Shown piece after piece: positions 1 through 64,000 of a stretch of DNA of 64,000 nucleotides. The position numbers and the translations under genes were made by a program. The stretch spans positions 1,588 to 65,587 of IMG/VR virus record IMGVR_UViG_3300047409_000364. The stretch is one strand, 5' to 3'. The notes below the pieces were generated by a model. That model saw nothing but the letters and a program-made list of their open reading frames with translations. It ran no database searches and was not told the origin of the DNA. The first letter of the stretch is position 1. Each line of letters begins with the position of its first letter. The stretch comes from a virus. Taxonomy: Duplodnaviria > Caudoviricetes.

Positions 1-1701
1 GCCATCCTGGCTCGCTATTCGACGGGCAATAGCTGCTGCGGGCCAACTATTCCGTCCGCGCACAGTCTGGCCCCCACCGTCACTGGCACCAGCGACCGGC
101 GAGTGTTCATCGTCGAGGCGAACGGCTACGCCGACTTTGGTAGTCCCCTAACCATAGGTAGCGGCACCTACGATAACGGGACCGGCGCGGTTGTCCTGAC
201 GTTAAGCGCCCCGACCTCGACGATTCCGGTTGGCTATCTGATCACCGTGCAGGGACTCACCGGAACAGGTGCCTTTGGATCTCTGGAGGGAACCTTCACT
301 GCTGCGACCGGCACCACCGGAAGCACAGTCAAGTTCGTGACGTCGCCGGCTCTGGGTGCCTCCACCATCACTGGCGGCAATGTCACGATCTCCTACCAGC
401 AGAGCATCATCAACTTCACGGCGCTCACGACCCTGGCGCAATCCGAGGGATGGTACACCGTCGTCCTGACGATGCCGGTAATGGATCTCAGCGAATACAT
501 CGTCGAGAGTGTCTACAACGTCAATCAGGCGGTTCGCCAGCGCGTGATCCCATCCGATCTCGTAATGGATATGGCGACCTGGGTGCAGAACAACGCTGCC
601 CCTTACTACATTGACACGCATCATTTGACCCTGCTGGGGCATCGCCAGGTTGCCGCCAACATGACGGCCTGCTTTATCTCTGGGGGCTGCCAGGTCAACT
701 ACTCGGGCGCCTATGTGGTCGAGCCGACAAACTTTCGGCACGGCCTGCGAGCGGACAATATCCCGGATGGAACGCCGTTCGTCATAAACTCGTTTATCCA
801 GTCCGTCCCGCTAGTGTCCTTGACCAATGCTTTTTCGGACCAGCAGACAAACATCACCTTCACCAGCCTGACGTCGCTCGGGGCACTTTCAAATCAGTTC
901 AACCTATCGCTGACTGGCCCGGATTATGGCGGCGGTTTTTCCTCGAAATTTGTGCTCGGGAACAACATCACCGGCGGCATCCCGTTCATGGTGGATGCGG
1001 CGACCGATCTGGTTACCCATCTCACCAACAATATATTCGGCTCGACCGGGCGTGCGGCGACATTCACGCTGGCGTCGGGCAATCTGACGGATCTCGCGAT
1101 ACGGTTCGACGACAATTCGTCGACTGTGCCGTTGAAACTGCAGAACTATGCGATCACAGCGGCGGCGCAAGGCCTCGGCATCAGTTGGACTTTCGGGGCT
1201 GGCGGCTCTCTAGGAGCCATTGCGGGCCGTGTGGACGTCCTAGCAACCGATACCTGGGCGGCGGCGGGGAACCGATCTGCTAAGATTCTCTTCCAGGTTA
1301 ACCAGGCCGGCAGCATCGGAAATGCACTGCAGCTCACGACAGCGGCGGCTACATTCCCCGGCGCCATTGATGGCGTAACGACCATCGCGCAGAGCGGTGC
1401 CTACAACAATACCGCGGGCACAATCCAATTCCTCGGCAATGCCGGCGGCTCGGCCGATGCGCTGACACTGACGCCGTCCCCGGCTCTTACCGCTCTAACC
1501 ACTGGTGCGATGTTCGTCTTCAAGGCGTCGGCCAACAACGCGACGACGACGCCTGCCTTGACCATCAGTAGCCTTGCTGGTCGTACTCTGGTCAAGCGCG
1601 CCGCAACGGCGCTGGCGGCGGACGACCTTGTGAGTGGCGGGTATTATTTCGCGGTTATCCAGGCCTCGACAATCCAGATCATCAATCCCACGGTGCCCTA
1701 A
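1..1701 (+). CDS. Tail fibre/spike-like protein with SGNH/GDSL hydrolase-like region (5' truncated)
   Basis: Frame is open from base 1. EANGYAD (block III-like) and DTHHLTLLGH (DxxH block V) motifs; Thr/Gly/Ala-rich beta C-terminus; lies upstream of tail genes. Confidence 0.65.
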   Translation, partial: AILARYSTGNSCCGPTIPSAHSLAPTVTGTSDRRVFIVEANGYADFGSPLTIGSGTYDNGTGAVVLTLSAPTSTIPVGYLITVQGLTGTGAFGSLEGTFTAATGTTGSTVKFVTSPALGASTITGGNVTISYQQSIINFTALTTLAQSEGWYTVVLTMPVMDLSEYIVESVYNVNQAVRQRVIPSDLVMDMATWVQNNAAPYYIDTHHLTLLGHRQVAANMTACFISGGCQVNYSGAYVVEPTNFRHGLRADNIPDGTPFVINSFIQSVPLVSLTNAFSDQQTNITFTSLTSLGALSNQFNLSLTGPDYGGGFSSKFVLGNNITGGIPFMVDAATDLVTHLTNNIFGSTGRAATFTLASGNLTDLAIRFDDNSSTVPLKLQNYAITAAAQGLGISWTFGAGGSLGAIAGRVDVLATDTWAAAGNRSAKILFQVNQAGSIGNALQLTTAAATFPGAIDGVTTIAQSGAYNNTAGTIQFLGNAGGSADALTLTPSPALTALTTGAMFVFKASANNATTTPALTISSLAGRTLVKRAATALAADDLVSGGYYFAVIQASTIQIINPTVP

Positions 1702-1946
1702 TGAAACTACTGATCGTCCTCGCGCTTCTCGTTCTGTCCGCGCCGGTTCTGGCGCAGCAGGGCCCTCCGTCGCCTGAAGCGCAGGCCCTTGGCGGAAAAC
1801 TGATGGAGGAGATCAACTCCAACGTCACGCTGCGCACGGAACTCATCAAGACGCAGGCTCAGCTAAAGTCTGCCCAAGAGGAGAACGCCAAACTGAAGGC
1901 GTCGGTGAAGGCCGAGGCTCCCAAGCCCGAGCCTCCCAAGAAGTGA
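1701..1946 (+). CDS. Small coiled-coil protein with hydrophobic N-terminus (signal peptide-like)
   Basis: MKLLIVLALLVLSAPVLAQ leader, heptad-rich middle; coupled to the fibre gene by TAATG. Confidence 0.6.
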   Translation: MKLLIVLALLVLSAPVLAQQGPPSPEAQALGGKLMEEINSNVTLRTELIKTQAQLKSAQEENAKLKASVKAEAPKPEPPKK

Positions 1947-1952
1947 GGGTCC

Positions 1953-2525
1953 GTGGCCGATACTCCCGCCGCATCCGTGGTGAACGAAGCCCTCCAGCAG
2001 ATGGGGGGCAACCAGCCCAAGGTCACCGGGAACGCGCCTGACTTTGACGGCTCGACGTCGGGCGTCGCGGCCAAATACCTCTACAATCCGTGCGTCGCTT
2101 TCGTCGCCCAGCAGTTCGAATGGGACTTCGCCCGGACCTATGTGAACCTGACGGTGAGCGGCAACACGCCGCCTGACGGCTGGGCCTTCGAATACCTCTA
2201 CCCGCCCGAGGCGATCCAGGTGTGGCAGGTGAAGCCCGCGACGGTCGCCGACGCCAACGATCCTCTGCCGACGACCTGGGTGCGCGGCAACACGCTGGTG
2301 TCCGCCGTGCAGACCGCGGTGCTGTGGACTGACATCCCCTCGGCTCAGGCGGTGGTGAACAACAATCCGTCGCCGACGGTGTGGAACCCCGGCTTTCACA
2401 TGGCGGTGGTGCGGCTGCTCGCGGCCGAGTTCGCGATCGCGCTCGCCGGCCGACCCGATACCTCTCAGGTGCTCACCAGCACCTCTGCTATGATGGCGGA
2501 CATTTCCAAGGCGCGAGATAGCTGA
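1953..2525 (+). CDS. Tail tubular protein A/adaptor-like, paralog 1
   Basis: VVNEALQQMG...Y...WDFAR...FEYLYPPE...FHMAVVRLLA pattern typical of T7 gp11-like adaptors. Confidence 0.7.
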   Translation: MADTPAASVVNEALQQMGGNQPKVTGNAPDFDGSTSGVAAKYLYNPCVAFVAQQFEWDFARTYVNLTVSGNTPPDGWAFEYLYPPEAIQVWQVKPATVADANDPLPTTWVRGNTLVSAVQTAVLWTDIPSAQAVVNNNPSPTVWNPGFHMAVVRLLAAEFAIALAGRPDTSQVLTSTSAMMADISKARDS

Positions 2526-3139
2526 TGGTTGCGTCCCTGAGTTCGCCCGCCGACGTCGTCAACGATGCCCTCCGGCGCATTGGCTACAAGCTCCGCGTCG
2601 GGCGGCTGGATGATGGCTCTGACGCCTCCAACACCGCGCTCGACATCTACGGCCAGACCCGTGACACCCTGCTGCGTGACGGCGATTGGCACTTCGCCCA
2701 GCGCGAGGTGAACGGCACGCTCCTGAAGTCGGCGCCGGCGGACTACTTCCCGCCCAACGCCTGGGACGCGACCACGATGCCGCCCATGCCCTGGCGATTC
2801 AGCTACACCTACCCAAGTGACTGCCTGAAGGTGCGCTCGGTGCGGCCGCAGCCCATGTTCGCCGTCGACATGACGCCGACGCCGACCCTGTTTGCCGACG
2901 TGAACGACAACGGCTACACGACGCCCGTGCGAGTGATCGTGGCAAATATTCCCACGCCGGTGATCGTCTACACCGGCCGCGTCACCGATCCCGCGATGTG
3001 GCAGGTGGATTTCACCGAGGCGATGTGTGCCGCCCTGGCCCGCCGCCTGGCACCGCAACTGGCCAGCATGCAAGCGGTGCCGCTCGAGGCCCAGGATGAG
3101 GCCGGCGCCTTGCGCTCTGCTGGCAGGGAGCAGGGCTGA
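2525..3139 (+). CDS. Tail tubular protein A/adaptor-like, paralog 2
   Basis: VVNDALRRIG...YGQTRDTLLR..DWHFAQ...FSYTYPSDCL...FTEAMCAALA. Confidence 0.8.
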   Translation: MVASLSSPADVVNDALRRIGYKLRVGRLDDGSDASNTALDIYGQTRDTLLRDGDWHFAQREVNGTLLKSAPADYFPPNAWDATTMPPMPWRFSYTYPSDCLKVRSVRPQPMFAVDMTPTPTLFADVNDNGYTTPVRVIVANIPTPVIVYTGRVTDPAMWQVDFTEAMCAALARRLAPQLASMQAVPLEAQDEAGALRSAGREQG

Positions 3140-4053
3140 TGGCCGACTACTATTCGCCAGAGATGATTTCCAACCTTGCGCTCCGTGCGGCGGGGGTGGA
3201 TTTCAGCATCGGCAGCATGCAGGAGGGCACCAAGCCCGCCCAGGAATGTCTCCTGCACTACTACGACACGATGAAGCAGCTTCTCCGGGCAGCGCACTGG
3301 TCGTTCGCCAGGAAGGACGCCCCGCTGCAGCTCGTGGCGGCGGCCGGCGGGATCGCCACCGACCAGAACGGCAACACCATCAGCGTCAATCCGCTGGTGC
3401 CGTCGGGCTTCCTCTATTCCTACAACTATCCGACCGACTGCCTGCTGGTGCGCTACATCCCGGCCAACTACTGGAACGTCAACCCGCCGATCCCAAGCGG
3501 CAACATCGTACCCAGCGACAACACCGCTCCGCTGACGACCGCGACCATGATCCCGGCGGGCAGTAGCCGTCCCGTGCCGAGCCGCTTCCTGATCACCAAC
3601 GATCCCAACTACGTGCCCGAGGGAGCCTCCAACGACACGCCCGGTATCAGCCCGATCGGCCAGACACTCATTCTCAGCAACGTCCAGAATGCCCGGTCGG
3701 TCTACACGTTTGAGGCGTCCTGGGTAAACCTTTGGGATGACCTGTTTCGCAACGCCATGGTGGCGTCCTTGGCAGCGCAACTGGCCTTGCCGCTGGCGAC
3801 CGACAAGAAGTTCGGCATGACCATGCGCAAGGACAACATCGCGATCGCCATGGACCGCATCAAGACGGCGCGGGCTTCGTCGGCAAACGAGGGCATCTCC
3901 TCCAGCGACCTGTCCGTCGACTGGATGCGGGCTCGCAACACCGGCTCGCCCATGGGCTACTGGGGCGGTGGCGCCGGGTGGGGTGGCGGCGGGCCGGGCT
4001 ACCTCTACGGTGGCTTTGGACAGATGTGGTTCGAAAATTCGAGTTCATATTGA
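3139..4053 (+). CDS. Tail tubular protein A/adaptor-like, paralog 3
   Basis: ISNLALRAAG...LLRAAHWSFAR...YSYNYPTDCL...LFRNAMVASLAAQLA. Confidence 0.8.
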   Translation: MADYYSPEMISNLALRAAGVDFSIGSMQEGTKPAQECLLHYYDTMKQLLRAAHWSFARKDAPLQLVAAAGGIATDQNGNTISVNPLVPSGFLYSYNYPTDCLLVRYIPANYWNVNPPIPSGNIVPSDNTAPLTTATMIPAGSSRPVPSRFLITNDPNYVPEGASNDTPGISPIGQTLILSNVQNARSVYTFEASWVNLWDDLFRNAMVASLAAQLALPLATDKKFGMTMRKDNIAIAMDRIKTARASSANEGISSSDLSVDWMRARNTGSPMGYWGGGAGWGGGGPGYLYGGFGQMWFENSSSY

Positions 4054-4815
4054 AAGATGCGCGCTGCGAATCTCCTCGATCCGCGCGACTACGGCGCTTC
4101 TATAGGCCGCAAGCGCTTCGCTATAGGTATTGAAAGTGCCAAGATGCTTGCGTCGTTGGCCACCGATGTTGATGCGCGTGCTCCATCGACCATGCTCGAG
4201 GCGGATATTCTTCGTAGCGCCAGCTTCAATCGCGGCAAGAGACTTGAGAAGAAAAGCAAGAGAGCGGAGAGGGCGCGGGCGCCCCAGGTGGGCGTTCCGT
4301 ATTTTTTCTTTAAGCGCCGCATTGAGGGGAATTCCGCGTCTCTTTGCAGCGCTCGTTTCAACCGCCGCTCGCGGGAAAGGTTTTCCCTTCTTCGCTGCAG
4401 ACATGTTTGCTCGTGCGGTGGCGCTCGCCGCCCTGCCCTTGTGAGCAATTCCTATTTTTCGTTTCGTTTCTTCCGAGTGAGGCTTGCGAAATCCCGGAGT
4501 GCCCATGCCGCCTTCGGTGATGTTGTAGCCCTTGGGGCTGAGAGTGCCGTGCGCCGCAATGAAGCGCTGCTCGGCTGCAGACGCTTCTTCGAGAGAATTA
4601 AAGATGCCCAGCGTTTCGAGAATAAAAGCATCGGCGCCGCAACGCTTGATGGCCCAGTGCAAGAGGCCGTTTTTCCTTTTTCCGTTAACGGACCAGATGT
4701 GATTGGCCCAACGATTCTCGACGGAACCATTCGTAAGGCCAACATAGGATTTTCGTTCTCTGGCGCACGTAACCTTGTAGATGCGCCAGACGCGCCCTAT
4801 CGTCTTATCAACCAT
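4045..4815 (-). CDS. GIY-YIG homing endonuclease with NUMOD3 motifs
   Basis: RIYKVT...SYVGLT..RW..H, GYNITEGG, HSEETKRKIG; antisense insertion with lower GC in the tail operon. Confidence 0.85.
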   Translation of the reverse strand: MVDKTIGRVWRIYKVTCARERKSYVGLTNGSVENRWANHIWSVNGKRKNGLLHWAIKRCGADAFILETLGIFNSLEEASAAEQRFIAAHGTLSPKGYNITEGGMGTPGFRKPHSEETKRKIGIAHKGRAASATARANMSAAKKGKPFPRAAVETSAAKRRGIPLNAALKEKIRNAHLGRPRPLRSLAFLLKSLAAIEAGATKNIRLEHGRWSTRINIGGQRRKHLGTFNTYSEALAAYRSAVVARIEEIRSAHLSI

Positions 4816-4913
4816 GGAGATGTTCTGCCTTTTCTCTCTGTGGCCAGAGGTGACGAGCTCGTTGAAGCGGGCTCGTCGCTTCGCATTTTAGTTGATGCCG
4901 CGGAGGGCGACAA

Positions 4914-7900
4914 GTGAGTGCGCCCTTCACTAAAGCCACCTTCACCGTTGGCGAATTGTCTCCGTCTATGTACGGCAGAGTTGATTTGGCCAGGTACAGT
5001 GCCGCCGCGTCCACGGCACGAAATTGTTTCATCCGGTACGCTGGCGGGCTCTCCTCGCGGGCGGGCTCGCTGTTCGTTGGTTACTCCAAGCAGACCGGGC
5101 GGGCCTATCCTCCGCGGCTGCTGACCTTCCAGTTCAACCTCAATCAGGGTCTCTGTCTGGAGTTCGGCAACTTCTACATGCGGGTGATCCAGAACGGCGC
5201 CTTCGTGGTCGATCGCACGCTGAGCATCGTTGGGATCACCCAGGCTAACCCGGCCGTGATCACCGTGGGCCCGACCTCGGGCGGCAACACGGTGACAGCC
5301 ATCAATACGGCGGTCGTGCGCTCCTACGAGCCCGGCGAGCATGTCACCCTGGCCGGCGGCACTTTCTCGAGCCCTGCGGTGGTGGCAGTGACCAACACGC
5401 TCCTGCTGGCCCTGGAAGTAAATGACGGGGGCACCGGGGTCTATGACATCGCAGACACGATCTCTCTCACGGGAGGATCCCAGACGACGCCAGCCCAGCT
5501 TACCGTCACGCATACCCAGGTGACAGGGGCGTCGATCGCCAACGCGGGCGCGGGCGGAACGGACGGCGCGCAGGTTGTGACGGGGACGACCGGCACGGGC
5601 ACAAAGTTCACGGCTAACGTCACGATTGCTGGCGGCCTTATTACCTCGGTCGATTCCATTGCCACGGGCGGCGACTACACGGTCAATCCGACGGCGCCGG
5701 CGGCGGAGCCTGTAACGGGCGCGGGAGCGGGAGCCCAACTGGATCTCAGCATTGGCGTGCTTGCCTTCACGATCACCAATCCCGGCGTGTTCACGTCCAA
5801 CGGGCCGGGCACCTTCACCCAGAACACGACCTCTGGCTCCGGCCTGGCGGCGACCTTCAAGAACGCAATCTTCGGCATCAACGCCGCCACCTTCAGCGAT
5901 CCCGGCGTCTATACGGTATTCCCGACCAATCCCGTCGCCCAGGACACCACTGACGGCATGGGGCTGGGCGCCACTTTCACCTGCACCAGCGCGACGGTGG
6001 GGGCGATGGATACCGGCGACTGGATCGAAATCAGCGGCGTCGGCGGCATGACCGAGCTGAACGGCGGCACGTTCGTGGTGACCAAGCTCAGTTCCACGAC
6101 CTATTCCCTGGCCGACGTGTTTGGCAACAACATCGACAGCACGGCCTACACGGCGTTCACCTCGGGCGGCATTGCCGAGCGCATCTACACCCTCGAGACG
6201 ATCTACGACGAGGTCGACCTGGCCTTCCTGAAGATCACCCAGTCGGCCGACGTCATGTCGATCTGCCTGGTCAATCAGGACACCAACGTCGAATACATCC
6301 CGCAGGATCTCGCGCGCACGACCAACAGCGACTGGACGTTTGAGCCGGTGGTGACGACGGCGACGGTCGACGCGCCCACGGATCTCACGGGCGTGGCGAG
6401 CAGCAGCGGCTCGACCAACTATCAGTACGTCGTTACCTCGGTCGACCCCAAGAACGGCACCGAAAGCATCGCCTCAAACATCGCCAGCATTTCGAGTGCA
6501 GTAAACATCGCCGCCACAGCGGGCTCGATTCAGTTGAGCTGGACTCCGGTCGATGGAGTCAGTCAGTACAACGTCTACAAGGCCAACCCTGTTTTCGATT
6601 TCGCCATCCCGGCGGGCGTGGAATTTGGCTTTGCCGGCACGGCGTTTGGCACGCAGTTCGTCGACAGCAACATCGTCGCCGACTCCTCGCAGGTGCCGCC
6701 CAAGCACCAGAACCCGTTTGCTCGCGGCCAGATCATCGGGGCATCGCCGTCGATGACCGGCTCGGGCTACACGACCGCCACCGTCGCCATCACCACCTCG
6801 ACGGGGTCGGGTGCGATCATCCGCGCGATCGTCCAGAGCGGCGGCATAGCGGCCTACATCGTCGACAATCCGGGCGAGGATTACGCCACGACCGACACGG
6901 CAGCCGTTTCGGGCGACGGCACAGGGGCGACGTTGATCCTCAATGTCGGACCTGAGACCGGCACCTATCCGGCCGTGCCGACCTACTTCCAGGAGCGCCG
7001 CGGCTACGGTTTTACGCTCAACCAGCCCGACACCTACTTCTTCTCCCAGCCGGGCTCGTTCAAGGACTTCGATACCCGCATCCCGACCCTGGCCAGCGAC
7101 GCCATCACTGGCAACCCGTGGGCGGTGCAGGTGAACGGCATCCAGGCCATGCTCAACCGGCCGGGCGGCCTGGTGGTGTTCACTGGCCGCGAGGCATGGC
7201 AACTCACCGGCACCGGCGGCTCGAGCCTCAATCCCCAGCCCATCACGCCCTCGACCCAGCAGGCCCAACCGCAGGCCTTCAACGGCTGCCACAGCCACGT
7301 CCCGCCCGTCGGCATCGACAACGAGATCCTGTACGTCCAGGCCAAGGGCTCGATCGTCCGCGACCTGTCCTACAACTACTTCGCCAACGTCTATACCGGC
7401 TCGGACCTGACGCTGAATTCCTCGCACCTGTTCACCGGCTATCAGATCCAGGAATGGGGCTGGGCGGAGGAACCGTTCAAGATCCTGCCGGCGGTGCGCG
7501 ACGACGGTACGGCGCTCTGCCTGACCTTCGTGAAGCCGCAGGAGGTGGCGGGTTGGACGCGCTGGGATACCAACGGCAGCTTCGTGTCGACGACAGTGGT
7601 GACCGAAGTGCCGGTCGACGCCGTCTATCTCGCCACCCAGCGGCAGCCGGTCCAGGGCAGTGCCTACATGATCGAGCGGATGGACAACCGCATCTGGAAC
7701 TCGGCCGAGGAGGCGTGGTGCGTCGACTGCGGTTTGCGACTGGGCCAGCCGGAGCCGGCCGCCACCCTCAATGTCAGCTCGGCCACCGGCGCCGGAACCA
7801 TCCCCTCTATAACCGTCACCAGCGGCGGCACGGGCTACGGCAGCGCCACGACGGCGACGGTGGTGGACGATGACGGCGAGGGCCCGGGGAGCGGCTGTAC

Positions 7901-8834
7901 GGTCGCCCTGACGATCGTGGCAGGGGTGATCACCGCGGCCACCCCGACGGGGGGAACCGGTTACACCTACCCCCAGATCGTGGTCTACGACCCGTCGAAC
8001 AGCGGCAGCGGGGCAGTCCTGACGGCCGCCCTGCTCAATAGCGCGACCGCCGTGGCGACCGGGGGCACGCCCTTCACCTCGGGCAACGTGGGCGACGTGA
8101 TCCGCTCGGGCGGCGGCATAATGACCATCACCGCCTTCAACAGCACGACCAACGTCACGGTCAACATCACCTCGCCGATCGTGGCGATCACGGTCGACGC
8201 CGCGGGTAACCGCCGGCCGCTGCCGCAGACCTCGGGCAACTGGACGATGACGACCCCGGTCACCGAGGTCTCCGAGCTGATGCACCTGGCGGGCCTGACC
8301 GTCACCGGCACCTACGACGGCAAGGCCATCCCACCTACGGTCGTACCACCCTCCGGCGTGATCACCCTGCCGGCCGCCGCCAGCGCAGTGACCGTGGGTC
8401 TGGGCTTCGTAATGCAGGCCCAGAGCCCCTACTTCAGCGTGCAGGGTCAGTCGGTCGAGGGCCATCGCAAGAAGGTGGCCGACGTGGTCGTGCGGGTCGA
8501 GGCGTCGCTTGGCTTCACCGTCGGCACCAACCAGCCGGACGGGTCGACCTTCTCGCCGATCCAGATCGCTCCGGTGTGGGAGGACATGCAGCCCGTGGAG
8601 AAGGCGACGGCGAGTTTCAACCGCGCGCCCTACGGCTCCGACGTCGAGCCGCTATGGACAGGCGATTCGAAATTCATCCCGGTCATGTCGGGCTTCGGCG
8701 TGCCCGGTCAGGTTTGTGTCCAGCAGGCATTGCCGTTTCCACTCAACCTGCTTGCGTTCATCCCCGACATTCTTCCCGGTGATGTCCCCCAAGTACAAGA
8801 GCCCAAGAGCGCCCGGAGTGGCCAAAATCAATAG
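4914..8834 (+). CDS. Tail tubular protein B/nozzle (T7 gp12-like) with inserted domains
   Basis: FTVGELSPSMYGRVDLARY N-terminus; TQSADVM; YPAVPTYFQERR; QEVAGWTRWDTNG; YMIERM; QALPFPLNLLA C-terminus. Confidence 0.9.
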   Translation: MSAPFTKATFTVGELSPSMYGRVDLARYSAAASTARNCFIRYAGGLSSRAGSLFVGYSKQTGRAYPPRLLTFQFNLNQGLCLEFGNFYMRVIQNGAFVVDRTLSIVGITQANPAVITVGPTSGGNTVTAINTAVVRSYEPGEHVTLAGGTFSSPAVVAVTNTLLLALEVNDGGTGVYDIADTISLTGGSQTTPAQLTVTHTQVTGASIANAGAGGTDGAQVVTGTTGTGTKFTANVTIAGGLITSVDSIATGGDYTVNPTAPAAEPVTGAGAGAQLDLSIGVLAFTITNPGVFTSNGPGTFTQNTTSGSGLAATFKNAIFGINAATFSDPGVYTVFPTNPVAQDTTDGMGLGATFTCTSATVGAMDTGDWIEISGVGGMTELNGGTFVVTKLSSTTYSLADVFGNNIDSTAYTAFTSGGIAERIYTLETIYDEVDLAFLKITQSADVMSICLVNQDTNVEYIPQDLARTTNSDWTFEPVVTTATVDAPTDLTGVASSSGSTNYQYVVTSVDPKNGTESIASNIASISSAVNIAATAGSIQLSWTPVDGVSQYNVYKANPVFDFAIPAGVEFGFAGTAFGTQFVDSNIVADSSQVPPKHQNPFARGQIIGASPSMTGSGYTTATVAITTSTGSGAIIRAIVQSGGIAAYIVDNPGEDYATTDTAAVSGDGTGATLILNVGPETGTYPAVPTYFQERRGYGFTLNQPDTYFFSQPGSFKDFDTRIPTLASDAITGNPWAVQVNGIQAMLNRPGGLVVFTGREAWQLTGTGGSSLNPQPITPSTQQAQPQAFNGCHSHVPPVGIDNEILYVQAKGSIVRDLSYNYFANVYTGSDLTLNSSHLFTGYQIQEWGWAEEPFKILPAVRDDGTALCLTFVKPQEVAGWTRWDTNGSFVSTTVVTEVPVDAVYLATQRQPVQGSAYMIERMDNRIWNSAEEAWCVDCGLRLGQPEPAATLNVSSATGAGTIPSITVTSGGTGYGSATTATVVDDDGEGPGSGCTVALTIVAGVITAATPTGGTGYTYPQIVVYDPSNSGSGAVLTAALLNSATAVATGGTPFTSGNVGDVIRSGGGIMTITAFNSTTNVTVNITSPIVAITVDAAGNRRPLPQTSGNWTMTTPVTEVSELMHLAGLTVTGTYDGKAIPPTVVPPSGVITLPAAASAVTVGLGFVMQAQSPYFSVQGQSVEGHRKKVADVVVRVEASLGFTVGTNQPDGSTFSPIQIAPVWEDMQPVEKATASFNRAPYGSDVEPLWTGDSKFIPVMSGFGVPGQVCVQQALPFPLNLLAFIPDILPGDVPQVQEPKSARSGQNQ

Positions 8835-8912
8835 ATTGCCGCATACTGTCGAGGCGACACCGCATTTGGCGTGCGATGCCGCCTCTAACCCTGACCCGAT
8901 AGGAGCGGAATC

Positions 8913-9416
8913 ATGGCTGGCACCAAACGTACTACGCCCGAACGGCTGCGTGAATTGATGGATTACAATCCAGACACCGGAGAGTTTACGTGGTTAAGGG
9001 GACGCGCCCGCACCGCGCGGGGAACCGTCGCTGGGCATAGGTGCCCCGACGGCTATATTTCCATCAAGATAGATCGTGAGCCGAATTTGGCGCACCGTCT
9101 GGCGTGGCTCTATATGACGGGAGAGTGGCCGTCGAACGACCTAGATCATAGAGATCTAAATCGCTCCAATAATGCTTGGAGCAATTTGCGCTTGGCGTCG
9201 CCTAGCTTGAATCAGGCAAACACGACCAAACGTGAGCGCAATACGACTGGCTATAAGGGCGTCGTGTATTGGCCAAAGAGAGGCAAGTGGTCCTCGTCTA
9301 TTATGGTGCGGGGAAAACGAATGTTTCTCGGAATGTTTGATAGCGCCGCTGAGGCGCACTGGCATTATTCCGAGATGGCCAAAGAGCACTTTGGTGAATT
9401 CGCGAGGCTCCATTGA
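8913..9416 (+). CDS. HNH homing endonuclease with AP2-like C-terminus
   Basis: YNPDTGEFTW, AHRLAWLYMTGEWP, DHRDLNRSNNAWSNLR, GYKGV, LGMFDSAAEAH, FGEFAR. Confidence 0.9.
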   Translation: MAGTKRTTPERLRELMDYNPDTGEFTWLRGRARTARGTVAGHRCPDGYISIKIDREPNLAHRLAWLYMTGEWPSNDLDHRDLNRSNNAWSNLRLASPSLNQANTTKRERNTTGYKGVVYWPKRGKWSSSIMVRGKRMFLGMFDSAAEAHWHYSEMAKEHFGEFARLH

Positions 9417-9952
9417 GCCGCGTCCAAGTTGTTCCCGGCAAATTGCATCATTGTGGTCGCATGGCGCGCGCTCTGCGCTACGAACACTATGCGGCGATGA
9501 CGCGGGTCGGTGTCGATGCTCACCGCTCGATCCGGGCGAACTTCGAGGCGTCGTATTTCTCCGAAGCTGTACTGATCGACGGCGAGCTTGCGGCGCTCGG
9601 CGGGGCTATCGGGTCCAGGCTGTCCCCGTTCGCCTTCGTGTGGGCGGTTCTGGCGGAGAAGGCCGCGCGCTATCCGAAGGAAATCGTGAAACAGGGACGC
9701 CGTGCGCTTGCCGAGCTGATGAACGACAAGGTCGAGCTCGTGACCACGGTCGACGTCGGCGATGAGGCGGCGCTGCGCTTCGCGGCCTTCTTGGGGTTCT
9801 ACACCGAGGAATTCGGCGAGGGTCAGGCGGCCTTCAGCCACCATGGTCGGCGCCGGCTGGTGCGTTACGTCAAGACCTCGCCCGACCTCCGTGTTCCGCA
9901 CGGCCACAGCCATGTCGTGCGCCTGGGCTATCATCCGATGGAGCTGAGCTGA
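9413..9952 (+). CDS. Internal virion protein A/GNAT-like (T7 gp13 position)
   Basis: Position after the nozzle; AVLIDGELAALGG and VDVGDEAALRFAAFLGF motifs. Confidence 0.65.
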   Translation: MSRVQVVPGKLHHCGRMARALRYEHYAAMTRVGVDAHRSIRANFEASYFSEAVLIDGELAALGGAIGSRLSPFAFVWAVLAEKAARYPKEIVKQGRRALAELMNDKVELVTTVDVGDEAALRFAAFLGFYTEEFGEGQAAFSHHGRRRLVRYVKTSPDLRVPHGHSHVVRLGYHPMELS

Positions 9953-10458
9953 TGCCGCTGAAATTTAAGGCGCCTCCGTCGCTGGACCTTCTGCGGGCGC
10001 GGCTTTCGTATGATGCCGAAACGGGCGTCTTCACTTGGCGCAAGAAACCAGGGCGCAGCATGGTCGAAGGAGCCGTCGCTGGGTGTCTCAATCACTACGG
10101 ATACACGGTCATTGGCGTAGAAGGAGAATTGTACTACGCCCATCGTTTGGCATGGCTCTGGATGACCGGGGAATGGCCCGCCGACCAGATCGACCACCGC
10201 AACGGGGTGAGGGGCGATAATCGCTGGGAAAATCTGCGGCAAGCAACCAATCAACTCAATCAGGCGAACAGAAAGCGCAACGCCGGCGCTTTTATGAAAG
10301 GTATCACCAAGTACAAGCCCAACGGAAAATGGCAGGCTCAGATCTCCGTTGAGGGCAAACATATAAGCCTAGGCTATTTTAGATGCCCCGCAGCCGCGCA
10401 TCTGGCTTACGTGGTGGCCGCAAACGAAGCCTTTGGCGAATTTGCGAGGAGCGCTTAG
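9952..10458 (+). CDS. HNH homing endonuclease with AP2-like C-terminus
   Basis: YDAETGVFTW, AHRLAWLWMTGEWP, IDHRNGVRGDNRWENLR, FGEFAR. Confidence 0.9.
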   Translation: MPLKFKAPPSLDLLRARLSYDAETGVFTWRKKPGRSMVEGAVAGCLNHYGYTVIGVEGELYYAHRLAWLWMTGEWPADQIDHRNGVRGDNRWENLRQATNQLNQANRKRNAGAFMKGITKYKPNGKWQAQISVEGKHISLGYFRCPAAAHLAYVVAANEAFGEFARSA

Positions 10459-10460
10459 CC

Positions 10461-11090
10461 ATGGGTCTAGCGGCTGTAGGAGCTGTTGCTGCGGTTGTTA
10501 GCACTGCGGTCAGTGTAGTTGGGGCCATTCAACAGGGGAATGCTGCATCGGCAGCAGCGCAGGCAAATGCTCAGCAGGCTGCCTATCAGGCTCAAATTGC
10601 ACGTAATAATCAGATCATCGCTAACCAGCAGGCGGAGCACGAGACCGAGGTCGGGCAGGAGCAGGCGGCCCGCAAGTCACAGGAGGGAGCTGCCAAGCAG
10701 GCGTTGACGCGCGCCGGGCTGGCCGCCTCCGGGGTCGACGTCAACACCGGCTCGGCCAAGGACGTCCAGGTGTCCGAGCGCGAGCTGAATAAGCTCGATG
10801 CCGAGACGGTGCTGAGCAACGCCCAGGAGAAGGCATACGGCTACCGCAGCCAGGCGGCGAATTTTGGCGCACAGGCGGGGCAGTACGCCTTGCAGGGCGG
10901 CCGGTATTCGAACGAGGCGGGCTACGACACGACGGCGGGCTACCTGAAGGCGTGGGGCACGCTGGCCTCGGCGGCGTCGGTGATCCCGTGGAACAAGTTC
11001 GGCGGGCAGACGACGGGCGCTGGCGGGACGGGCGACCAGACGATTACCGGCGGTACGACGCCGTCCGGCAGCGACACGCTGACGGCCTAG
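10461..11090 (+). CDS. Internal virion/ejection protein (T7 gp14-like)
   Basis: Hydrophobic Ala/Gly N-terminus, Ala/Gln coiled coil, AASGVDVNTGS motif; start reassigned to ATG 10461. Confidence 0.8.
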   Translation: MGLAAVGAVAAVVSTAVSVVGAIQQGNAASAAAQANAQQAAYQAQIARNNQIIANQQAEHETEVGQEQAARKSQEGAAKQALTRAGLAASGVDVNTGSAKDVQVSERELNKLDAETVLSNAQEKAYGYRSQAANFGAQAGQYALQGGRYSNEAGYDTTAGYLKAWGTLASAASVIPWNKFGGQTTGAGGTGDQTITGGTTPSGSDTLTA

Positions 11091-11093
11091 TAG

Positions 11094-13589
11094 ATGGCTG
11101 CCACGCCCTACACTGGCGTCCCGACGACCGAGCCGCAGCCGGCGGCGCCGCCGTTCCAGCGCATCGAGACGCCGCACGCCGAAGCCAATATGTTCGGCGC
11201 CCAAGTTGGCCAGGGTCTCGAGCAGCTTGGCGCGGGGTTCCAGCGAGCGTCGGTCGTCTTTGGCGAGGTGGCCGCCGACGACGCCTCCAACCAATACCAG
11301 GAGAAAACCAACGCCATCATGTTCGGGGTGCCGGGCAAGATGGTGCTGGGGCCGGACGGCAAGACCATGGTGCCCGATAGCGGCTTCATGGGCCTGAAGG
11401 GCGACGCCGCACTCCGGGCCCGTCCTGAAGTGCAGAAGCAACTCGAACAGGCCCGCAACGAGATTCGCAACGGTCTGATGACGGGACCGCAGCTTCTTCG
11501 CTATGACGACTTCTCGCGTCGACACAAGACATGGGTCGAGGACCGGGTGGGCCAGCACGCCGATACGCAGGCCAATGCCTGGTACGACCAGGTCGAGAAT
11601 GCGAGCGCGGCGATCGCCCAGAAGCAGATTGCCGTAAATGCCAACGATCCGCAGGCGGTGCTTGAGGGGCGGGAGAGGCTGCGCGAGGCCCTGGTCAAGA
11701 AAGCCCAGCGCATGGGCGGTGGTCCGGAGCTGATTCAGGCGGCGGTGAACAAGGCGGACATGCTGGCGGTTGAAGCCCAGGCGAGCGCCATCGCTGCGAC
11801 CAACCCGCAGGCGGCCCGCCGCATCATCGAGAACAACAAGGATGCGCTGGGCGTCCACTACGACGAGATGATGAACAGGGTCCGGGTGCGGGCCGAGACG
11901 GCGGATGGGCGAGACTGGGCAGACGAGAAACTGACGGGCGGTGATTTCGATAATAACACCGGCAATATTACGAGAAGCGGGTTCAACTACTCTGGAGGCA
12001 AAGGGGCGCCGCGCGGGAATTTCGAGACGTTCAAAACCGCCGAGCATGGCGTGGCGGCGGCCTACCAGACTATGCAGGCCAAGGCTCGCGACAACGGTGG
12101 CCAGATTAGCTTCATTGATCTGATTGCGGGCAACATTGACCGCGGAGGCAAGGTGAGGGGATGGGCGGCAGCACCCAAGACGGCGGCGGATCAGGCCAAT
12201 CCGATGCTGAAGGGTAATAACCCGGAGGCATATGCCAAGACGCTTGCGGATGCCGTCGGACTGAAGCCGACCGATAATATCCCGCTGGGCGATGCCGACA
12301 AAATGGCAGCGATCCTGAAGGCCCAGAACAAACTCGAGAAGGGTCGACAGACGGTTCCAGACGACGCCTACAAGGGCGGCATTGTGCTCGCATCTGGTGG
12401 CTCTCTTCAGCATGCGCCGCCACTGCCGCGGACGCAGAACGACCTTATTCAGGATGCGCTCAACGACCCCGACTTAAACGACAAGCCGCATGCGCAGGCG
12501 GCGGCCATCGCCCGCATCAATCAATCCTTCCGCGCCCAGAACGCACGCGAGGCCAAGACCAAGGCGGCCTTCCAGCAGATCGAGGACGACACGGTCGCGG
12601 CGGCGACAAAGACCGGCGAGCTGCTGCCCAATTCGCCGACAGAACGGGACTATCAGCAGCACTATGGCCCGGAGAACGGCACCGCGAAGTACGTCGACTT
12701 TCAGGAGAAGGTGAAGGCAGGACAAGCGTGGCACAGCCTCCAGGACATGCCTGACGCCGAGCAGCGCGCCTACCTCGCTGACCGCGCGAACAAGCTCGAC
12801 CCCGTGGCACCGGGCTTCGCTCGTGCGCAGAAGTTCCAGGAACACCTCGAGAAGATGGTCGAAACTCTCCAGAAGACACGCCGTGAGGATCCCGCCCAAG
12901 CGGTGGCGCGCAATTCTGCGGTGGCGGAAGCCACGACCCAGGTTGACCAGAAAGACCCGCAGACTGTCCGCAATCTTGGACAGGTCCGAATGAAGGCTCA
13001 GGGGCAGTTTGGCATCGAGGGCGACGCGCGTAGTCCGATCACCAAGGCCGAGGCGCTGAAGATTATGAACCCGGTGATCATGGCGTTGCCGGGCGCCAAG
13101 CAGGAGGCGCTTGAAAAAGTGGCGGCCGATCTTCGTTCGGTCTACGGCGAAGAGATGTCGATTCCGGCCTTCATCTATGGCCTGCGGGCAATTCACATCT
13201 CGGGGGCGGCGGCAGAGTCGGCCGGCGGTGTGCTGGAAGATCTTGCTCGTGGCCGGCCGATCACAAGCGCCGATCGCGACGCAGCCCGAGATGCGGCCCA
13301 AGGCAAGGTGATCCAGGACGCCCTAGAGGCCAAGCCAGACTACTCCGGCTGGACGCAAAACTGGATGCTGTCGCCGGGCGAGACGCTGGCGGGCTCTCCC
13401 CAGGTGCCCGTCGAGGGCCCCAAGCCCCGCGGCATAACGGCCGTGCCAAGTGATGAAGCGCTGCGCATGTTGCGGGACAATCCCTCGACGGCTTCGCAGT
13501 TCGACGAGGCATACGGCCCTGGCAAAGCCAAGGAAGTGATGGAGCAGTTCCCCTGGTACTTCCAGAAGCGCCCCAGTAATGGCCGATGA
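11094..13589 (+). CDS. Ejection protein (gp15-like) with inserted lysozyme-like domain
   Basis: Helical 831-aa protein in gp15 position; internal NNTGNI...FETFKTAEHGVAA...NNPEAYAK segment. Confidence 0.7.
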   Translation: MAATPYTGVPTTEPQPAAPPFQRIETPHAEANMFGAQVGQGLEQLGAGFQRASVVFGEVAADDASNQYQEKTNAIMFGVPGKMVLGPDGKTMVPDSGFMGLKGDAALRARPEVQKQLEQARNEIRNGLMTGPQLLRYDDFSRRHKTWVEDRVGQHADTQANAWYDQVENASAAIAQKQIAVNANDPQAVLEGRERLREALVKKAQRMGGGPELIQAAVNKADMLAVEAQASAIAATNPQAARRIIENNKDALGVHYDEMMNRVRVRAETADGRDWADEKLTGGDFDNNTGNITRSGFNYSGGKGAPRGNFETFKTAEHGVAAAYQTMQAKARDNGGQISFIDLIAGNIDRGGKVRGWAAAPKTAADQANPMLKGNNPEAYAKTLADAVGLKPTDNIPLGDADKMAAILKAQNKLEKGRQTVPDDAYKGGIVLASGGSLQHAPPLPRTQNDLIQDALNDPDLNDKPHAQAAAIARINQSFRAQNAREAKTKAAFQQIEDDTVAAATKTGELLPNSPTERDYQQHYGPENGTAKYVDFQEKVKAGQAWHSLQDMPDAEQRAYLADRANKLDPVAPGFARAQKFQEHLEKMVETLQKTRREDPAQAVARNSAVAEATTQVDQKDPQTVRNLGQVRMKAQGQFGIEGDARSPITKAEALKIMNPVIMALPGAKQEALEKVAADLRSVYGEEMSIPAFIYGLRAIHISGAAAESAGGVLEDLARGRPITSADRDAARDAAQGKVIQDALEAKPDYSGWTQNWMLSPGETLAGSPQVPVEGPKPRGITAVPSDEALRMLRDNPSTASQFDEAYGPGKAKEVMEQFPWYFQKRPSNGR

Positions 13590-16500
13590 TCCCACCGACC
13601 AGATCGTAGCCGATCACGCGGCACTCGATCAGCAGCCGGACGCGCCGCCGCAGGTGCGAGCGCCCGACGACCTGGCCCAGTCCGAGGAGGCGCGCAAAGC
13701 CCGTGAGGCAATTCGGCCCTCGATGCCGAAGCCGAAGGAGCCAGAGCCCGCGACGCCGACGCCGTTGCGCGAGACCGGCGTCGAGGAAAACCCCTACGCT
13801 CGGTTCATCAAAGGACCGCAGGACAACGGGCCGGACAATCTCGAGCGTACCAAGCTCAACACGCTGAATTCCTACTACCGCGGGACGGTGGCGGGTGCAT
13901 TGGGCCTGCAGTCCATGGCAGCCATCTACAATCAGGAAGACCCGCCGGACATGGCGTCGGACATGAAGAAGGCCCGGCAGGGCGTGCGCGACCAATACGA
14001 GAGCATCGTCACGAGCCTAATGCGCTACGACATGATGCCGTCGTGGAGCGGACTGCCGCAGTTGGGCGCGGCGGTTGGCGGTTCTGTGGCCGGTGGAGCG
14101 TTGAGCCCCGAGGCGTTCGCGGGTTGGGCGGCGAAGGGCGCGACGTGGACGGCGCGGACAATGTGGGCGGCGCTCCAGCAGGGGTTTATCAGCGGCGTGA
14201 CCGACCCAGTCGTTCAGATCCTTAACATCGAGGCGGGCGCGCAGAAGGAATACGACCCGGCCCAGACCGCCGGCGCGTTCCTATTTGGCGCGGGCATGGG
14301 CGGCGGCTTCCATGCGGCGGGCGAGGGCGTTGGGCATCTTATTGGCCAGCGCGAGCTTCGCCGGCAGATGCTCGACCTGGCCGACGTTGATCCTTCGGTG
14401 GGCTCTTCCGAGCGGGCGCTGTGGCGGTTCGATCCGGCGAACGGCTACCAGGAGCGCACGCCGGAGTTTCCCTACCAGCGCTTCACCGGGCCTGAAGCGA
14501 CACGCGAAGTGCCGCCCGACCATAGCTTTGCCGACACCATCGCCGCAGAGCAGGAGCGCCTTGGCCCGGAGGGTAGGCCCGAGGAAGCCAAGCAGGTAGC
14601 GTTCGAGCAGGAGGTCGGACCGGGCCTTCGGACGCTCATGGAAGAGTATCAACTGCCGCCGGAGAAATACGACGAGGTCGCTCGACACTACGATCGCCAG
14701 GAGGGCGAGACGGTCGAGGCGGCCACCCAGCGCGCCATTGATGACTGGGAGGCGGAACTATCCCGCGGCGAGCAGGGGACGATTGATGCCATCCCCGATC
14801 TAAAGCGCGACCTTGAAGAAGCCAAGCCGCCGGCATCGAAGGATGCGCCGCCGAAAGACTGGCAGCCGGCACCAGACCAACTCGAGGAGGCCAGGCGCCT
14901 GTCCCGTGGCTGGACGCCACGCGCAGCCGAGGGGCCGCCGCCGCAGTCGCTTGTGAACTTCGTGCGCAAGAACGGTGGCTTGCGAATGGGGACGCCGGAG
15001 GCGGGAGACCTCCTAGCCCAGGACATCGGCCGCCAGCCGGGATTGCTGCGCAAGGAAGGCAAGCAGGCCGACCAGATGGCCCAGGCGGCGATGGACGCCG
15101 GCTACGACCTTGGCCCGCCTGGAGAAATTGGCTCCGGTGTAAACGTCGATCGCTTCATGCAAATGCTGGCTGAGGACGCCGGGAAGCGGGTGAGGCATTA
15201 CCCGCAAGGCATTGATACCGATAAGCATTTCGAGCTTCAGCGCTACAATGACGACACGCTCAATCACCTGCGCAATGTGCTCGGCGTCAACCCGAAGGGG
15301 ATGGACCCCCGGCAGATTGCTTGGCTACTCTCGATGGAGAGGGAAAATGTCCGTTCGAGGCAACCACTACAGGAAGAGGGCGGCGGCGTTTCAGAAGGCG
15401 GCCGGCCACAACCCGGAGAAGAAGGACGCCCTGCTGGACCTGGCGAAGGTGAACCAGGTGGCGGCGGCGGTGGCGGACGGGAAACACTTGGCCCAGCCCG
15501 AGAACCCACAGGAGCCCCCGGAAGAGGTGCAGGCGCAGTTGGCGCGGAGGTCCGCCGAGGGGAGCGCGTAAATTCAGCGGAGTACGAGGCTGCATCAGCC
15601 AAGGCGAGTGCGGCGTCCCGCGAATTTGCCGAGGCACAGCGCAAGTACCGCGCCCGTGAAATTGGCGACGATGAATTCCTAGCCGCCAAGGCCAAGCACG
15701 ACGCAGCACAAGCCGAGTTCGACAGGGCCTACGAAAAGGAGGCGGCTAAGGAGCCCGACCTTATCGAGACGAAAGCGGCTACGCCGGAGGAATTGGCCAC
15801 GCGCCAGCGAGCGGCGGATAAAGAAGAAGCCGAAGCCCGCATGCGCGGGAAACAGCGTTCCGGGGCAGGCCAAGAGAGCCCCGAGGACGCGCCGCTGTTC
15901 GGCGGTGAGCGGCAGGCAGATCTTCTAGGTCTGCGGACCAGCCGCGAAAACAATCCCATGCCGGGCGAGGAGCGCCGCGCGCCGGACCAGGGCGTGCCGT
16001 TGCCGAAGGCCGAGCAGCTTTCCCCCGAGCAGGAGGTGCGGCTGCGCTCTCTGCATGCGCTTGCGCTCGACCTGGCCGAGAAGGTCGGCGTGCCGCTGCG
16101 GCAGGGCCGCATGACGCTGAAGAAGGCGTCCGGTCAATTCAGCCCGACGACCGGCGTGATTCGCCAGCCGGAGATCGCCGATTTCGAGACGGTCAAGCAC
16201 GAGGTCGGCCACGCCATCGAGCAGAAGGTCGGCAAGGTATTGACCGACCTGACCGAGCAGCACCGCTACGAGCTAGCCCTTCTCGATTACGACCAGGGAC
16301 CGCAGGGCCAGCGGGTGAACGAGGGCTTCGCCGAATGGATGCGCGTCCGCATGACCAACCCGCGCGCCGCCCAACGGCTGGCGCCGGACTTCTACAATGC
16401 CTTCAATGCCATGATGGTGCAGCGCCGGCCGGACTTGCTGAACATCATTGGCGAGGTCGCCCAGGCGCACCGGGCATGGCTGGAGGCGCCGTCGATCGAC

Positions 16501-19500
16501 GTCGGCGAGGCGGTGGTGCGCAACACTATCCCGGACCCATTGGGCATCCGCGAATTACAGGAAGACGTGAAGCGCGACGGCTGGGCGCCCACGGCGAGCC
16601 ACGTCATGGGCAAGTTCTATGAAAAGATCCAGGACCAGTACACGCACTATGTCGACCAGTTCGCCGACCTCGAGCGCGCGGTGCATGACCTGGCCGGGCT
16701 CAAGTTCCAGCAGCAGGGCGGCGAACTTCCGGTCCACATCAAGGCGTCCGAAGACCCCAGTATCCTGATCCGGTCGGCCCACCTTGTCGGCAACACGGCG
16801 ATGATCGAATCGCGCTTTGGCATGGTGCCCCACCGCGGGGTGACGCCCGAAGGGCCGGGCTTGGCCCAGATTATGAACACGGCGATCGGCAATCCGTCGC
16901 TAATGGGCAAGTGGGACAACCAGGCGATCGAGCGCTTCGACCAGTACGTGACCGCCCGCATGAGCGAGTACCTGTGGCGGCTCTACGACGAGGGCAAGGT
17001 TCCCAACCCGCCGTCTCCAATCAAGCCGGGCGATGCGCGCGAGATCATATCGCACTGGGAGACGGCCCATCCTGGCTTCAAGGAAGCCGCCAACATGCTG
17101 CAGGACTTCGTCGGGCGCATGCGCAAGAAGGCATTCGACGCGGGCCTGATGGGCGCCGACACGTTCGCCAAGCTGTCCGAGTACGAGTTCTACGTGCCGA
17201 TGCGCCGCGTGTTCGAGGAGGGCGAAGGTCGCCGGGCGGTCAGCTCTCCCGACAACGCCAAGCTGGCGAGCTCGCCGATCAAGCGCCGCGGTTCGGAGCG
17301 CGACGTCGACAGCCCGCTGCGCAACATCATGCGCAACCTGTTCACCCTCGAGCAGGACGTCCGACGCAACGAGATCAACAAGGCGCTGCTCAGCCTGTCC
17401 GAGAGCGTGCGTGGCGAAGGCGGTATCTACGCCGAGCGTCTGCCGGCGAGCGAGGCGCACAAGTACAGCGCCCCGCTGGAGGACATGATCAACAACCGCG
17501 CCAAGGAGGTCGGCATCGACCCGGACGAAGCGCGCACCATGGTCGACACCCTCCTCAACGGCGAAGAGGGCCCGCTGACCGGGAGCTACTGGCGATACGA
17601 GACCGCGGCGGCGCGCGGCGAGCCGGTGCAGTTCATGTGGGAGAACGGCAAGCCGGTTCCCATCCGCGTCATGTCCAAGCGCGCCGGCGAGCGCTACGCC
17701 CTGCACGAGGTCATGTCGGCCGCTCCGCCGCCGGTGCTGGACCTGTGGGTCAACTTCATGCAGTTGGGCGCCACCACGCTGCGCGCCGGCATCACCAATT
17801 CGCCGGTGTTCATCCTGACCAACTACCTGAAGGATCAATTCCAGACCGCGCTTTCCCAGCCGGGCTACATCCCGATCTTGGGTGGCCTGAAGGGCATCAA
17901 GCAGGAATTGGCACAGGACAAGGTCGCGGTCATGCGTGCCTACTTCGGCGGCGTCATGGGCGGCTCGCTGGTCGGCGAAGTGCAGCACAAGTTCAACGCG
18001 GACCTTCGCGACCTCGCCAAGCAGGGCTACGCCGTCCGGCACTTCACGTCGTTCCATGGACTAATCGAGGCGATGCAGGTGACCGAGGCCGGCACCCGCA
18101 ATTCGATCTTTGAGCGCTACTATCGGTCGAAGCTAAAGGAGGGTCTGTCCGAGTACGACGCCGCCTGGGAGGCCGCACACCAGGCCAACGACATTATGGA
18201 TTTCTCGCGTCACGGTGATCGCATGGCGGTCGTGCGCAAGATCATTCCGTTCCTCAACGCCAACATCCAGGGCCAGGACCGCTACACCTTCCGCACCCTG
18301 ATCGAGCCGTTCTTCAAACAGATGGCGGGCCAGAATGTCACGGTTCGTGATCGAGAGAATCTTAACCGCGGTCTGTACGCATGGGCCATGGCTGGCGGTG
18401 GCGGCCTGGCATTTGGCACAGCTTGGGCGGCACTGAACTGGGAGAAGGACGCCTACCGCGACGCCACGCCGGAAGTGAAGGGCACTCACGTCGTCGTCCC
18501 CATGGGCGGCAATCAGGTGTTTGTCATGCCCAAGCCGTTCGAGCTTGGCATTGGCTTCACGGCCGGCGAATACCTCTACGGCATGCTAGCCAAGAAAGAC
18601 CCGCGCATGGCGGCCCAGATGCGCTCCGCCCTGATGCAGGCCATGTCGCTGCCCAACCCGGTGCAGAACCTTCCTGGCATCACCCCGGCGCTGGAGATGT
18701 CGGCCAACCAGAACTTCTTCACCGGCCGGCCGATCGTTCCCGAGGCGATCCAGAACAAGGCGCACCCCGAGCTCGAGTACAACGACCGGACAAGCTCGCT
18801 GGCGCGCTACCTTGGCAAACAACTAGGCTGGTCGCCGATGAAGGTCGACTACGCCATGGGCGCCTACTTCGGCACCAACGGTCGCGATCTCATGTCTTTG
18901 AGCAGCATGACCGACCAAGACAGCCCGACCGCGGCGCTGGACGACGTTGTGTTCGCGCGCCGCTTCATCAAGAACAGCGAACGCATCAGCGGCCGTGTGC
19001 GCCAATTCTGGGATCTCATGGGGGCAAAGAACGGCAAGTATCACGACGAGGCTGCCGCCTATCGCAAGCTGGTGACCGAGGTCGTGAAGCGCGGGCAGGA
19101 TCCGGCCCAGGCCAATGAGCTGCTGAAGAACATGAACGACTCGGAGAAGGCATACGTCACCCTGCATGAGGGCGCCAAGCGGGACGGCAAGCCGGCGTTC
19201 ACTGCCGACGACCGCCGCATGCACCCGCTGACCCGAGCCTACGAGGCGGTGCGCGTGCTCAACGGCTTGGCGACCGAGCTGCAGACCAACACGCTCGTGC
19301 CCTTCGCGGGCAAGGAGAAGCTGCCGCTGACGCCGGACGCCCGCCGCAGCCTGATTGACGAGGTCCGCACCATGGCCGGCGCCGAGATGCGCAATGCCTT
19401 TGTGGTGGTGAAGGAGAAGGGATATGAGGACCGCCAGACCTTCGACATCAACACCTACATGGACAAGATTCGCCAGGTCTCGCCGCAGGTAGCCGATGAG

Positions 19501-19920
19501 ATCGCCAACCGCTACGCCACGGGCAAGGTCTACTCATTCGATGCCGTAAAAGAGGCGTGGCCGCAGATCCAGCGCGAGCTTGCCACGGCCGGCACCGACG
19601 CCCGCATCAGCTCCATGACCAGCCACATTAAGGGGGCTGGGTACGAGTTCCGCGGGACACGCAGCAAGGCGCCCGGTCCGGTCCGGCAGCCCATTATCGT
19701 CCCCCAGGGCGAGCGCAGAGGGGACATTGGTCCCACCACCCCCGGTATGGTAACTTCGCCGCCGGCACAATTTGCTGAGATACAGAAGCCGCCGGAGCCG
19801 GAAATCAGCTTTATGAACGACGAGGGGGGTAAGTTGCAGCACGCCATGCTTCGGGGACGCCGGGTCAACTTTACCCGCCATCCCGAGACCGGGCGCATCG
19901 TGGGGGCGAGCTTTGCCTAA
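13579..19920 (+). CDS. Large ejection protein (gp16 position) with HExxH segment and LPD38-like C-terminal region
   Basis: 2113 aa; KHEVGH...NEGFAEW zincin-like motif; DFSRHG..IPFLNANIQG and PKPFELG motifs. Confidence 0.75.
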   Translation: MADDPTDQIVADHAALDQQPDAPPQVRAPDDLAQSEEARKAREAIRPSMPKPKEPEPATPTPLRETGVEENPYARFIKGPQDNGPDNLERTKLNTLNSYYRGTVAGALGLQSMAAIYNQEDPPDMASDMKKARQGVRDQYESIVTSLMRYDMMPSWSGLPQLGAAVGGSVAGGALSPEAFAGWAAKGATWTARTMWAALQQGFISGVTDPVVQILNIEAGAQKEYDPAQTAGAFLFGAGMGGGFHAAGEGVGHLIGQRELRRQMLDLADVDPSVGSSERALWRFDPANGYQERTPEFPYQRFTGPEATREVPPDHSFADTIAAEQERLGPEGRPEEAKQVAFEQEVGPGLRTLMEEYQLPPEKYDEVARHYDRQEGETVEAATQRAIDDWEAELSRGEQGTIDAIPDLKRDLEEAKPPASKDAPPKDWQPAPDQLEEARRLSRGWTPRAAEGPPPQSLVNFVRKNGGLRMGTPEAGDLLAQDIGRQPGLLRKEGKQADQMAQAAMDAGYDLGPPGEIGSGVNVDRFMQMLAEDAGKRVRHYPQGIDTDKHFELQRYNDDTLNHLRNVLGVNPKGMDPRQIAWLLSMERENVRSRQPLQEEGGGVSEGGRPQPGEEGRPAGPGEGEPGGGGGGGRETLGPAREPTGAPGRGAGAVGAEVRRGERVNSAEYEAASAKASAASREFAEAQRKYRAREIGDDEFLAAKAKHDAAQAEFDRAYEKEAAKEPDLIETKAATPEELATRQRAADKEEAEARMRGKQRSGAGQESPEDAPLFGGERQADLLGLRTSRENNPMPGEERRAPDQGVPLPKAEQLSPEQEVRLRSLHALALDLAEKVGVPLRQGRMTLKKASGQFSPTTGVIRQPEIADFETVKHEVGHAIEQKVGKVLTDLTEQHRYELALLDYDQGPQGQRVNEGFAEWMRVRMTNPRAAQRLAPDFYNAFNAMMVQRRPDLLNIIGEVAQAHRAWLEAPSIDVGEAVVRNTIPDPLGIRELQEDVKRDGWAPTASHVMGKFYEKIQDQYTHYVDQFADLERAVHDLAGLKFQQQGGELPVHIKASEDPSILIRSAHLVGNTAMIESRFGMVPHRGVTPEGPGLAQIMNTAIGNPSLMGKWDNQAIERFDQYVTARMSEYLWRLYDEGKVPNPPSPIKPGDAREIISHWETAHPGFKEAANMLQDFVGRMRKKAFDAGLMGADTFAKLSEYEFYVPMRRVFEEGEGRRAVSSPDNAKLASSPIKRRGSERDVDSPLRNIMRNLFTLEQDVRRNEINKALLSLSESVRGEGGIYAERLPASEAHKYSAPLEDMINNRAKEVGIDPDEARTMVDTLLNGEEGPLTGSYWRYETAAARGEPVQFMWENGKPVPIRVMSKRAGERYALHEVMSAAPPPVLDLWVNFMQLGATTLRAGITNSPVFILTNYLKDQFQTALSQPGYIPILGGLKGIKQELAQDKVAVMRAYFGGVMGGSLVGEVQHKFNADLRDLAKQGYAVRHFTSFHGLIEAMQVTEAGTRNSIFERYYRSKLKEGLSEYDAAWEAAHQANDIMDFSRHGDRMAVVRKIIPFLNANIQGQDRYTFRTLIEPFFKQMAGQNVTVRDRENLNRGLYAWAMAGGGGLAFGTAWAALNWEKDAYRDATPEVKGTHVVVPMGGNQVFVMPKPFELGIGFTAGEYLYGMLAKKDPRMAAQMRSALMQAMSLPNPVQNLPGITPALEMSANQNFFTGRPIVPEAIQNKAHPELEYNDRTSSLARYLGKQLGWSPMKVDYAMGAYFGTNGRDLMSLSSMTDQDSPTAALDDVVFARRFIKNSERISGRVRQFWDLMGAKNGKYHDEAAAYRKLVTEVVKRGQDPAQANELLKNMNDSEKAYVTLHEGAKRDGKPAFTADDRRMHPLTRAYEAVRVLNGLATELQTNTLVPFAGKEKLPLTPDARRSLIDEVRTMAGAEMRNAFVVVKEKGYEDRQTFDINTYMDKIRQVSPQVADEIANRYATGKVYSFDAVKEAWPQIQRELATAGTDARISSMTSHIKGAGYEFRGTRSKAPGPVRQPIIVPQGERRGDIGPTTPGMVTSPPAQFAEIQKPPEPEISFMNDEGGKLQHAMLRGRRVNFTRHPETGRIVGASFA
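15347..15571 (+). CDS. Possible nested out-of-frame small protein (74 aa)
   Basis: GGAGAGGGAAA RBS before ATG; ordinary helical composition, while the host frame is G/E/P/R low-complexity. Confidence 0.4.
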   Translation: MSVRGNHYRKRAAAFQKAAGHNPEKKDALLDLAKVNQVAAAVADGKHLAQPENPQEPPEEVQAQLARRSAEGSA

Positions 19921-20311
19921 TACCCTGTTCGACAAGGGCCGCGAGGCATTCCTGTGCGGCGACATCCGGTGGATGAAAGACACCATCCGCGCCGCCCTGT
20001 GCTCGGCCATGCCGGATGCGAAAAAGGACGAATATCTGACCGACGTGAAGACCGTTCTGGTCAGCGGCCCCCTCACCGGCAAGACCAAGGACAATGGCGT
20101 GGCCGGCGCTGGCAGCACGATTTTCCCCAATGCCGCGGGCGAGAAGAGCGTGGCGGCGGTGCTGTTCCAGGACACCGGCAATCCGGCCAGCAGCCGGCTG
20201 ATCGCGCTTATAGACACCCTGGGCTCGGGCAAGGATTTCTCGATCGTCCCCAACGGCGCCGACATCCAGATCAACTGGGCGAACGGCGCGAACAGGATCT
20301 TCAAACTATGA
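19913..20311 (+). CDS. Phage virion structural protein
   Basis: NTLFDKGREAFL...VLFQDTG...LIALID...PNGADIQINW.NGANRIFKL resembles a widespread phage minor structural family; TTG start. Confidence 0.6.
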   Translation: MPNTLFDKGREAFLCGDIRWMKDTIRAALCSAMPDAKKDEYLTDVKTVLVSGPLTGKTKDNGVAGAGSTIFPNAAGEKSVAAVLFQDTGNPASSRLIALIDTLGSGKDFSIVPNGADIQINWANGANRIFKL

Positions 20312-21561
20312 AAATCTCGGTGCTCATTCCAAGCCGCGGCCGGCCCGAGAGCCTGGTCAGGTCTGTGAGGGCGTTGCAGGGGATGGCCAGCGGCAACCAC
20401 GAGATCGTCTATGCGATCGGCGCCGACCATGACGACCCGCCCACGGTGGCGGCCTGCATCCCGTTGGGGCCAACCGTGCGCGTTCATGTCCTGAAGCGGC
20501 GGGGTTCGCTGGGCCAGATCGTCAACATCCTGAGTGAGCAGTGCCCGGCGGACGTCTATTGCAGCTACGCCGACGACATCGAAATGCTCGAGCCGGGCTG
20601 GGACCAGCACATTGCCGACGCTGTCGAGGAGCATCCCGACTGGGTGATGTGGTTCAAGGCGAACGTGAAGGACAACTTCAACACCTACGCGATCGTACCG
20701 GAGAAGTGGCGCAAGGCGGCCGGCCGGATTTTCACCGATTACTTTCCGTTCTGGCATGACGACGGCTGGCTGATGCAGGTCGATCTCTACGCGAGGGGTG
20801 CCGACGAATGGGTTGCACTCGAGGTCGCCGTTAAAGAAATGGGCGAGACGGCCGGCAAGACTCATCGGCTGTTCGCAAACGACTTTCCGTTCTGGCAGCA
20901 GTTTTTCTGGAGCCGCGACGGCGAACGGCTGGAAGAGGCGGCCCGTATCGCCAAGGCGCTCGGCTGGCCAGCCGACACCGCGCTATTGCGGACGATCGCC
21001 AAGCCCTTTGCTCAATTTGGCTGGGAGTTGCCGCAGCGGACCGACAGCCCGCTCGCCCGCGAAGAGCCGCTTATCAGCTTCCTGCCCGAAAGCGCCGGCG
21101 TGCCGTTCTCGCAGACTGCGTGGCCGACTCCCCTGCTGACGCGGCTCAGCGTCCAAGCCGGAATCCCGGTAAACCTTCTGCCGGCGCACACGCCACCGAC
21201 GCCGGAGGAAGAGCGCCGGGTCGGCAAGCGCGACATGCTGGGCGATGCGGCGTACATGCTGGCCGAGCTGCTGCGGCAACAGGAAGCCGCCCGGCCGCTC
21301 CAGCGCCAGGTGTTCGAGGCGGTCGGCGGGATCGAGCCCGAGGCAGCGATCTGGGCGCCGACGGTCGGCCAAGGCGAGCTCGAGCCGGAGGCCGCGCCCG
21401 CGCCGTCCCGTCAGACGCTCCAGGTGCCCAGCATTGCCAGCGAGGAAGCGGTTGGCGCGCCGGAGCTGTGGAGCCACGCCGACGACGTCAAAGACGCCAT
21501 GGCGGCCCTCCTGCCGCTCCTCGAGGAGCTGCATCGCAAGTCCATTCTTCCATACAGCTAA
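20308..21561 (+). CDS. GT-A/GT2-like glycosyltransferase with C-terminal extension
   Basis: KISVLIPSRGRPE, ADHDD, YADDIEM (DxD-like), YFPFWHDDGWL; start reassigned to ATG 20308 (ATGA overlap). Confidence 0.75.
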   Translation: MKISVLIPSRGRPESLVRSVRALQGMASGNHEIVYAIGADHDDPPTVAACIPLGPTVRVHVLKRRGSLGQIVNILSEQCPADVYCSYADDIEMLEPGWDQHIADAVEEHPDWVMWFKANVKDNFNTYAIVPEKWRKAAGRIFTDYFPFWHDDGWLMQVDLYARGADEWVALEVAVKEMGETAGKTHRLFANDFPFWQQFFWSRDGERLEEAARIAKALGWPADTALLRTIAKPFAQFGWELPQRTDSPLAREEPLISFLPESAGVPFSQTAWPTPLLTRLSVQAGIPVNLLPAHTPPTPEEERRVGKRDMLGDAAYMLAELLRQQEAARPLQRQVFEAVGGIEPEAAIWAPTVGQGELEPEAAPAPSRQTLQVPSIASEEAVGAPELWSHADDVKDAMAALLPLLEELHRKSILPYS

Positions 21562-21591
21562 TAGTGTTATAAACCTTCAAGGAGATACCAG

Positions 21592-21969
21592 ATGGCCGGA
21601 ACCCCAGGCGTAGGCAGAAGCACCCGAGCACAGGATCTCTCCTATGCGGAGATCCCGATCGTCGCCGAAATCGCCTCTGGCGTGCTGACGATCGACCTGT
21701 CCAAGGGCACCGAGTTCATCGTCGCGATGGACGCCAACATCACGAGCCTCGTGATCGACCAGGCGCTCCGGGGGAAGGGCAACGCCTTCACCCTGTTCTG
21801 TACCGGAAACGGCAGCAGCTTTACCCAAGTCTGGACGAACGTGCTGTGGGCCGGCGGGACGGCGCCGACGCTGACTACCACCGTGAACGGCATCGACATC
21901 CTGACGTTCCTCAACCGGGGCAATAACGCCCAGTGGTTCGGGTTCACCGCCGGGCAGGCGTTCGCGTGA
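21592..21969 (+). CDS. Small beta-rich tail-fibre-associated protein
   Basis: IDLSKG...VLWAGGTAPTLTTTVNGIDILTF..G..WFG pattern of fibre C-terminal modules; AAGGAG RBS. Confidence 0.6.
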   Translation: MAGTPGVGRSTRAQDLSYAEIPIVAEIASGVLTIDLSKGTEFIVAMDANITSLVIDQALRGKGNAFTLFCTGNGSSFTQVWTNVLWAGGTAPTLTTTVNGIDILTFLNRGNNAQWFGFTAGQAFA

Positions 21970-22730
21970 TTGGTACTTCGCGGGCAGCGCTGCTCGGTGC
22001 TGCCGGAGCCGCCGGCGGCGGTGGCTACCACGCCCCTGCGGTGCATTTCGACGGGGCGACGGATATTGCCAACGCGTCGCTGACGGCAACAGATACCAAC
22101 TTTGTGGCCTTCTCTTACTGGATCAACGTCGCCAATCCTGCGGGGGATTTTCCGACTCCCTGGAGCAGGCCGGCCACGCTTGAGAATGATCATTACCTTG
22201 GAGATGACGGTGCTGGTAACTGGGCGCCCAACCTCAGTCTTACGGGTACCGGCGGCGTGGCCGGCTTTACGACCGGAGGCACGTCCCCCATTGCACAATC
22301 TACATGGGTTCATGTTCTGGCTGCCTTCGACACAACGAATGGCTTCGGAACGCGCGTCTCCAAACTTTATATAAACGATATAGCGGTTGCGATGCCAGAT
22401 GTTAGCGGCAGCGGGCTTGGGTTTCTGATTCAACTGGCGGGCGTGGCGTTAACAGTTGGCAGCGATAGTTACTCCGATGATTTCGTGGTGGGCGATATGG
22501 CCGATTTCTGGCTCAGTAACCAGAACATTCTCGTTGCAGGCGACATCCCTTTGGCAACGCGCCGCAAGTTCATCAGCGCGGCAGGCAAGCCGGTCGATCC
22601 CTCGGGCTTCCCTGCGGGCCTTGTGCTTCTGAGCGGAGACGCCACGACCTTCGCCACCAACCAAGGCAGCGGCGGCGCGTTCACCACGACCGGCACGCTG
22701 ACCAACGCCTCGACCAGCCCGAGCGACTAA
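21966..22730 (+). CDS. LamG/concanavalin-like virion protein
   Basis: AVHFDG, FSYWIN, WVHVLAAFD, LYIND, GDMADFW; GTGA-coupled start. Confidence 0.65.
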   Translation: MIGTSRAALLGAAGAAGGGGYHAPAVHFDGATDIANASLTATDTNFVAFSYWINVANPAGDFPTPWSRPATLENDHYLGDDGAGNWAPNLSLTGTGGVAGFTTGGTSPIAQSTWVHVLAAFDTTNGFGTRVSKLYINDIAVAMPDVSGSGLGFLIQLAGVALTVGSDSYSDDFVVGDMADFWLSNQNILVAGDIPLATRRKFISAAGKPVDPSGFPAGLVLLSGDATTFATNQGSGGAFTTTGTLTNASTSPSD

Positions 22731-23065
22731 TGGCCGAGCCGTCCCTGCTCGATTTACTCGTCCAGCACGAGCAGGGCATTGCCGGCTCCATGGTGCTGTC
22801 CACATTCTTCTCCGCCACCTACGCGATCGGGAGCGAATTCGGGCTGAAGAAAGGCGTGCAAGGCGTCTTCATTGGCTGTGTTTTTTCCGGGGCAGGATGG
22901 TTTTTTCTGGCGGAGTATATCCATCTGGCCGTCTACTTCGTTGTACTCGTAGCGCTTGGTGGGTCTTACCTCCCTTTCCCCTTAATTCGCGCCTACATAC
23001 GGCGTCAGGATAAGTTGGCGGACAAGTTGCTGGACAAGGCGCAGACAAAGACTGGAGTGGACTGA
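22730..23065 (+). CDS. Putative holin-like membrane protein
   Basis: 2-3 hydrophobic segments, charged C-terminus, upstream of the endolysin. Confidence 0.5.
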   Translation: MAEPSLLDLLVQHEQGIAGSMVLSTFFSATYAIGSEFGLKKGVQGVFIGCVFSGAGWFFLAEYIHLAVYFVVLVALGGSYLPFPLIRAYIRRQDKLADKLLDKAQTKTGVD

Positions 23066-23505
23066 TGGACTGGATCGCCCGCAACCTGCAAAGCACGCCC
23101 TACGAGACCACGCAGGACTTTCTGTGGCGCCCTGTCGGGCACTGGTTCTGGCTCGGCCTGAGTGCGGTGGCGTTCCTCGGTTTCTGCGCCCTGTTCGTCA
23201 ACCTGATGCACGAGGTCGACAAGCGGCGCGCTGTCGGGTTGCCGGGGCTCGATGCCCTGATGATCGGGCGTATGGGCTGGATGGGCGCGCTGATCATGGC
23301 GGCGGGCATTCCCTACAACAGCGGCCTGCAGCCGTGGGCGCTGGCGTTGTTCGTCACCTCCGGCACCTTCATGGCCCTTTTGATAGTGACCCGCTGGTGC
23401 GAGCTCCGCGGCTCATTCTGGTTCCGGCTTGGCCACATATTCGGCGGTGTGGTCGGTGCCTGGCGGCACAAGGACAAGCACGGGATTACAGTCCGCCATC
23501 GGTAG
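23065..23505 (+). CDS. Membrane protein of the lysis module
   Basis: 3-4 predicted TM segments. Confidence 0.55.
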   Translation: MDWIARNLQSTPYETTQDFLWRPVGHWFWLGLSAVAFLGFCALFVNLMHEVDKRRAVGLPGLDALMIGRMGWMGALIMAAGIPYNSGLQPWALALFVTSGTFMALLIVTRWCELRGSFWFRLGHIFGGVVGAWRHKDKHGITVRHR

Positions 23506-23538
23506 ATTGTCCGCACGCTGGCTGCTACAATCTACGGT

Positions 23539-24075
23539 ATGCCGGCTGACTACAGCGACGACTTCCTTGGGATCCTCGCCCGCACCTTCGACATCGAGGG
23601 CGGCATTGCCGACATCAAAGAAGACCGCGGCGGCTACACGAATATGGGAATCACGATTCCCTTTTTGACCGACTACCTCGGTCGGGCGGCAACGCAGTCC
23701 GACATTGCCAATCTGACGAAGCCGATGGCGGCTGATGCCTATTGGCGCAACATCTGGCAAGGCCTCAACATCCCGCAGTTCCCGGCGTGGTCGCACGAGA
23801 CGATGTTCAACGCGGCCTGCGGGTCGATGTACCTGTTCAATCGCATGGTGCGGCAGCTCCAGGGCTACGTCGGCGCCGATGCCGACGGCCAGTGGGGCCC
23901 GAAGTCCGCTGCCGCCGGTGCCAATCCGCACATCATGTCGCGCAAGGGCCACAACGACATGGTCAATCTTCTGTGCGAGCAGTACGAGCTCATCGTGAGC
24001 AACGACGAGTCCCAGCACATCTTCGCGCTCGGCTGGTATCGCCGTGCCTTCAGGTTGTTTGACTTCGGCTACTAG
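23539..24075 (+). CDS. Endolysin, glycoside hydrolase family 108
   Basis: EGGIADIKEDRGGYTNMGIT catalytic motif, LQGYVGADADGQWGPKS, FALGWYRR. Confidence 0.9.
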   Translation: MPADYSDDFLGILARTFDIEGGIADIKEDRGGYTNMGITIPFLTDYLGRAATQSDIANLTKPMAADAYWRNIWQGLNIPQFPAWSHETMFNAACGSMYLFNRMVRQLQGYVGADADGQWGPKSAAAGANPHIMSRKGHNDMVNLLCEQYELIVSNDESQHIFALGWYRRAFRLFDFGY

Positions 24076-24091
24076 GAGACGACCCGTGACC

Positions 24092-24415
24092 ATGACCCCG
24101 CCCAACCAAGAGCAAATTAAGAGCGCCATCCGCTGGCTGCTGACCGCCGGCGGCCCGCTCGCCTCGATCCTGGTGAGCAAGGGCGCGAGCGCCGATACTG
24201 TGAACAACATCCTGACGATCGCGCTGATCGTGGTCCCGCCGGCCGTGAGCCTCATTTGGTCGATGATCGACCATACCGACGCGGCCAAGGTGCAGGCGGT
24301 GAATTCGGTGCCGGGCGTCCAGGTGGGTGTCGATACGAGCCGGGCCAGCCAGGCGACTCCCGCAGTCCAGGCAGTGGCCAACGATCCCAAGGTAGCGAAC
24401 GTCAACCCGCTCTAG
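24092..24415 (+). CDS. Putative 2-TM holin
   Basis: QEQIKSAIRWLLTAGG then two hydrophobic helices; immediately after the endolysin; AGGAG RBS. Confidence 0.55.
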   Translation: MTPPNQEQIKSAIRWLLTAGGPLASILVSKGASADTVNNILTIALIVVPPAVSLIWSMIDHTDAAKVQAVNSVPGVQVGVDTSRASQATPAVQAVANDPKVANVNPL

Positions 24416-24425
24416 GAGGCTTCTA

Positions 24426-24821
24426 ATGATCCGCGCGCTCCTGCTTGTTGCTGCCCTGGCGCTGGGTGGCTGCCAGACGATCAAGGCGGCGAACATCGCC
24501 GTCTCTCCGGTCGGCACCTCGGCGGTCGACCTACAGAAGGCGGCCTACGCCACCAAACTCGCCTTTGAGGCTACGCTGGTACTGGCGACCGCATACATCG
24601 AACGCCCGCGATGCGGGAAGCCGACGTCGCCGATCCTGTGCTCGAGCCAGGACGTGGTGAACACCATGCGCAAGGCCATCGTTTCGACCGACGCAGGCAT
24701 ACAGGCGGCGGAGAACGCCGCGCGCACGACCGGGCCCGACACGACGATCGCCGTGGCCCTGGTGACGGCGGCCACGCAGTCGCAGGCGGCTTTCAAGCTG
24801 ATCACCGACGCCAACAAGTGA
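24426..24821 (+). CDS. Lipoprotein of the lysis module (spanin candidate)
   Basis: Lipobox LALGGC; helical mature region. Confidence 0.6.
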   Translation: MIRALLLVAALALGGCQTIKAANIAVSPVGTSAVDLQKAAYATKLAFEATLVLATAYIERPRCGKPTSPILCSSQDVVNTMRKAIVSTDAGIQAAENAARTTGPDTTIAVALVTAATQSQAAFKLITDANK

Positions 24822-24828
24822 GGCCGCC

Positions 24829-25041
24829 ATGCTCGCCATTGCCATTGCCCTAGCCAACGAGCTCTCCGCCATCGCCCCGCAGGCGATACAGGCCGGTATC
24901 AGCATTGCCGGATTGTGGACCCAGGTGCGGGCGGCGCTCGATGCCACGGCGGCCCCGGATGATGCGGCATGGGCCCAGGCCGATGCGGACGTGAATGCGC
25001 TCAAGGCTCGCGCGTTGGATCCGGCGACGGACGACCAGTAG
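24829..25041 (+). CDS. Small hypothetical protein ending the late operon
   Basis: GAGG RBS, amphipathic helical sequence. Confidence 0.55.
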   Translation: MLAIAIALANELSAIAPQAIQAGISIAGLWTQVRAALDATAAPDDAAWAQADADVNALKARALDPATDDQ

Positions 25042-25044
25042 GCC

Positions 25045-25641
25045 TCACCAGAGTTTGGCGCCATACGGCACAAGGCCGGAGACGCCAACACTCACTGTCC
25101 CGATCGGCACGGCGCCATCTTGGGTGTTTCCCTCGACGCCGATGACCAGGCCATCCTGGCCGGGAATCACCATTGCCGTGCCGGCGGCGGCCAACTGCCA
25201 TATCCCGTTGCGCCGCACCGAGATGTCCTTGAGCAGGACTGGGACAGGACTGGCGATGCCGTACTCCTGGCAGGCGACGATGTTGACGCTCTGGGCGGTG
25301 CCCACGCCCATGTCGAAGTTGCCCTGTGACTTGCCGTCGACGGAGAACTGCCAGCGTGTTCCTGATTGAAGGCTCATCTCGAATACGTGGTCGCCAACAG
25401 GGAGTTGCGTCTTGGGCGGATGCCCCGTGACCTTGCTGGTTTTGACCAGGCCGCCGTCCTTGAACACCTGCATGAACGGCTTGCCGAGTTCGGTGATACC
25501 GACCTGTCCCCAGTAGGCCCCGACGTACTGGCTGATCCAGAACGCACCGGGCGGGTAGTTCCAGGCCAGCGGGACGTTCATTGTGCAGCGGATGCCGTCG
25601 TTGGGCTGCGGGTCCGATGCGATTGCGCCGAAGTAGCTCAC
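25045..25641 (-). CDS. Beta-sandwich hypothetical protein (possibly glutamic-peptidase/lectin-like)
   Basis: AFWISQ..YWGQVG, WQFSVDG, VACQEY; GTG start coupled to the upstream stop. Confidence 0.5.
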   Translation of the reverse strand: MSYFGAIASDPQPNDGIRCTMNVPLAWNYPPGAFWISQYVGAYWGQVGITELGKPFMQVFKDGGLVKTSKVTGHPPKTQLPVGDHVFEMSLQSGTRWQFSVDGKSQGNFDMGVGTAQSVNIVACQEYGIASPVPVLLKDISVRRNGIWQLAAAGTAMVIPGQDGLVIGVEGNTQDGAVPIGTVSVGVSGLVPYGAKLW

Positions 25642-26006
25642 TGGGGGGCTCCCATCTTCATGCGGTCCCACTGCGCGCCCCGGTCCGGCTTGGCTAGGTT
25701 GGATGGCGGCGGCTTGATGGGATGGGAGACGTTACCAAGGACGTGGCAGGCAAGTTCGTGGGACAAGGCACCGTCGCGTGTGATTCTGTTGGCGTCGCTG
25801 GCCACAAAAACAATCGCAGGTCCATCTTTGTCGAGTTTGATTGTTCGTCCAAAGGTACCACGAGGAAGGTCGGTGGTGTAGATGACTTCGTAAGGCGTTT
25901 TGATTTGGGCACGCAACGCCTCCAATGATTGCCCGCCACACTCACGCGGAGCATCGGTACAGCCAGCAATTATTGGGAATAAACAATAATAAATAATTCG
26001 TTTCAT
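25638..26006 (-). CDS. Lipoprotein with HExxxH-type metal-binding motif
   Basis: Lipobox IIAGC; ALSHELACHVLG; lower GC. Confidence 0.55.
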   Translation of the reverse strand: MKRIIYYCLFPIIAGCTDAPRECGGQSLEALRAQIKTPYEVIYTTDLPRGTFGRTIKLDKDGPAIVFVASDANRITRDGALSHELACHVLGNVSHPIKPPPSNLAKPDRGAQWDRMKMGAPQ

Positions 26007-26335
26007 GTGGGTGTCTCCTTGTCCGCCAGCGCGGCGCGGGCGATCAACTTCATGGTGTTGAATTTCTCCACCAGTTCGCTGATACGTCCGGTCGTTGCTA
26101 TATCTTTGATGTTCTCTAGCGCCTCGCTGAGCTTTGCCTCGCGTGCGGTGGAGGCGAGAAGGGCGCGGGCGACAATGACGGCATCGCTGTCACCGACACC
26201 TATTGAGCCATCAGGATTGATCGTCACAGATGGTCCATCTGGCGCAGCCAAGATCGCTTCCAACTCTGCGATGGTTGGGCGTTCCTTCTTTGGCGGCTCA
26301 AGTATCCTGCGTGCGGCTTCTTCTGGTGTGGTCAT
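26003..26335 (-). CDS. Hypothetical protein
   Basis: Coupled ORF in the leftward operon, ends ARAALA. Confidence 0.55.
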   Translation of the reverse strand: MTTPEEAARRILEPPKKERPTIAELEAILAAPDGPSVTINPDGSIGVGDSDAVIVARALLASTAREAKLSEALENIKDIATTGRISELVEKFNTMKLIARAALADKETPT

Positions 26336-26338
26336 GGC

Positions 26339-26644
26339 TCAGTCTCCAGTGGGTATGTGGCTCGCCTGCGAAGGCTCGCGCCCAGCGATTGCTTCATTGA
26401 GTGCGGTGCCGATTAATTCGATGATCTTGCAATTTAGGTCGATTAGCAGTCCTTGCTCCCTGCGAAGGGGATGTGCGATCTTTTCAAATGTCGCGTATCG
26501 CGCCATCAACATTCGGTGTTCCCTTTGTCGCTCTTTCTTCCACTCGCGCAGGCTGTTGAGATAATAGCCATGGCTGCTAGTTGCAGTCGGTGATGAGCCA
26601 CCCCTACTCGCGGGGACATCAGTTGGGGGCGTGGCGTCTGTCAT
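26339..26644 (-). CDS. Hypothetical protein
   Basis: GGAG RBS, in the operon. Confidence 0.5.
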   Translation of the reverse strand: MTDATPPTDVPASRGGSSPTATSSHGYYLNSLREWKKERQREHRMLMARYATFEKIAHPLRREQGLLIDLNCKIIELIGTALNEAIAGREPSQASHIPTGD

Positions 26645-26660
26645 TTGGGGTCTCCGAGGT

Positions 26661-27464
26661 TCACGCTATCTGCGCCTCCTTGGCGCGCTCCAGCCGAACG
26701 CGGACTTCGCTGATGTCGAGAGCGTCGGCCTGTTTCCCAATGGCAAAGGCTTCTTCGGCTATGGCGATGCAGTCAGCATAGATCGCGGCACTCGCGTCCC
26801 ACGCGGCACTCGCGTCCCACGCGGCACTCGCGTCCCACGCGGCACTCGCGGCCCACGCGGCCCTCGCGGCCCTCGCGGCCCTCGCGGCACTCGCGGCCCT
26901 CGCGGCACTCGCGTCCCACGCGGCACTCGCGTCCCACGCGGCACTCGCGGCCCACGCGGCCCTCGCGGCCCTCGCGGCCCTCGCGGCACTCGCGGCCCTC
27001 GCGGCACTCGCGGCCCTCGCGGCACTCGCGGCCCTCGCGGCACTCGCGGCTACTTGGCCGCATTCATCGAATGTACCCACCGCCTGACAGAGCGCGGCCT
27101 GTTCTGGAAGATTGGCCGCCCGCATGGCCGACGAGACGTGCCGCTGCACGGTCCGCAGCACGATCAATTCAAGGCGCTGCTGTTCGATGGCGGGCGTATC
27201 AGCCGAACCCGACAAGCGCAGCACGAACGGCATGAGCTTTTGCCGCCAGTCGTCGGGCATCAGGTCGTTGATGCCGATCAGGTAGGCCGACAGCACGGGC
27301 GAGAAACATGGCGGGCAGTCGGTGGCCGACCCGACCTTCTTGTATTCAAAGCCAGCCGCGATGATGGCCGCCTCGTTGATGCACGTTCCGCCATCGGGGC
27401 CGGGGAAATCGTGGCTGCCGACGAGCAGCCGCCACTTAATGATCTTTGTCCAGTCGTATGCCAT
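26661..27464 (-). CDS. Hypothetical protein with AAS/AAR/AAW tripeptide repeats
   Basis: LLVGSH..P..GTCINEA...PPCFSPVL...INDLM..DWRQKL N-domain followed by an Ala-rich repeat. Confidence 0.75.
26785..27050. repeat. 9-bp coding tandem repeat (about 29 units: gcggcactc/gcggccctc/gcgtcccac)
   Basis: Read directly from the sequence; includes a higher-order block duplication. Confidence 0.95.
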
Positions 27465-27515
27465 TGCTAAGCCTCGTTGCTAGTTTTCAATCAAATGGGT
27501 TCGCTTCGCCGCAGG

Positions 27516-27914
27516 TCACGCGGCTCGACCCGTATGGGAAACGGTGGCCTGTTTCAGCATCGCCTCGATGCGCCCGAACTCCTCGGACGGATTGAACCAG
27601 TCGTCCTTGACGATGTGACCGATGGCGTGAACCTTGGGATGTTCGTGGCGCACGCGGATGGTTTTGCCGGGCAGTTTCTCCCACGTCTCAACACCGCCGA
27701 TCTGGATGCAGCGATGGATGAAGACGCCTGTGTAATTGCCGAGATAGCGATGATAGTCGTCGCGGCCTTCATCGCCCCATGGCGGCATGTAGAGGACGTA
27801 ACCGCCGAAGCTTTGGCCGCTGCCGCCATAGTCGAGATGCAGCCACGCAGACAGGCAACGCTCGGTGTCAATTGTCGCGCTTTTGATGAGCGCATTCTGT
27901 ATTTGGATACCCAT
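27516..27914 (-). CDS. Conserved phage hypothetical protein
   Basis: NALIKS...WLHLDYGGSGQSFGGY...GVETWEKLPGKTIRV...AIGHIVKDDWFNP. Confidence 0.7.
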   Translation of the reverse strand: MGIQIQNALIKSATIDTERCLSAWLHLDYGGSGQSFGGYVLYMPPWGDEGRDDYHRYLGNYTGVFIHRCIQIGGVETWEKLPGKTIRVRHEHPKVHAIGHIVKDDWFNPSEEFGRIEAMLKQATVSHTGRAA

Positions 27915-27974
27915 TGCAAAACCTCGCTGTCAGTTAGAAACCAAAGGGCGCGGCACCTGCGCGCGAACTCAACT

Positions 27975-28352
27975 TCACCCGTCGCCTCGCAGTGAGAGAC
28001 CTTGGATAGCCTTGCGGCCCCCCTCGCTGAACGAGGCAATCCAGGGTCCGGGTGCTTTCCATGCGCCGTTCCAGAAATGCTCCTCCTTGCCTTGGTGCAG
28101 CATCCGATGACAGGATGAACAGAGCGGCACGGCAAGATAGTCCGACTTGCGGACGCCCATGGTGCGCAGCCCGAGCCGGACATGGTGAGCCTCGTTCGGC
28201 GGAAAGCGATCACAGAACAGGCAGCGTTCCTGCCGCACCCTTGCCAGATGCTCCGGGTCGCGGGCAGGGCCCTTGGCTACCCGGCTCCGCGTGCCGCTGT
28301 CTCTCTTGGGCTTGCGCGCCTTGTGCCCGCGCTTCATGGGGCTACGCTTCAT
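27975..28352 (-). CDS. DUF968/Ref-like HNH zinc-finger nuclease
   Basis: HLARVRQERCLFC...EAHH...KSDYLAVPLCSSCHRMLH. Confidence 0.75.
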   Translation of the reverse strand: MKRSPMKRGHKARKPKRDSGTRSRVAKGPARDPEHLARVRQERCLFCDRFPPNEAHHVRLGLRTMGVRKSDYLAVPLCSSCHRMLHQGKEEHFWNGAWKAPGPWIASFSEGGRKAIQGLSLRGDG

Positions 28353-28779
28353 CGGACGGTGGCGGCTCGGGCTGCCGCTCCTTGAAGATGACGCCATGCT
28401 CGATACCAAAGGGGTAGATCCACTCACATAGAGCCGCGCACTGCTCGGTAGTGAGATCGCTGGTATGGGGCAGCAGGATGGCGCTCGAGTCACCGTAGGC
28501 GTCGACGATGATGTCGGGCATGGCCTTGATCTCATTCAGCCAGGTAAGTGTTACCGTGCGCTTCCACCACTCAAGGTCACGCAGCTCGCCGTAGTTTGGC
28601 GGCCACACTAGCTGCTCGGAGAGATCGGCCAACAGGGCATGCAGGAGCCTGTTCTGTTCGCCGGTCCTGGTCGGCTTGCTGATCTTCACCTGCATGCCGA
28701 GGTCGGCGAGCTGCACGGCGCGGATTGCAAAGGCCCGATCCCGAGGCTCGCGCAGCACGTAGGTGGCGGGTCGGCTCAC
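28342..28779 (-). CDS. ninB: NinB/Orf family recombination protein
   Basis: PTRTGEQNRLLHALLADLSEQL.W...HTSDLTTEQCAALCEWIYPFGIEHGVIF. Confidence 0.85.
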   Translation of the reverse strand: MSRPATYVLREPRDRAFAIRAVQLADLGMQVKISKPTRTGEQNRLLHALLADLSEQLVWPPNYGELRDLEWWKRTVTLTWLNEIKAMPDIIVDAYGDSSAILLPHTSDLTTEQCAALCEWIYPFGIEHGVIFKERQPEPPPSDEA

Positions 28780-30035
28780 CCCTCCGCTCCGGGTTCGCGC
28801 GGCTCCTTCGCCAAGACCTCACCGTAGACCGCCAGGATGTCGGTAATGCCGTCCTTGATGCGCTTGATGTCGCTCTTGGCGGCCTTCTCGATCTGCTCGT
28901 GGAACTTCTCTTCCCAGAGCTTGGCGTGGGCCGGGGTGCGCTCCGGCTTGGCGAGCCAGTCCGACGAGAAGTCGATGAACTCGGTCATGCGGGTGAATTC
29001 GGGGAACTCGATGGGCGCGTTCTGATCCTCGACATCGGTAACGGGCGCAGGCTGGCCGGAGGAAGTTGATCCCTCTCCTCCGGCCGCAGGGGGTGCGGCG
29101 CCTCCTGCTTGCCCGCTCCCAGACGTCGGCGACTCGGGGGAGAGTGAGGTCGCCGCGCCAGATTTGTTGCGGGGGGACCGCTTCTTGGGAGCGGCCTTTC
29201 CCCCGGTAGAGGGTTCTTGGAAATCCTTCGCCTTCGGCTCGGGCGGCGGCGGCTCTGTCGTCGCGCTGCTTTCGCCGGTCACGTCGGTGGGCGCGTGGGT
29301 AGTGAACGCGCCGATCTCGTCGATGGAATAGTCGCTGCCCAGTTCCTCGGGGAAAGCGCGACGCAAGGCGGCGGCCTCGGCGCACTTCTCGAGTTGGCCG
29401 TTGGCGCGCTTCTCCCACATGCTGTTCGGCACCTCGCAGTCGTTGCGGATGCGGGCATAGGTTTCGAGCCAGAAGACACGCGGACCAGGAAAAGGCACGC
29501 GATTGCCGCCGAGAACGCGATAGACGGTGATCGAGCACCACTCGGGAAACTGGACGGTGGCCTCGACCTTCTTCCATTGGTCGCCACCTTGGCCGCGCGT
29601 GCGAATGCTGCCTTCGAAATGGCGCTCGATGATGGGGCCAAACGTCGGGACGTCCATGCCGGCATACTGCCCGGTGCGGATCGCCGTCGTGCGCAGTTCG
29701 TTGATGCCAGGCCAGATCGTCTCGACCATGGCGCCGCGGCCATTCTCGCCGGCTTGGGCATTCCAGATCGGCACGATATGGACGGGATGCTTGAACACGT
29801 CGAGCTTGCGGCGAGCGCAGTATTCTAGCGCCATCATTACCGATGTCTGGCTCTTTGCGGCGGGGAATATGCTTTCGGTCAGCGTGCGCCACCCCTCGAT
29901 GTCGACCTCGTATTTCTGGAGGATGCCGTCGGCCGGCGGCGCGAGGCGCGGGGGGGCCAGGACAGCAACGGCTTGCGCGGGCGTGGCGATCGTTGCGCCG
30001 TTCTGCTGGGTCGGTCTCGTCGTTGTCTGGGCCAT
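28776..30035 (-). CDS. bet: Bet/RecT-family single-strand annealing recombinase
   Basis: YCARRKLDVFKHPVHIVPIW, GINELRTTAIRTGQYAG, MWEKR..QLEKCAEAAALRRAFPEELG. Confidence 0.9.
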   Translation of the reverse strand: MAQTTTRPTQQNGATIATPAQAVAVLAPPRLAPPADGILQKYEVDIEGWRTLTESIFPAAKSQTSVMMALEYCARRKLDVFKHPVHIVPIWNAQAGENGRGAMVETIWPGINELRTTAIRTGQYAGMDVPTFGPIIERHFEGSIRTRGQGGDQWKKVEATVQFPEWCSITVYRVLGGNRVPFPGPRVFWLETYARIRNDCEVPNSMWEKRANGQLEKCAEAAALRRAFPEELGSDYSIDEIGAFTTHAPTDVTGESSATTEPPPPEPKAKDFQEPSTGGKAAPKKRSPRNKSGAATSLSPESPTSGSGQAGGAAPPAAGGEGSTSSGQPAPVTDVEDQNAPIEFPEFTRMTEFIDFSSDWLAKPERTPAHAKLWEEKFHEQIEKAAKSDIKRIKDGITDILAVYGEVLAKEPREPGAEG

Positions 30036-30037
30036 AA

Positions 30038-30802
30038 CTACCTCACGACCGTTTCGGTCTTGGCAAAGATTCGGATGCCCTCAATTTTCAGGGCGCATTT
30101 CCCATCGCGGTCAGTGTTGGCCTTGATAGCGGCGCGAATCGCTCCGTCGTCGACCCTGAGATAAAGGCGGGGCACGGCGTCCTTTTCGACAATCTCATGC
30201 TCCCATGTCGTGCGCAGCGACGCCACGGAGCCGATGGTCGAGCGGTTGCGGGTGAGCTCGGCGGCCTTGACGCCCGCCTCCTCCTTGGCGACCTGGGCGA
30301 GTGCCCTGGCGGCGTTGGCTTCGTCCCGCAGGCGCTTGGCCTCAACCTCGTCGCCAGCCTTCTTGGCGGCCCTGGCGGCGCGCTCAGCCTCTTGGGCAAC
30401 CCGACGCTCCTCGGCGGCGATCGCCTCCCGGCGCCTGCGCTCCTCGTCCGCAACCCGTCGCTGGTAGGCTGTCAGCAGCGCCCCAGCGGCTTGCTTCACC
30501 CGGTCGACCGGATCACTCAGGGCCTTGAAAAACCCATCCACGGCCCTCCCAGAGGCTAGGAAGGGCTCTTTGGCAGACACTCGGGCGGCATCGGCGTTCT
30601 TGGTATAGGCGGTACACGCCTTCACTGCGTCTGCAAGTTTGGCCGCCGTGTCCTCGTCGTCGCATGACGCCGGCAGGCGGTCCTTCATGTCGACCAGCTC
30701 TTGGCCGCGCTCTATGAAAAATTGGTACATCGCCTCCAACTTGGTGCGCAGGATCTCGATCTCTTCGGGCGGCTTGTTATGGCCCAGCATAGCGTCGGTC
30801 AT
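30038..30802 (-). CDS. Coiled-coil phage protein next to the recombinase
   Basis: GHNKPP start, ARVSAKEPFLASGRAVDGFF, RTTWEHEI, IEGIRIF. Confidence 0.7.
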   Translation of the reverse strand: MTDAMLGHNKPPEEIEILRTKLEAMYQFFIERGQELVDMKDRLPASCDDEDTAAKLADAVKACTAYTKNADAARVSAKEPFLASGRAVDGFFKALSDPVDRVKQAAGALLTAYQRRVADEERRRREAIAAEERRVAQEAERAARAAKKAGDEVEAKRLRDEANAARALAQVAKEEAGVKAAELTRNRSTIGSVASLRTTWEHEIVEKDAVPRLYLRVDDGAIRAAIKANTDRDGKCALKIEGIRIFAKTETVVR

Positions 30803-30812
30803 GTCTTCCCCT

Positions 30813-31151
30813 TCAAAACGGCGGCTTCAGCTTCATTAGATCGACGGCTACGCTGGGAGCTGCGTCGGCGTGGTGCGGCGCGTATTTGGTCGACCATTCG
30901 GAGTGAGCGATTAGATGCTGATATTGGGCCTTGGTGATCGACTCAATGTTCCTCAAGAACATCCCCTCCACCTCGACCGGCGTGTGATCGCCCTGCAAGA
31001 TCGCCCGGCTCGTCGTCTCGTTGCGCACGAGGCACTGCCAGGAATGCGAGCGGTCCTGTTCCTCGCCGTCGCGGATCGGCATGCCGAACCAAGTCATCAC
31101 CCCGATATAGGGGCCGTCTTTGACCAAGCGCGCTGACCAGTAATGGATCAC
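30813..31151 (-). CDS. Hypothetical phage protein
   Basis: YWSARLVKDGPY...GEEQDRS; GTG start coupled to the upstream stop. Confidence 0.6.
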   Translation of the reverse strand: MIHYWSARLVKDGPYIGVMTWFGMPIRDGEEQDRSHSWQCLVRNETTSRAILQGDHTPVEVEGMFLRNIESITKAQYQHLIAHSEWSTKYAPHHADAAPSVAVDLMKLKPPF

Positions 31152-32247
31152 GAGACTTTTCCCGAATGCTGGATCGCCTTTGCCACAAACTCCGGCGCCA
31201 TGCGAAGGGCGGTCAGCGTGTAGCGGGCGGCGCTGACGATCGAGACGGTGTCGGCGCCGTTCTCCTTTGCGGCGTCCCGGTAGCATTCGAGCAATGCCAG
31301 TTCGGCGTTCTGACGTCGCGCCTCCCGCGCCTTTTTATCACGATCTAACTTGGCGCTGCGGCGCGCCGCCTTGAGCGACGCGGTCACGCTGTAGTTAAGG
31401 ACGTCGCGATAATGGCGATACCAATCCCGCTGCGTCATGGATGCACCTGAGAAAGAGCCCACACGGCCGCCGCACACGCCGCCAAACAGGCGGCGCCAAC
31501 GAAGCCTGCGCCGAGCCTCACCATGGGGTGGTGCGGATAGCGATCAAAGGCCGTGCCGAGGCACCCCAGCGCACCAAGGGCCATGAAGAAGATAAATCCA
31601 GCGATCGCGCCCATGGGATCCATCACAGCCGCCACCCGTGAATCACCAGGAACGCGCCGCAGGTCGCGACCAGAAAGGCCAGCGACATTGCGCAGACGTA
31701 GAGGACGTCGGTCATGGCTTGTTCGCCTTGGCGACCCTGTTGTGAACATCGGCTATCAGCGCGAGGACGCTTTCGGTCATCGCCTCTGCATAGCCTTCGT
31801 TCAGTTCGCCTTTTGCTTTGAGTTCGTTCAGCAATGCCATCTTGCCATTGGCCGCCTCAACGGCGGAAATCAGTTGTTTAATGTCCAGGCGCGGAGTGGG
31901 CATCGGCTTGGGTGCCTTCTCAACTTCTGCAGGGATGCTCGCCGCCTCCCGCTTCATCCAGTCAGGTGCGTCAGTCATCGCAACCACAGCCCGCGGCTCC
32001 CCATGACGTAGGTGTATCCACGCTGCCGTAGCCACAGGGCGGCCCACGACGGCGCGAAGTTGGCGAGCAGGATGCCGCTGCGGCTATCTCTGATCTCGAC
32101 ACGATGCTCGATAGTCTCCGTGCCCACGCCGGTCTGGATATGGTGGAGGGAGATCGCGCGCGGACCCTCGAGCGTCGGTGCTGGGCATAGGCCGTCGTTG
32201 GCCAGGGCGACTGCGTCGAGGGGGTCGCCGATGTCAGGGTAGCTCAT
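31148..32247 (-). other. Cluster of coupled small leftward ORFs (31148-31438, 31435-31623 TM, 31712-31978, 31975-32247)
   Basis: ATGA overlaps and an RBS before 32247; no recognisable families. Confidence 0.55.
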
Positions 32248-32348
32248 GTCAGTCGTTCCTCGCTCGGGTTGGGCATGGCCACTATAAAAACTGAAAACTG
32301 AAAATAGGTCAAGTTGACTTTTGAAAATGACCGCATCTAAAATGGGGC
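32248..32348. promoter_or_regulatory. Divergent promoter/operator region
   Basis: AT-rich; back-to-back -35 boxes in GTCAAGTTGAC; TTGACT-N18-TAAAAT ends 5 nt before ATG 32349; repeated TGAAAA. Confidence 0.7.
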
Positions 32349-32537
32349 ATGACCCAACGCCAGGCCCTAGCCCTAGTAAACAGCCACTTCAAGTCGGATG
32401 GAATTGCCGGCATCAAAGCCCTTGCGGAACGGTTGAGGGTGCCGTGGATGACCGTCTACCAGTGGAAGCGCAATGAGGGGGTGCCGCGATGGCACCTCGA
32501 TCGTTTCAACAGGGCCCTCGGTAAGAGGGCGGCCTGA
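32349..32537 (+). CDS. Cro-like HTH regulator
   Basis: GIKALAERLRVPWMTVYQWKRNEGVP; first gene after the divergent promoter. Confidence 0.7.
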   Translation: MTQRQALALVNSHFKSDGIAGIKALAERLRVPWMTVYQWKRNEGVPRWHLDRFNRALGKRAA

Positions 32538-32863
32538 TGGGCCGGCGCGCACAAGAAATACGGGCCGAGATCGCGTCATTGAAGACGAAAATCCAGACGT
32601 TGCGCGTCGAGCTCCGAGCGGAATACGCGACGCAGAAGAATGAAATTGTGGTGCTGCGCAAGGCGGGGCTTGGGCTGCATGAGATCGCCGCCAAGCTCGG
32701 CGTCCCCTACACCATCGTCGTGAACAACCTGCACCGCGCGTCGGTGCGGCGCCCTGGCAAGAGGCTGTACGACTACAGTCCGCGCCAGCAATGCCAATAC
32801 AGGAAAGCCCGACGATCCGGCGTGAGCGCGGAGGAAGCACGCGCCGCTGCGGGCATGGATTGA
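32537..32863 (+). CDS. HTH protein with N-terminal coiled coil
   Basis: IVVLRKAGLGLHEIAAKLGVPYTIV. Confidence 0.6.
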   Translation: MGRRAQEIRAEIASLKTKIQTLRVELRAEYATQKNEIVVLRKAGLGLHEIAAKLGVPYTIVVNNLHRASVRRPGKRLYDYSPRQQCQYRKARRSGVSAEEARAAAGMD

Positions 32864-32908
32864 GTTCCAAAGCGTAGTCCAAATCAACTTTCACTGGAGG
32901 TTTAGCCG

Positions 32909-33493
32909 ATGGCTCAGAGAGCACGAGGAAAGAAGAAGTCTGCATCCAAGGGCAAGATCCCGAGCAGGGGCCGGGTGGCGACACTGCCGAAGCAATCGAA
33001 GAAGCGGCGCGGGCGGGGCGACAACAGCGGCGACCACGCACTGAGCAACGATGACGTCCTGTACCACGGCGCGCAGCTCGACGCGGCCCGCAACAAGATG
33101 AAGTCGATTACGGAGGAGCTTGACCAGGCCCGCGGCGTCTACCGCAGCCGGCGCAAGACCGCGAAGTCGGCGGGCTACAATCTCGCGGCCTACGACATCA
33201 ACGTGAAACTCAAGACGCAGGACATGGGCCATATCCAGGTCGACTATGCTGATGCTGGCCGCTACCTGCGGCTCGAGGGGTCGCCCTTGGCTACCCAACT
33301 CAGCCTCTTCCAGAACATGGAAGCCCCGGCGCCCGAGGTCGACGCGCTGCTACAGGGGGAGGCGGCCGGGAAGAACGCCGAACCTGCCGAGAACAATCCC
33401 TTCCTGGCTGGCAGCGACAACTTCGCGAGGTGGGCCGAAGGCTGGGCGAGCGGACAGTTGGAAAACGCCAAGACTTTTTCTCAACAGCAATGA
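32909..33493 (+). CDS. GapR/UPF0335-like protein with RMF-like C-terminal motif
   Basis: GDNS, GVYRSRRKTAKSAGYNLAAYDINVKLKTQD; GEAAG...NPF...WAEGWASG; GGAGG RBS. Confidence 0.55.
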   Translation: MAQRARGKKKSASKGKIPSRGRVATLPKQSKKRRGRGDNSGDHALSNDDVLYHGAQLDAARNKMKSITEELDQARGVYRSRRKTAKSAGYNLAAYDINVKLKTQDMGHIQVDYADAGRYLRLEGSPLATQLSLFQNMEAPAPEVDALLQGEAAGKNAEPAENNPFLAGSDNFARWAEGWASGQLENAKTFSQQQ

Positions 33494-34011
33494 CGTCGCT
33501 CTTGGCGATCGACGCGAGCAAGGCCGTAGGAGTCGCGTTCTTCGCCTCACCTACGGCCAAGCCGCAATGCCAGACGTGGCATGGTCGCGGGTCTTGGGAT
33601 TCGGATGAAATGGGGTCGTTCTTTTCCGAGTTCGAAAGCTGGCTGATCGACCTGCTGCGCGTAATGCGGCCACAGATATTGGCATTTGAATCGCCCCTCC
33701 TATTGCCGCGGCAGAAGGGGCGCGGCACCGATGAGCAACAGGTGCGGCGCCTGATTGGGATGGCGACGATCGCTGAGAAGGTGGCCTATCAGACGGTAAT
33801 TCGATGCTGGGAGGTCAATGTGCAGGACGTGAAGTCACACGCCGGGGTGCCGGGGCGTCGACCCGAGGGAATGACCAAGGGCCAGTACAAGGATCTTATG
33901 ACGATCGCGATGACGGCGCTCGGCTATGAATGCGCCGATTCGCATCAAAGTGACGCGGCGTGCGTTGCGCGCGTGGTCTATGACCAGTTGGGGGAGCTGA
34001 ATGCCGACTGA
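33490..34011 (+). CDS. RuvC-like Holliday junction resolvase
   Basis: LLAIDAS..VGVA, LAFESP, VKSHAG, HQSDAACV acidic tetrad. Confidence 0.75.
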   Translation: MTSLLAIDASKAVGVAFFASPTAKPQCQTWHGRGSWDSDEMGSFFSEFESWLIDLLRVMRPQILAFESPLLLPRQKGRGTDEQQVRRLIGMATIAEKVAYQTVIRCWEVNVQDVKSHAGVPGRRPEGMTKGQYKDLMTIAMTALGYECADSHQSDAACVARVVYDQLGELNAD

Positions 34012-34183
34012 GCGCAGCCCGCATGGTAAGCGCTTGGACGAGCGGCGTATCCAGGCGATCAAGCGCGCGTGGCTGACGGGGGATGCGTCGACGACCGAGA
34101 TCGCGGCCAGCTTCGGCACATCGCGCGGGGCTATCCTGCGGCTTGCGAAGGAGCAGGGGTGGCCGCCGAGGTCATCCCCGTGA
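34001..34183 (+). CDS. Small HTH protein
   Basis: STTEIAASFGTSRGAILRLAKEQGW. Confidence 0.65.
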   Translation: MPTERSPHGKRLDERRIQAIKRAWLTGDASTTEIAASFGTSRGAILRLAKEQGWPPRSSP

Positions 34184-34188
34184 TTCAG

Positions 34189-34217
34189 TTGCAGAGCGGC
34201 GGCGGCAGGCGTATCGT
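34189..34217 (+). promoter_or_regulatory. Sigma70-like promoter TTGCAG-N17-TATCGT
   Basis: Consensus spacing at the start of a 430-bp intergenic region. Confidence 0.5.
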
Positions 34218-34223
34218 CCACAA

Positions 34224-34600
34224 ATGCCAACGCCCCCGGCAAAGGGGGCGCTGGACTGGTCCGAAGGGTGGCACCCCGATGGACCGGATGGCTGATGTAG
34301 CAGCCAATTGGGTAACGATTAAATTACCCGTTTGGTTTCCCTTCGTCCATCTGCACTTTCGGTGCCACGTACTGAGTGCCGGGAGACTTTCCGGGTGCAG
34401 CGTTTACGCTTCTCCCCGGTTTCCGGCCCTGCGACACGGGCGGCGTAATGGGTTCGATTGGCTTGCAAGCGCCCGCAGTAGGCATTCAGTAGTGAGTAAC
34501 CGGCTTGTGGGTGAAACGGACCCATACGCCGGAAATCTTTCATGTCTTTCAGAGTCTTAGCTTTCAAGAGTCCTTTGAACGATCATCACTGAAGCCGCGC
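34224..34600 (+). ncRNA. Candidate structured non-coding RNA or origin region
   Basis: Series of hairpins, no convincing ORF, T-rich tail. Confidence 0.4.
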
Positions 34601-34612
34601 GAGGGAAGGGCG

Positions 34613-35110
34613 ATGATTAAGCCGCACGAAATCAGCAACAAGGCCGCCGCTCAGTTGGAGAGGCAGCACCGCACGCGGATGAAGAAAATGCGCGGCACCA
34701 ACCTGGTCGGCGGGAAGAAGTTCGGACAGTTGGGGCGCGTCGGAAAGGGGTCCAAGGTGCGTGTGCTGGCGGGGGAAGCGCTGGAAGCGCGCAAAGCCGA
34801 GATCGAGGCTCGGGCGAGGTCCGAGGGCGCGGCTGGTCCGGCCCATCTACATGACGTGATAACAGCGAAGCTGAAGCGCCAGAAGGCCAAGGAAACGAAG
34901 GATCTCCGCGAGCGCGTTTTGGGCAAGCCGATATGGCCCAGCGGCAAGAGGGCGAAAAAGCGCACCATTGCTGAGCGGCCGCCCGTCGCGCCGTTGCGCA
35001 AATGCGAGTCCCAGTCCGAGGACGTCTGCCGGGCGCTCGTCTGTCCGCGCCATCGTGGCCGGCTAGCCTATTGTCCGTGGGCACGAAACGGACACGTTAA
35101 CCACCACTGA
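34613..35110 (+). CDS. Basic hypothetical protein with Cys-rich C-terminus
   Basis: GAGGGAAGGG RBS; K/R-rich. Confidence 0.5.
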   Translation: MIKPHEISNKAAAQLERQHRTRMKKMRGTNLVGGKKFGQLGRVGKGSKVRVLAGEALEARKAEIEARARSEGAAGPAHLHDVITAKLKRQKAKETKDLRERVLGKPIWPSGKRAKKRTIAERPPVAPLRKCESQSEDVCRALVCPRHRGRLAYCPWARNGHVNHH

Positions 35111-35124
35111 TACCGCGAGGGCAA

Positions 35125-35292
35125 ATGGCGAATCGCAATCGAGCAGGAACGGCGCGGGCGAAAGAGCGAATCGCGCGGCTGAAAGCGCAGGGGCGTGGCC
35201 AATTTCTGAAGCCGGTTTTGTGGGATGGCGAGGCCAAGCCTAAGCGACGCCCGCGTTTCCGGCTGCGGTTTCTGCCGGGCAAGCACGCATGA
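35125..35292 (+). CDS. Small basic protein (55 aa, below the ORF-track cutoff)
   Basis: GAGG RBS, MANRNRAGTARAKE..., ATGA overlap with the next gene. Confidence 0.45.
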   Translation: MANRNRAGTARAKERIARLKAQGRGQFLKPVLWDGEAKPKRRPRFRLRFLPGKHA

Positions 35293-35639
35293 TCGAGCGG
35301 CGACTGAGCGCGAGCGTTAGGGCCGCGAGAGAGGCCCGCAAGGCAGCGGCAAAAATCGACGGTCGGGAAGATTATTTTGTCGCCTATTACCGTCATCGCC
35401 GCGATAGCGGCGGCGTTCAGCACACGCATTTAGTGCAGATACCGGAGGTGTCGCAGGAATCCGTGAAAGAGCTTTTCAAGACGATTACGTCTTGGGGGCA
35501 ACCTCATCGGGTGCTGGTGGTGTGCGATAGTGAAAAGCAATGTCGGCTGGCAGCGAGATTGGCGGATAAGTTTCTCCCCGACTATGAAAGCATTTCGGAA
35601 GAGCGGGCCATGGACGGTGGCTGGGGGCCGGTATCGTGA
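35289..35639 (+). CDS. Hypothetical protein
   Basis: Coupled ORF in the replication operon. Confidence 0.55.
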   Translation: MIERRLSASVRAAREARKAAAKIDGREDYFVAYYRHRRDSGGVQHTHLVQIPEVSQESVKELFKTITSWGQPHRVLVVCDSEKQCRLAARLADKFLPDYESISEERAMDGGWGPVS

Positions 35640-36061
35640 GCGACGTTCCGAGCCTGTTTCAAGATGGCGAGCTTGCGCCGCATCCGTCCAAGCAGGTGCA
35701 AGATGCCCTGGAAGCCTGGAATATGGCGGCGGCGGCCCACGGCTGGCCGCTGGCGCGAATCCTTGGTCCGTCGAGGGTGAAGGGCTTGAAACGGGCAATC
35801 GCGCTCAGCGGCGGCCTAATAGGCTGGAAGGCGGCCTTGGCAAAGGCGGGCGAGTCGTCGTTCTTGACGGGCAAGACCGGCCGAAATGGGGACCATGCGA
35901 ATTGGCGCCCGGACCTGGAGTTCTTTTGCAGCGAGAAGAAGCTGACCAAGATCTTAGAGGGCGGGTTCGACAATGCTGCGCCGGCTGCCGCCCGCGAATC
36001 CTGGCGCGAGAAGCAGGCCCGCGAGGCAAGAGAGGCCGTCGAGCGGGCGTTGCCGAAATGA
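35636..36061 (+). CDS. Replication initiator C-terminal-domain-like protein
   Basis: EAWN...SSFLTGK...NWRPDLEFFCSEKKLTKILEGGF resembles C-termini of lambdoid O-type initiators. Confidence 0.6.
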   Translation: MSDVPSLFQDGELAPHPSKQVQDALEAWNMAAAAHGWPLARILGPSRVKGLKRAIALSGGLIGWKAALAKAGESSFLTGKTGRNGDHANWRPDLEFFCSEKKLTKILEGGFDNAAPAAARESWREKQAREAREAVERALPK

Positions 36062-36258
36062 CCGGGTGGACGCTGACATGCCGTGGTGTCGATTGGGTGT
36101 GTCCCACTGAGCAGGATGCGCTCGGCGTTCTCTGCTACCTGCGCGATTACGGACGGGAACCGCTCGGCAAGATCACGGTGAACCCGTTGCCTTCCGAGAC
36201 GATGGCGGGGCTGCTGGCCAAGCTGCCCAATCAACAGGAACAGGGATCGCTTCTATGA
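36058..36258 (+). CDS. Small hypothetical protein
   Basis: ATGA-coupled at both ends. Confidence 0.5.
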   Translation: MTGWTLTCRGVDWVCPTEQDALGVLCYLRDYGREPLGKITVNPLPSETMAGLLAKLPNQQEQGSLL

Positions 36259-36980
36259 ACGTGCGCGAACTGCTGATAGCGATGACGGGCGGATTCAAGG
36301 GCTTCGACGCGCCGGCCGTGACGGCGATGGCCGACGTCTTCAAAAGAAAACTCGAGCGCTACGAGGGGCCGGAACTCGCCAACGCCTGGGTCGAAGTGGC
36401 GGCTTCGTTCAAGGCCACTGGCAACAAGCCCTATCCTCTGCCGGCAGATTTCGAGGACGTGCTGCCGCGTGCAGCCAAGATGCCGAAGGGCAGCGGCCCG
36501 GTGCTGGACTTCAAGGCGCGCGGCGAGCGAAAAAGTGCATTAATGGAGGAGTGGCGGGCGAGCCAACGGCCCGAGATCGCCAATATGCTAGGGCCGCGCG
36601 TGGCGTTCTGGTGCGAGGCAGAAGTGCGGGACCGGGCGGGGCTGCTGGCCTGGAAGTCGGACGCGCCCACGACGATCCGGCTGGGCGACAAAGACATCAA
36701 AAAGATATTCGAGTCGGTGGTGAGCCGAGACCGGATGGATGCCTTCGGGCCTGCGGTGCTGGATAAGCCGGCCTATGGCGAGGTCGCCCGCGAGCAAATG
36801 GAAAAGTGCAGAACGATAGTCGCGCGGGGCGGGTATTCGCGGGAGGAGATCGCGGAGCCTGTCGAGGGACGCCGTCCGGCGCACAAGGGGCCGACCGTGG
36901 ATCTTCGCGAGGATGAGTTCACAGAAACGCCGCCGCCCTGGTTGGACGACGGCGCGCCGCCTGCGGAGGATTACAGCTAG
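36255..36980 (+). CDS. Putative helicase-loader-like replication protein
   Basis: Position after the initiator-like gene; LERYEGPELANAW...YPLPADF. Confidence 0.4.
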   Translation: MNVRELLIAMTGGFKGFDAPAVTAMADVFKRKLERYEGPELANAWVEVAASFKATGNKPYPLPADFEDVLPRAAKMPKGSGPVLDFKARGERKSALMEEWRASQRPEIANMLGPRVAFWCEAEVRDRAGLLAWKSDAPTTIRLGDKDIKKIFESVVSRDRMDAFGPAVLDKPAYGEVAREQMEKCRTIVARGGYSREEIAEPVEGRRPAHKGPTVDLREDEFTETPPPWLDDGAPPAEDYS

Positions 36981-39600
36981 GCCGGGGTAACGCTCGCCAT
37001 ATGCCAGTCGATATTGCGCTCTGGTGGAAACAGGCGCTTGGCGAGGGCTTTTGCTGCATGTAGGGATGATGCTTCGATGATCTTAGTATCAGCGAGCATT
37101 TCACGTAGGACGGGCGAGCGTGTGACGGGCTCAAATCTGACGGCGAACCGCATGGGTCACTCCACGATGATAGCGCAGCCGAACGGCCGCGCGGGGTCGA
37201 TTTCGAGCTGGCCTATGATGAGGTCGGCCAGAACGTCGAGCGCGTGCGGTGTGGCGATGAGCTGCGGCGCGGCGTGCTTGGCGATTTCCAGGGCGGCGGT
37301 TGCCAATTCTGCGGTAGGCCAATCTTCCAGGGTGATCCTGCGACCATCGGGCAACCATCCTATCGCACGATGAATCGTGAGGCGGTCGGCTTCGTACTGC
37401 TCGGCGCTGACGTTGGGGAGTAAGGGGTCGGTCATGGTTTGCCTTTCTGCGGTTGGTCGAACAAGTCTGCGGTCGTTTTGCCTTTGCGCAGGCCGGAGAA
37501 CATATCCGGCGTGAGCGGGCAGGCGGCGCGCGAAAGGTGCGTGCCTAGCTTGCCCTGGGTGGCGCGTTCGCGGGCGTGGAAGTCGGCTAGGGTCTCGCCC
37601 ATTAGTCGCCGCTCGCTATCCAAGCGGCGGCGGTCGCGGTTGCGGTCGTAGGTCACAGAAGATTCTCCATTTCCTCGGTGAGGTTGCCGTCGTCGTCGAA
37701 TACTGGCACGGGCTCAAAGTCTCGGTCGTCGATTCGCTCCGCATAGAGCGGCCAAGGTCGGCGAGAATTAAGGGGGCGCGTCAGAAGGTATCGCGCCGCT
37801 CCGGCAATTAGCGTGAGGTTGGCAACGTAAATGCTGCCATCCTCGTCGCGCTGTTCAATATCGAAGTGCTCTACGTCCTCTTGTGAGAAGCGGGCCGCGC
37901 GTGTCCCTGCCGTTTCCATGGCGATGTAAAGTGCGCCATAGCATTTTAGCAGGGACGCCTCGTTGAAAAGATCGCGGGGGATGACACGTTGGTATGTCAC
38001 GGCCGCACCGTCGCCGTGCTAATGTTGATATTCGGGTCATAGCCGCCAACCTTGGCAAGCTCCAAGTCGGCGGCCATGCGGGTGAGCTGCTGGGCGTTGT
38101 ACTCGAACATGGTGGGATCGCCTCCGCTCTGCTTCATAAGCCGCGCGGTCAGCCGGTAGAGGTCGGCCAGGGCTGCGGCGTTTTCGGCCGTGGGATGCTC
38201 CTGGAGTTCGGCAATGCCGGACTCCGAAGTGACGACCAAGGCCGCGATGATCGCCAACAGGTCGGCGCGGTCGATGATGATGCCGCTCATGGCCGCGCCT
38301 CCGTGTGATAGTGGCGTTGCGCTGCTTCAAGCACACAATCCACGTCAAGCCCGTGGTATTGTGCATAGTGCAGCAAGTCGGCCATTAGATCGGTGATGGT
38401 GTCGGCGTCGATTACGCCGGGGCCGCGAAAGGCCACTAATGCGCGGCGAGCCATTGCCCGATATTTGGCAAGGTCGGCCAAGGTTGTGTCGCTCATGACT
38501 CTCCCCCTGTGATGCCTGCGGCCTCGGCCTGGGCGATGGCGGTTGCGATAGCGTCCCAAGTGTTGATCCCATCGGCGGGACCGCGTGCGAGCCATGGCGC
38601 TGCCTGCGGGCAACCCTGCACCTGTCGCAGCGCGGCCAGCATGGCGCGGGCTGCGTCTGCGGTGGCGGGCGCGTTGGCGATTAGCGCCGCGTTGCCTGCA
38701 ATCTTGCCCGACCACTTGTCGAGGGCCGCGAGGGCGGCGCGTAGCTCGTCGCGCTCGTCAATGGCGCAATCCAAGGGGTCGCGGTGTGCGGTCGGGATGG
38801 TGAGTCCGTTCCTGTCCCAGAGATTGCCGCGCTGCTCGCAGTCCTCGGCTGCCTCGCGCGTGCCACAAGGCGCAATCTTGCTGATGAACGATTCGCCGCT
38901 GTCGTCGTAGGTGCGCTGGCTGTCGTAGTCGGCTTCCTCGTAGGCGAGCTTGCACGCTTCCTCTAGGGTCGGCGCGCTTACGGCCACGTCCACCCACGCG
39001 GTATTGTGCCATTCGATGCGTGCAACAAAGTGCTTTAGCTTCTGCTTGGTTTCGGTCGTCATTGTCTGTCCCTTTCGTTTGTTTTTACGCTTGGTACTCA
39101 ATGCAGCGCGCTCGTGGGGAGTGCGCTGTTAGGAGTGCCATGGCGGTCCCTTTCTTTGTTAGGCGATGCGGTTAAAGGTGGTTTCGCCGTCGTCGATAGC
39201 GGCGGGGTTGGTTTCGCCGCGCTCGGTCTCGGCCACAAAGGCGCGGCGTTCCTCGGCGTCGGCCAGGGGATCGTCGGGGCAATCAAGTGCCATGATCGCG
39301 CGGGCCTTTTCGATTAGGCTCCGTAGCGTTTCCTCGTAGTCGGATGCTTCGGGGTCCATTGCGGCAATGTCGCGGACCATCATAAAACTCTGAATCTCTT
39401 GCTCTTCCATGTGTCGGTTCCCTTTCGTTGTGATGCTCTAGCGCATCGCACTAGACCGGCCGGAGTCGGTCTAGGTCGCTGGGCTAGAGTCGGATCGGCT
39501 CTCGGTTGACCACGGTATAGACGCGCGACAGGTCGATGCGGGTTAGCTGGTAATGCGCTACCAGCGAGAGAGCGCGCCAAATGTAAGTATTGATCGTCAT
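36977..39600 (-). other. Cluster of small leftward early ORFs (36977-37153, 37157-37435, 37432-37656, 37653-38000, 37997-38290, 38287-38496, 38493-39062, 39159-39410, 39484-39600)
   Basis: Coupled starts/stops and GAAAGG RBSs; 38287-38496 has ITDLMADLLHY (MazG-like helical motif). Confidence 0.6.
39411..39483 (-). ncRNA. Repeated intergenic two-hairpin element, copy A
   Basis: CAGCGAC-CTAGACCG/CGGTCTAG-TGC-GATGC/GCATC-ACAACGAAAGG-ATG. Confidence 0.7.
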
Positions 39601-39604
39601 GGGC

Positions 39605-39949
39605 CTATCCTTTGTGAGTGTGCCAAGTCTGGCCGTTGTCGTGGCTGTGATGGCCGTGGGCTACGGCCTGCCGGTTGACGCTGCGGCCGCTCAATGCCTC
39701 GGCCGCTGCGATCTTCGCTTTTGCCAGGGCTGAGCCGGTGGCCATGACGCGGCGATACATGCAAGCGTCGGTGACTCCGTCGCGCTCCTGGTCCGTGAGA
39801 CCAACAAAGGCGACTCCGCCCGTGGGGCCGATATTGACCCGCACGCGGTTGGTGGCGAGTCCCTGGGCCAGGGTGGCAACGGCGCGGCGGATTTCTTCGG
39901 CGCGCTGTTGGATCGTCTGGCGGGGTTTTAGCTTCGTGTCGCAGGGCAT
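39605..39949 (-). CDS. Small protein with His-rich tail (AAA-operon partner)
   Basis: VRVNIGPTGGV...DAC...AEALSG, HGHHSHD; GGAGG RBS. Confidence 0.65.
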   Translation of the reverse strand: MPCDTKLKPRQTIQQRAEEIRRAVATLAQGLATNRVRVNIGPTGGVAFVGLTDQERDGVTDACMYRRVMATGSALAKAKIAAAEALSGRSVNRQAVAHGHHSHDNGQTWHTHKG

Positions 39950-39951
39950 GG

Positions 39952-40143
39952 CTAAGCCTCCTGGGTGAAGTGAGCCGGGAGGAGATAGGCGGCGTCCCAA
40001 CGCTGGCAGGCGCGGCGCATGGCCGTGCGGAAGCCGTGGCGATAGGCGGCCCGTTGTGACCGGCTCATGCGGGCGGACTGGTCCGGCCGTCCGGCGCGGC
40101 AGTCGCGCGCGCCGTGGGTGTAGGGGTCGAGATAATGAGACAT
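39952..40143 (-). CDS. Small basic hypothetical protein
   Basis: GAAAGG RBS downstream of element B. Confidence 0.55.
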   Translation of the reverse strand: MSHYLDPYTHGARDCRAGRPDQSARMSRSQRAAYRHGFRTAMRRACQRWDAAYLLPAHFTQEA

Positions 40144-40219
40144 TGGCGGTCCTTTCGGTTGGATGCGGGAGCGCATCGCACTAGCGCCAGGGTGAACCGG
40201 CGCTAGGTCGCTGCGTTGC
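40144..40219 (-). ncRNA. Repeated intergenic two-hairpin element, copy B
   Basis: CAGCGAC-CTAGCGCC/GGCGCTAG-TGC-GATGCG/CGCATC-CAACCGAAAGG. Confidence 0.7.
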
Positions 40220-41005
40220 CTACAGGAACAGGGCGGGTTGAGCCGGGGCGGCCTCGGCCTTGACCGGGGCGGGGGTGGTATCCAAGTCGAGGGCGCGGCC
40301 GGTCACGGTCGGGGCTGCGATCTCGGCGGCCGGGGTGTCGAGATCAAGGAAAGCCGTGCGGCTCTCCGTGATGGCGCGCAGGGCGCGTTGGTCAATCTCG
40401 ACGGCCGCTGCCTCGCCTGCCTTGACGATATTCCGGGCGGCGTCCCTGGCGGTGCTGATAGCCTTCTCAAGGCGCTCGGATGCCTCGGGGGTAATCATGC
40501 TGCCGAGTGCCTTGGCGCGCTTGGCTGCGTCCCTGATGGTCTCCACATCGAGGTTTCGGACTCCCTGCTCCATCCGGTTGAGGAGGTCCGACACTTCGGA
40601 ATTGATGGCGCGGACTGCCTCCACGTCATCCTGGGCGATGCGGCCTGCTATCACGTAAACCTGGACCCGAGTCAGGGTCGCGCGGCTGTTGAAGTCGTCG
40701 GCCAGGGCGCGAGCCTCGGCAATCGCCTTGTCCAGCTTGTCGGCGTTGGTGTTCGGGCAGAGCAAGCCAAAGCTGCTAGCGGCGCAGCAACGGGCAATGA
40801 GGGTGCGCGCCATGCTGCGAACCTTGCCCGCTTCCTCGTATTCGGCGGGGTCGGTGATCGTGCGCTCGGTCTCCCATTTGGCACGGCGCGCGCCGTCGTC
40901 CGTGGTGTGTTCGGTTTCGATGTCGCGGCGAATATAGTTCGCGTTGCCCGTGACTCTGGTATTCAGCGATACCAGCAAGCCGGGGCGGAGTGTCGTTACG
41001 GTCAT
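40220..41005 (-). CDS. Helical hypothetical protein downstream of the AAA ATPase
   Basis: MTVTTLRPGLLVSL..., SSFGLLCP, RTAFLDLD; GAAGGG RBS. Confidence 0.75.
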   Translation of the reverse strand: MTVTTLRPGLLVSLNTRVTGNANYIRRDIETEHTTDDGARRAKWETERTITDPAEYEEAGKVRSMARTLIARCCAASSFGLLCPNTNADKLDKAIAEARALADDFNSRATLTRVQVYVIAGRIAQDDVEAVRAINSEVSDLLNRMEQGVRNLDVETIRDAAKRAKALGSMITPEASERLEKAISTARDAARNIVKAGEAAAVEIDQRALRAITESRTAFLDLDTPAAEIAAPTVTGRALDLDTTPAPVKAEAAPAQPALFL

Positions 41006-41082
41006 TTGTCGATTCCCTTCGTTGTCCAGCGTGAGCGCTGGGGAATGGGGACGCCAATGGCGCGTCCCCATGGTCGCAAAGC
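41006..41082 (-). ncRNA. Repeated intergenic two-hairpin element, copy C (covarying stems)
   Basis: TGCGACC-ATGGGGACGC/GCGTCCCCAT-TCC-CCAGCG/CGCTGG-ACAACGAAGGG. Confidence 0.65.
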
Positions 41083-42663
41083 TCACAAGTCGATGGCGCG
41101 TCCCTTGGGCTGAGTGCTGGCCTTGTCGGCCGTGGTGGCGGAGCGGGCGCGCCCCACAGCCCATTGGCGCAGCTTGGCGATCTTCTCGGCGGCGGTCTTG
41201 GCCAGGGGGACGACCGTACCAGCGGCCGCGATTAAGTCGTCCGTGGTGATCTCGCGGGCGTTGTCGGCAAAAGCCGCATACATGGCGTCCGGGACGATAG
41301 CGGCGATTTCTGAGCCGGTGAAACCGTCGCAAGCTGTGGCTACGATCTCTAGACCGTTGACGGTAGCGCCCTTGCGGGCGTGGCTGCGCAGCGCGGCCTT
41401 TAGGATGTCGGCGCGCTCTTGGGCGTTGGGTAGATCGACGAAGAACACTTCGTCGAAACGTCCCTTCCGCAGCAGCTCGGGTGGGAGCGCTGATACGTCG
41501 TTAGACGTTGCGACCACGAATGCTTGGCCTTGGCGTTCTTGCATCCAAGATAGGATGGCGCCTAGCGCATCGCTGCTAACTCCACCGTCTGCGGCTCCCT
41601 GGGTGGCACCTGCCAGGGCCTTTTCGATCTCGTCCAGCCATACGACGCAACGGCCGATAGCCTCTATGACGGCAAAGGCCTTGCGCAGATTGCCCTCGCT
41701 CTCGCCCACGAATTTAGATTTAAGCGCGCCCAGGTCGAGCCGTAGCAGGGGCACGCCCCATGCCGTGGCGATCGCCTTGGCCGTGAGGCTCTTGCCACAT
41801 CCGGGGACGCCAACCAGGAGCGCGCCTTTCGGGGCGGGCAAGCCATAGGCGCGAGCCTGCGGGCTATATGCGCTCTTGCGGCTGGCGAGCCATGCTTTGA
41901 GTTGGTCCAGTCCTCCCACGGCGTCCATGCCACCTGGAAGCGGGTCGAACCATTCGATTACGCGCTCGCGGGCAATGACTCGCTTTTTCTCCTTGGCTAC
42001 GGTCGCGGGTTCGATGGTGCGTGTCTGCACCAGGGAACGGGCATAGCAGGCGGCCGCCTCTTCGCCGGTCAATCCCACGGCCGCGTCGATGGCCGACTCG
42101 CGTGTACCATTCGGGGCCGCTGTCGCCTGCATTTCCTCCGGGAGGGACGCAATGGCGGCGTCGAGTATTGACGCGATTTCCTCGCGGTCTGGAAGCGTCC
42201 ATTCAATCACGGTGGCGTGTCCAGCGAGTTCGGCGGGGACGTTGGCAGTGGGTGAGAGTATGATAACGGCCTGGGCGCGGTCCCTTGGGGTTGATGGCAG
42301 GATGCGAGCAAGGTTGCGCAGGGCGCGGCAGGTAGCAGCCCCGCTGATACCGTCCAGCCACACCGGCAGATCGCGCATGATCCAGACTCCACGGTCGCTG
42401 CCATTGCTGGCGCGGGCTGAAATGACTCTAAGCGCTTCGCCTGGGTCTTGCGCGTCCGGCTGCGAGCCTGGGCGCGGGCCGCTGATCTCGGCTACGCCCT
42501 GGGCCACATCCCAAGTCCGGGCGATGAATCCAGCGCTCGCCGCTGCCTCAAATAGGTGGCTCTCGACTCGCGCTTCCTCGCGCGAAACAATCCAGAGCAG
42601 CGGATTGCGAGCACGCAATAGCGCGCTCACATCGGCTGCCAGGAGTTGAGATCGTGTTTGCAT
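41083..42663 (-). CDS. Ycf46-like AAA+ ATPase
   Basis: LLRARNPLLWIVSREEAR degenerate N-domain; VGGLDQLKAWL; GVPGCGKS; VVWLDEIEK; PPELLRKGRFDEVFFVDLP. Confidence 0.9.
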   Translation of the reverse strand: MQTRSQLLAADVSALLRARNPLLWIVSREEARVESHLFEAAASAGFIARTWDVAQGVAEISGPRPGSQPDAQDPGEALRVISARASNGSDRGVWIMRDLPVWLDGISGAATCRALRNLARILPSTPRDRAQAVIILSPTANVPAELAGHATVIEWTLPDREEIASILDAAIASLPEEMQATAAPNGTRESAIDAAVGLTGEEAAACYARSLVQTRTIEPATVAKEKKRVIARERVIEWFDPLPGGMDAVGGLDQLKAWLASRKSAYSPQARAYGLPAPKGALLVGVPGCGKSLTAKAIATAWGVPLLRLDLGALKSKFVGESEGNLRKAFAVIEAIGRCVVWLDEIEKALAGATQGAADGGVSSDALGAILSWMQERQGQAFVVATSNDVSALPPELLRKGRFDEVFFVDLPNAQERADILKAALRSHARKGATVNGLEIVATACDGFTGSEIAAIVPDAMYAAFADNAREITTDDLIAAAGTVVPLAKTAAEKIAKLRQWAVGRARSATTADKASTQPKGRAIDL

Positions 42664-42735
42664 TGTCTGTCCCTTCGTTGGTTATGATGCTGAGCGCATC
42701 GCACACGGTCCCCAGTGGGGGCCGTGGTCGCTGGG
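42664..42735 (-). ncRNA. Repeated intergenic two-hairpin element, copy D
   Basis: CAGCGAC-CACGGCCCC/GGGGACCGTG-TGC-GATGC/GCATC-..CAACGAAGGG. Confidence 0.7.
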
Positions 42736-42867
42736 CTAGCGGGCGAATTCAATGCAAACGACAACGCCAGTGCGGCGGTAGATTTCATTCGCGACCTTCA
42801 CGGCCTGCAAATAGGTGAAGCGCTTGCCACGGCCTGCGACGGTGAAAAGCTGCTTTGTCTGTGCCAT
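42736..42867 (-). CDS. Small first gene of the leftward early operon
   Basis: GGAG RBS before MAQTKQLFTV; the true start may lie further upstream. Confidence 0.45.
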   Translation of the reverse strand: MAQTKQLFTVAGRGKRFTYLQAVKVANEIYRRTGVVVCIEFAR

Positions 42868-42992
42868 CTGAGGGACTCCATCGGCCAGCGGGATTGCGGC
42901 CCAAGGTGTCCCGTACACGAGAGACTCTTGTGCGTCGCCGTGACCGATTGTCGCAGGCTGTTTAACGTTGATTTGGCTACCTTTTAGGGCCA

Positions 42993-43571
42993 TTGTGGCG
43001 CGTGTCCTCCGCTCCCAAGCTTTTCGCAATCTATGGTCTGTATTGTCCTGAGACCGGGGCGCTGCGATATGTCGGCATGTCGGCGCGCCCATTGGATCGG
43101 CTGCGGCGTCATATGCGGCCAGCGCTTGAAGCCATGCGCTTGCCCGTCTCGCGTTGGTGTCGCGACCTTGTGGCCAAGGGCCTAGCGCCTCGCATGGAAG
43201 TGTTTACTTGGGCGCGTGACTGGGAAACGGCGGAGCGGCGCATAATCGCGGCTCATCGCAAAGCGGGTGCGCCTCTGCTCAACGTGGCGCGGGGTGGTGT
43301 CGATATTCCAGCCAACCGGGGCAAAGCACGCGGTCTATCCACGCCCCATTGGCGCAAGATCGTGGGTCACTTCGTTTGGGCTATTGGCATGGTGAGCGAG
43401 CCATACAAGCATATTTACCGCGATCTATTGCGCGCCACAGGCCGCGTCCGTCGCGCTATCCTCCTCAAGTTCGGCCCGGACGCCTTAGCCTTCTATGACA
43501 AGGCGTTTCACGCCCAAGTCGTCCTACGCCAGCCCCTAGCGTGGCGGCCATTGCCCGGCTTCTTCCTCTAG
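42993..43571 (+). CDS. GIY-YIG family endonuclease
   Basis: AIYGLYCPETGALRYVGMS..P..RLRRH, ERRII...LLNVARGG. Confidence 0.7.
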   Translation: MWRVSSAPKLFAIYGLYCPETGALRYVGMSARPLDRLRRHMRPALEAMRLPVSRWCRDLVAKGLAPRMEVFTWARDWETAERRIIAAHRKAGAPLLNVARGGVDIPANRGKARGLSTPHWRKIVGHFVWAIGMVSEPYKHIYRDLLRATGRVRRAILLKFGPDALAFYDKAFHAQVVLRQPLAWRPLPGFFL

Positions 43572-43587
43572 TCCATCATTGCGCCTT

Positions 43588-44088
43588 ATGGCAGCTACAG
43601 CACTCGGCAATCGCAAGCGCCACATCAAGCACGAGCCGATGCTTCCCGTAGCCCAGCGCACCGGGCCAGGGCGCAAGAGCCTATATAAACCCGAGTATTG
43701 CGACATTGCCGTAACACTCGGAAAACAAGGCAAGTCCGTCTCCCAAATAGCGTTAATCCTCAACGTTGACCGCGCCAGCATTAATAGGTGGGCGGCTGAC
43801 AATGAAGAATTCGCGCTTGCCCTATCGCGCGCGAAGACATTTGAGCAAGCGTGGTGGGAGAAGAAAGCCCAGACATCACTGGGGCGTAAGCATTTCCAAG
43901 CGCAGCTATGGCGTCATTCTGTGGCTGGTCGCTTTGATGATTACCGCGAGCAACGCGACGCTGGTGCGAGCAATGCCTTTGACCTAGGCGCATTCGTTGG
44001 CGCGCTAGCCCAGGCGCTACAGGCTCCGGGCGACAAGGCAAAGCCGACAAACGTACTAGATGTGGTGCCAGACAAGCCGAAAGGCTAA
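43588..44088 (+). CDS. terS: Terminase small subunit
   Basis: GRKSLYKPEYC...GKSVSQIALILNVDRASINRWA.DNEEF..AL...QAWWE. Confidence 0.8.
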   Translation: MAATALGNRKRHIKHEPMLPVAQRTGPGRKSLYKPEYCDIAVTLGKQGKSVSQIALILNVDRASINRWAADNEEFALALSRAKTFEQAWWEKKAQTSLGRKHFQAQLWRHSVAGRFDDYREQRDAGASNAFDLGAFVGALAQALQAPGDKAKPTNVLDVVPDKPKG

Positions 44089-44375
44089 TGTTACAGAGTG
44101 CAAGTATAGCTAAGTGCTTGCGGCGCAAGGCATAACGGGCCGCTACCGTTATAATTGATATTATGACAAATAGACTCAGGCCAGCAGCGCGCGTGCTTGC
44201 GGTGTGGGAGATTGCGCGAGGGAAGGCCGCCGCTCGCAATCAGGCCGCCGCAGATCGACTTCGGGGGGCCGCCGCCGCCAAGCCCGAGGCCGTAACCTGC
44301 CTTCTCTCACAGCTCTCGAGTAATTTCTGTAAAAAATATATAGGAAACTAATTTAGCATATGCCATATATTAAAC

Positions 44376-44840
44376 ATGGCGGGTGTGAGGCTGTGTCCGC
44401 GGTGCGGGAAGAATTTGGCGCTGGTTGGTGTGGCGCATAACTGTGTTTCGCGGGCGGGAGGTCGGGATGGTGGATCGGTGGGACGTTCCGTCTCTGGCGC
44501 GGGTTCTCGAGATGGCGATCGTGGAGGGCCATCGGGCGTCGCGAGTAGAGGGGTTCGGCCGAACGCCGATCGACCGGCTTCATCTCGCGGTACTGCTGGC
44601 GGCGGCAAGGACGGTGCTCGAGGGGATGGTTCCTCCGGAACTCACGCCGGAGCAGGCAAAGTTCAAGGCGGTTCTGGAGGAGCTAAGAAACCCGGTCGAC
44701 CGAAGGGGCCGGACAGGCGGGCTGTCCTCGTCGAGCTGGAGTTGGGACTGATGGCGAAGCTGGACGCTTGGGCGTCGGCGCGGGGTCACAGGCGGTCCGC
44801 GGCGATTCGGGTGCTGTTGGAGGAGGGTCTGAGGAAATGA
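44376..44840 (+). CDS. Zn-ribbon plus ribbon-helix-helix DNA-binding protein
   Basis: CPRCGKNL.LVG.AHNC N-terminus; GRPK...LDAWA...RSAAIRVLLEEGL C-terminus. Confidence 0.6.
   Translation: MAGVRLCPRCGKNLALVGVAHNCVSRAGGRDGGSVGRSVSGAGSRDGDRGGPSGVASRGVRPNADRPASSRGTAGGGKDGARGDGSSGTHAGAGKVQGGSGGAKKPGRPKGPDRRAVLVELELGLMAKLDAWASARGHRRSAAIRVLLEEGLRK
44467..44751 (+). CDS. Nested +1-frame protein (94 aa)
   Basis: GGAGG RBS 5 nt before ATG; helical protein-like composition. Confidence 0.45.
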   Translation: MVDRWDVPSLARVLEMAIVEGHRASRVEGFGRTPIDRLHLAVLLAAARTVLEGMVPPELTPEQAKFKAVLEELRNPVDRRGRTGGLSSSSWSWD

Positions 44841-45218
44841 GGGCCGACAATCTCGCGCGGGTCTTGCTGTTCATAGCCGGGGTTTCCTTCGCCCTATCGA
44901 CGGCGGGAGCCAACATGGTTTTTCTGACGGGGCCGGACCGGCCGCTGTCGTGGCTGTTTGGCTGCGCCGGTGGTCTTGCATTGGGTCTGGCGGCGTCGCA
45001 GTGGAAGGGGCTGAAATGAGGTTCCGGGCGGGTCGCTATGTCGCCGTGGTGTTTCCTCGGGCGCAGGACGGCCAGGCGACGCGGCTCGTGCAGCTTCACC
45101 GGGGTGGGGGCGATGAGCAGGCGGCGGAGATGGCCGTCGATCTCGAGGACCTGGCGGATCTCCGGTATCTGATCGGGCGAGCGATCGCGGCGCACCGCGG
45201 GGATGAGGAGGGTCTGAA

Positions 45219-46265
45219 ATGAGCCGACTTCGGGCGCTGCGCAGCGGGGTGCTGACGGAGTTCGAGTTCGAGAACATGGGCGAGGTTCGGCCCGGCATCT
45301 TCCGGTCGCGCTTCGAGGTTCTTGGCGGCTGGGCTCGCTCGGACAGCCAGTCCGCAGATCCCGACCGCCGGTTGGCGAAGGACATGATGGTCATGGCGCT
45401 GAACGGCTACAGCACGGCGAGCTTGGAAGTCTTCGAAAACGGCGGCTGGTCGCAACTGGGGAGAGCGAGTATGAGCGGGATAGGCGGGCCGCATCTGACT
45501 GGGGTTAGCGGGTTTGGCCCGGTGGGCCCCGCGGGAATTATGATGGGGCCCGCCGTGCCCCCGCCCTCGTCGTTCCACGCATGGATGCGGCCCGATCCTC
45601 GGGTGCCCGACACGCTGGGCTGGCGGGAATGGCTCTGGAACGGGGAGAGGCTGCGCAGCCCGGTGCGGTCTACCTTCTGGCCGACGGCCGAGCTCACCGC
45701 CGAGACCTGGACCGACGAGGGCGGCGTCCGGGGCGAGGTCGGCATCCACGCCCATCTCGTGCCCAGGCACTGGAAGGTCGTCAGCGAGCTTGGCTCGGAC
45801 AGCACCGTGCGGGTGGCCGGCATCGTCGAGCGCTTCGGGCGCTATGTCCTTGGGACCGAGGGCTGGCGCGCCGAGCAGGCGGTGATCCGCGAGCTCATGG
45901 CGCCGTCGACCGAAATCGGCCTGGCGCTCGAACAGGCCTACCCCGACGTGATCGTCCACTACCCCGATCAAACCGACGAAGGAGAATTCAAATGGACATC
46001 GGAAAAATCGTCCGAGTTGGAGAGAGGGAGCCGATCCCTGCTGCCGTCGAGCCGCGCCGCACCGGCGCCCCCTCCGCCCCCGGACCGGAACCAGATCGTC
46101 GCGATCGCGCCCCTGGGCACGACGCTGACGTTCCCGAGCCACTTCACCCTGACCTCGTCCCCGCCTGAGCCGGTCACCATGACGGTGCCGAGGGCGGGTG
46201 CGCTGGTATTCGGCGTCCTGGCGACCTCGGCGCTTCTCTGTTGGCTGATCGGGCTGCCGTCGTGA
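45219..46265 (+). CDS. Hypothetical protein with C-terminal TM segment
   Basis: GWREWLW...LRSP...GIHA...VAGIVERFG...GWRAEQA core. Confidence 0.6.
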   Translation: MSRLRALRSGVLTEFEFENMGEVRPGIFRSRFEVLGGWARSDSQSADPDRRLAKDMMVMALNGYSTASLEVFENGGWSQLGRASMSGIGGPHLTGVSGFGPVGPAGIMMGPAVPPPSSFHAWMRPDPRVPDTLGWREWLWNGERLRSPVRSTFWPTAELTAETWTDEGGVRGEVGIHAHLVPRHWKVVSELGSDSTVRVAGIVERFGRYVLGTEGWRAEQAVIRELMAPSTEIGLALEQAYPDVIVHYPDQTDEGEFKWTSEKSSELERGSRSLLPSSRAAPAPPPPPDRNQIVAIAPLGTTLTFPSHFTLTSSPPEPVTMTVPRAGALVFGVLATSALLCWLIGLPS

Positions 46266-47148
46266 GTGCTTCACATGAAACAATGCAAGACGCCGATAGG
46301 CTGCGCGAGGCGATTGCGCGCTGCCGCCGCCGCATTGGTCCGCGAGACAGGTGGTCGGCCGTAACCGAGGTGGGCACCCTTGAGCTTGAGGACATCATCG
46401 CGGCCGCCGAGAAGACGCTGCCGCCCAGGGTCCGCTACCACGTTTCGTCCAACAGCGTGCCGTCGGGGATGTACCTCGACTCGCTGGAAGAGGCGGTCGG
46501 CGCGGTGAAGTATTTCGTGCTGAACGGCAAGGTGGCGACCATGCGGCAGGTGACGGGATGAGCCCAACGGATAAGCAAGTCGCTCGGCTGCCGCGGTGGG
46601 CCCAAGCCTACATCCACGGCCTTGAAAGCCGGATCGAGCGCTCTGAAACGCCGCTGAAGATTGAGGCGGGTGTCGTCCAGGGCTTTGTCCTGACGCGGGC
46701 CGAGGTTCGATGTGCCAGGATGGTAGCCGAGTCGCAGATGCGGCGCGAGGTTGCCGACATCGTGCGCGGGCGGAAGCCATGATCCCCGAGTACGTCTACT
46801 GGCTGATCGCTGGGGCGGCCCTTGTCGTCATCTACCTCGTGATCCGGAGCCGGCCGCGATGAGCGATCTCGGCGTTCTGTTCGTTTGTATAGCGGCAATC
46901 GTAATCGCGTTCATCATCGCCAATGCGTGGCTGGATTCGAGGCACAAATGACCACCATCCGCTCTCTCCACAAACGCCCCGCGGTGTTCCGCCTGCCATC
47001 CTACAAGAAGGTGCATACGGTGCCGTCGATGAACTACAACGCCTCGACGTCATCGCGCCAGCGGATCGAGGACAACACCCCGGTGCTGCGCGACACCCGC
47101 GCCCTGATCGACCGCATCGACGCCTTCCTGCGCGGGACACGCCCGTGA
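46262..47148 (+). other. Cluster of small accessory ORFs
   Basis: ATGA-coupled ORFs, e.g. 46558-46782, plus several short TM peptides. Confidence 0.45.
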
Positions 47149-47228
47149 CCGGCGACGACCTCGAAACCCAGAAGCGGTACTCGACCGACCCGCGCTACCA
47201 CGACAGCTTTTCACAACAGGAGAAGACG

Positions 47229-47444
47229 ATGCACCCCTCGACCTATGAATATCTGAAGCCGACCGACGCGCAACTCGAGCAGATGGCAAAGGTTCGCGCT
47301 GCGGCGAAGGCCTACAACGACATCCTCGACGCCGAACTGCCCGACGGTCCCGACAAGACATTCGTGATCCGGGCCCATCGGTCCAACGCGATGTGGGCCA
47401 ACGTGGCGATCACACGGCTGCCCAACGGCACCCCGCGGGAGTAA
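47229..47444 (+). CDS. Acb2/Tad1-like anti-defence sponge candidate
   Basis: YEYLKPTDAQ...VRAAAK...LPDGPDK...AMWANVAITR helical-hairpin pattern; AGGAG RBS. Confidence 0.6.
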   Translation: MHPSTYEYLKPTDAQLEQMAKVRAAAKAYNDILDAELPDGPDKTFVIRAHRSNAMWANVAITRLPNGTPRE

Positions 47445-47523
47445 GCATGACCTGGGCCGACGTCTTTCCGGTGATCATGTGGCTGCTGCTGATCGTGGCC
47501 GGCCTGATGATGGTGGTTCACGG

Positions 47524-48199
47524 ATGGCGAAGGTAGCCGACCCTGAATCCGCCCGCGTCGTCAGCCTGACCGACGGGGCCAAGAACATCGGCTATAACTT
47601 GGCCCTTGCTGATCTCGCCGGTTGTGTCGCCGAGCTGATGCGCCGGCGCCGCATCGCGGGCATTACCAGCGAGAACTACTCCGCCGCCGTCAACGACATG
47701 CTCGCCATCATCCAGGCCCTCATGGCGCAGCACCGCAAGAAGTAGTAGGTTGCGCCATGCAAAGGTGGCTTACCCGGTGCCGGAGGCCTTCGCTCCGCGA
47801 ACTGGTCACGCAACTCCTACAAAAGGTGGATAAAATGGCGACAAAAGAAGAGCTCGACGCCGTGGCGACCCGTATTGCTGCCGACGTCAGCTCCGCAGTC
47901 GACGAAATCAAGGCGCTGATTGCCGGCGGCACCGGCAGCATCAACCCGGCCGACCTCGACCCGATCCTCGCCAAGCTGAGCGCCGCCGCGGACGCACTCG
48001 AGGCCGCGCCCAAGGCGCCGTGACCGTCGACCAGACAACGCGGTACCTCGATATTCTCGAGCGCCAGACCAGGGTGCTCGAGACCATCGCGGAGTATCTG
48101 GCCAAACTGGCTAACCCCCAAGTCGTGCTGCCTGAGCCGATCCCGCCACCCCACCCACCCCGCCAGGCCGTCGCCCCCGCCCGCAAGGTCAGCGCATGA
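47524..48199 (+). other. Small helical/coiled-coil ORFs (47524-47745, 47757-48023, 48020-48199)
   Basis: Contiguous coupled ORFs before TerL. Confidence 0.5.
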
Positions 48200-48432
48200 T
48201 CGACACCTCTCGCCGTAGCTTCCTGTTCGGCGCCGGTGTTGCCTTCGTGGCGGCGCCGGCGATCGTGCGTGTGGCCGCCCATCTCATGCCGGTCAGCACG
48301 AACGCGCTGGCGCCATATCCATATTCAGTGGACGACCTGGCGTTTCTGGAGGGCATGGGCCAGACCATCGAGCAGACGATCTGGTATGGCAATCCAGACG
48401 TCCTGCCGGTCCGCTACAGCGGCTTCGCATGA
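48196..48432 (+). CDS. Twin-arginine-signal-like peptide fused to a major capsid protein fragment
   Basis: SRRSFL leader; DDLAFLEGMGQTIEQTIWYGN versus MCP EDVAFIEGMGQTIEETCWYGN; ATGA-coupled at both ends. Confidence 0.75.
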   Translation: MIDTSRRSFLFGAGVAFVAAPAIVRVAAHLMPVSTNALAPYPYSVDDLAFLEGMGQTIEQTIWYGNPDVLPVRYSGFA

Positions 48433-50984
48433 GCCGCGTCGACAAGCGCCTGGTCGAGGCCGGCGCCCGCTGGCGCCAGAACCCCGCCGCCATGGTGCGC
48501 GAGCTGTTCGGTGTCGAGCCCGACCTGTGGCAGATCGACGTGCTGGAATGCTTCCCGACCTCTCCGCTGCTTGCCATGAAGGCCTGCAAGGGCCCTGGGA
48601 AGCTGCAACCGAAAAGCATGATGTTGGACACGCCTGATGGTCCGCGTCGTTGGGGTGACCTGAGAGTGGGGGATCGACTATTCGCCGAAGACGGTTCTCC
48701 AACTCGGATCAAGGCTGTCTACGACAACGGTGTAGTGCCGCTATTCCGAGTGATATTCGACGACGGGTCTTCAACGCTCGCAGGCGCAGAACATCTGTGG
48801 AAGGTGCGCGGTCATCGGGAGCGCGAGCGCCGGCGTGTGCGGGGCAAGACCACTGAAGAATGGATAGTGATAAATACGGCGGAGATCATCCAGCGCGGCG
48901 TGCGCAGCAGCAACGGCAAGTGGCAGCAGCGTCAATTTGAAATCCCGCGGCACGGGCCAGCACAAATCGCGCATGCGGAGCTTCCGCTGGATCCGTATGT
49001 ACTAGGCGTATGGCTTGGAGACGGATCGAAGAACAGCGGGCAATTCACCGGCGTAGACTCGGACGTCGATGCTGAAATCGTCCGCCGTGGTTACGAGATC
49101 GGGAATAAACGAGATGGCAAGACAGCAACTATTTACGGGATTTCTGGAGCCCTTCGGTCTCTAGGAGTGCTGATTCTGGGAAGTCACGAGAGATACGTTC
49201 CACAGGCCTTTAAATATTCATCCATCCAGCAGCGCACCGACTTGTTGATGGGCCTCATGGATACCGATGGGTGCGTGGCGACGGATGGCCATTGTGAATT
49301 CGGCAGTACCTCTCGCGCCTTGGTGGATGACGTGGCGTGGCTCGTTCGGTCGCTGGGCGGCTGCGCAACCGTCAAAGCCAAGGTGAAGCGAGGGCGCTAC
49401 AAGGATTCCGCTGGCGATATTGTCGAGTGTCGAGACTTCTATCGCCTGACCGTGACTGTTCCGTTCGCGCCATTCAAGGCGTCGCGCAAGAGCGTTCGCT
49501 GGAAGCCCAAAGACAACAAATCATCTGACCGCTACATGACGCGGTACATCGACAGAATCGAGCCCGCTGCCGCGGAAGATTCCATGTGTGTCGAGATCGA
49601 CCATACATCCCGATGCTATCTAGCCAACGATTTCATCGTGACGCACAATACGACCGTGCTGGCGTGGCTGGCGTGGAACTTCCTGCTGACCAGGCACAAT
49701 CCCAACATCGCCGCGACCTCGATCTCGGGCGATAACCTCAAGGACGGTCTCCTCAAGGAGATGTCCAAGTGGTACGCCAAGTGCCCGCTCCTGCAGGCCG
49801 CCTTCACCATCACCAATACCCGCATCTTCGCCAAGCAGGCCGAGAAGAACTGGTGGCTCTCCTTCCGCACCTGGCCCAAGAGCGGCGACACCCAGTCCCA
49901 GGCCGATACCCTGGCCGGCCTGCACGAAGACAACGTCATGTTCATCCTCGACGAAGCCGGCGGCATCCCGCCTGCCGTCCTGGTCACCGCCGAAGCCGCC
50001 CTGTCGTCCTGCGTCGAGGGCCACGTCCTGATGGCCGGCAACCCGACGTCCCTCGACGGCGCCCTCTACGCTGCCGAAAAGGAAAGCACCGAGCGCGGCG
50101 GCAAGTGGCGCACCTTCTCCATCACCGGCGACCCCGAGGATCCCAAGCGCGCGCCCCGCGTGAAAGAGGAATGGGCGCGCGACCAGATCCGCAAGTACGG
50201 ACGGGATAATCCGTGGGTGCTGGTCAACGTGTTCGGGCAATTCCCGCCGACCTCGCTCAACACGCTTATCAGCGAGGACGAAGTCCGCGAGGCCATGCGC
50301 CGCATGTACCGCGAATGGGATCTCGGCCATCAACCCAAGATCATCGGTGTCGATGTGGCCCGCCAGGGCGACGACGCCTCCGTCCTCGCCCGCCGCCGCG
50401 GCCTGCAGATGTACCCGTTCAAGAAATACCGCAACCTCACCGGCATCGAGGGCGCCTCGATCGCCAACCGGCTGTGGAACGAGTTCGGCGCCGACGCCAT
50501 GTTCGTCGATGGCACCGGCGGCTTTGGCTACACCTGGATCGACCAGCTTTCTACGCTGGGCCGCACTGCGATCCCCGTGGGCTTCGCCGACGAAGCCCGC
50601 GACTCGGTGCGCTACTACAACCGCCGCGCCGAGATGGCCCTGGAATTCGTCGAGGCGATCAAGAATGGCCTGGCCCTTCCCCCGGAAGGAACCGAAGGCA
50701 TGCACGAGCTCAAGGAAGCCCTCATCCACACGACCTACACTTTCAAGGGCGATCGGCTGCTGCTCGAGCCCAAGGAAGATGTAAAATCCAAGATCGGCTT
50801 CTCGCCCGACGAGATGGATGCCGCCATGCTGACCTATGCCGAGCCGGTCACCGCGGCCCGCAAGCAACCCGGCGCCGTCAACTACTCCGCCGTCTCCACC
50901 TACAACCCTCATGCCGAGATGGATAGGATCATGGGGACCGGCTACAATGTGGTCGGAAATTACAACCCGTTCGGGGGCAACTGA
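48429..50984 (+). CDS. terL: Terminase large subunit with intein
   Basis: Walker A ACKGPGK|T, Walker B FILDEAGG, GNPT, IGVDVARQGDD, SPDEMDA. Confidence 0.95.
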   Translation: MSRVDKRLVEAGARWRQNPAAMVRELFGVEPDLWQIDVLECFPTSPLLAMKACKGPGKLQPKSMMLDTPDGPRRWGDLRVGDRLFAEDGSPTRIKAVYDNGVVPLFRVIFDDGSSTLAGAEHLWKVRGHRERERRRVRGKTTEEWIVINTAEIIQRGVRSSNGKWQQRQFEIPRHGPAQIAHAELPLDPYVLGVWLGDGSKNSGQFTGVDSDVDAEIVRRGYEIGNKRDGKTATIYGISGALRSLGVLILGSHERYVPQAFKYSSIQQRTDLLMGLMDTDGCVATDGHCEFGSTSRALVDDVAWLVRSLGGCATVKAKVKRGRYKDSAGDIVECRDFYRLTVTVPFAPFKASRKSVRWKPKDNKSSDRYMTRYIDRIEPAAAEDSMCVEIDHTSRCYLANDFIVTHNTTVLAWLAWNFLLTRHNPNIAATSISGDNLKDGLLKEMSKWYAKCPLLQAAFTITNTRIFAKQAEKNWWLSFRTWPKSGDTQSQADTLAGLHEDNVMFILDEAGGIPPAVLVTAEAALSSCVEGHVLMAGNPTSLDGALYAAEKESTERGGKWRTFSITGDPEDPKRAPRVKEEWARDQIRKYGRDNPWVLVNVFGQFPPTSLNTLISEDEVREAMRRMYREWDLGHQPKIIGVDVARQGDDASVLARRRGLQMYPFKKYRNLTGIEGASIANRLWNEFGADAMFVDGTGGFGYTWIDQLSTLGRTAIPVGFADEARDSVRYYNRRAEMALEFVEAIKNGLALPPEGTEGMHELKEALIHTTYTFKGDRLLLEPKEDVKSKIGFSPDEMDAAMLTYAEPVTAARKQPGAVNYSAVSTYNPHAEMDRIMGTGYNVVGNYNPFGGN
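48603..49649 (+). mobile_element. Class 3-type intein with LAGLIDADG endonuclease (349 aa)
   Basis: Splits Walker A; EHLW block B, SMCVEI block F, VTHN|T end; LGVWLGDG and LMGLMDTDG motifs. Confidence 0.9.
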
Positions 50985-50987
50985 ACC

Positions 50988-51221
50988 ATGGGACTATTTG
51001 GCGGGGCTCCTCCAGCCGCGGCGGCTGCACCTCCGCCCCCACCTCCGCCGCCGCCGCCTCCATCGCCGCCGACCATGGCCAGCGCCAACGTCCAGGGATC
51101 CGGCGCGGCCCAGGCCGCCCGCGTCGCTGCCGCAGGCGCCTTTGCCGACACGCTGCGCTCCTCGCCCCAGGGCGTCACCGGCACCACCAAGTCCGCCGGC
51201 AAGCAGCTTCTAGGCTCTTGA
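50988..51221 (+). CDS. Pro-rich small virion protein, paralog 1
   Basis: MGLFGG, poly-Pro, TLRSSPQGV...KQLLGS; typical pre-portal gene. Confidence 0.75.
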   Translation: MGLFGGAPPAAAAAPPPPPPPPPPPSPPTMASANVQGSGAAQAARVAAAGAFADTLRSSPQGVTGTTKSAGKQLLGS

Positions 51222-51466
51222 CCGTGGGGCTGCTCCAGGGCGCGATCCAGGCGGCGCAAGCCAACGGCTCGTGGACCGGCCCGCCGCCTCCACCGCCGCC
51301 GCCCGCCTCTCCCCCGACGATGGCCGGCGCCAACGTCCAAGGCGCCGGTGGCGCGCAATCGGCCCGTGCCGCCGCGGCCGGGGCATACGCCGATACCCTG
51401 CGCTCCTCCGCGCAAGGCGTGCTCGGCTCGACCACCACCGCCGGCAAACAGTTGCTAGGAGCCTGA
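51218..51466 (+). CDS. Pro-rich small virion protein, paralog 2
   Basis: Near copy: SPPTMAGANVQG...DTLRSSAQGV...KQLLGA. Confidence 0.7.
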   Translation: MTVGLLQGAIQAAQANGSWTGPPPPPPPPASPPTMAGANVQGAGGAQSARAAAAGAYADTLRSSAQGVLGSTTTAGKQLLGA

Positions 51467-51467
51467 C

Positions 51468-53288
51468 GTGCCTCTTGATAGCGGACCCGGCGACTATACC
51501 CAGCAGGGCGTGACGCTTCTGGCGTCACAGCCCGTTGTCCCGACCCGCACCTCGCCGATCGTCGACAACGAGGACTGGCAGGTCGTCTACAACCACCTCG
51601 AGCGCCGTCTTGCGGCACTGCGCGCCTGGCGCTGGACCCGCTGGGCCGTCTGGCAGGATCTCGGCGCCTACTTCCTGCCGCGGCGCGTGAAGGCCTTTAT
51701 CACCCCGAACAACTACGCGCGTGGACGCTGGCTCAACAACAACATCATCGACTCGACCGGCGTGCAGGCCATGAACACCTGCGCCTCCGGCATGTGGAGC
51801 GGGCTGACCAATCCCGCCCGGCCGTGGATGGAGTTCGCCCCGGCAATCGAGATGCCCAATCTCGACGAGGAAAGCAGGGCTTGGCTGGTCGACCTCAAGC
51901 AGAAGGTCCACGCCGTCCTCGCAAGCTCGAATTTCTACCAGACCACCGCGCAGATGTTCCAGGACACGACCGTCTTTGGCCAGTCGCCGATGCTCGCCTT
52001 CGAAGACAAGGAAGACATCGTCCGCTTCTACCTGCCCTGCGCGGGCGAGTATTTCATCGCCGTCGGCTCGCGCCTCTCCGTCGACACGCTCTACACCGAA
52101 GCCACCTGGACCGTGGCCCAGCTCGTCGAGATGTTCTCGCTCGCCAACTGCCCGGAGAACGTCCAGAAAAACTGGGAAGAAGGGATGTACGACTTCGAAT
52201 ACATCCTGTGCATGGCCATCGAGCCCAACTTCGCCGTGCGCGGCCGCGGCAAGAAGAAGGTCACGGTGATCTCCGGCCGCTTCCCCTATCGCCAAGTCTA
52301 TTGGCTGCGCGGTCAGAAGAATGCCCGCCCCCTCCAGGTGAAAGGCTTCCTCGACAAGCCGTTTATGACGTCGCGGTGGTGGGTCGTCGGCAACGACGCC
52401 TACGCCCGCGGCCCCTGCGAGGATGCGCTCGGCGACAACAAGCAGATCCAGACCGAGACCATGCGCAAGGCCGAGTTCCTGGAAAAGGGCGTGCGCCCGC
52501 CGATGCTGGCCGACCCGGAGCTGAAGAACGAGCCGGCCTCGATCATGCCCGGCATGGTCACCTTCGTTAATACCCAGAACGGCAAGCTCGGCTTCAAGCC
52601 CGCGTTCGAGGTCGGCGCCCAGTGGCTCCAGTACATGACCGCCGACATCAAGGAGGTCCAGGCCCGCATCAAGGAAGCCCTCTACGTCCCGCAGTTCATG
52701 GCGATCACCCAGATGCAGGGCGTCCAGCCCCGCAACGAGCTTGAGCTCACGAAACGTGATCTGGAACGTTTGCAGGTGCTCGGGCCGGTGATCGAGAATT
52801 TCGAGAACGAGGTCGCCCCCATCATCCAGCGCGTCGTGTCGATCATGCAGCGCCGCGGCCTGATCAAGCCGATCCCCGACGGCCTCGCCCGCGTGCCGCT
52901 CAAGATCAACTTCATGTCGCTGATGCGGCTCGCCCAGCGCGCCGCCGAGTCGATCGCCATGAAGGACGGCTTCCAGACCCTCGGCGTGCTCTCGGTCGCC
53001 GCCAAGAACGCCGGAGTGCCCGACCCGCTCCGCGTCATCAACCTCGACAAGTCGGCCAAGCACTATCTCTTCCTCAACAACTACCCGATGGACTGCATCT
53101 TCTCCGACGACGAGGTGAAGCAGCACGACCAGATTCGCCAGCAGGAAGCCGAGCGCGCCAAGCAGGAAGCCGCCGCCTCGCAAATGACCAAGCCCGCAGT
53201 CGACGCCGCCAAGGTGCTCGCCAATACCCAGGTCGGCGGTGGCTCCATGCTGAATTCGATGCTGGGCGGCGGCACGGCGCCGCAATGA
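51468..53288 (+). CDS. Portal/head-tail connector (BPP-1 Bbp21-like)
   Basis: IIDSTG...ASGMWSGLTNPARPW, YARGP...ALGD.KQIQ, LGPVIE. Confidence 0.95.
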   Translation: MPLDSGPGDYTQQGVTLLASQPVVPTRTSPIVDNEDWQVVYNHLERRLAALRAWRWTRWAVWQDLGAYFLPRRVKAFITPNNYARGRWLNNNIIDSTGVQAMNTCASGMWSGLTNPARPWMEFAPAIEMPNLDEESRAWLVDLKQKVHAVLASSNFYQTTAQMFQDTTVFGQSPMLAFEDKEDIVRFYLPCAGEYFIAVGSRLSVDTLYTEATWTVAQLVEMFSLANCPENVQKNWEEGMYDFEYILCMAIEPNFAVRGRGKKKVTVISGRFPYRQVYWLRGQKNARPLQVKGFLDKPFMTSRWWVVGNDAYARGPCEDALGDNKQIQTETMRKAEFLEKGVRPPMLADPELKNEPASIMPGMVTFVNTQNGKLGFKPAFEVGAQWLQYMTADIKEVQARIKEALYVPQFMAITQMQGVQPRNELELTKRDLERLQVLGPVIENFENEVAPIIQRVVSIMQRRGLIKPIPDGLARVPLKINFMSLMRLAQRAAESIAMKDGFQTLGVLSVAAKNAGVPDPLRVINLDKSAKHYLFLNNYPMDCIFSDDEVKQHDQIRQQEAERAKQEAAASQMTKPAVDAAKVLANTQVGGGSMLNSMLGGGTAPQ

Positions 53289-53330
53289 CTTAGAGGGGGC
53301 ATCCCGGAAGCAACGCCGGGATGTTTCTGG

Positions 53331-53358
53331 GGGCCAGACTTCGTGTGCTGGCCCTTTT
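53331..53358 (+). terminator. Rho-independent terminator after the portal
   Basis: GGGCCAG-loop-CTGGCCC followed by TTTTT. Confidence 0.7.
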
Positions 53359-53434
53359 TCTTGTCTGGCTGTATGGTGGCCGGGCAACCTAGCTTAGCAG
53401 CCTGGCTGCATTGTCGGTCCCCAAAACAACTCCC

Positions 53435-53464
53435 GCCGCCGGTGTCACAGCCGGCGGCCTTTTT
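53435..53464 (+). terminator. Second terminator-like hairpin
   Basis: GCCGCCGG-loop-CCGGCGGC followed by C and a T-run. Confidence 0.65.
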
Positions 53465-53467
53465 CCG

Positions 53468-53553
53468 TCCCGATTTCCCGATTAGCCGTCCCGATTTATG
53501 TGTCTGATTATGCTGGTTATTATCAGATAATCGGGGAAATCGGGAAATCGGGA
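53468..53553. repeat. Mirrored TCCCGATT array (3 direct, 3 inverted) around an AT-rich core
   Basis: TCCCGATT at 53468, 53476, 53489; AATCGGG at 53529, 53538, 53546. Confidence 0.85.
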
Positions 53554-53560
53554 TTCCTGA

Positions 53561-53809
53561 TTATCGCAGTCTGGGCCGCGATATGCCGCCCGCTCCGACC
53601 AGGCAGTCGACCAGATCCCAGATGAGATAAAGCACCAAAATCAGCATGACCGCGTACAGGACGATGTTGATCACCTGGCCCAGCAGCGTCCCTGGCCCGC
53701 CAAAATTGGCCAGCACGGCGGGCAGCACTACCTTGATGATGGCGTAGAGAGCGCCAATGACGACCAGCCAGATACAAAGCTGAAAGAAAAAGCCGACTGA
53801 AAAGCACAT
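53561..53809 (-). CDS. Small 2-TM membrane protein
   Basis: Two long hydrophobic helices; GGAGG RBS. Confidence 0.7.
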   Translation of the reverse strand: MCFSVGFFFQLCIWLVVIGALYAIIKVVLPAVLANFGGPGTLLGQVINIVLYAVMLILVLYLIWDLVDCLVGAGGISRPRLR

Positions 53810-53860
53810 GGCGCGTACCTCCGGTTGGCGAGGTAACGCAGAAAGGCGCGGAAAGGTCCG

Positions 53861-54094
53861 CTACTCGAATTGGGGGCTGCGCCGCCGCCCGCCGGTCTGG
53901 TCATAAAGCGGACTTGGCCTATTCAGGAATTCCGCTGTAGGGCCCGACGGCGTTCCGTTCCCGGTCCAATGTTTCTTCCAAGGAGAGGTGGCGTCCCGGA
54001 CTTTTGCTTCCTCGTGATTCCACGGCTTCTTGACCGGCGCGGGCTGCGGCGCTGGCCTGAATAGGCGATGCCAGAGACGGCGGATAAAGTTCAT
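53861..54094 (-). CDS. Hypothetical protein
   Basis: MNFIRRLWHRLF amphipathic start, coupled to the upstream gene. Confidence 0.5.
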   Translation of the reverse strand: MNFIRRLWHRLFRPAPQPAPVKKPWNHEEAKVRDATSPWKKHWTGNGTPSGPTAEFLNRPSPLYDQTGGRRRSPQFE

Positions 54095-54303
54095 TCGACC
54101 CTCACTGCGCGCTTGCGGCGCCACTCGTCCAGTTCGGCCTTGCTGTAAATCACGGTGCGCCAGCCATAGCGCGTGTAGGGCGGGCCCTGACCGGCGTTTT
54201 GCTTCATTGCCATGTTGGCGAGCCGGTTGTGGTCGATCGGACAGCCTTGGCTTCGCAGGTACGCCGCGGCCTGTTTGCGATTCAGGAAATCGTCAGCAGC
54301 CAT
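54091..54303 (-). CDS. Excisionase/AlpA-like HTH protein
   Basis: FLNRKQAAAYL...LANMA...GPPYTRYG.RTVIYSKAELDEW. Confidence 0.8.
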   Translation of the reverse strand: MAADDFLNRKQAAAYLRSQGCPIDHNRLANMAMKQNAGQGPPYTRYGWRTVIYSKAELDEWRRKRAVRVE

Positions 54304-54405
54304 CGCCCCACTCTCATTAAGACTAAGCAATCATAGTCGTGCCTCTCCAATAATTCCACCGCATCTTGTGTCATGGGGACGCGCACCGTCATGGTGTCCC
54401 CATCA

Positions 54406-54834
54406 ATGGCCACCCTGACTGAAGCCGAGATTTTCGATCGCCTGCGCACGAGCCTACGAGCGGTGATCCAAGGCTGTGAGGATCTGGCGCGCTGGCCGGC
54501 GCAAGGCCCGACCTACATGAAGCTGCGCGAGGAATTGGCCCTACTCGAGGGCGCTGCGCGACAGGCCGGCTTCGCCCGCGGCGACGCCCGCTGGAACCGC
54601 TTCGGCTGGGAGATGGCGGCGTTTCAGCAGCGCATCGGCGATGCCATCCGCTGCCACAGCCCGCGCAAGGTGTTCCTCGCCATGGCGGAGATGGTGCGCA
54701 AGGCGCTCTACGAGGCCGACAAGCTCAAGGTCGCCAAGACTGGCCGGCGCGGTCCGATCCTCCCGATCCCCAAGCCCGGCCCGCATCGTGAGACGCGCCC
54801 GGTCTACGTCCGGCCCTCGGGCCTGATCGTCTGA
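54406..54834 (+). CDS. Hypothetical protein of the head operon
   Basis: Coupled to the next gene by TGATG. Confidence 0.65.
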   Translation: MATLTEAEIFDRLRTSLRAVIQGCEDLARWPAQGPTYMKLREELALLEGAARQAGFARGDARWNRFGWEMAAFQQRIGDAIRCHSPRKVFLAMAEMVRKALYEADKLKVAKTGRRGPILPIPKPGPHRETRPVYVRPSGLIV

Positions 54835-55223
54835 TGGCCGGCGATGATGACGACAAACCCGTCGACCAGCCCGAAGTCCTCCCCGACCAGCAAAGCGCTG
54901 TCGATCCCAAGGAAGCTGAGCGTCGCGAAAGCAAAAAGCAGCTCGCCGAGCGCCGGCGCCGCGAGTGGCTTGCCGAACAGCTCCGAAATCCGATCGCCCG
55001 CGAGTTTCTGTGGGGCATTCTCTGGTCGGCCGGCACCTTCGAAGAGAAGTACGGCTTTGGCCCCAACGGCGAGCCCAACGACCGGGCGAGCGAATACTTC
55101 CTCGGACAGAAAGACCTTGGGCTTCGGCTCTATCACTCGTGGTCGGTACTCGACCGTGCCGGCGTTCTTTCTCTGCTCGATGAGTACCACCCGACCTTCC
55201 CCAAGCCCCGGAAAGGTAAGTGA
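54834..55223 (+). CDS. Bbp19-like protein
   Basis: LRNPIAREFLWGIL..AGTF...FLGQKDLGLRL; position between portal and scaffold. Confidence 0.7.
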   Translation: MAGDDDDKPVDQPEVLPDQQSAVDPKEAERRESKKQLAERRRREWLAEQLRNPIAREFLWGILWSAGTFEEKYGFGPNGEPNDRASEYFLGQKDLGLRLYHSWSVLDRAGVLSLLDEYHPTFPKPRKGK

Positions 55224-56146
55224 TGGCTGATCCGGTTGAGCCAAAGGAAACCCCGGTCGCCAGCGAAGCTCCGCCTGTTGTGACGGAGGCGCCGCCGGTT
55301 GCCGCGTCAGAGTCCGCTCCGATCCCTTCGGCGGACCCGGCACCTACAGCCGACTCCTCCCCAGGTGGCGAGGCCCCGGCGGCGCAGTCTCAACCGGAGC
55401 GCACGCCCAGCCTGCTCGAGGCCGCGATCGCGCCAGGCACCGAAGAGCCGAAGGTAGAAACGCCGCCCGCGGAAAAGGTTCCCGAGGCGAAACCCGCCGA
55501 GGAAAAGGCCGCCGAGCCGCCGAAGGCAGAGGCCAAGCCGGAGGAAAAGCCGGCTGAGACCAAGGCGGAAGAAAAGCCGCCAGAGCCCACGAAGCCCGAG
55601 CCCATCGAGTACCTGTTCAAGGCGCCCGAGACCCTGCAGATGGACGACGCCGTGCGCGGCGAGTTCACCACGGCGCTCGACGAGTTCCGCGCCGACCCGC
55701 AGGCCGGTTCCCAGAAGCTCCTCGACATGCACGTCGCCCAGCTCGTCAAGCACGACGAGCACCTGCGCAACGAGCAATACCGGATTTTCAACGAGACCAA
55801 GAAGGGCTGGCGCGACCAGGTCCAGGCCGACGAGATGCTGGGCGGCCCCGGTCATCGCACCGCGATGGGCCAGGTCGCCATGGTCCGCAATATGTTCGTG
55901 TCCGACCATCCGCAGGGCTCCAAGCAGTGGAAGGCCGATCTGCAGGAATTCAACAACGCCCTGGACGCTACCGGCGCCGGCGACCACCCCGCAATCCTGC
56001 GGGTGCTCTATCGCATGGCCCGCTTCGTCAATGAGCCGTCGATCCCGACCACCGTCGATCCCAAGCCCGCGCCGGGTGCGGGTAAGCGCAATGGCGCCGA
56101 TACGCTGTACGACAACGACCGATCCCCGCGCGGGAATTCTCAGTAA
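55220..56146 (+). CDS. Capsid scaffolding protein
   Basis: P/E/A/K-rich N-half, LDATGAGDHPAILRVLYR, C-terminal ADTLYDNDRSP; directly upstream of the MCP. Confidence 0.85.
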   Translation: MMADPVEPKETPVASEAPPVVTEAPPVAASESAPIPSADPAPTADSSPGGEAPAAQSQPERTPSLLEAAIAPGTEEPKVETPPAEKVPEAKPAEEKAAEPPKAEAKPEEKPAETKAEEKPPEPTKPEPIEYLFKAPETLQMDDAVRGEFTTALDEFRADPQAGSQKLLDMHVAQLVKHDEHLRNEQYRIFNETKKGWRDQVQADEMLGGPGHRTAMGQVAMVRNMFVSDHPQGSKQWKADLQEFNNALDATGAGDHPAILRVLYRMARFVNEPSIPTTVDPKPAPGAGKRNGADTLYDNDRSPRGNSQ

Positions 56147-56158
56147 AGGAGAGATAAA

Positions 56159-57205
56159 TTGGCTACAGGTTCTTGGATCACGCTTGCTGATCTTACCTCC
56201 CGCATGGATAGCGCGGACAAGCAGGCCTACATCGCCGAAATGCTGTCGCAGAGCATTTCGCTCTACCAGGACATGCCCTTCAAGGAAGGCTCGGAGATCT
56301 TCGGACACGAAGGCGTGTTCCGCTCCTCCATCCCGGCCGGATCGTGGCGCTACCTCAACGGCGGCACCGCCTACGGCAAGTCGACGACCGGCAAGTTCCG
56401 TATCGGCATGGGCTCGCTGACGGGCTACAGCCAGATCGACAAGCTCTTGGCCAAGGCCTCGGGCAACGTGCCGATGTTCCGCAAGAACGAGGACGTCGCC
56501 TTCATCGAGGGCATGGGCCAGACCATCGAAGAGACCTGCTGGTACGGCAACACCGCGACCAACCCGGCCTCCTTCATGGGCCTGTCGACGTTCTACAACA
56601 CGACCTCACAGACCACCGCGCAGAATGCGCAGAACGTGATCGACGCCGGCGGCACCGGCTCCGACAACGCTTCGATCTGGCTGGTGTGCTGGGGCGATCG
56701 CACGATCTACGGCACCTACCCGCGCGGCTCCAAGGCGGGCCTTGTGTCGGAGGATCTGGCTGACACGCGCGCCGCCTACGACAACCTCGGCAATCCCTAC
56801 GAGGCGTGGACGACCTACTTCGAACAGAACATGGGCATCTTCCCGGAAGACTGGCGCCAGGTCGGCCGTATCGCCAACCTCGACGTCACCTCGGCTGGCC
56901 TCGCCGGCTCCAACGCCTACGACCTGTTCCTCGGCCTCTCGAGCCTGGTCATGCTGCCGCCGATGCTGACCTCCGAGTCGTCCGGCATCACCTCGACCGA
57001 CGCGCCGAACGATCCGGCGCCGGGCATCCGGCCGGTCATGTACACCAACCGCACCATCCGCTTCTGGATGGACGCCCAGGGCATGCGCGATCGCAACGTC
57101 CTGATCTCGATCAACGAGGCGCCCGGCAAGGTCCAGGACCGCTTCCGCGGAATCCCGGTCAAGGTCTCGGACAGACTTTTGACAACTGAAGATGCTGTAG
57201 CTTAG
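56159..57205 (+). CDS. Major capsid protein (BPP-1 Bbp17-like)
   Basis: TLADL, IAEMLSQ, EDVAFIEGMGQ, DAGGTGSDNASIWLVCWG, DWRQVGRIANLD, FRGIPV; TTG start with AAGGAG RBS. Confidence 0.95.
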   Translation: MATGSWITLADLTSRMDSADKQAYIAEMLSQSISLYQDMPFKEGSEIFGHEGVFRSSIPAGSWRYLNGGTAYGKSTTGKFRIGMGSLTGYSQIDKLLAKASGNVPMFRKNEDVAFIEGMGQTIEETCWYGNTATNPASFMGLSTFYNTTSQTTAQNAQNVIDAGGTGSDNASIWLVCWGDRTIYGTYPRGSKAGLVSEDLADTRAAYDNLGNPYEAWTTYFEQNMGIFPEDWRQVGRIANLDVTSAGLAGSNAYDLFLGLSSLVMLPPMLTSESSGITSTDAPNDPAPGIRPVMYTNRTIRFWMDAQGMRDRNVLISINEAPGKVQDRFRGIPVKVSDRLLTTEDAVA

Positions 57206-57259
57206 CCGTCCGACATTGTAAGTCGAACGCACAAAGGCTTTGTAAGAAGGAGAATTCCA

Positions 57260-57820
57260 TTGGCTATCAATGACGCACTACTCGCGTTCGTGCCGTACAA
57301 CGCGCCTCTGTCGCTGGTTGGCGGCGCGGGCGTCGATTTCGCGACCGACCCCTACGACATCCTGGGTGCGGGTGCGGGCACGCTCGTGACCAACATCTGG
57401 GGCAACTCGACCCTGCCGGGTCAGGCTGACGGTCTCTCCGTCGGCATGCCGCAGCCCTACATCTCGGTGCTGATCGGCACCGCGCTGGTGGCCAACACCG
57501 GCACGCCGCTCTTGAACGTCCAGTTCCAAGGCGCCCCGGACAACGGCTCGGGCTCGCCCGGCACCTACCTGACTTACGCCCAGACCGGCGACATCACCGT
57601 CGCACAGGGCACCGCCGGCACCGAGATCTGCCGGCTGCCGTTCGTGCCGCCGTTCCCGCTTAACCACCGGCCACGCTTTCTGCGGCTGAACTTCGCGATT
57701 GCGGCGGCGACTGACTACAGCGCCGGCACCATCTCCTCGGCCTATGTCGTCGGCACGCGCGACGACCAGTACCAGTTCCAGGCCGCGAAGAACTACACCT
57801 CGCCCCGCTACACCGGGTAA
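57260..57820 (+). CDS. Capsid cement/decoration protein (Bbp16-like)
   Basis: MAINDALLAF start, LNVQFQGAPDN, RFLRLNF; follows the MCP. Confidence 0.75.
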   Translation: MAINDALLAFVPYNAPLSLVGGAGVDFATDPYDILGAGAGTLVTNIWGNSTLPGQADGLSVGMPQPYISVLIGTALVANTGTPLLNVQFQGAPDNGSGSPGTYLTYAQTGDITVAQGTAGTEICRLPFVPPFPLNHRPRFLRLNFAIAAATDYSAGTISSAYVVGTRDDQYQFQAAKNYTSPRYTG

Positions 57821-57829
57821 GGGTGAACC

Positions 57830-58600
57830 ATGGCACGCAAGTCCAAGGCCCAGATCGAGGCCGAAACGCTCGCCCGGCAGGAGGAGCTTAACCAGGCGTC
57901 CGAGAAGCGGGCGATGGATATGTTCTCCGGCTTCATGGCGAAGTTCATGGAGCAGATCGGCCAGGCGCGTGTTGCAACCGGCGGCGAGGCGCCTGCCTCC
58001 GCCGCCGAGGGCGACCGCAAGCTGGCGGATCAACTCGCGCACGCCATGATGACGGCGTCGGCTACGCCATCGAAGCGGGCCGCGCTGATTGCACCGGAGG
58101 AACGCGCCGCTCGCGATGCCGCCCGCCAGCAAATGATCGACATCATCGTCGCCAACAACGCCAAGGGGCTCGTGCCGATCTACCGCGTCACGCGCAAGAC
58201 GTTCCTGGCCGAGACGATGGTCGACCCGCAGTTCCGCGATCCGCAGAGCAAGCAAATGGTCGACCAGGAGATCAACTATCGTGGCATCCCCAACCAGGCG
58301 ATGACCCCGATCACGCGACCGCCCAACACCGAAAGCGAAGAGGCGCGGTTCGCCGCCGGCAAGCTGGTCTACGATATGTACCTGCGGTCGATCGGCAACC
58401 AGCCGGTGATCAACGCCAACATGCCTTCGCAGTGGGTGACCAGCGGCAAGGAATTGCTGCGCGGCAATCCCGCGCCGGCCCCGTCCCCGCTGGCCCAGAT
58501 TGCGCCCGGTGACGATCCGCGCCGCCTCGGCCCGCAGCAGGGTGCTACCACTGTCCGCCTGCTCGGCAAGACCGCAGAGCCGGCGGTGATCACGCCGTAA
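57830..58600 (+). CDS. Hypothetical late protein
   Basis: Operon position and codon usage. Confidence 0.65.
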   Translation: MARKSKAQIEAETLARQEELNQASEKRAMDMFSGFMAKFMEQIGQARVATGGEAPASAAEGDRKLADQLAHAMMTASATPSKRAALIAPEERAARDAARQQMIDIIVANNAKGLVPIYRVTRKTFLAETMVDPQFRDPQSKQMVDQEINYRGIPNQAMTPITRPPNTESEEARFAAGKLVYDMYLRSIGNQPVINANMPSQWVTSGKELLRGNPAPAPSPLAQIAPGDDPRRLGPQQGATTVRLLGKTAEPAVITP

Positions 58601-58610
58601 GGAGTACCCC

Positions 58611-59477
58611 GTGGGCGTTAATGCAGCTAGCGACGTATCGGCGTCGGGCGTTTCGCCTTATGCGCCCCACGACTGGGCCAACAGCGTCCTCTCCGGCACC
58701 TTCAGCGACGAGCAGGTGTCGGCGCCGCTGGCCATCTATGGCTGGTTCAATGTGTCGATCTGGGCGAGCTATTCGAGCTCGCTGGCAACCACGGCGAATT
58801 CGCTCAGCGCCACCATCGGCACGGCGGGCTCGATCGCCAAGGGCAACAGCATCTACTCGACCAACACGCCGGCTGGCGCGACCATCCAGGGCGTGTCGGG
58901 CACGACGCTGACGCTCTACCTGCCGCCGGTCACCATCCGCGGCCGCGCGGTTGTTGGCAGCACTCACATCACGGGGCTCAACTCGACCGATGGCCTGACC
59001 GGAGCCGCCATCACCGGCCTCGGAGTCCCGGCGTCTACCACGGTGTCGTCGATCGTCACGGCCGCCGTGGCGGCCACCGCCAACTCGCCCGGCGTGAAGG
59101 GCGAGATCATCATCTCCAATCAGATCACGGCGACGACGGCTGACAGTTCCGACACGCCCTTCGTGTTTGTGCGCGACGGTCACGGCATTACCGCCAGCGC
59201 GACTGACAGCGCCGCGGTGTACGTCGGCAACGAACTCACCTTCAGCGGCACTATCCAACTCGAGCGCAGCTTCGATGGCGGCCACACTTGGATCCCTTGC
59301 TTCGCCTGGTGGGGCGGCAGCCAGCTCAAATGGACGACCGAGATGTCGACCGTCCTGATGGAGCCCGAGAAGGGGGTTTTGTATAGATTGAATTGTGTAG
59401 CGTACACCAGTGGGACGATGAATTATCGCATCAGCACCACCGGGCAGGCCGCTACTACCTTGAATGTTCCCCTATAG
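58611..59477 (+). CDS. Beta-rich virion protein
   Basis: FNVSIW...FSGTIQLERSFDGG.TW...EPEKGVLYRLNC.AYTSGT.NYRIS with a Thr-rich insert. Confidence 0.7.
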   Translation: MGVNAASDVSASGVSPYAPHDWANSVLSGTFSDEQVSAPLAIYGWFNVSIWASYSSSLATTANSLSATIGTAGSIAKGNSIYSTNTPAGATIQGVSGTTLTLYLPPVTIRGRAVVGSTHITGLNSTDGLTGAAITGLGVPASTTVSSIVTAAVAATANSPGVKGEIIISNQITATTADSSDTPFVFVRDGHGITASATDSAAVYVGNELTFSGTIQLERSFDGGHTWIPCFAWWGGSQLKWTTEMSTVLMEPEKGVLYRLNCVAYTSGTMNYRISTTGQAATTLNVPL

Positions 59478-59996
59478 CAGGCGAGCGAATTCACCATGAA
59501 GTTCCTTCGCCCTCTTACAATACGCATCGTAGGCCCCCTGCGGGGTCGCGAAGTATCCGAGCGAATAGCTGACGTTCTGGAAGCGGATCTCAGCGCGCCA
59601 GCGCCCTGTCGGTTTGAAATAGAAGACTCCCTTGTATCCGCTCTTGTTGAGCCTTGTGCGCGTTCTGTTGCATCGGTTTTGAGAGACCGTGGCCAGTCGA
59701 AGATTGGCCCAGCGGTTGTCGCCTCGAATCATGTTGATGTGGTCGACTTGGCTCGCGGGCCATGTGCCGGTCATCCAGAACCACGCCAGCCGATGGCAGC
59801 GAACCAACATACGGCCCACTCTAATTTGGGAATATCCGCTTGGAGCCAGCGTGCCCGCCGGTTTGCCGGCATAGCGCAAGTTCCATCCCGCCCAGTTGGA
59901 TGGGCGAGCGAGCCAAGTGAACACGCCAGTTTCGGGATTGTAGTGAAGCATCTTCTTGATGCTGTCGTGATCAAGGGACAGACTTTTCTTAGCCAT
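59472..59996 (-). CDS. HNH homing endonuclease with AP2-like C-terminus
   Basis: YNPETGVFTW, HRLAWFWMTGTWP, VDHINMIRGDNRWANLR, SGYKGV, LHGEFAR. Confidence 0.9.
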   Translation of the reverse strand: MAKKSLSLDHDSIKKMLHYNPETGVFTWLARPSNWAGWNLRYAGKPAGTLAPSGYSQIRVGRMLVRCHRLAWFWMTGTWPASQVDHINMIRGDNRWANLRLATVSQNRCNRTRTRLNKSGYKGVFYFKPTGRWRAEIRFQNVSYSLGYFATPQGAYDAYCKRAKELHGEFARLL

Positions 59997-60077
59997 TCGG
60001 AGATCGCCTTCTTCGATAGGTTAGAGGCGGTCGCCGCGTTGATAGCGCCGCGATCGCCTCGCGCATCTTACTTCATT

Positions 60078-60116
60078 ACTGGCCACGCGGCCACGACCCT
60101 CAACGTGCCCCTATAG
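60078..60116 (+). repeat. Displaced copy of the 3' end of gene 58611-59477
   Basis: Encodes TGHAATTLNVPL* versus TGQAATTLNVPL* at 59439-59477. Confidence 0.85.
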
Positions 60117-60126
60117 GAGCGCATCA

Positions 60127-61134
60127 ATGACCACTCCCTTCGTTCCCGGCGCTGTTATGGTCGATCCGCTCGACGGCACCGAGGAGCTTTCAATCTTCAC
60201 CGTGGGGCCGACGTCGGCCAAGACCACGACCCAGGCCATTGCCGACCTCGCCGTAGGAAGCGAGAACGTGCAGACCGGCATTACCGCCCATTCGACCGGC
60301 GGCCAGACCAGCGCATGGCAACTGACCAATGGCATCAACAACGTCACCACCGTGGCGGCGGCCAATGACAGCGTTAAGCTGCCCAGCGCCACCGTCGGCA
60401 ATGTGGTGACGGTGATGAACAACGGCGCCAATGCCATGCAGGTGTTCGGCACTTCACCCGACACCATCAACAGTATCGCCACGGCGACCGGCGTCTCGCA
60501 GCTTTCCAAGACGGTCGAAACCTACACCTGCGTGGTGGCGGGCAACTGGATCCGCGACCAGGTCGTGCAGGCGTTCTCGACGATCACCGCGACGAACCCG
60601 CCGACCCAACGCAACTACTACGGCGCGGTCACGCTCAATTTCCAAGGCACCGTCACGATCGCCAGTGGCAACGGCTCGGTGGCGGGCGGCCGCGGCGAGG
60701 TTATTGGCGCCACCGGAACCACGCTGAGCGACGGCTTCTACTATGGTCTGCAGGGCAAGTTCACGCTCGGTGGCGCGACCATCTCCGAGGTCTCGGCCTC
60801 GCGCTATGTCGGCGTCATCGCCCAGTTGGATCTCTCCTCGGGCACCATGACCTCCGGCCAGGTGTCGGCTTTGTGGGCCGACATGGGGGCCACAGCGGCG
60901 GGTGCGTTCGCCGCCGAGACCAACATCGTGCGCGCGACCAACACGACCGCCTCGACCGTCAACGCCATCCTCTACGGCTACGGCAAGGCGACCTACGTCA
61001 TGGATCTGTCGGCCAATGGCGGCACTAACCTCTCGACCACGGGCACGGCGGGTGCCACGGCAACCAAGGGCTGGCTGAAATGCTTTGTCGCCGGCGTCGT
61101 CCGCTACATCCCGCTCACCGACTCGGTGTCCTGA
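60127..61134 (+). CDS. Fibre-like virion protein
   Basis: TAHSTGGQTSAWQL...NVTTVAAANDSVKLP; ends GWLKCFVAGVVRYIPL. Confidence 0.65.
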   Translation: MTTPFVPGAVMVDPLDGTEELSIFTVGPTSAKTTTQAIADLAVGSENVQTGITAHSTGGQTSAWQLTNGINNVTTVAAANDSVKLPSATVGNVVTVMNNGANAMQVFGTSPDTINSIATATGVSQLSKTVETYTCVVAGNWIRDQVVQAFSTITATNPPTQRNYYGAVTLNFQGTVTIASGNGSVAGGRGEVIGATGTTLSDGFYYGLQGKFTLGGATISEVSASRYVGVIAQLDLSSGTMTSGQVSALWADMGATAAGAFAAETNIVRATNTTASTVNAILYGYGKATYVMDLSANGGTNLSTTGTAGATATKGWLKCFVAGVVRYIPLTDSVS

Positions 61135-61328
61135 TGGATCGCGAAGCTCTCGAAAAGCGCATCGCCGACCTCGAGAAGGGGTCGCAGAGCCTCGCCGAGA
61201 TGATCGAAAAGCTGGGCCGCGACCTCACCGCCACGCGCGGCGCGCTCGATGAAAACCGGCGCTGGCTCGCCACGCTCGAGCCGGTAGAGACCAACGTCTT
61301 TCCTCTCCCGCAAGGAGCAGCATCGTGA
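61134..61328 (+). CDS. Small coiled-coil protein (fibre chaperone-like)
   Basis: Heptad repeats; follows the fibre-like gene. Confidence 0.55.
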   Translation: MDREALEKRIADLEKGSQSLAEMIEKLGRDLTATRGALDENRRWLATLEPVETNVFPLPQGAAS

Positions 61329-61810
61329 AGAAACTCATCGCAATCGTCGCCGGTCTCGGCGTTCTCTTGGGCGGGGTAGTCTTCGCCCAGACCCCGATCC
61401 CCTACGTGACGTCTCTCGGACAGAGCGACATCATGCAGGCGATCAAGAATGCCAATCCCCAAGCCGGCAATACCTATGCGACCCTGACGCAGCTCCGGGC
61501 CTGGTTGCTCGGGGGCGCCAGCGGACACTCCGCTACGCCCAGCCTCGGGGCAACCTGTGGCACGGCACCGGCGATCGTCGGTTCCGACTTCGCCGGCCGG
61601 GTGACGGCTGGGACCGGCACCCCGACCTCGTGTGTGGTCACCTTTGCCTTGGCTTTCACGGCCGCGCCGGCCTGCGCCGTGGCTTCGGAGACCGCACCGG
61701 GCACGACGACGCCGCACTACACGATTTCCACGACCGCCATCACGATCACCCAGGCGGCCAACGATTCGACCATCTACGATTTCATCTGCATCGCCAAGAA
61801 CGGCGGCTAG
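61325..61810 (+). CDS. Signal-peptide beta-rich protein, paralog 1
   Basis: Sec-type leader ending VFA-Q; four Cys; VTFALAFTAAPACAV. Confidence 0.75.
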   Translation: MKKLIAIVAGLGVLLGGVVFAQTPIPYVTSLGQSDIMQAIKNANPQAGNTYATLTQLRAWLLGGASGHSATPSLGATCGTAPAIVGSDFAGRVTAGTGTPTSCVVTFALAFTAAPACAVASETAPGTTTPHYTISTTAITITQAANDSTIYDFICIAKNGG

Positions 61811-61819
61811 GAGCGCACC

Positions 61820-62302
61820 ATGAAGAAACTGATCTACGGCATTGCGGGCATTGTCGCCCTGGCGGCCGGCCTGGCGTTTGCCCAAACCCAGATCCCCTAT
61901 GTGGCGTCGCTGGGCCAGGCCGACATCCAGCAAGTCATCAAGAATGCCAACCCGCAAGCGGGCAACACCTACGCCACGATCACCCAGCTTCGGGCGTGGA
62001 TCCTGGGTGGCGCTTCGGGCCACTCGGCCGTGCCGACCATCGGTTCGTGCGGCGGCGGTACGCCGACCATCGTCGGTTCCGACTTCGGCTTCCGGGTTAC
62101 CCAGGGCACCAGCGCCACGGGCTGCGTCGTGACGTTCGCGGCGGCCTTCGCCACCATCCCAACCTGCGTGGCAGTCAACGAGACAGCGCCCGGCACCTCA
62201 ACGCCGGCCTACTCGGTGACGACTACTGCAATCACCCTGGTGACGGCGAGCACGTCCGGCGAGATATGGGACGTGGTCTGCGTCGCCCGTAACGGCGGCT
62301 AG
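61820..62302 (+). CDS. Signal-peptide beta-rich protein, paralog 2
   Basis: Leader ending AFA-Q; shares KNANPQAGNTYAT.TQLRAW.LGGASGHSA with paralog 1. Confidence 0.75.
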   Translation: MKKLIYGIAGIVALAAGLAFAQTQIPYVASLGQADIQQVIKNANPQAGNTYATITQLRAWILGGASGHSAVPTIGSCGGGTPTIVGSDFGFRVTQGTSATGCVVTFAAAFATIPTCVAVNETAPGTSTPAYSVTTTAITLVTASTSGEIWDVVCVARNGG

Positions 62303-62478
62303 TGCCCAACCTTAGCGAGGCGCAGCGGGGCGCGATGGCCGCCGCTGCGGCTGGCGAGTCGACGCTCGGCATCCCGAAGAAGGTGGGTGCCGAGTTCATG
62401 GCGAGCGACAAGGGCGGGAAGCTGCCCGAGAAGGTGAAGAAGAAAAACCCGCTGCACGATCACGACAGGTCACCATGA
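62302..62478 (+). CDS. Small basic protein (58 aa, missed by the ORF track) with LHDHDRSP tail
   Basis: MPNLSEAQRGAMAAAAAGESTLGIPKKVGAEF...; coupled at both ends. Confidence 0.75.
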   Translation: MPNLSEAQRGAMAAAAAGESTLGIPKKVGAEFMASDKGGKLPEKVKKKNPLHDHDRSP

Positions 62479-62711
62479 AGCTCCCCGCCATGACTGAGGT
62501 CAAAAGTTCCAACATCAAGGCCCTTGGGTACGATAACCGGGGGCTTTTTGTGCAATTCATCGGCGGCGGCGCCTACCATTACCCGGATGCGCCGCGCAGC
62601 GTGTTCAACGATCTGATGGGCGCGGAGTCGGTCGGCAAATTCTTCAGGGCCGAGGTTGGTCCGAAGTTCAAGCACCGGAAACTCGACGATGCCCAGCCTC
62701 ACGCTAGCTGA
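62475..62711 (+). CDS. KTSC domain protein
   Basis: VKSSNIKALGYD..LFVQF..G.AYHY.D.P..VF..LM.AESVGKFF. Confidence 0.85.
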   Translation: MKLPAMTEVKSSNIKALGYDNRGLFVQFIGGGAYHYPDAPRSVFNDLMGAESVGKFFRAEVGPKFKHRKLDDAQPHAS

Positions 62712-62736
62712 CCTGAGCTCGAGGAGCACGAAGCCC

Positions 62737-63000
62737 ATGGCGCGCAAGATCAAGAAGCACCTCTCCGCCAGCCAGCGCCGCGCGCTGCCGTCGAAGGACT
62801 TCGCGCTGCCCGGCAAGGGGAAGGGCCCAGAAGGCAAAGGCTCCGGCGCGTATCCGATCAACGACGAGGGCCACGCCAAGGCAGCGCTGTCGCGCGCCGC
62901 AGCGAATGCCTCTCCCGCCGAGCAGGCGACGATCAAGGCGAAGGTCCACGCCAAGTATCCCGGCATGAAGCTGCACGATCATCCAAGGTCACCCAAGTAA
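62737..63000 (+). CDS. Basic DUF6582-like protein with LHDHPRSPK tail
   Basis: RRALPSKDFALP...YPINDEGHAKAALSR; GAGGAG RBS. Confidence 0.75.
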   Translation: MARKIKKHLSASQRRALPSKDFALPGKGKGPEGKGSGAYPINDEGHAKAALSRAAANASPAEQATIKAKVHAKYPGMKLHDHPRSPK

Positions 63001-63245
63001 TGGCCGACAAGCTCAAAGAAGCGGTCGACGCACAGGAGGCGGATCCGCCAGCCAAGTACAATCCACTGCGGGAGTGGCCTGGATTGAGGAAGGGCAATCG
63101 CGGCAGATTCGCAGACGAGTTTAAGAGCGACCTTGCCACCGCGAAGGCGGCCGATGAGGCCGACGAAGAGGACAAAAAGGACGCGGCGGCCCGACGGGCA
63201 AAGCGCCGGGCCGCCCTCTACGATAACGATCGGAGCCCCAAGTAA
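63000..63245 (+). CDS. Small charged protein with LYDNDRSPK tail
   Basis: TAATG-coupled. Confidence 0.75.
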   Translation: MADKLKEAVDAQEADPPAKYNPLREWPGLRKGNRGRFADEFKSDLATAKAADEADEEDKKDAAARRAKRRAALYDNDRSPK

Positions 63246-63246
63246 C

Positions 63247-63633
63247 GTGGCCGCCAAGGACGACGACAATGACGGCGACGACGACACCTTCGACACGGCG
63301 CTGGGGGTGCGCGCCTCTCAGATCGAGGCCCAGCATGCCCGCGAGCAGCAGGAATTGATGGCGGCCCAGGCCAAGCAGCAGGCGGCGCTGGCAGCGAGTC
63401 ATCCCGTGCTGACGGCGGCCCCGCAGGCAGCGCAGCAGGTGGCGCCGTCGAATCAGACAGCGTCGGGCGAAGGCGGCGGGGCGAGCGCGGCGTCGGGCGC
63501 CGGCAACGCTTCTGGCGCGGGGACCGGAGAAGGTTCCAGCCAGGGCCAGGGGCCGGGGAGCGATAGCGGCGACGGCGGTGGCGGCACGGGCGGCGGGGGC
63601 AGCACCGGCGGGGGCACCGGGGGCACCTACTGA
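63247..63633 (+). CDS. Acidic/Gly-rich low-complexity protein
   Basis: GTG start directly after the previous stop. Confidence 0.55.
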   Translation: MAAKDDDNDGDDDTFDTALGVRASQIEAQHAREQQELMAAQAKQQAALAASHPVLTAAPQAAQQVAPSNQTASGEGGGASAASGAGNASGAGTGEGSSQGQGPGSDSGDGGGGTGGGGSTGGGTGGTY

Positions 63634-63884
63634 TGGCAAAGAAGAAACTCTCTCACGCCGAATGGAGCGGGTTGTTCGAGCGCCGGATGGTTCGGCACGA
63701 CCAGGTCCACAAGGAGCACGAGGCCAGCCGGAAGAAGATGTTCGACGAGCACACCAAGGCCCGTCAGGAGATGCACGATCGCCAGCAGGCGACACGCCGG
63801 GCGATGCACGAGGAACATTTGAAGAGCTTGCCGGTCGAGAACAAACCCAATCCGCTGTACGATAACAAGCGCAGCGCGCAATAG
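63633..63884 (+). CDS. His-rich coiled-coil protein with LYDNKRSAQ tail
   Basis: TGATG-coupled; H/E/R/K periodicity. Confidence 0.75.
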   Translation: MAKKKLSHAEWSGLFERRMVRHDQVHKEHEASRKKMFDEHTKARQEMHDRQQATRRAMHEEHLKSLPVENKPNPLYDNKRSAQ

Positions 63885-63894
63885 GAGCTAGGCC

Positions 63895-64000
63895 ATGGCC
63901 GACGGAAATTCACTGTATGACAACAAAAAGTCTGAGAAATCCGGCGAGAAGAAAGCCGCTCCCGAAAAGGAGAAGGTCGTCGATAAGCCCAAGGAGGCCG
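63895..64000 (+). CDS. K/E-rich protein with N-terminal LYDNKKS (3' truncated)
   Basis: AGGAG RBS; MADGNSLYDNKKSEKSGEKK... Confidence 0.7.
   Translation, partial: MADGNSLYDNKKSEKSGEKKAAPEKEKVVDKPKEA

Follow-up and report, generated by a model that had tools for sequence, protein, structure and literature searches.

The Tat pathway, unlike Sec, carries folded complexes, and a partner without a signal of its own is exported when bound to a signal-bearing subunit (hitchhiker export, as in hydrogenase and DMSO reductase). On the side of phage defence, Lit, CapRel, Avs and some CBASS/Pycsar systems are known to respond to capsid, portal and terminase proteins. A short conserved stretch of the major capsid protein (MCP) is what the host factor recognizes, both in capsid sensing by CapRel and when the Lit protease meets the Gol peptide of T4 gp23; the known capsid sensors, such as these two, act in the cytoplasm. 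As to phage proteins of comparable layout, in the internal proteins of T4 hypervariable bodies follow a conserved N-terminal sequence that targets them to the capsid and is cleaved by the prohead protease, and the T4 antiholin RI is a small secreted lysis regulator (~100 aa) in which a weakly hydrophobic N-terminal segment for export or anchoring precedes a small C-terminal part.

The 78-aa mini-gene described here, ORF78, shares some features with each of these systems. Like Tat signal peptides (PF10518, TIGR01409; the class compared includes small Tat substrates and uncleaved Tat signal anchors), its leader has S-R-R-x-F-L, a Gly/Ala-rich hydrophobic stretch and a proline followed by I-V-R-A; unlike in cellular Tat proteins, the passenger is a mere fragment, some 50 residues long, of a virion protein that resides in the cytoplasm, and an L-M-P-V junction is added. 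As in Gol/Lit and CapRel, the unit involved is a short conserved MCP stretch. However, Gol lies within the full capsid protein and triggers defence, whereas the stretch in ORF78 belongs to a separate gene with an export leader. The family of ORF78 resembles the T4 internal proteins in that accessory phage genes combine a short, conserved N-terminal address with passengers that change rapidly, although the address of the latter leads to the prohead core and that of the former is a membrane/export signal common to cellular proteins. By analogy with hitchhiker export, transport of a folded complex would explain why a binding module has a leader of the Tat and not of the Sec type. ORF78 is like RI in size and layout, but RI has no capsid-derived part. 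In those parts of the full-text literature that our search reached, no description of phage Tat-leader fusions to capsid fragments was found.

The source of the sequence is a soil virus record of 65,587 bp, rated complete by CheckV and podovirus-like in genome type; 64 kb of it, hereafter the window, were analysed. ORF78 occupies positions 48196-48432 of the plus strand, from the ATG at 48196 to the TGA at 48430-48432, and consists of a Tat-type leader, a linker and a copy of the MCP spine-helix segment. Its start overlaps the stop of an upstream ORF of 59 aa without a family match (48020-48199, plus strand) in the ATGA at 48196-48199, and its stop overlaps the start of the large terminase gene TerL (48429-50984, plus strand) in the ATGA at 48429-48432; ORF78 is thus translationally coupled on both sides. 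No clear Shine-Dalgarno sequence was seen by eye ahead of TerL. The latter carries an inserted LAGLIDADG intein, which the TerL of some relatives lacks. The GC content by codon position in ORF78 (0.63/0.48/0.78) equals that of TerL (0.61/0.46/0.78), which fits a coding frame, and the leader HMM finds a single copy in the window, ORF78 itself (63.1 bits, E 4.4e-18). Together with the family-level evidence given below, this shows ORF78 to be a real accessory gene of the late operon. The sequence-only reading had placed the ORF, with its coordinates, length, frame and two overlaps, correctly. It had also put it in a TerS-TerL accessory island close to an Acb2/Tad1-like gene, and this neighbour was confirmed: the gene at 47229-47444 of the plus strand has the Acb2/Tad1 hairpin domain (PF24729, E 8e-8, 32.8 bits against a cutoff of 27; phrog_1454, E 2.1e-10) and is a candidate cyclic-nucleotide sponge. 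ORF78 lies about 750 nt downstream of it, and both belong to the island of small genes between TerS (43579-44088; phrog_309, E 3.6e-12) and TerL. Farther downstream follow a T7-type portal gene (51468-53288), a scaffold-like gene (55220-56146) and the MCP gene (56159-57205, plus strand). The MCP is of the epsilon15 gp7/BPP-1 type with the HK97 fold (PF20911, E 2e-91; PDB entries 3J4U, E 1.7e-59, and 3J40, E 9e-51).

The leader comprises residues 1-28 of ORF78 (48196-48279, plus strand) and is signal-peptide-like. The twin arginines R6-R7 (48211-48216) stand within S5-R6-R7-S8-F9-L10, which matches the Tat motif (S/T)-R-R-x-F-L-K; a hydrophobic stretch covers residues 8-24 (the Kyte-Doolittle mean of residues 10-24 is 2.21 over 15 aa) and is followed by R25 and the small residues V26-A27-A28, a possible signal-peptidase site. 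Next come the junction H-L-M-P-V (residues 29-33; 48280-48294, plus strand), conserved in the leader family, and a linker (residues 34-45; 48295-48330, plus strand), which is variable in the alignments and non-helical in the AF2 model. In this model (pLDDT 69) the leader forms a helix at 4-30 and the tail a helix at 45-64. ESM Atlas gave no usable feature match for the mini-protein; its model there, with a pLDDT of 0.46, has generic helical membrane fragments as structural neighbours. Against the curated profiles ORF78 scores 12.9 bits with TIGR01409, under the curated cutoff of 16.7, and has no match with PF10518 at E<=0.01; 14 of the 150 listed family members match the latter profile at the same threshold. 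When the family profile was compared with longer proteins, it matched the N-termini of PhoD (PF09423), SBP_bac_5 (PF00496), TctC (PF03401), NMT1-type and carbonic-anhydrase proteins with E from 5e-4 to 5e-3 in 5.8 billion sequences; Acetobacteraceae are named for one of these matches. All the cellular matches end the leader in ...AAPA[IVL][VL]RA and diverge afterwards, the L-M-P-V junction missing in them. Since the proteins matched are cellular and periplasmic, the leader is a Tat-type signal, linked to those of cellular Tat proteins. The Tat-like leader joined to an MCP segment, as read from the SRRSFL motif and the hydrophobic stretch in the beginning, is accordingly supported by motif, hydrophobicity and cellular matches. 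Judging by the profile matches, we consider the phage leader to be an ordinary Tat signal of (alphaproteobacterial) periplasmic proteins with a family-specific L-M-P-V junction.

ORF78 is not alone in having this leader. A word-based search retrieved four other small proteins that share its N-terminal 35 residues, three of them with unrelated tails. With a profile built from these five proteins, a search of 1.84 billion representatives yielded a family of at least 599 representatives (protein clusters) at E<=1e-3, in which ORF78, one of the seeds of the profile, scores 114 bits. Among the 150 members listed, the lengths vary from 33 to 152 aa and the match begins within the first 13 residues in all except P0044. 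Further leader loci were located in viral (29) and metagenome (about 75) contigs, phage-like and of 35-65% GC. The consensus over 232 members reads R-R-x-F-L-x-G-x-G-A-x-L-x-A-A-P-A-I-V-R-[AV]-A-S-L-M-P-V-[KRS], with the proline conserved at 100% and R, A, I, V and R at 92-98%; in the family alignment R7, P21 and M31 are invariant and R6 is conserved at 90% or more, and the junction columns (232/234 members) have M at 83%, P at 77% and V at 68%. These phage mini-proteins form a very large family, united by the leader and provided with interchangeable, hypervariable tails. The identifiable neighbours of its genes are mostly terminase, portal, scaffold and coat genes. No conserved partner gene was found among 68 downstream and 81 upstream neighbours, the largest clusters of which have 3-4 members and apparently come from related or near-identical contigs.

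As for the tails, a recognizable minority of them can be traced by homology to short conserved stretches of capsid, portal or terminase proteins. When the tails of 151 proteins (the 150 listed and ORF78's own) were compared with the window by tblastn, they matched, apart from ORF78's own tail, which is excluded from the count, four places only at E<1e-4, namely three MCP segments and one portal segment (the latter matched by three members, E 1e-6 to 3e-15); the best E for shuffled tails was 1e-3. A gp7-MCP HMM built from 54 members of the capsid family was matched by 19 of 234 distinct mini-proteins, and the Pfam/PHROG tallies of the tails add portal, other major-head families and terminase. 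Some tails are composite: that of P0002 is a chimera of an MCP piece and a portal piece, and in that of P0076 two MCP pieces stand in exchanged order. The tails of L035 and L025 reproduce the beginning (~55 residues) of the P22-type coat gene that comes next, with 70% and 51% identity, respectively. Most tails have no recognized source (215/234 in respect of this MCP type, about 130/150 by Pfam/PHROG). The MCP-derived ones are confined to HMM positions 32-80, 107-152 and 283-340 and never fall in 153-282, although conserved stretches are the easiest to recognize and detection may be biased towards them. In the AF2 model the three regions correspond to the first E-loop strand, the spine helix 104-129 with its loop, and the C-terminal strand with helices. 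The view that the fragment is simply the most conserved stretch of the MCP is insufficient, because the comparably conserved positions 155-220 are never used in tails. The same MCP motif is retained by diverged members with differing leader subtypes.

The cargo of ORF78 belongs to the second of these regions. Residues 46-78 (48331-48429, plus strand) correspond to the C-terminal two-thirds of the spine helix and the subsequent loop, that is, to MCP residues 111-143, encoded at 56489-56587 of the plus strand. In a single BLASTP comparison 18 of 33 residues are identical (E 4e-12), the MCP-family HMM matches ORF78 with E 8.1e-12, and on these figures the similarity at the protein level is judged to exceed chance. 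The Pfam GP7 profile (PF20911) reaches E 2e-5 and 24.1 bits, under its cutoff of 27 bits, over positions 95-127 of 313; ORF78 is thus an MCP fragment and not a capsid protein. In the AF2 model of the MCP (m59ddfdfc75da, pLDDT 78) the helix spans 104-129, so that the expectation that the fragment would map to the spine-helix region of the HK97 fold was borne out, as were the match of the tail to the phage's own MCP and the exact identity of 23 nt between 48349-48371 and 56507-56529. This run is weak evidence of recent copying, since, given the identical residues and the codon bias of the phage, the agreement of all seven codons has P ~0.05. The claim that the fragment had been copied from the phage's own MCP holds only as to the homology of the segment: a recent copy is not indicated, for this MCP ranks 98th of 121 family MCPs by identity to the tail (18/33 as compared with up to 22/33). 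The tail agrees with the MCP family consensus where the phage's own MCP deviates, and by sequence comparison the fragment is nearer to that consensus than to this MCP. By eye, it retains 9/10 invariant and 6/9 nearly invariant positions of MCP residues 111-143, a segment ranking 12th of 316 by conservation. A complex prediction for ORF78 residues 36-78 with the MCP scored 0.00 (mark 0.32) and weighs neither way.

Selection was assessed in two sets of closely related homologues from other parts of the leader family, outside the lineage of ORF78 itself. The dN/dS of the leader is ~0.05-0.23 across the two sets and that of the cargo or tail 0.08-0.36. These low values indicate selection on the protein, so that leader and tail alike are translated and under constraint in the family. 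That leader conservation is due to a DNA or RNA element is ruled out by the first set, in which pS is ~0.3 and amino-acid change is near zero (pN 0-0.02). The check by dN/dS proposed earlier thus has a positive answer for these two sets.

The distribution of the gene among relatives is patchy. Four relatives with MCPs 51-63% identical (G001, L003, G003 and G004), a biased sample as they were found by the leader pattern, each have a leader gene, which differs in kind and place. In G001 and L003 the leader is joined to a C-terminal piece of the MCP and the gene lies on the opposite strand between portal and scaffold; in G003 it is joined to an E-loop piece, and in G004 the tail matches no recognized source. 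Close relatives carry differing leader-MCP fusions. None of the four has a leader gene upstream of TerL, where other small genes stand instead, and in an unbiased sample of 15 loci found by the MCP leader genes were detected in 0/15, both by pattern and by HMM. In a low-depth contig from another soil run (X3), 48192 seems to be followed directly by 48426, the two sides sharing 7 letters at the joint. ORF78 is flanked at either end by an identical GCATGA, which the joint fits, and this is a weak hint of a variant without ORF78. We conclude that ORF78 is an accessory cassette, patchily distributed and dispensable. The sequence-only reading had asked whether related phages carry the same fusion; the design recurs across hundreds of clusters, but no orthologue occurs at this locus in the relatives compared. 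It had also held that a fusion unique to this genome and neutrally evolving would be a mere recombination scar, and this is contradicted by those hundreds of clusters and by the purifying selection elsewhere in the family.

The reading that we favour, with a probability of about one in three, is that ORF78 is a Tat-targeted mimic of a virion epitope serving as a counter-defence decoy. The leader would bring the mini-protein to the Tat translocase or the inner membrane, where the tail would mimic a conserved surface of a virion protein, bind a host factor that recognizes newly made capsid protein (a defence sensor or a protease) and sequester or remove it; the decoy would be expressed together with the real capsid genes. 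We count in its favour that the gene is real, that selection acts on the protein elsewhere in the family, that ORF78 has a Tat leader and a virion-derived cargo, that such fusions arose repeatedly, that the virion proteins copied are known triggers of defence, and that an Acb2/Tad1 gene lies nearby. The main difficulty is that cleavage of a Tat substrate puts the tail in the periplasm, away from cytoplasmic sensors. Also counted against the decoy are the absence of a linked partner gene in the neighbourhoods compared, the leader score below the curated cutoffs and the dispensability of the gene. As most tails are without a recognized source, mimicry may hold for a part of the family only. Quite improbable in our opinion, though it would offer a way round the difficulty with the compartment, is the idea of eviction tags, according to which the tail would bind an immune sensor or protease and the Tat leader would drag the partner from the cytoplasm or jam it at the membrane. 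If true, this would explain why the leader is of the Tat type, why tails come from proteins sensed by immunity and why some are chimeras of several pieces.

The decoy has to be weighed against explanations that give the tail a smaller or a different part. The leader might act by itself: the Tat leader and the LMPV junction would affect the membrane or the translocase, for example to time lysis as an antiholin or a signal-arrest-release protein does, or to jam host export, and the tail would be filler from partial duplication of nearby genes. The far greater conservation of the leader than of the tails agrees with this, as do the many tails without a recognizable source, the partial duplications of the immediately next gene in L035 and L025 and the resemblance in size and layout to small secreted lysis regulators such as T4 RI. 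Filler, however, should not be under purifying selection, which the tails are in both sets; nor does it account for MCP tails being taken from three regions and never from the comparably conserved 153-282, or for the same MCP motif being kept by diverged members of differing leader subtypes, so that we find this explanation doubtful. If the tail instead bound capsid, scaffold or portal, ORF78 could modulate assembly, poisoning the heads of co-infecting related phages or tethering and nucleating assembly at the membrane. The tails are indeed P-domain, E-loop and spine-helix pieces and not A-domain ones, the family genes are often found inside head/packaging modules, and ORF78 is co-translated with TerL. 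Yet a signal or anchor inserted with its N-terminus inside would remove the tail from the cytoplasm, the site of head assembly, the phage's own capsid protein would likewise suffer from a dominant-negative fragment, and relatives dispense with the gene; we therefore hold such a role to be unlikely.

It may further be supposed that in this genome ORF78 is a neutral by-product, a cassette which landed between coupled genes by microhomology. The identical GCATGA bounding it at both ends, the apparent joint in X3 with its seven shared letters, the relatives without an orthologue at the site and a fragment that is not closest to the phage's own MCP all speak for this origin. Neutrality, on the other hand, agrees poorly with an intact frame of coding-type composition, with the retention of nine of ten invariant and six of nine nearly invariant MCP positions, with a TerL start that now depends on the overlap with the ORF78 stop, and with purifying selection at the family level, all of which make it distinctly unlikely. 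As to an exported signal, the mature tail would pass into the periplasm or medium and be perceived by other cells or phages in an arbitrium-like way; a small pre-peptide that combines an export leader with a variable mature portion would suit this. But no receptor gene is linked, the capsid and portal origin of the signals would be left unexplained, and arbitrium-like systems rely on Sec leaders and on mature peptides that are much shorter. We consider this very improbable.

If the tails do act as mimics, as the decoy reading supposes, the family would represent a widespread and undescribed way in which phages handle host factors that read conserved surfaces of capsid, portal and terminase proteins. 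The tails would then mark the stretches of virion proteins that matter to the host, and each member could be used as bait for unknown defence proteins that sense capsids. Should the leader alone be active, at least 599 clusters with a host-type Tat signal would still point to an unrecognized interaction of phages with the Tat pathway. In either case ORF78 is one further member of the family, distinguished by the clear assignment of its cargo to the spine helix and by its counter-defence neighbour.

The closest protein homologues with the same type of tail as ORF78 are P0002, P0006 and P0041. In 50,697 GenBank phage records tblastn with ORF78 gave six matches, all to tail residues 46-78 and annotated as one capsid protein and five hypothetical proteins, and a second family member, P0051, gave nothing at E<=1; as the low-complexity filter of BLAST may mask the leader, this result does not show its absence from cultured phages. 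Among species-representative bacterial genomes the narrow leader pattern retrieved one locus, L036, in a MAG of Hyphomicrobiales.

The conserved Tat-type leader that opens the product of the mini-gene (78 aa; 48196-48432, plus strand) is found on longer proteins as well: P0281 (284 aa) and P0272 (269 aa), both retrieved by the leader-family profile searches, carry it followed by some 230-250 more residues, and in P0272 the LMPV junction, the family-specific residues after the signal, is also kept. The leader is, therefore, not confined to mini-proteins. As to its copy number, viral contig L006 harbors three leader genes (5615-6378 and 7686-8048 of that contig), two of them adjacent and overlapping, and in another profile match, P0042, the leader is duplicated in tandem within a single protein.

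One low-depth contig (depth 2.1) from a different soil run, X3, appears to join positions 48192 and 48426, with 7 letters in common at the joint. This contig may represent a relative that lacks the mini-gene or has something else at 48192/48426.

The adjacent terminase large subunit gene TerL (48429-50984, plus strand) contains a LAGLIDADG intein (48603-49649; PF14528, E 2.5e-5; PF05204, E 1.3e-4), whose insertion site is the ATPase motif. Among the relatives, the intein is present at the same position in TerL of L040/L043 and L130, and TerL of L039 and L041 is intein-less; contigs from sequencing runs X3 and X4 skip exactly the intein spot (1047 and 1053 bases, respectively).

Upstream of the mini-gene lies an Acb2/Tad1 hairpin domain gene of 71 aa (47229-47444; PF24729, 32.8 bits; phrog_1454), which is widespread: the region is represented, at 80-95% likeness, in numerous distinct contigs from soil. 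Further upstream, a gene with a provisional start (44376-44840) matches the phage transcriptional repressor family phrog_4738 over its C-terminal 50 residues (E 2e-5).

Between TerL and the portal gene, inspection by eye revealed two tandem paralogous small ORFs of 77 and 82 aa (50988-51221 and 51218-51466), each with a long proline run and then a similar Ala/Gly-rich tail. The interval between the portal and scaffold genes is occupied by an opposite-strand island (53500-54450, minus strand) that includes three ORFs, of which one (53561-53809) is small and of membrane type; G001 and L003, two relatives, have their gene combining the leader with an MCP fragment in the corresponding interval.

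What the first reader, a model, noticed from the sequence alone, without database searches (positions are those of the whole stretch)
55220..64000. Scaffold C-terminal peptide reused on five unrelated small proteins: candidate capsid cargo-loading tag
Seen: the scaffold ends ADTLYDNDRSPRGNSQ (motif 56105-56128). The motif L[YH]D[NH]x[RK]S also closes 62302-62478 (PLHDHDRSP), 62737-63000 (KLHDHPRSPK), 63000-63245 (ALYDNDRSPK) and 63633-63884 (PLYDNKRSAQ), and opens 63895- (SLYDNKKS). The carrier proteins are otherwise unrelated, and the motif is always terminal. Codons diverge synonymously (ctg tac gac aac gac cga tcc ccg vs ctc tac gat aac gat cgg agc ccc), so conservation acts on the peptide. 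Known: scaffold C-termini bind the coat interior in P22-type phages, and short targeting peptides load cargo in encapsulins and T4 (CTS). Inference: this phage docks basic, His-rich and charged cargo (DNA-condensing, metal-binding or injected anti-defence proteins) into procapsids by mimicking the scaffold.
Basis: partly seen in the sequence, partly recalled or inferred. Interest (0 to 1): 0.88.

Follow-up and report, generated by a model that had tools for sequence, protein, structure and literature searches.

The report
Scaffold-tail address tag on phage proteins
This soil phage and its relatives put the short tyrosine-containing peptide that ends their head-scaffolding protein onto the ends of many unrelated small proteins, most likely as an address label that brings them into the assembling virus head, though no binding or packaging has been measured.

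Summary
Observation confirmed. L[YH]D[NH]x[RK]S occurs six times in the six-frame translation of the 65.4-kb circular phage contig. All six are on the + strand and terminal: the scaffold C-terminus, four small-protein C-termini and one N-terminus. Shuffles give 0.01 per genome.

In related contigs every scaffold seen ends in a hydrophobic-Tyr tail. In the clade with [LMIV][YH]D[NH]-type tails, 47 non-redundant further copies sit on at least 12 unrelated families, one of them a ferritin/Dps-like protein. 34 are C-terminal, 13 N-terminal, none internal and none on the minus strand.

The residues flanking the Tyr on small proteins match the phage's own scaffold tail more than other scaffolds' tails (p about 5e-5 and 1e-4). 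Identical peptides use different codons. Exceptions exist (L024, L112, L114).

The best reading is scaffold-tail mimicry that targets proteins to the procapsid. The receptor (probably the capsid protein) and packaging itself are inferred only. The one complex prediction gave no verdict.

The closest known cases are 80alpha scaffold/SaPI1 CpmB, T4 and P1 capsid targeting sequences, and encapsulin cargo peptides. I rate this a new variant of a known kind.

The scan has noted the same phenomenon before on other DNA (e1-6136654, e1-6107285 and others).

The parts
55223..56146 (+). Scaffolding protein (307 aa). It has a disordered Pro/Ala/Glu-rich N-terminal third, an all-helical domain and a disordered C-terminal tail.
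   Evidence: It lies between the portal (PF12236) and the major capsid protein (PF20911). No Pfam family matches; it matches phrog_458 at E 2.4e-13. AF2 gives helices at 142-270 with pLDDT above 90 and residues 1-130 and 271-307 at low confidence. 16 homologues were found in the large protein collection.
56105..56125 (+). Scaffold tail tag LYDNDRS (residues 295-301 of 307)
   Evidence: The equivalent tail is present in 13 of 13 relatives whose scaffold end lies in the first 15 loci.
56159..57205 (+). Major capsid protein (348 aa, BPP-1/epsilon15 type), the inferred but unshown receptor of the tail
   Evidence: PF20911 at E 2e-91. Solved relatives are 3j4u, 3j40 and 8cjz.
62302..62478 (+). g1, 58 aa, family F1, with C-terminal tag LHDHDRS at 62452-62472
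   Evidence: 23 blastp hits, redundant loci included. It matches phrog_16759 at E 3e-5.
62475..62711 (+). g2, 78 aa, KTSC-domain protein inside the cluster, untagged
   Evidence: PF13619 at E 1.4e-14. It is conserved in relatives.
62689..63000 (+). g3, 103 aa, family F4, with C-terminal tag LHDHPRS at 62971-62991. Its N-terminal peptide LTLADLSSR (62698-62724) resembles the capsid protein's N-terminus.
   Evidence: It matches phrog_16160 at E 6.7e-8.
63000..63245 (+). g4, 81 aa, no homologue in fetched loci, with C-terminal tag LYDNDRS at 63216-63236
63247..63633 (+). g5, 128 aa (GTG start), with an acidic N-terminus and a Gly-rich C-terminus, untagged
63633..63884 (+). g6, 83 aa, no homologue in fetched loci, with C-terminal tag LYDNKRS at 63855-63875. 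The other copy of the contig overlap reads KRR.
63895..64000 (+). g7, start of a 130-aa His-rich protein (family F3) that continues across the contig junction. Its N-terminal tag LYDNKKS is at 63913-63933.

Best explanation
The peptide is a portable short linear motif: a basic stretch, then a hydrophobic residue and Tyr, then lineage-specific flanks (here L[YH]D[NH]x[RK]S). It sits on the disordered C-terminal tail of the scaffolding protein.

By analogy with other scaffolds, this tail is the part that docks the scaffold on a phage-encoded site in the assembling procapsid. That site is most likely the inner face or N-terminal region of the major capsid protein.

Small late proteins encoded 6-8 kb downstream in the same structural operon carry the same peptide on a disordered end. 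They would therefore occupy the same docking sites and be built into procapsids together with the scaffold. They then either stay with the DNA (many are Lys/Arg-rich, His-rich or ferritin-like) or leave with the scaffold.

Shown: the motif, its strictly terminal position, its spread over unrelated families, and its partial co-variation with the phage's own scaffold tail under peptide-level selection.

Inferred: the identity of the receptor, incorporation into procapsids or virions, and what the cargo does.
For: 1. The motif is non-random. Six hits, all terminal and all on the + strand, against 0.01 expected.

2. It is reused in relatives.
- In 27 loci whose scaffold ends in the A-type tail (323 kb) there are 27 further A-type hits on the + strand and 0 on the minus strand.
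- In 30 loci with a YPNLP tail (330 kb) there are 0 A-type hits.

3. The non-redundant set holds 31 scaffolds plus 47 other copies. Of the 47, 34 lie 0-10 residues before the stop, 13 lie 3-15 residues after the start, and none is internal.

4. The carriers fall into at least 12 blastp families besides the scaffold. One is a ferritin/Dps-like protein, L006:7753-8241, PF00210 at E 3.4e-20.

5. The tags co-vary with the scaffold tail.
- Strict tags against the own scaffold tail: 5.54 of 7 identical, against 4.86 +/- 0.15 when scaffolds are permuted among 18 loci (41 pairs, p about 5e-5).
- Tails of homologous small proteins anchored at the Tyr: 0.455 against 0.284 +/- 0.029 (24 loci, 40 pairs, p about 5e-5).
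- Among the 9 non-canonical loci: 0.379 against 0.139 +/- 0.051 (14 pairs, p about 1e-4).
- Examples are HGGFYE/HGGFYD/HGGMYD (L044), FYTKN/YYTKG (L048), six [EQ]ALYG copies (L046), RRYS/RRYK/KRYA (L062), KARMYPSM/AERMYKHK/RARLYPRS/RERMYGG (L092) and NSLYASK/KSLYREKS/HNLYKQR/GSLYGG (L093).

6. Selection acts on the peptide, not the DNA. The two SPLYTHPTS copies of L039 differ in 7 of 9 codons, and the window's copies differ likewise.

7. The F1 homologues in YPNLP-tail phages end without any Tyr tail (L071, L084).

8. The tail lies in a predicted disordered stretch after an all-helical domain.

9. The scaffold's other conserved peptide (TPSLLE) is not reused: 33 hits, all in scaffolds.

10. 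There is a precedent. The C-terminal 16 residues of the 80alpha scaffold and of SaPI1 CpmB share an RIIK helix-and-hook that binds the capsid protein's N-arm (PMC5644958, passages read).
Against: - No binding, procapsid or virion data exist for any member.
- No cultured relative was found. The best capsid-protein match among deposited phages is 40.6% identical, and the scaffold has 3 weak matches.
- Co-variation is not universal. L024 has scaffold MYPSMQN but an N-tag LYDHPSS.
- Of 46 new scaffold-bearing metagenome loci only 2 held a small-family homologue. In both (L112 with scaffold LYAQK, L114 with LYNQK) the small proteins keep LYD[HK], so only Leu-Tyr is shared. The replication set was therefore too small to test.
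- The permutation tests do not remove relatedness among loci.
- The scaffold assignment rests on gene order, composition and predicted fold. Pfam has no family for it, Foldseek found no PDB match at E <= 0.001, and the matching PHROG is labelled 'protease'.
- Proteins of 6-15 kDa that bind like the scaffold could also leave like the scaffold, so being targeted does not prove being packaged.
Confidence: 0.6

Rival explanations
1. The tagged proteins are assembly modulators, not cargo. By competing with the scaffold tail for the same site they tune scaffold occupancy, nucleation or shell size, as SaPI1 CpmB does with the 80alpha scaffold, and they leave before or during DNA packaging.
For: The sequence evidence is the same as for the main reading: a shared tail that co-varies. 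The only structurally solved natural case of scaffold-tail mimicry, CpmB, is a competitor that redirects capsid size (PMC5644958). The proteins are small enough to exit with the scaffold.
Against: At least 12 unrelated carrier families, including a ferritin/Dps-like protein and His-rich or Lys-rich proteins, are hard to explain as regulators of one interaction. The carriers are encoded by the phage itself, several per genome, and differ between close relatives.
Confidence: 0.15
2. The tail is recognised by a partner other than the capsid shell. That partner could be the scaffold's own helical domain, the portal or terminase, or a host chaperone or protease (a timing or degradation signal shared by late proteins).
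For: No result identifies the receptor; the complex prediction gave no verdict and is not counted either way. An earlier scan note on a related lineage reports the tag on a portal too (e1-6107285). In L060/L062 a 572-aa ORF upstream of the scaffold has ERARY 17 residues before its end.
Against: Lineage-specific flanks that change together in scaffold and small proteins point to a fast-evolving phage-encoded partner rather than a conserved host factor. In this window's clade the portal-like ORFs end GGGSxLNSxLGG-like, without the tail. Where it has been studied, a scaffold's extreme C-terminus binds the coat protein: 80alpha in PMC5644958, and P22 by recall. If the partner is the scaffold core, the outcome (procapsid targeting) is the same as in the main reading.
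Confidence: 0.17
3. The repeats are not a peptide signal at all. They would be chance, low-complexity composition, or a DNA/RNA element (such as the ribosome-binding site of the next gene) that happens to be read as this peptide.
For: In several C-terminal copies the Arg-Ser codons (AGG TCA, CGG AGC) lie 8-15 nt before the next start and could add to a Shine-Dalgarno site.
Against: Shuffles give 0.01 hits per genome. The minus strand of 323 kb has 0 hits. Codons for identical peptides differ freely, including Arg as CGA, CGT, CGC, CGG, AGA or AGG. N-terminal copies and the scaffold copy have no downstream start to serve. The motif is always at a protein end.
Confidence: 0.02

Closest known systems
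Phage 80alpha scaffolding protein and SaPI1 CpmB (shared C-terminal RIIK 'helix-and-hook'; PMC5644958, passages read)
   Same: A second, otherwise unrelated protein carries the scaffold's C-terminal peptide and so uses the scaffold's docking site on the capsid protein. The tail sequences are interchangeable.
   Different: There is one mimic, encoded by a satellite, and it acts as a competitor that changes capsid size. Its tail is a helix plus hook. Here 5 or more carriers per genome are encoded by the phage itself, the tag is a short disordered Tyr motif, it also works from N-termini, and binding has not been shown.
Capsid targeting sequences of T4 internal proteins and of P1 DarB (PMC9024508, passages read; T4 details as cited there)
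   Same: A short terminal peptide is sufficient to bring unrelated proteins into the phage head. The cargo includes proteins delivered with the DNA.
   Different: The T4 and P1 signals are N-terminal. T4's is removed by the head protease and, by recall, is not a copy of the scaffold's own tail. Here most tags are C-terminal and identical in kind to the scaffold tail, and no head protease was found among the 20 proteins scanned with Pfam.
Encapsulin cargo-loading peptides (recalled; cargo and scaffold are compared in general terms in PMC13669383, passages read)
   Same: An HK97-fold shell, a short disordered terminal peptide on unrelated cargo, and a ferritin-like protein among the cargo (L006).
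   Different: Encapsulins have no scaffold, portal or DNA. Their peptide consensus (recalled) is unlike this one. Here the tag is shared with a true scaffold of a DNA-packaging phage.
Herpesvirus scaffold (UL26.5) and protease-scaffold (UL26) shared C-terminus (recalled; only search listings seen)
   Same: A non-scaffold function, the protease, enters the procapsid through the same C-terminal capsid-protein-binding tail as the scaffold.
   Different: There the shared tail comes from nested in-frame genes. Here it sits on separate, unrelated genes with different codons.
P22 scaffolding protein C-terminal coat-binding domain, used to load engineered cargo into P22 particles (abstracts in the listing; details recalled)
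   Same: Fusing a scaffold's coat-binding end to a foreign protein encapsidates it. This is the engineered counterpart of what these phages appear to do naturally.
   Different: The P22 element is a folded helix-turn-helix domain of tens of residues and its use for cargo is man-made. Here the element is about 7-10 residues in a tail that AF2 leaves unstructured.

Membership tests
Phage scaffolding protein (for 55223-56146) | Gene lies between the portal and major capsid protein genes in the head module | tested here: met
   Portal at 51468-53288 (PF12236) and capsid protein at 56159-57205 (PF20911). The same order holds in the relatives.
Phage scaffolding protein (for 55223-56146) | Mostly helical protein with flexible ends | tested here: met
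   AF2 gives helices at 142-270 with pLDDT above 90, and residues 1-130 and 271-307 at low confidence.
Phage scaffolding protein (for 55223-56146) | Sequence or fold match to a characterised scaffold | tested here: not met
   No Pfam family. A profile search of PDB sequences gave nothing relevant. Foldseek against the PDB found no match at E <= 0.001. It matches phrog_458, which is labelled 'protease'.
Phage scaffolding protein (for 55223-56146) | Present in procapsids, absent from virions, required for assembly | not testable with these tools
   This needs particles.
Scaffold-tail mimicry (80alpha SP / SaPI1 CpmB type) | Non-homologous protein ends in the scaffold's C-terminal peptide | tested here: met
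Scaffold-tail mimicry (80alpha SP / SaPI1 CpmB type) | The tail binds the capsid protein at the scaffold's site | not testable with these tools
   The one complex prediction allowed gave no verdict. This needs cryo-EM or binding assays.
Scaffold-tail mimicry (80alpha SP / SaPI1 CpmB type) | Mimic is encoded by a satellite and redirects capsid size | tested here: not met
   The carriers lie in the phage's own late operon, several per genome.
T4-type capsid targeting sequence | N-terminal position | tested here: not met
   34 of 47 non-scaffold copies are C-terminal and 13 are N-terminal.
T4-type capsid targeting sequence | Removed by a head maturation protease at flanking cut sites | tested here: inconclusive
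   No protease family was found among the 20 window proteins scanned with Pfam, but not every ORF was scanned. Cleavage cannot be tested here.
Encapsulin cargo-loading peptide | Short terminal peptide shared by unrelated cargo of an HK97-fold shell | tested here: met
.
Encapsulin cargo-loading peptide | Shell without portal, scaffold or genome packaging | tested here: not met
   A portal, a scaffold and a terminase-like 851-aa ORF are present.
P22-type scaffold coat-binding domain | Folded C-terminal helix-turn-helix | tested here: not met
   AF2 places no helix after residue 270, and the tag at 295-301 lies in a stretch with pLDDT about 50.

The most novel reading that the evidence does not exclude
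These podophages run a natural, modular, encapsulin-like cargo-loading system. A 7-10-residue Tyr peptide copied from the scaffold tail docks on the lumen of the capsid protein. It loads a changeable set of proteins (ferritin/Dps-like, His-rich, Lys-rich DNA binders) that travel with the genome into the next host. The same peptide-pocket pair co-evolves lineage by lineage, giving orthogonal tag/shell pairs. This would link phage scaffolds and encapsulin cargo peptides mechanistically. Two families may add a second address copied from the capsid protein's own N-terminus.
Probability: 0.3. Interest if true: 0.85.

Novelty: new variant of a known kind. Interest (0 to 1): 0.66.

Why it matters
If the tail is a true procapsid address, three things follow.

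- It would be a naturally modular way for tailed phages to load several changeable proteins into the head. The signal is minimal (about 7-10 residues, usable at either end) and would be simple to exploit for packaging proteins into phage particles.
- The lineage-specific versions (LYDHPRS, ALYG, HGGFYD, RRY, RMYP and others) would be ready-made orthogonal tag/shell pairs.
- A ferritin-like carrier in a phage with an HK97-fold shell bears on the proposed kinship of phage procapsids and encapsulins.

A prophage of this group in a cultured Rhizobium strain (L091) makes the idea directly testable. I found no description of such a system in four full-text searches.

Tried and rejected
- Complex prediction of the capsid protein (alignment A2, 28 rows) with g3 (alignment A4, 3 rows) scored 0.00 in two runs against a mark of 0.32. 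That is no verdict; controls were not run. I do not count it for or against binding.
- Foldseek of the scaffold model against the PDB found no match at E <= 0.001.
- A profile search of PDB sequences with the scaffold alignment gave nothing relevant.
- phmmer of the 186-aa protein after the capsid gene against PDB sequences gave nothing, so its identity as a cement protein is unproven.
- A blastn search of 62000-64000 against deposited phages found no match.
- A tblastn search of the scaffold against deposited phages gave 3 weak hits, so there is no cultured close relative.
- The replication of co-variation on metagenome contigs did not yield a test. Of 80 loci, 46 held a complete scaffold not seen before, but only 2 held a small-family homologue.
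- My first regex classes were too narrow. I first took B-type (MYPSM) loci to lack tags. Reading L092 showed RMY/RLY tags there.
- My first script for the N-terminal peptide found only 2 loci and I rewrote it.
- My GC3-based gene calls fail on lower-GC loci, so counts rest on stop-to-stop frames and blastp, not on those calls.
- I rejected a host-protease degron as the main reading, because the flanks change with the phage lineage.
- I rejected a DNA-level element, because the codons differ.
I resent it with the content unchanged.

Full report
**What the DNA is.** The window is bases 1588-65587 of a single 65,587-nt contig. The contig's two ends overlap by 178 nt with one mismatch, so it is a circular or terminally redundant phage genome of about 65.4 kb.

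The head module on the + strand holds these genes:
- a T7-type portal at 51468-53288 (PF12236, E 1.5e-102);
- two conserved small proteins;
- a 307-aa protein at 55223-56146;
- a BPP-1/epsilon15-type major capsid protein at 56159-57205 (PF20911, E 2e-91).

The solved relatives of the capsid protein are 3j4u, 3j40 and 8cjz. The best match among deposited phages is only 40.6% identical, and the scaffold has three weak matches there. No cultured close relative is therefore on record. A relative of the scaffold lies in a 2.56-Mb contig titled Rhizobium sp. BK313 (L091), so the group includes prophages of Rhizobiales.

**The scaffold.** The 307-aa protein has no Pfam family. It matches phrog_458, which is labelled 'protease', at E 2.4e-13. 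AF2 on a 19-row alignment gives a disordered N-terminal 130 residues, five helices spanning 142-270 at pLDDT above 90, and an unstructured tail at 271-307 that contains the tag at 295-301. Foldseek found no PDB match at E <= 0.001. I call it the scaffold on the grounds of gene order, size, composition and predicted architecture. That is an inference.

**The observation.** L[YH]D[NH]x[RK]S occurs at 56105, 62452, 62971, 63216, 63855 and 63913, and nowhere else in six frames of the genome. All six copies are on the + strand and terminal. Shuffles give 0.01 hits per genome, with a maximum of 1 in 200.

The carriers form a tightly coupled cluster:
- g1 at 62302-62478, C-terminal tag;
- g2 at 62475-62711, KTSC domain, no tag;
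- g3 at 62689-63000, C-terminal tag;
- g4 at 63000-63245, C-terminal tag;
- g5 at 63247-63633, no tag;
- g6 at 63633-63884, C-terminal tag;
- g7 from 63895 across the junction, 130 aa, N-terminal tag;
- g8, an acidic protein after the junction, no tag.

g1, g2, g3, g7 and g8 have homologues in related contigs. g4, g5 and g6 have none in the loci fetched.

**Relatives.** Fifteen viral contigs with a capsid protein 57-87% identical were fetched. All 13 that include the scaffold's end carry [LM][YH]D[NH][PD]RS there, and small ORFs 5-7 kb downstream carry it too.

A search with a scaffold alignment returned 80 loci. Every scaffold ends in a hydrophobic-Tyr tail, but in several versions:
- [LMIV][YH]D[NH]x[RKST]S in 27 loci;
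- LY[NT][NH]P[TRS]S in 4;
- MYPSM in 6;
- [AL][ML]YPNLP in 30;
- others in 13.

In the 27 A-type loci (323 kb) there are 27 further A-type hits on the + strand and none on the minus strand. In the 30 YPNLP loci (330 kb) there are none, and the YPNLP tail is not reused either.

After removing redundancy there are 31 scaffolds and 47 other copies. Of the 47, 34 lie 0-10 residues before the stop, 11 lie 3-15 residues after an in-frame Met, and 2 lie 6 and 11 residues after a GTG start. None is internal.

All-against-all blastp puts the carriers into these families:
- the scaffold family;
- four recurrent families: F1 (13 copies), F2 (12), F3 (N-tagged and His-rich, 11) and F4 (6);
- eight singletons.

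The alignment shows that F4 is really two unrelated bodies that share only their two ends. One singleton is a ferritin/Dps-like protein (L006:7753-8241; PF00210 at E 3.4e-20 over residues 7-144 of 162). Its tail RRKIYDHPRSM follows the domain.

For strict tags, identity to the phage's own scaffold tail is 5.54 of 7. When scaffolds are permuted among 18 non-redundant loci it is 4.86 +/- 0.15 (41 pairs, p about 5e-5).

I then took all homologues of F1, F1b, F2, F2b, F4 and F4b found by blastp, whatever their tails, and anchored each tail at its last Tyr.
- Flank identity to the own scaffold is 0.455 against 0.284 +/- 0.029 (24 loci, 40 pairs, p about 5e-5).
- Within the 9 loci whose scaffold tail is not canonical it is 0.379 against 0.139 +/- 0.051 (14 pairs, p about 1e-4).

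Examples:
- L044: scaffold HGGFYE; F1 HGGFYD-stop; F2 HGGMYD-stop; F3 N-terminus ..RHGGMYDD.
- L048: scaffold GFYTKN; F2 SYYTKG-stop.
- L046: scaffold EALYG plus five more [EQ]ALYG copies.
- L062: RRYS, RRYK and KRYA.

Two lineages fetched later from genome contigs behave the same way:
- L092: KARMYPSM with AERMYKHK, RARLYPRS and RERMYGG.
- L093: NSLYASK-stop with KSLYREKS-stop, HNLYKQR-stop and GSLYGG.

F1 homologues in YPNLP-tail phages end without any Tyr (L071, L084).

Identical peptides within one genome are encoded differently. The two SPLYTHPTS copies of L039 differ in 7 of 9 codons, and the window's two LYDNDRS copies differ in 5 of 7. Recent gene conversion therefore does not explain the match; selection acts on the peptide.

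**Results against a simple co-variation rule.**
- L024 has scaffold MYPSMQN but an N-tag LYDHPSS.
- L007/L008 scaffolds have LYDNPRS, while their F1 and F2 tails are shortened to AFYDKKK, AFYGKKG, PLYNKRKD and PLYRKD.
- The metagenome scan, meant as a fresh replication, gave 80 loci. 46 of them held a complete scaffold not seen before, but only 2 held a small-family homologue. In both (L112 with scaffold LYAQK-stop, L114 with LYNQK-stop) the small proteins keep LYD[HK], so only Leu-Tyr is shared. That set is too small for a test.
- The permutation tests keep column composition but not the relatedness of loci.

The invariant core is a hydrophobic residue plus Tyr after a basic stretch. The flanks often follow the scaffold, but not always.

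**Mechanism.** The comparative data show that the scaffold tail and the small-protein tags are functionally equivalent peptides under joint selection. Their partner changes with the phage lineage, which points to a phage-encoded partner.

In 80alpha the scaffold's C-terminal 16 residues, and the matching end of SaPI1 CpmB, bind the capsid protein's N-arm (PMC5644958, passages read). The same holds for P22, by recall. The most likely partner here is therefore the capsid protein in the procapsid, and the most likely consequence is co-assembly of the tagged proteins with the scaffold. This step is inferred.

The one complex prediction I could run (capsid protein with g3) gave no verdict. No head protease family was found among the 20 window proteins scanned with Pfam, so I have no basis for a clip-off mechanism of the T4 kind. 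Whether the small proteins stay in the DNA-filled head or leave with the scaffold is open.

**Comparison with what is known.** Natural capsid targeting by short terminal peptides is known for T4 internal proteins and P1 DarB (PMC9024508, passages read). Scaffold-tail mimicry is known for CpmB. The herpesvirus protease shares the scaffold's tail through nested genes (recalled; only listings seen). Encapsulins load ferritin-like and other cargo by terminal peptides (recalled). A 2026 paper compares encapsulin cargo and phage scaffolds only in general terms (PMC13669383, passages read).

Four full-text searches turned up no description of a phage that puts its own scaffold's tail peptide on many unrelated proteins. 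I therefore rate this a new variant of a known kind.

The scan itself has noted the same phenomenon on other DNA. Two notes appear to concern the same scaffold family: RR(E/Q)ALYG in e1-6136654, and RRY with ferritin-like carriers in e1-6107285. I saw those variants myself in L046 and L060/L062. These notes are not independent evidence.

**A second shared peptide, followed up only partly.** The N-termini of F2, both F4 bodies and one N-tagged protein read M-x-x-L-[TS]-[LM]-x-D-[LM]-x-S-R. This resembles the capsid protein's own N-terminus (MATGSWITLADLTSR here). The pattern has 30 hits on the + strand and 0 on the minus strand in 1.18 Mb, redundant loci included. Identity to the own capsid protein is 5.17 of 9 against 4.60 +/- 0.21 permuted (12 loci, p about 0.008).

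There is a caveat. The Arg codon is AGG in 12 of 15 copies and a second Met follows 1-4 codons later. The S-R part may therefore be held by a Shine-Dalgarno site for an internal start, and the long form may be one of two isoforms.

In BPP-1 the capsid protein's N-terminal peptide extends outward and augments a beta-sheet of the cement protein (PMC3863775, passages read). This peptide could thus address a different partner than the Tyr tail. I leave it unexplained.

**Verdict.** I rate the finding a new variant of a known kind, with interest 0.66.

Noticed in passing
window 62698-62724 (g3) and 56177-56203 (capsid protein); L003, L013, L026, L038-L045, L092, L093: A second shared terminal peptide. 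Several tagged small proteins open with M-x-x-LTLADLSSR-like residues that resemble the capsid protein's own N-terminus, with weak co-variation (p about 0.008). The Arg codon is AGG in 12 of 15 copies and a second Met follows closely, so an internal start with its own ribosome-binding site may be embedded.
   Followed up: partly
L006:7753-8241: A ferritin/Dps-like protein (PF00210, E 3.4e-20) in the small-gene cluster of a related phage ends in RRKIYDHPRSM, that phage's scaffold-type tail.
   Followed up: partly
L091 (record titled Rhizobium sp. BK313, contig NZ_JACHZQ010000001.1, range 2188194-2208793): A prophage of this group sits in a cultured strain. It has scaffold tail IYDHPRS, F1 ending LYDKKRSS, F2 ending LYDHPRSKKD, and F3 opening MAKSPLYDRGK. 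It is a possible bench system.
   Followed up: partly
window 63855-63875 and the other end of the contig: The two copies of the 178-nt terminal overlap differ at one base. This changes the last tag residue of g6 from Ser (KRS) to Arg (KRR), a likely population variant inside the motif.
   Followed up: no
window 53861-54124 (-): A minus-strand 87-aa ORF between portal and scaffold ends ..RPSPLYDQTGGRRRSPQFE, a tag-like peptide 14 residues from its stop. Its GC3 is 0.69 and it has no homologue in the fetched loci. It may not be a gene.
   Followed up: partly
window 48429-50984 (+): An 851-aa ORF ahead of the portal, in the terminase position, carries LAGLIDADG/Hom_end homing-endonuclease domains at residues 257-342. 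This suggests an intein or inserted endonuclease.
   Followed up: no
window 13579-19920 (+): A 2113-aa protein carries an LPD38 'large polyvalent protein' domain at residues 1624-1791 (E 1.9e-32).
   Followed up: no
window 55397-55420 (scaffold residues 59-66): A conserved ERTPSLLE peptide lies inside the scaffold's disordered N-terminal part. Unlike the tail it is not reused elsewhere: 33 + strand hits, all in scaffolds.
   Followed up: partly
after the contig junction (genome 469-768) and L005:15696-16040, L006:9545-9874: The acidic protein g8 is conserved in nearly all relatives. It is untagged here, but in L005 and L006 it ends PLYDRT and PLYDRD. The tag is therefore gained or lost within a family.
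   Followed up: partly
window 61325-61810 and 61820-62302 (+): Two tandem paralogues of about 160 aa with signal-peptide-like N-termini lie just upstream of the tagged cluster. Neither matches a PHROG family.
   Followed up: no
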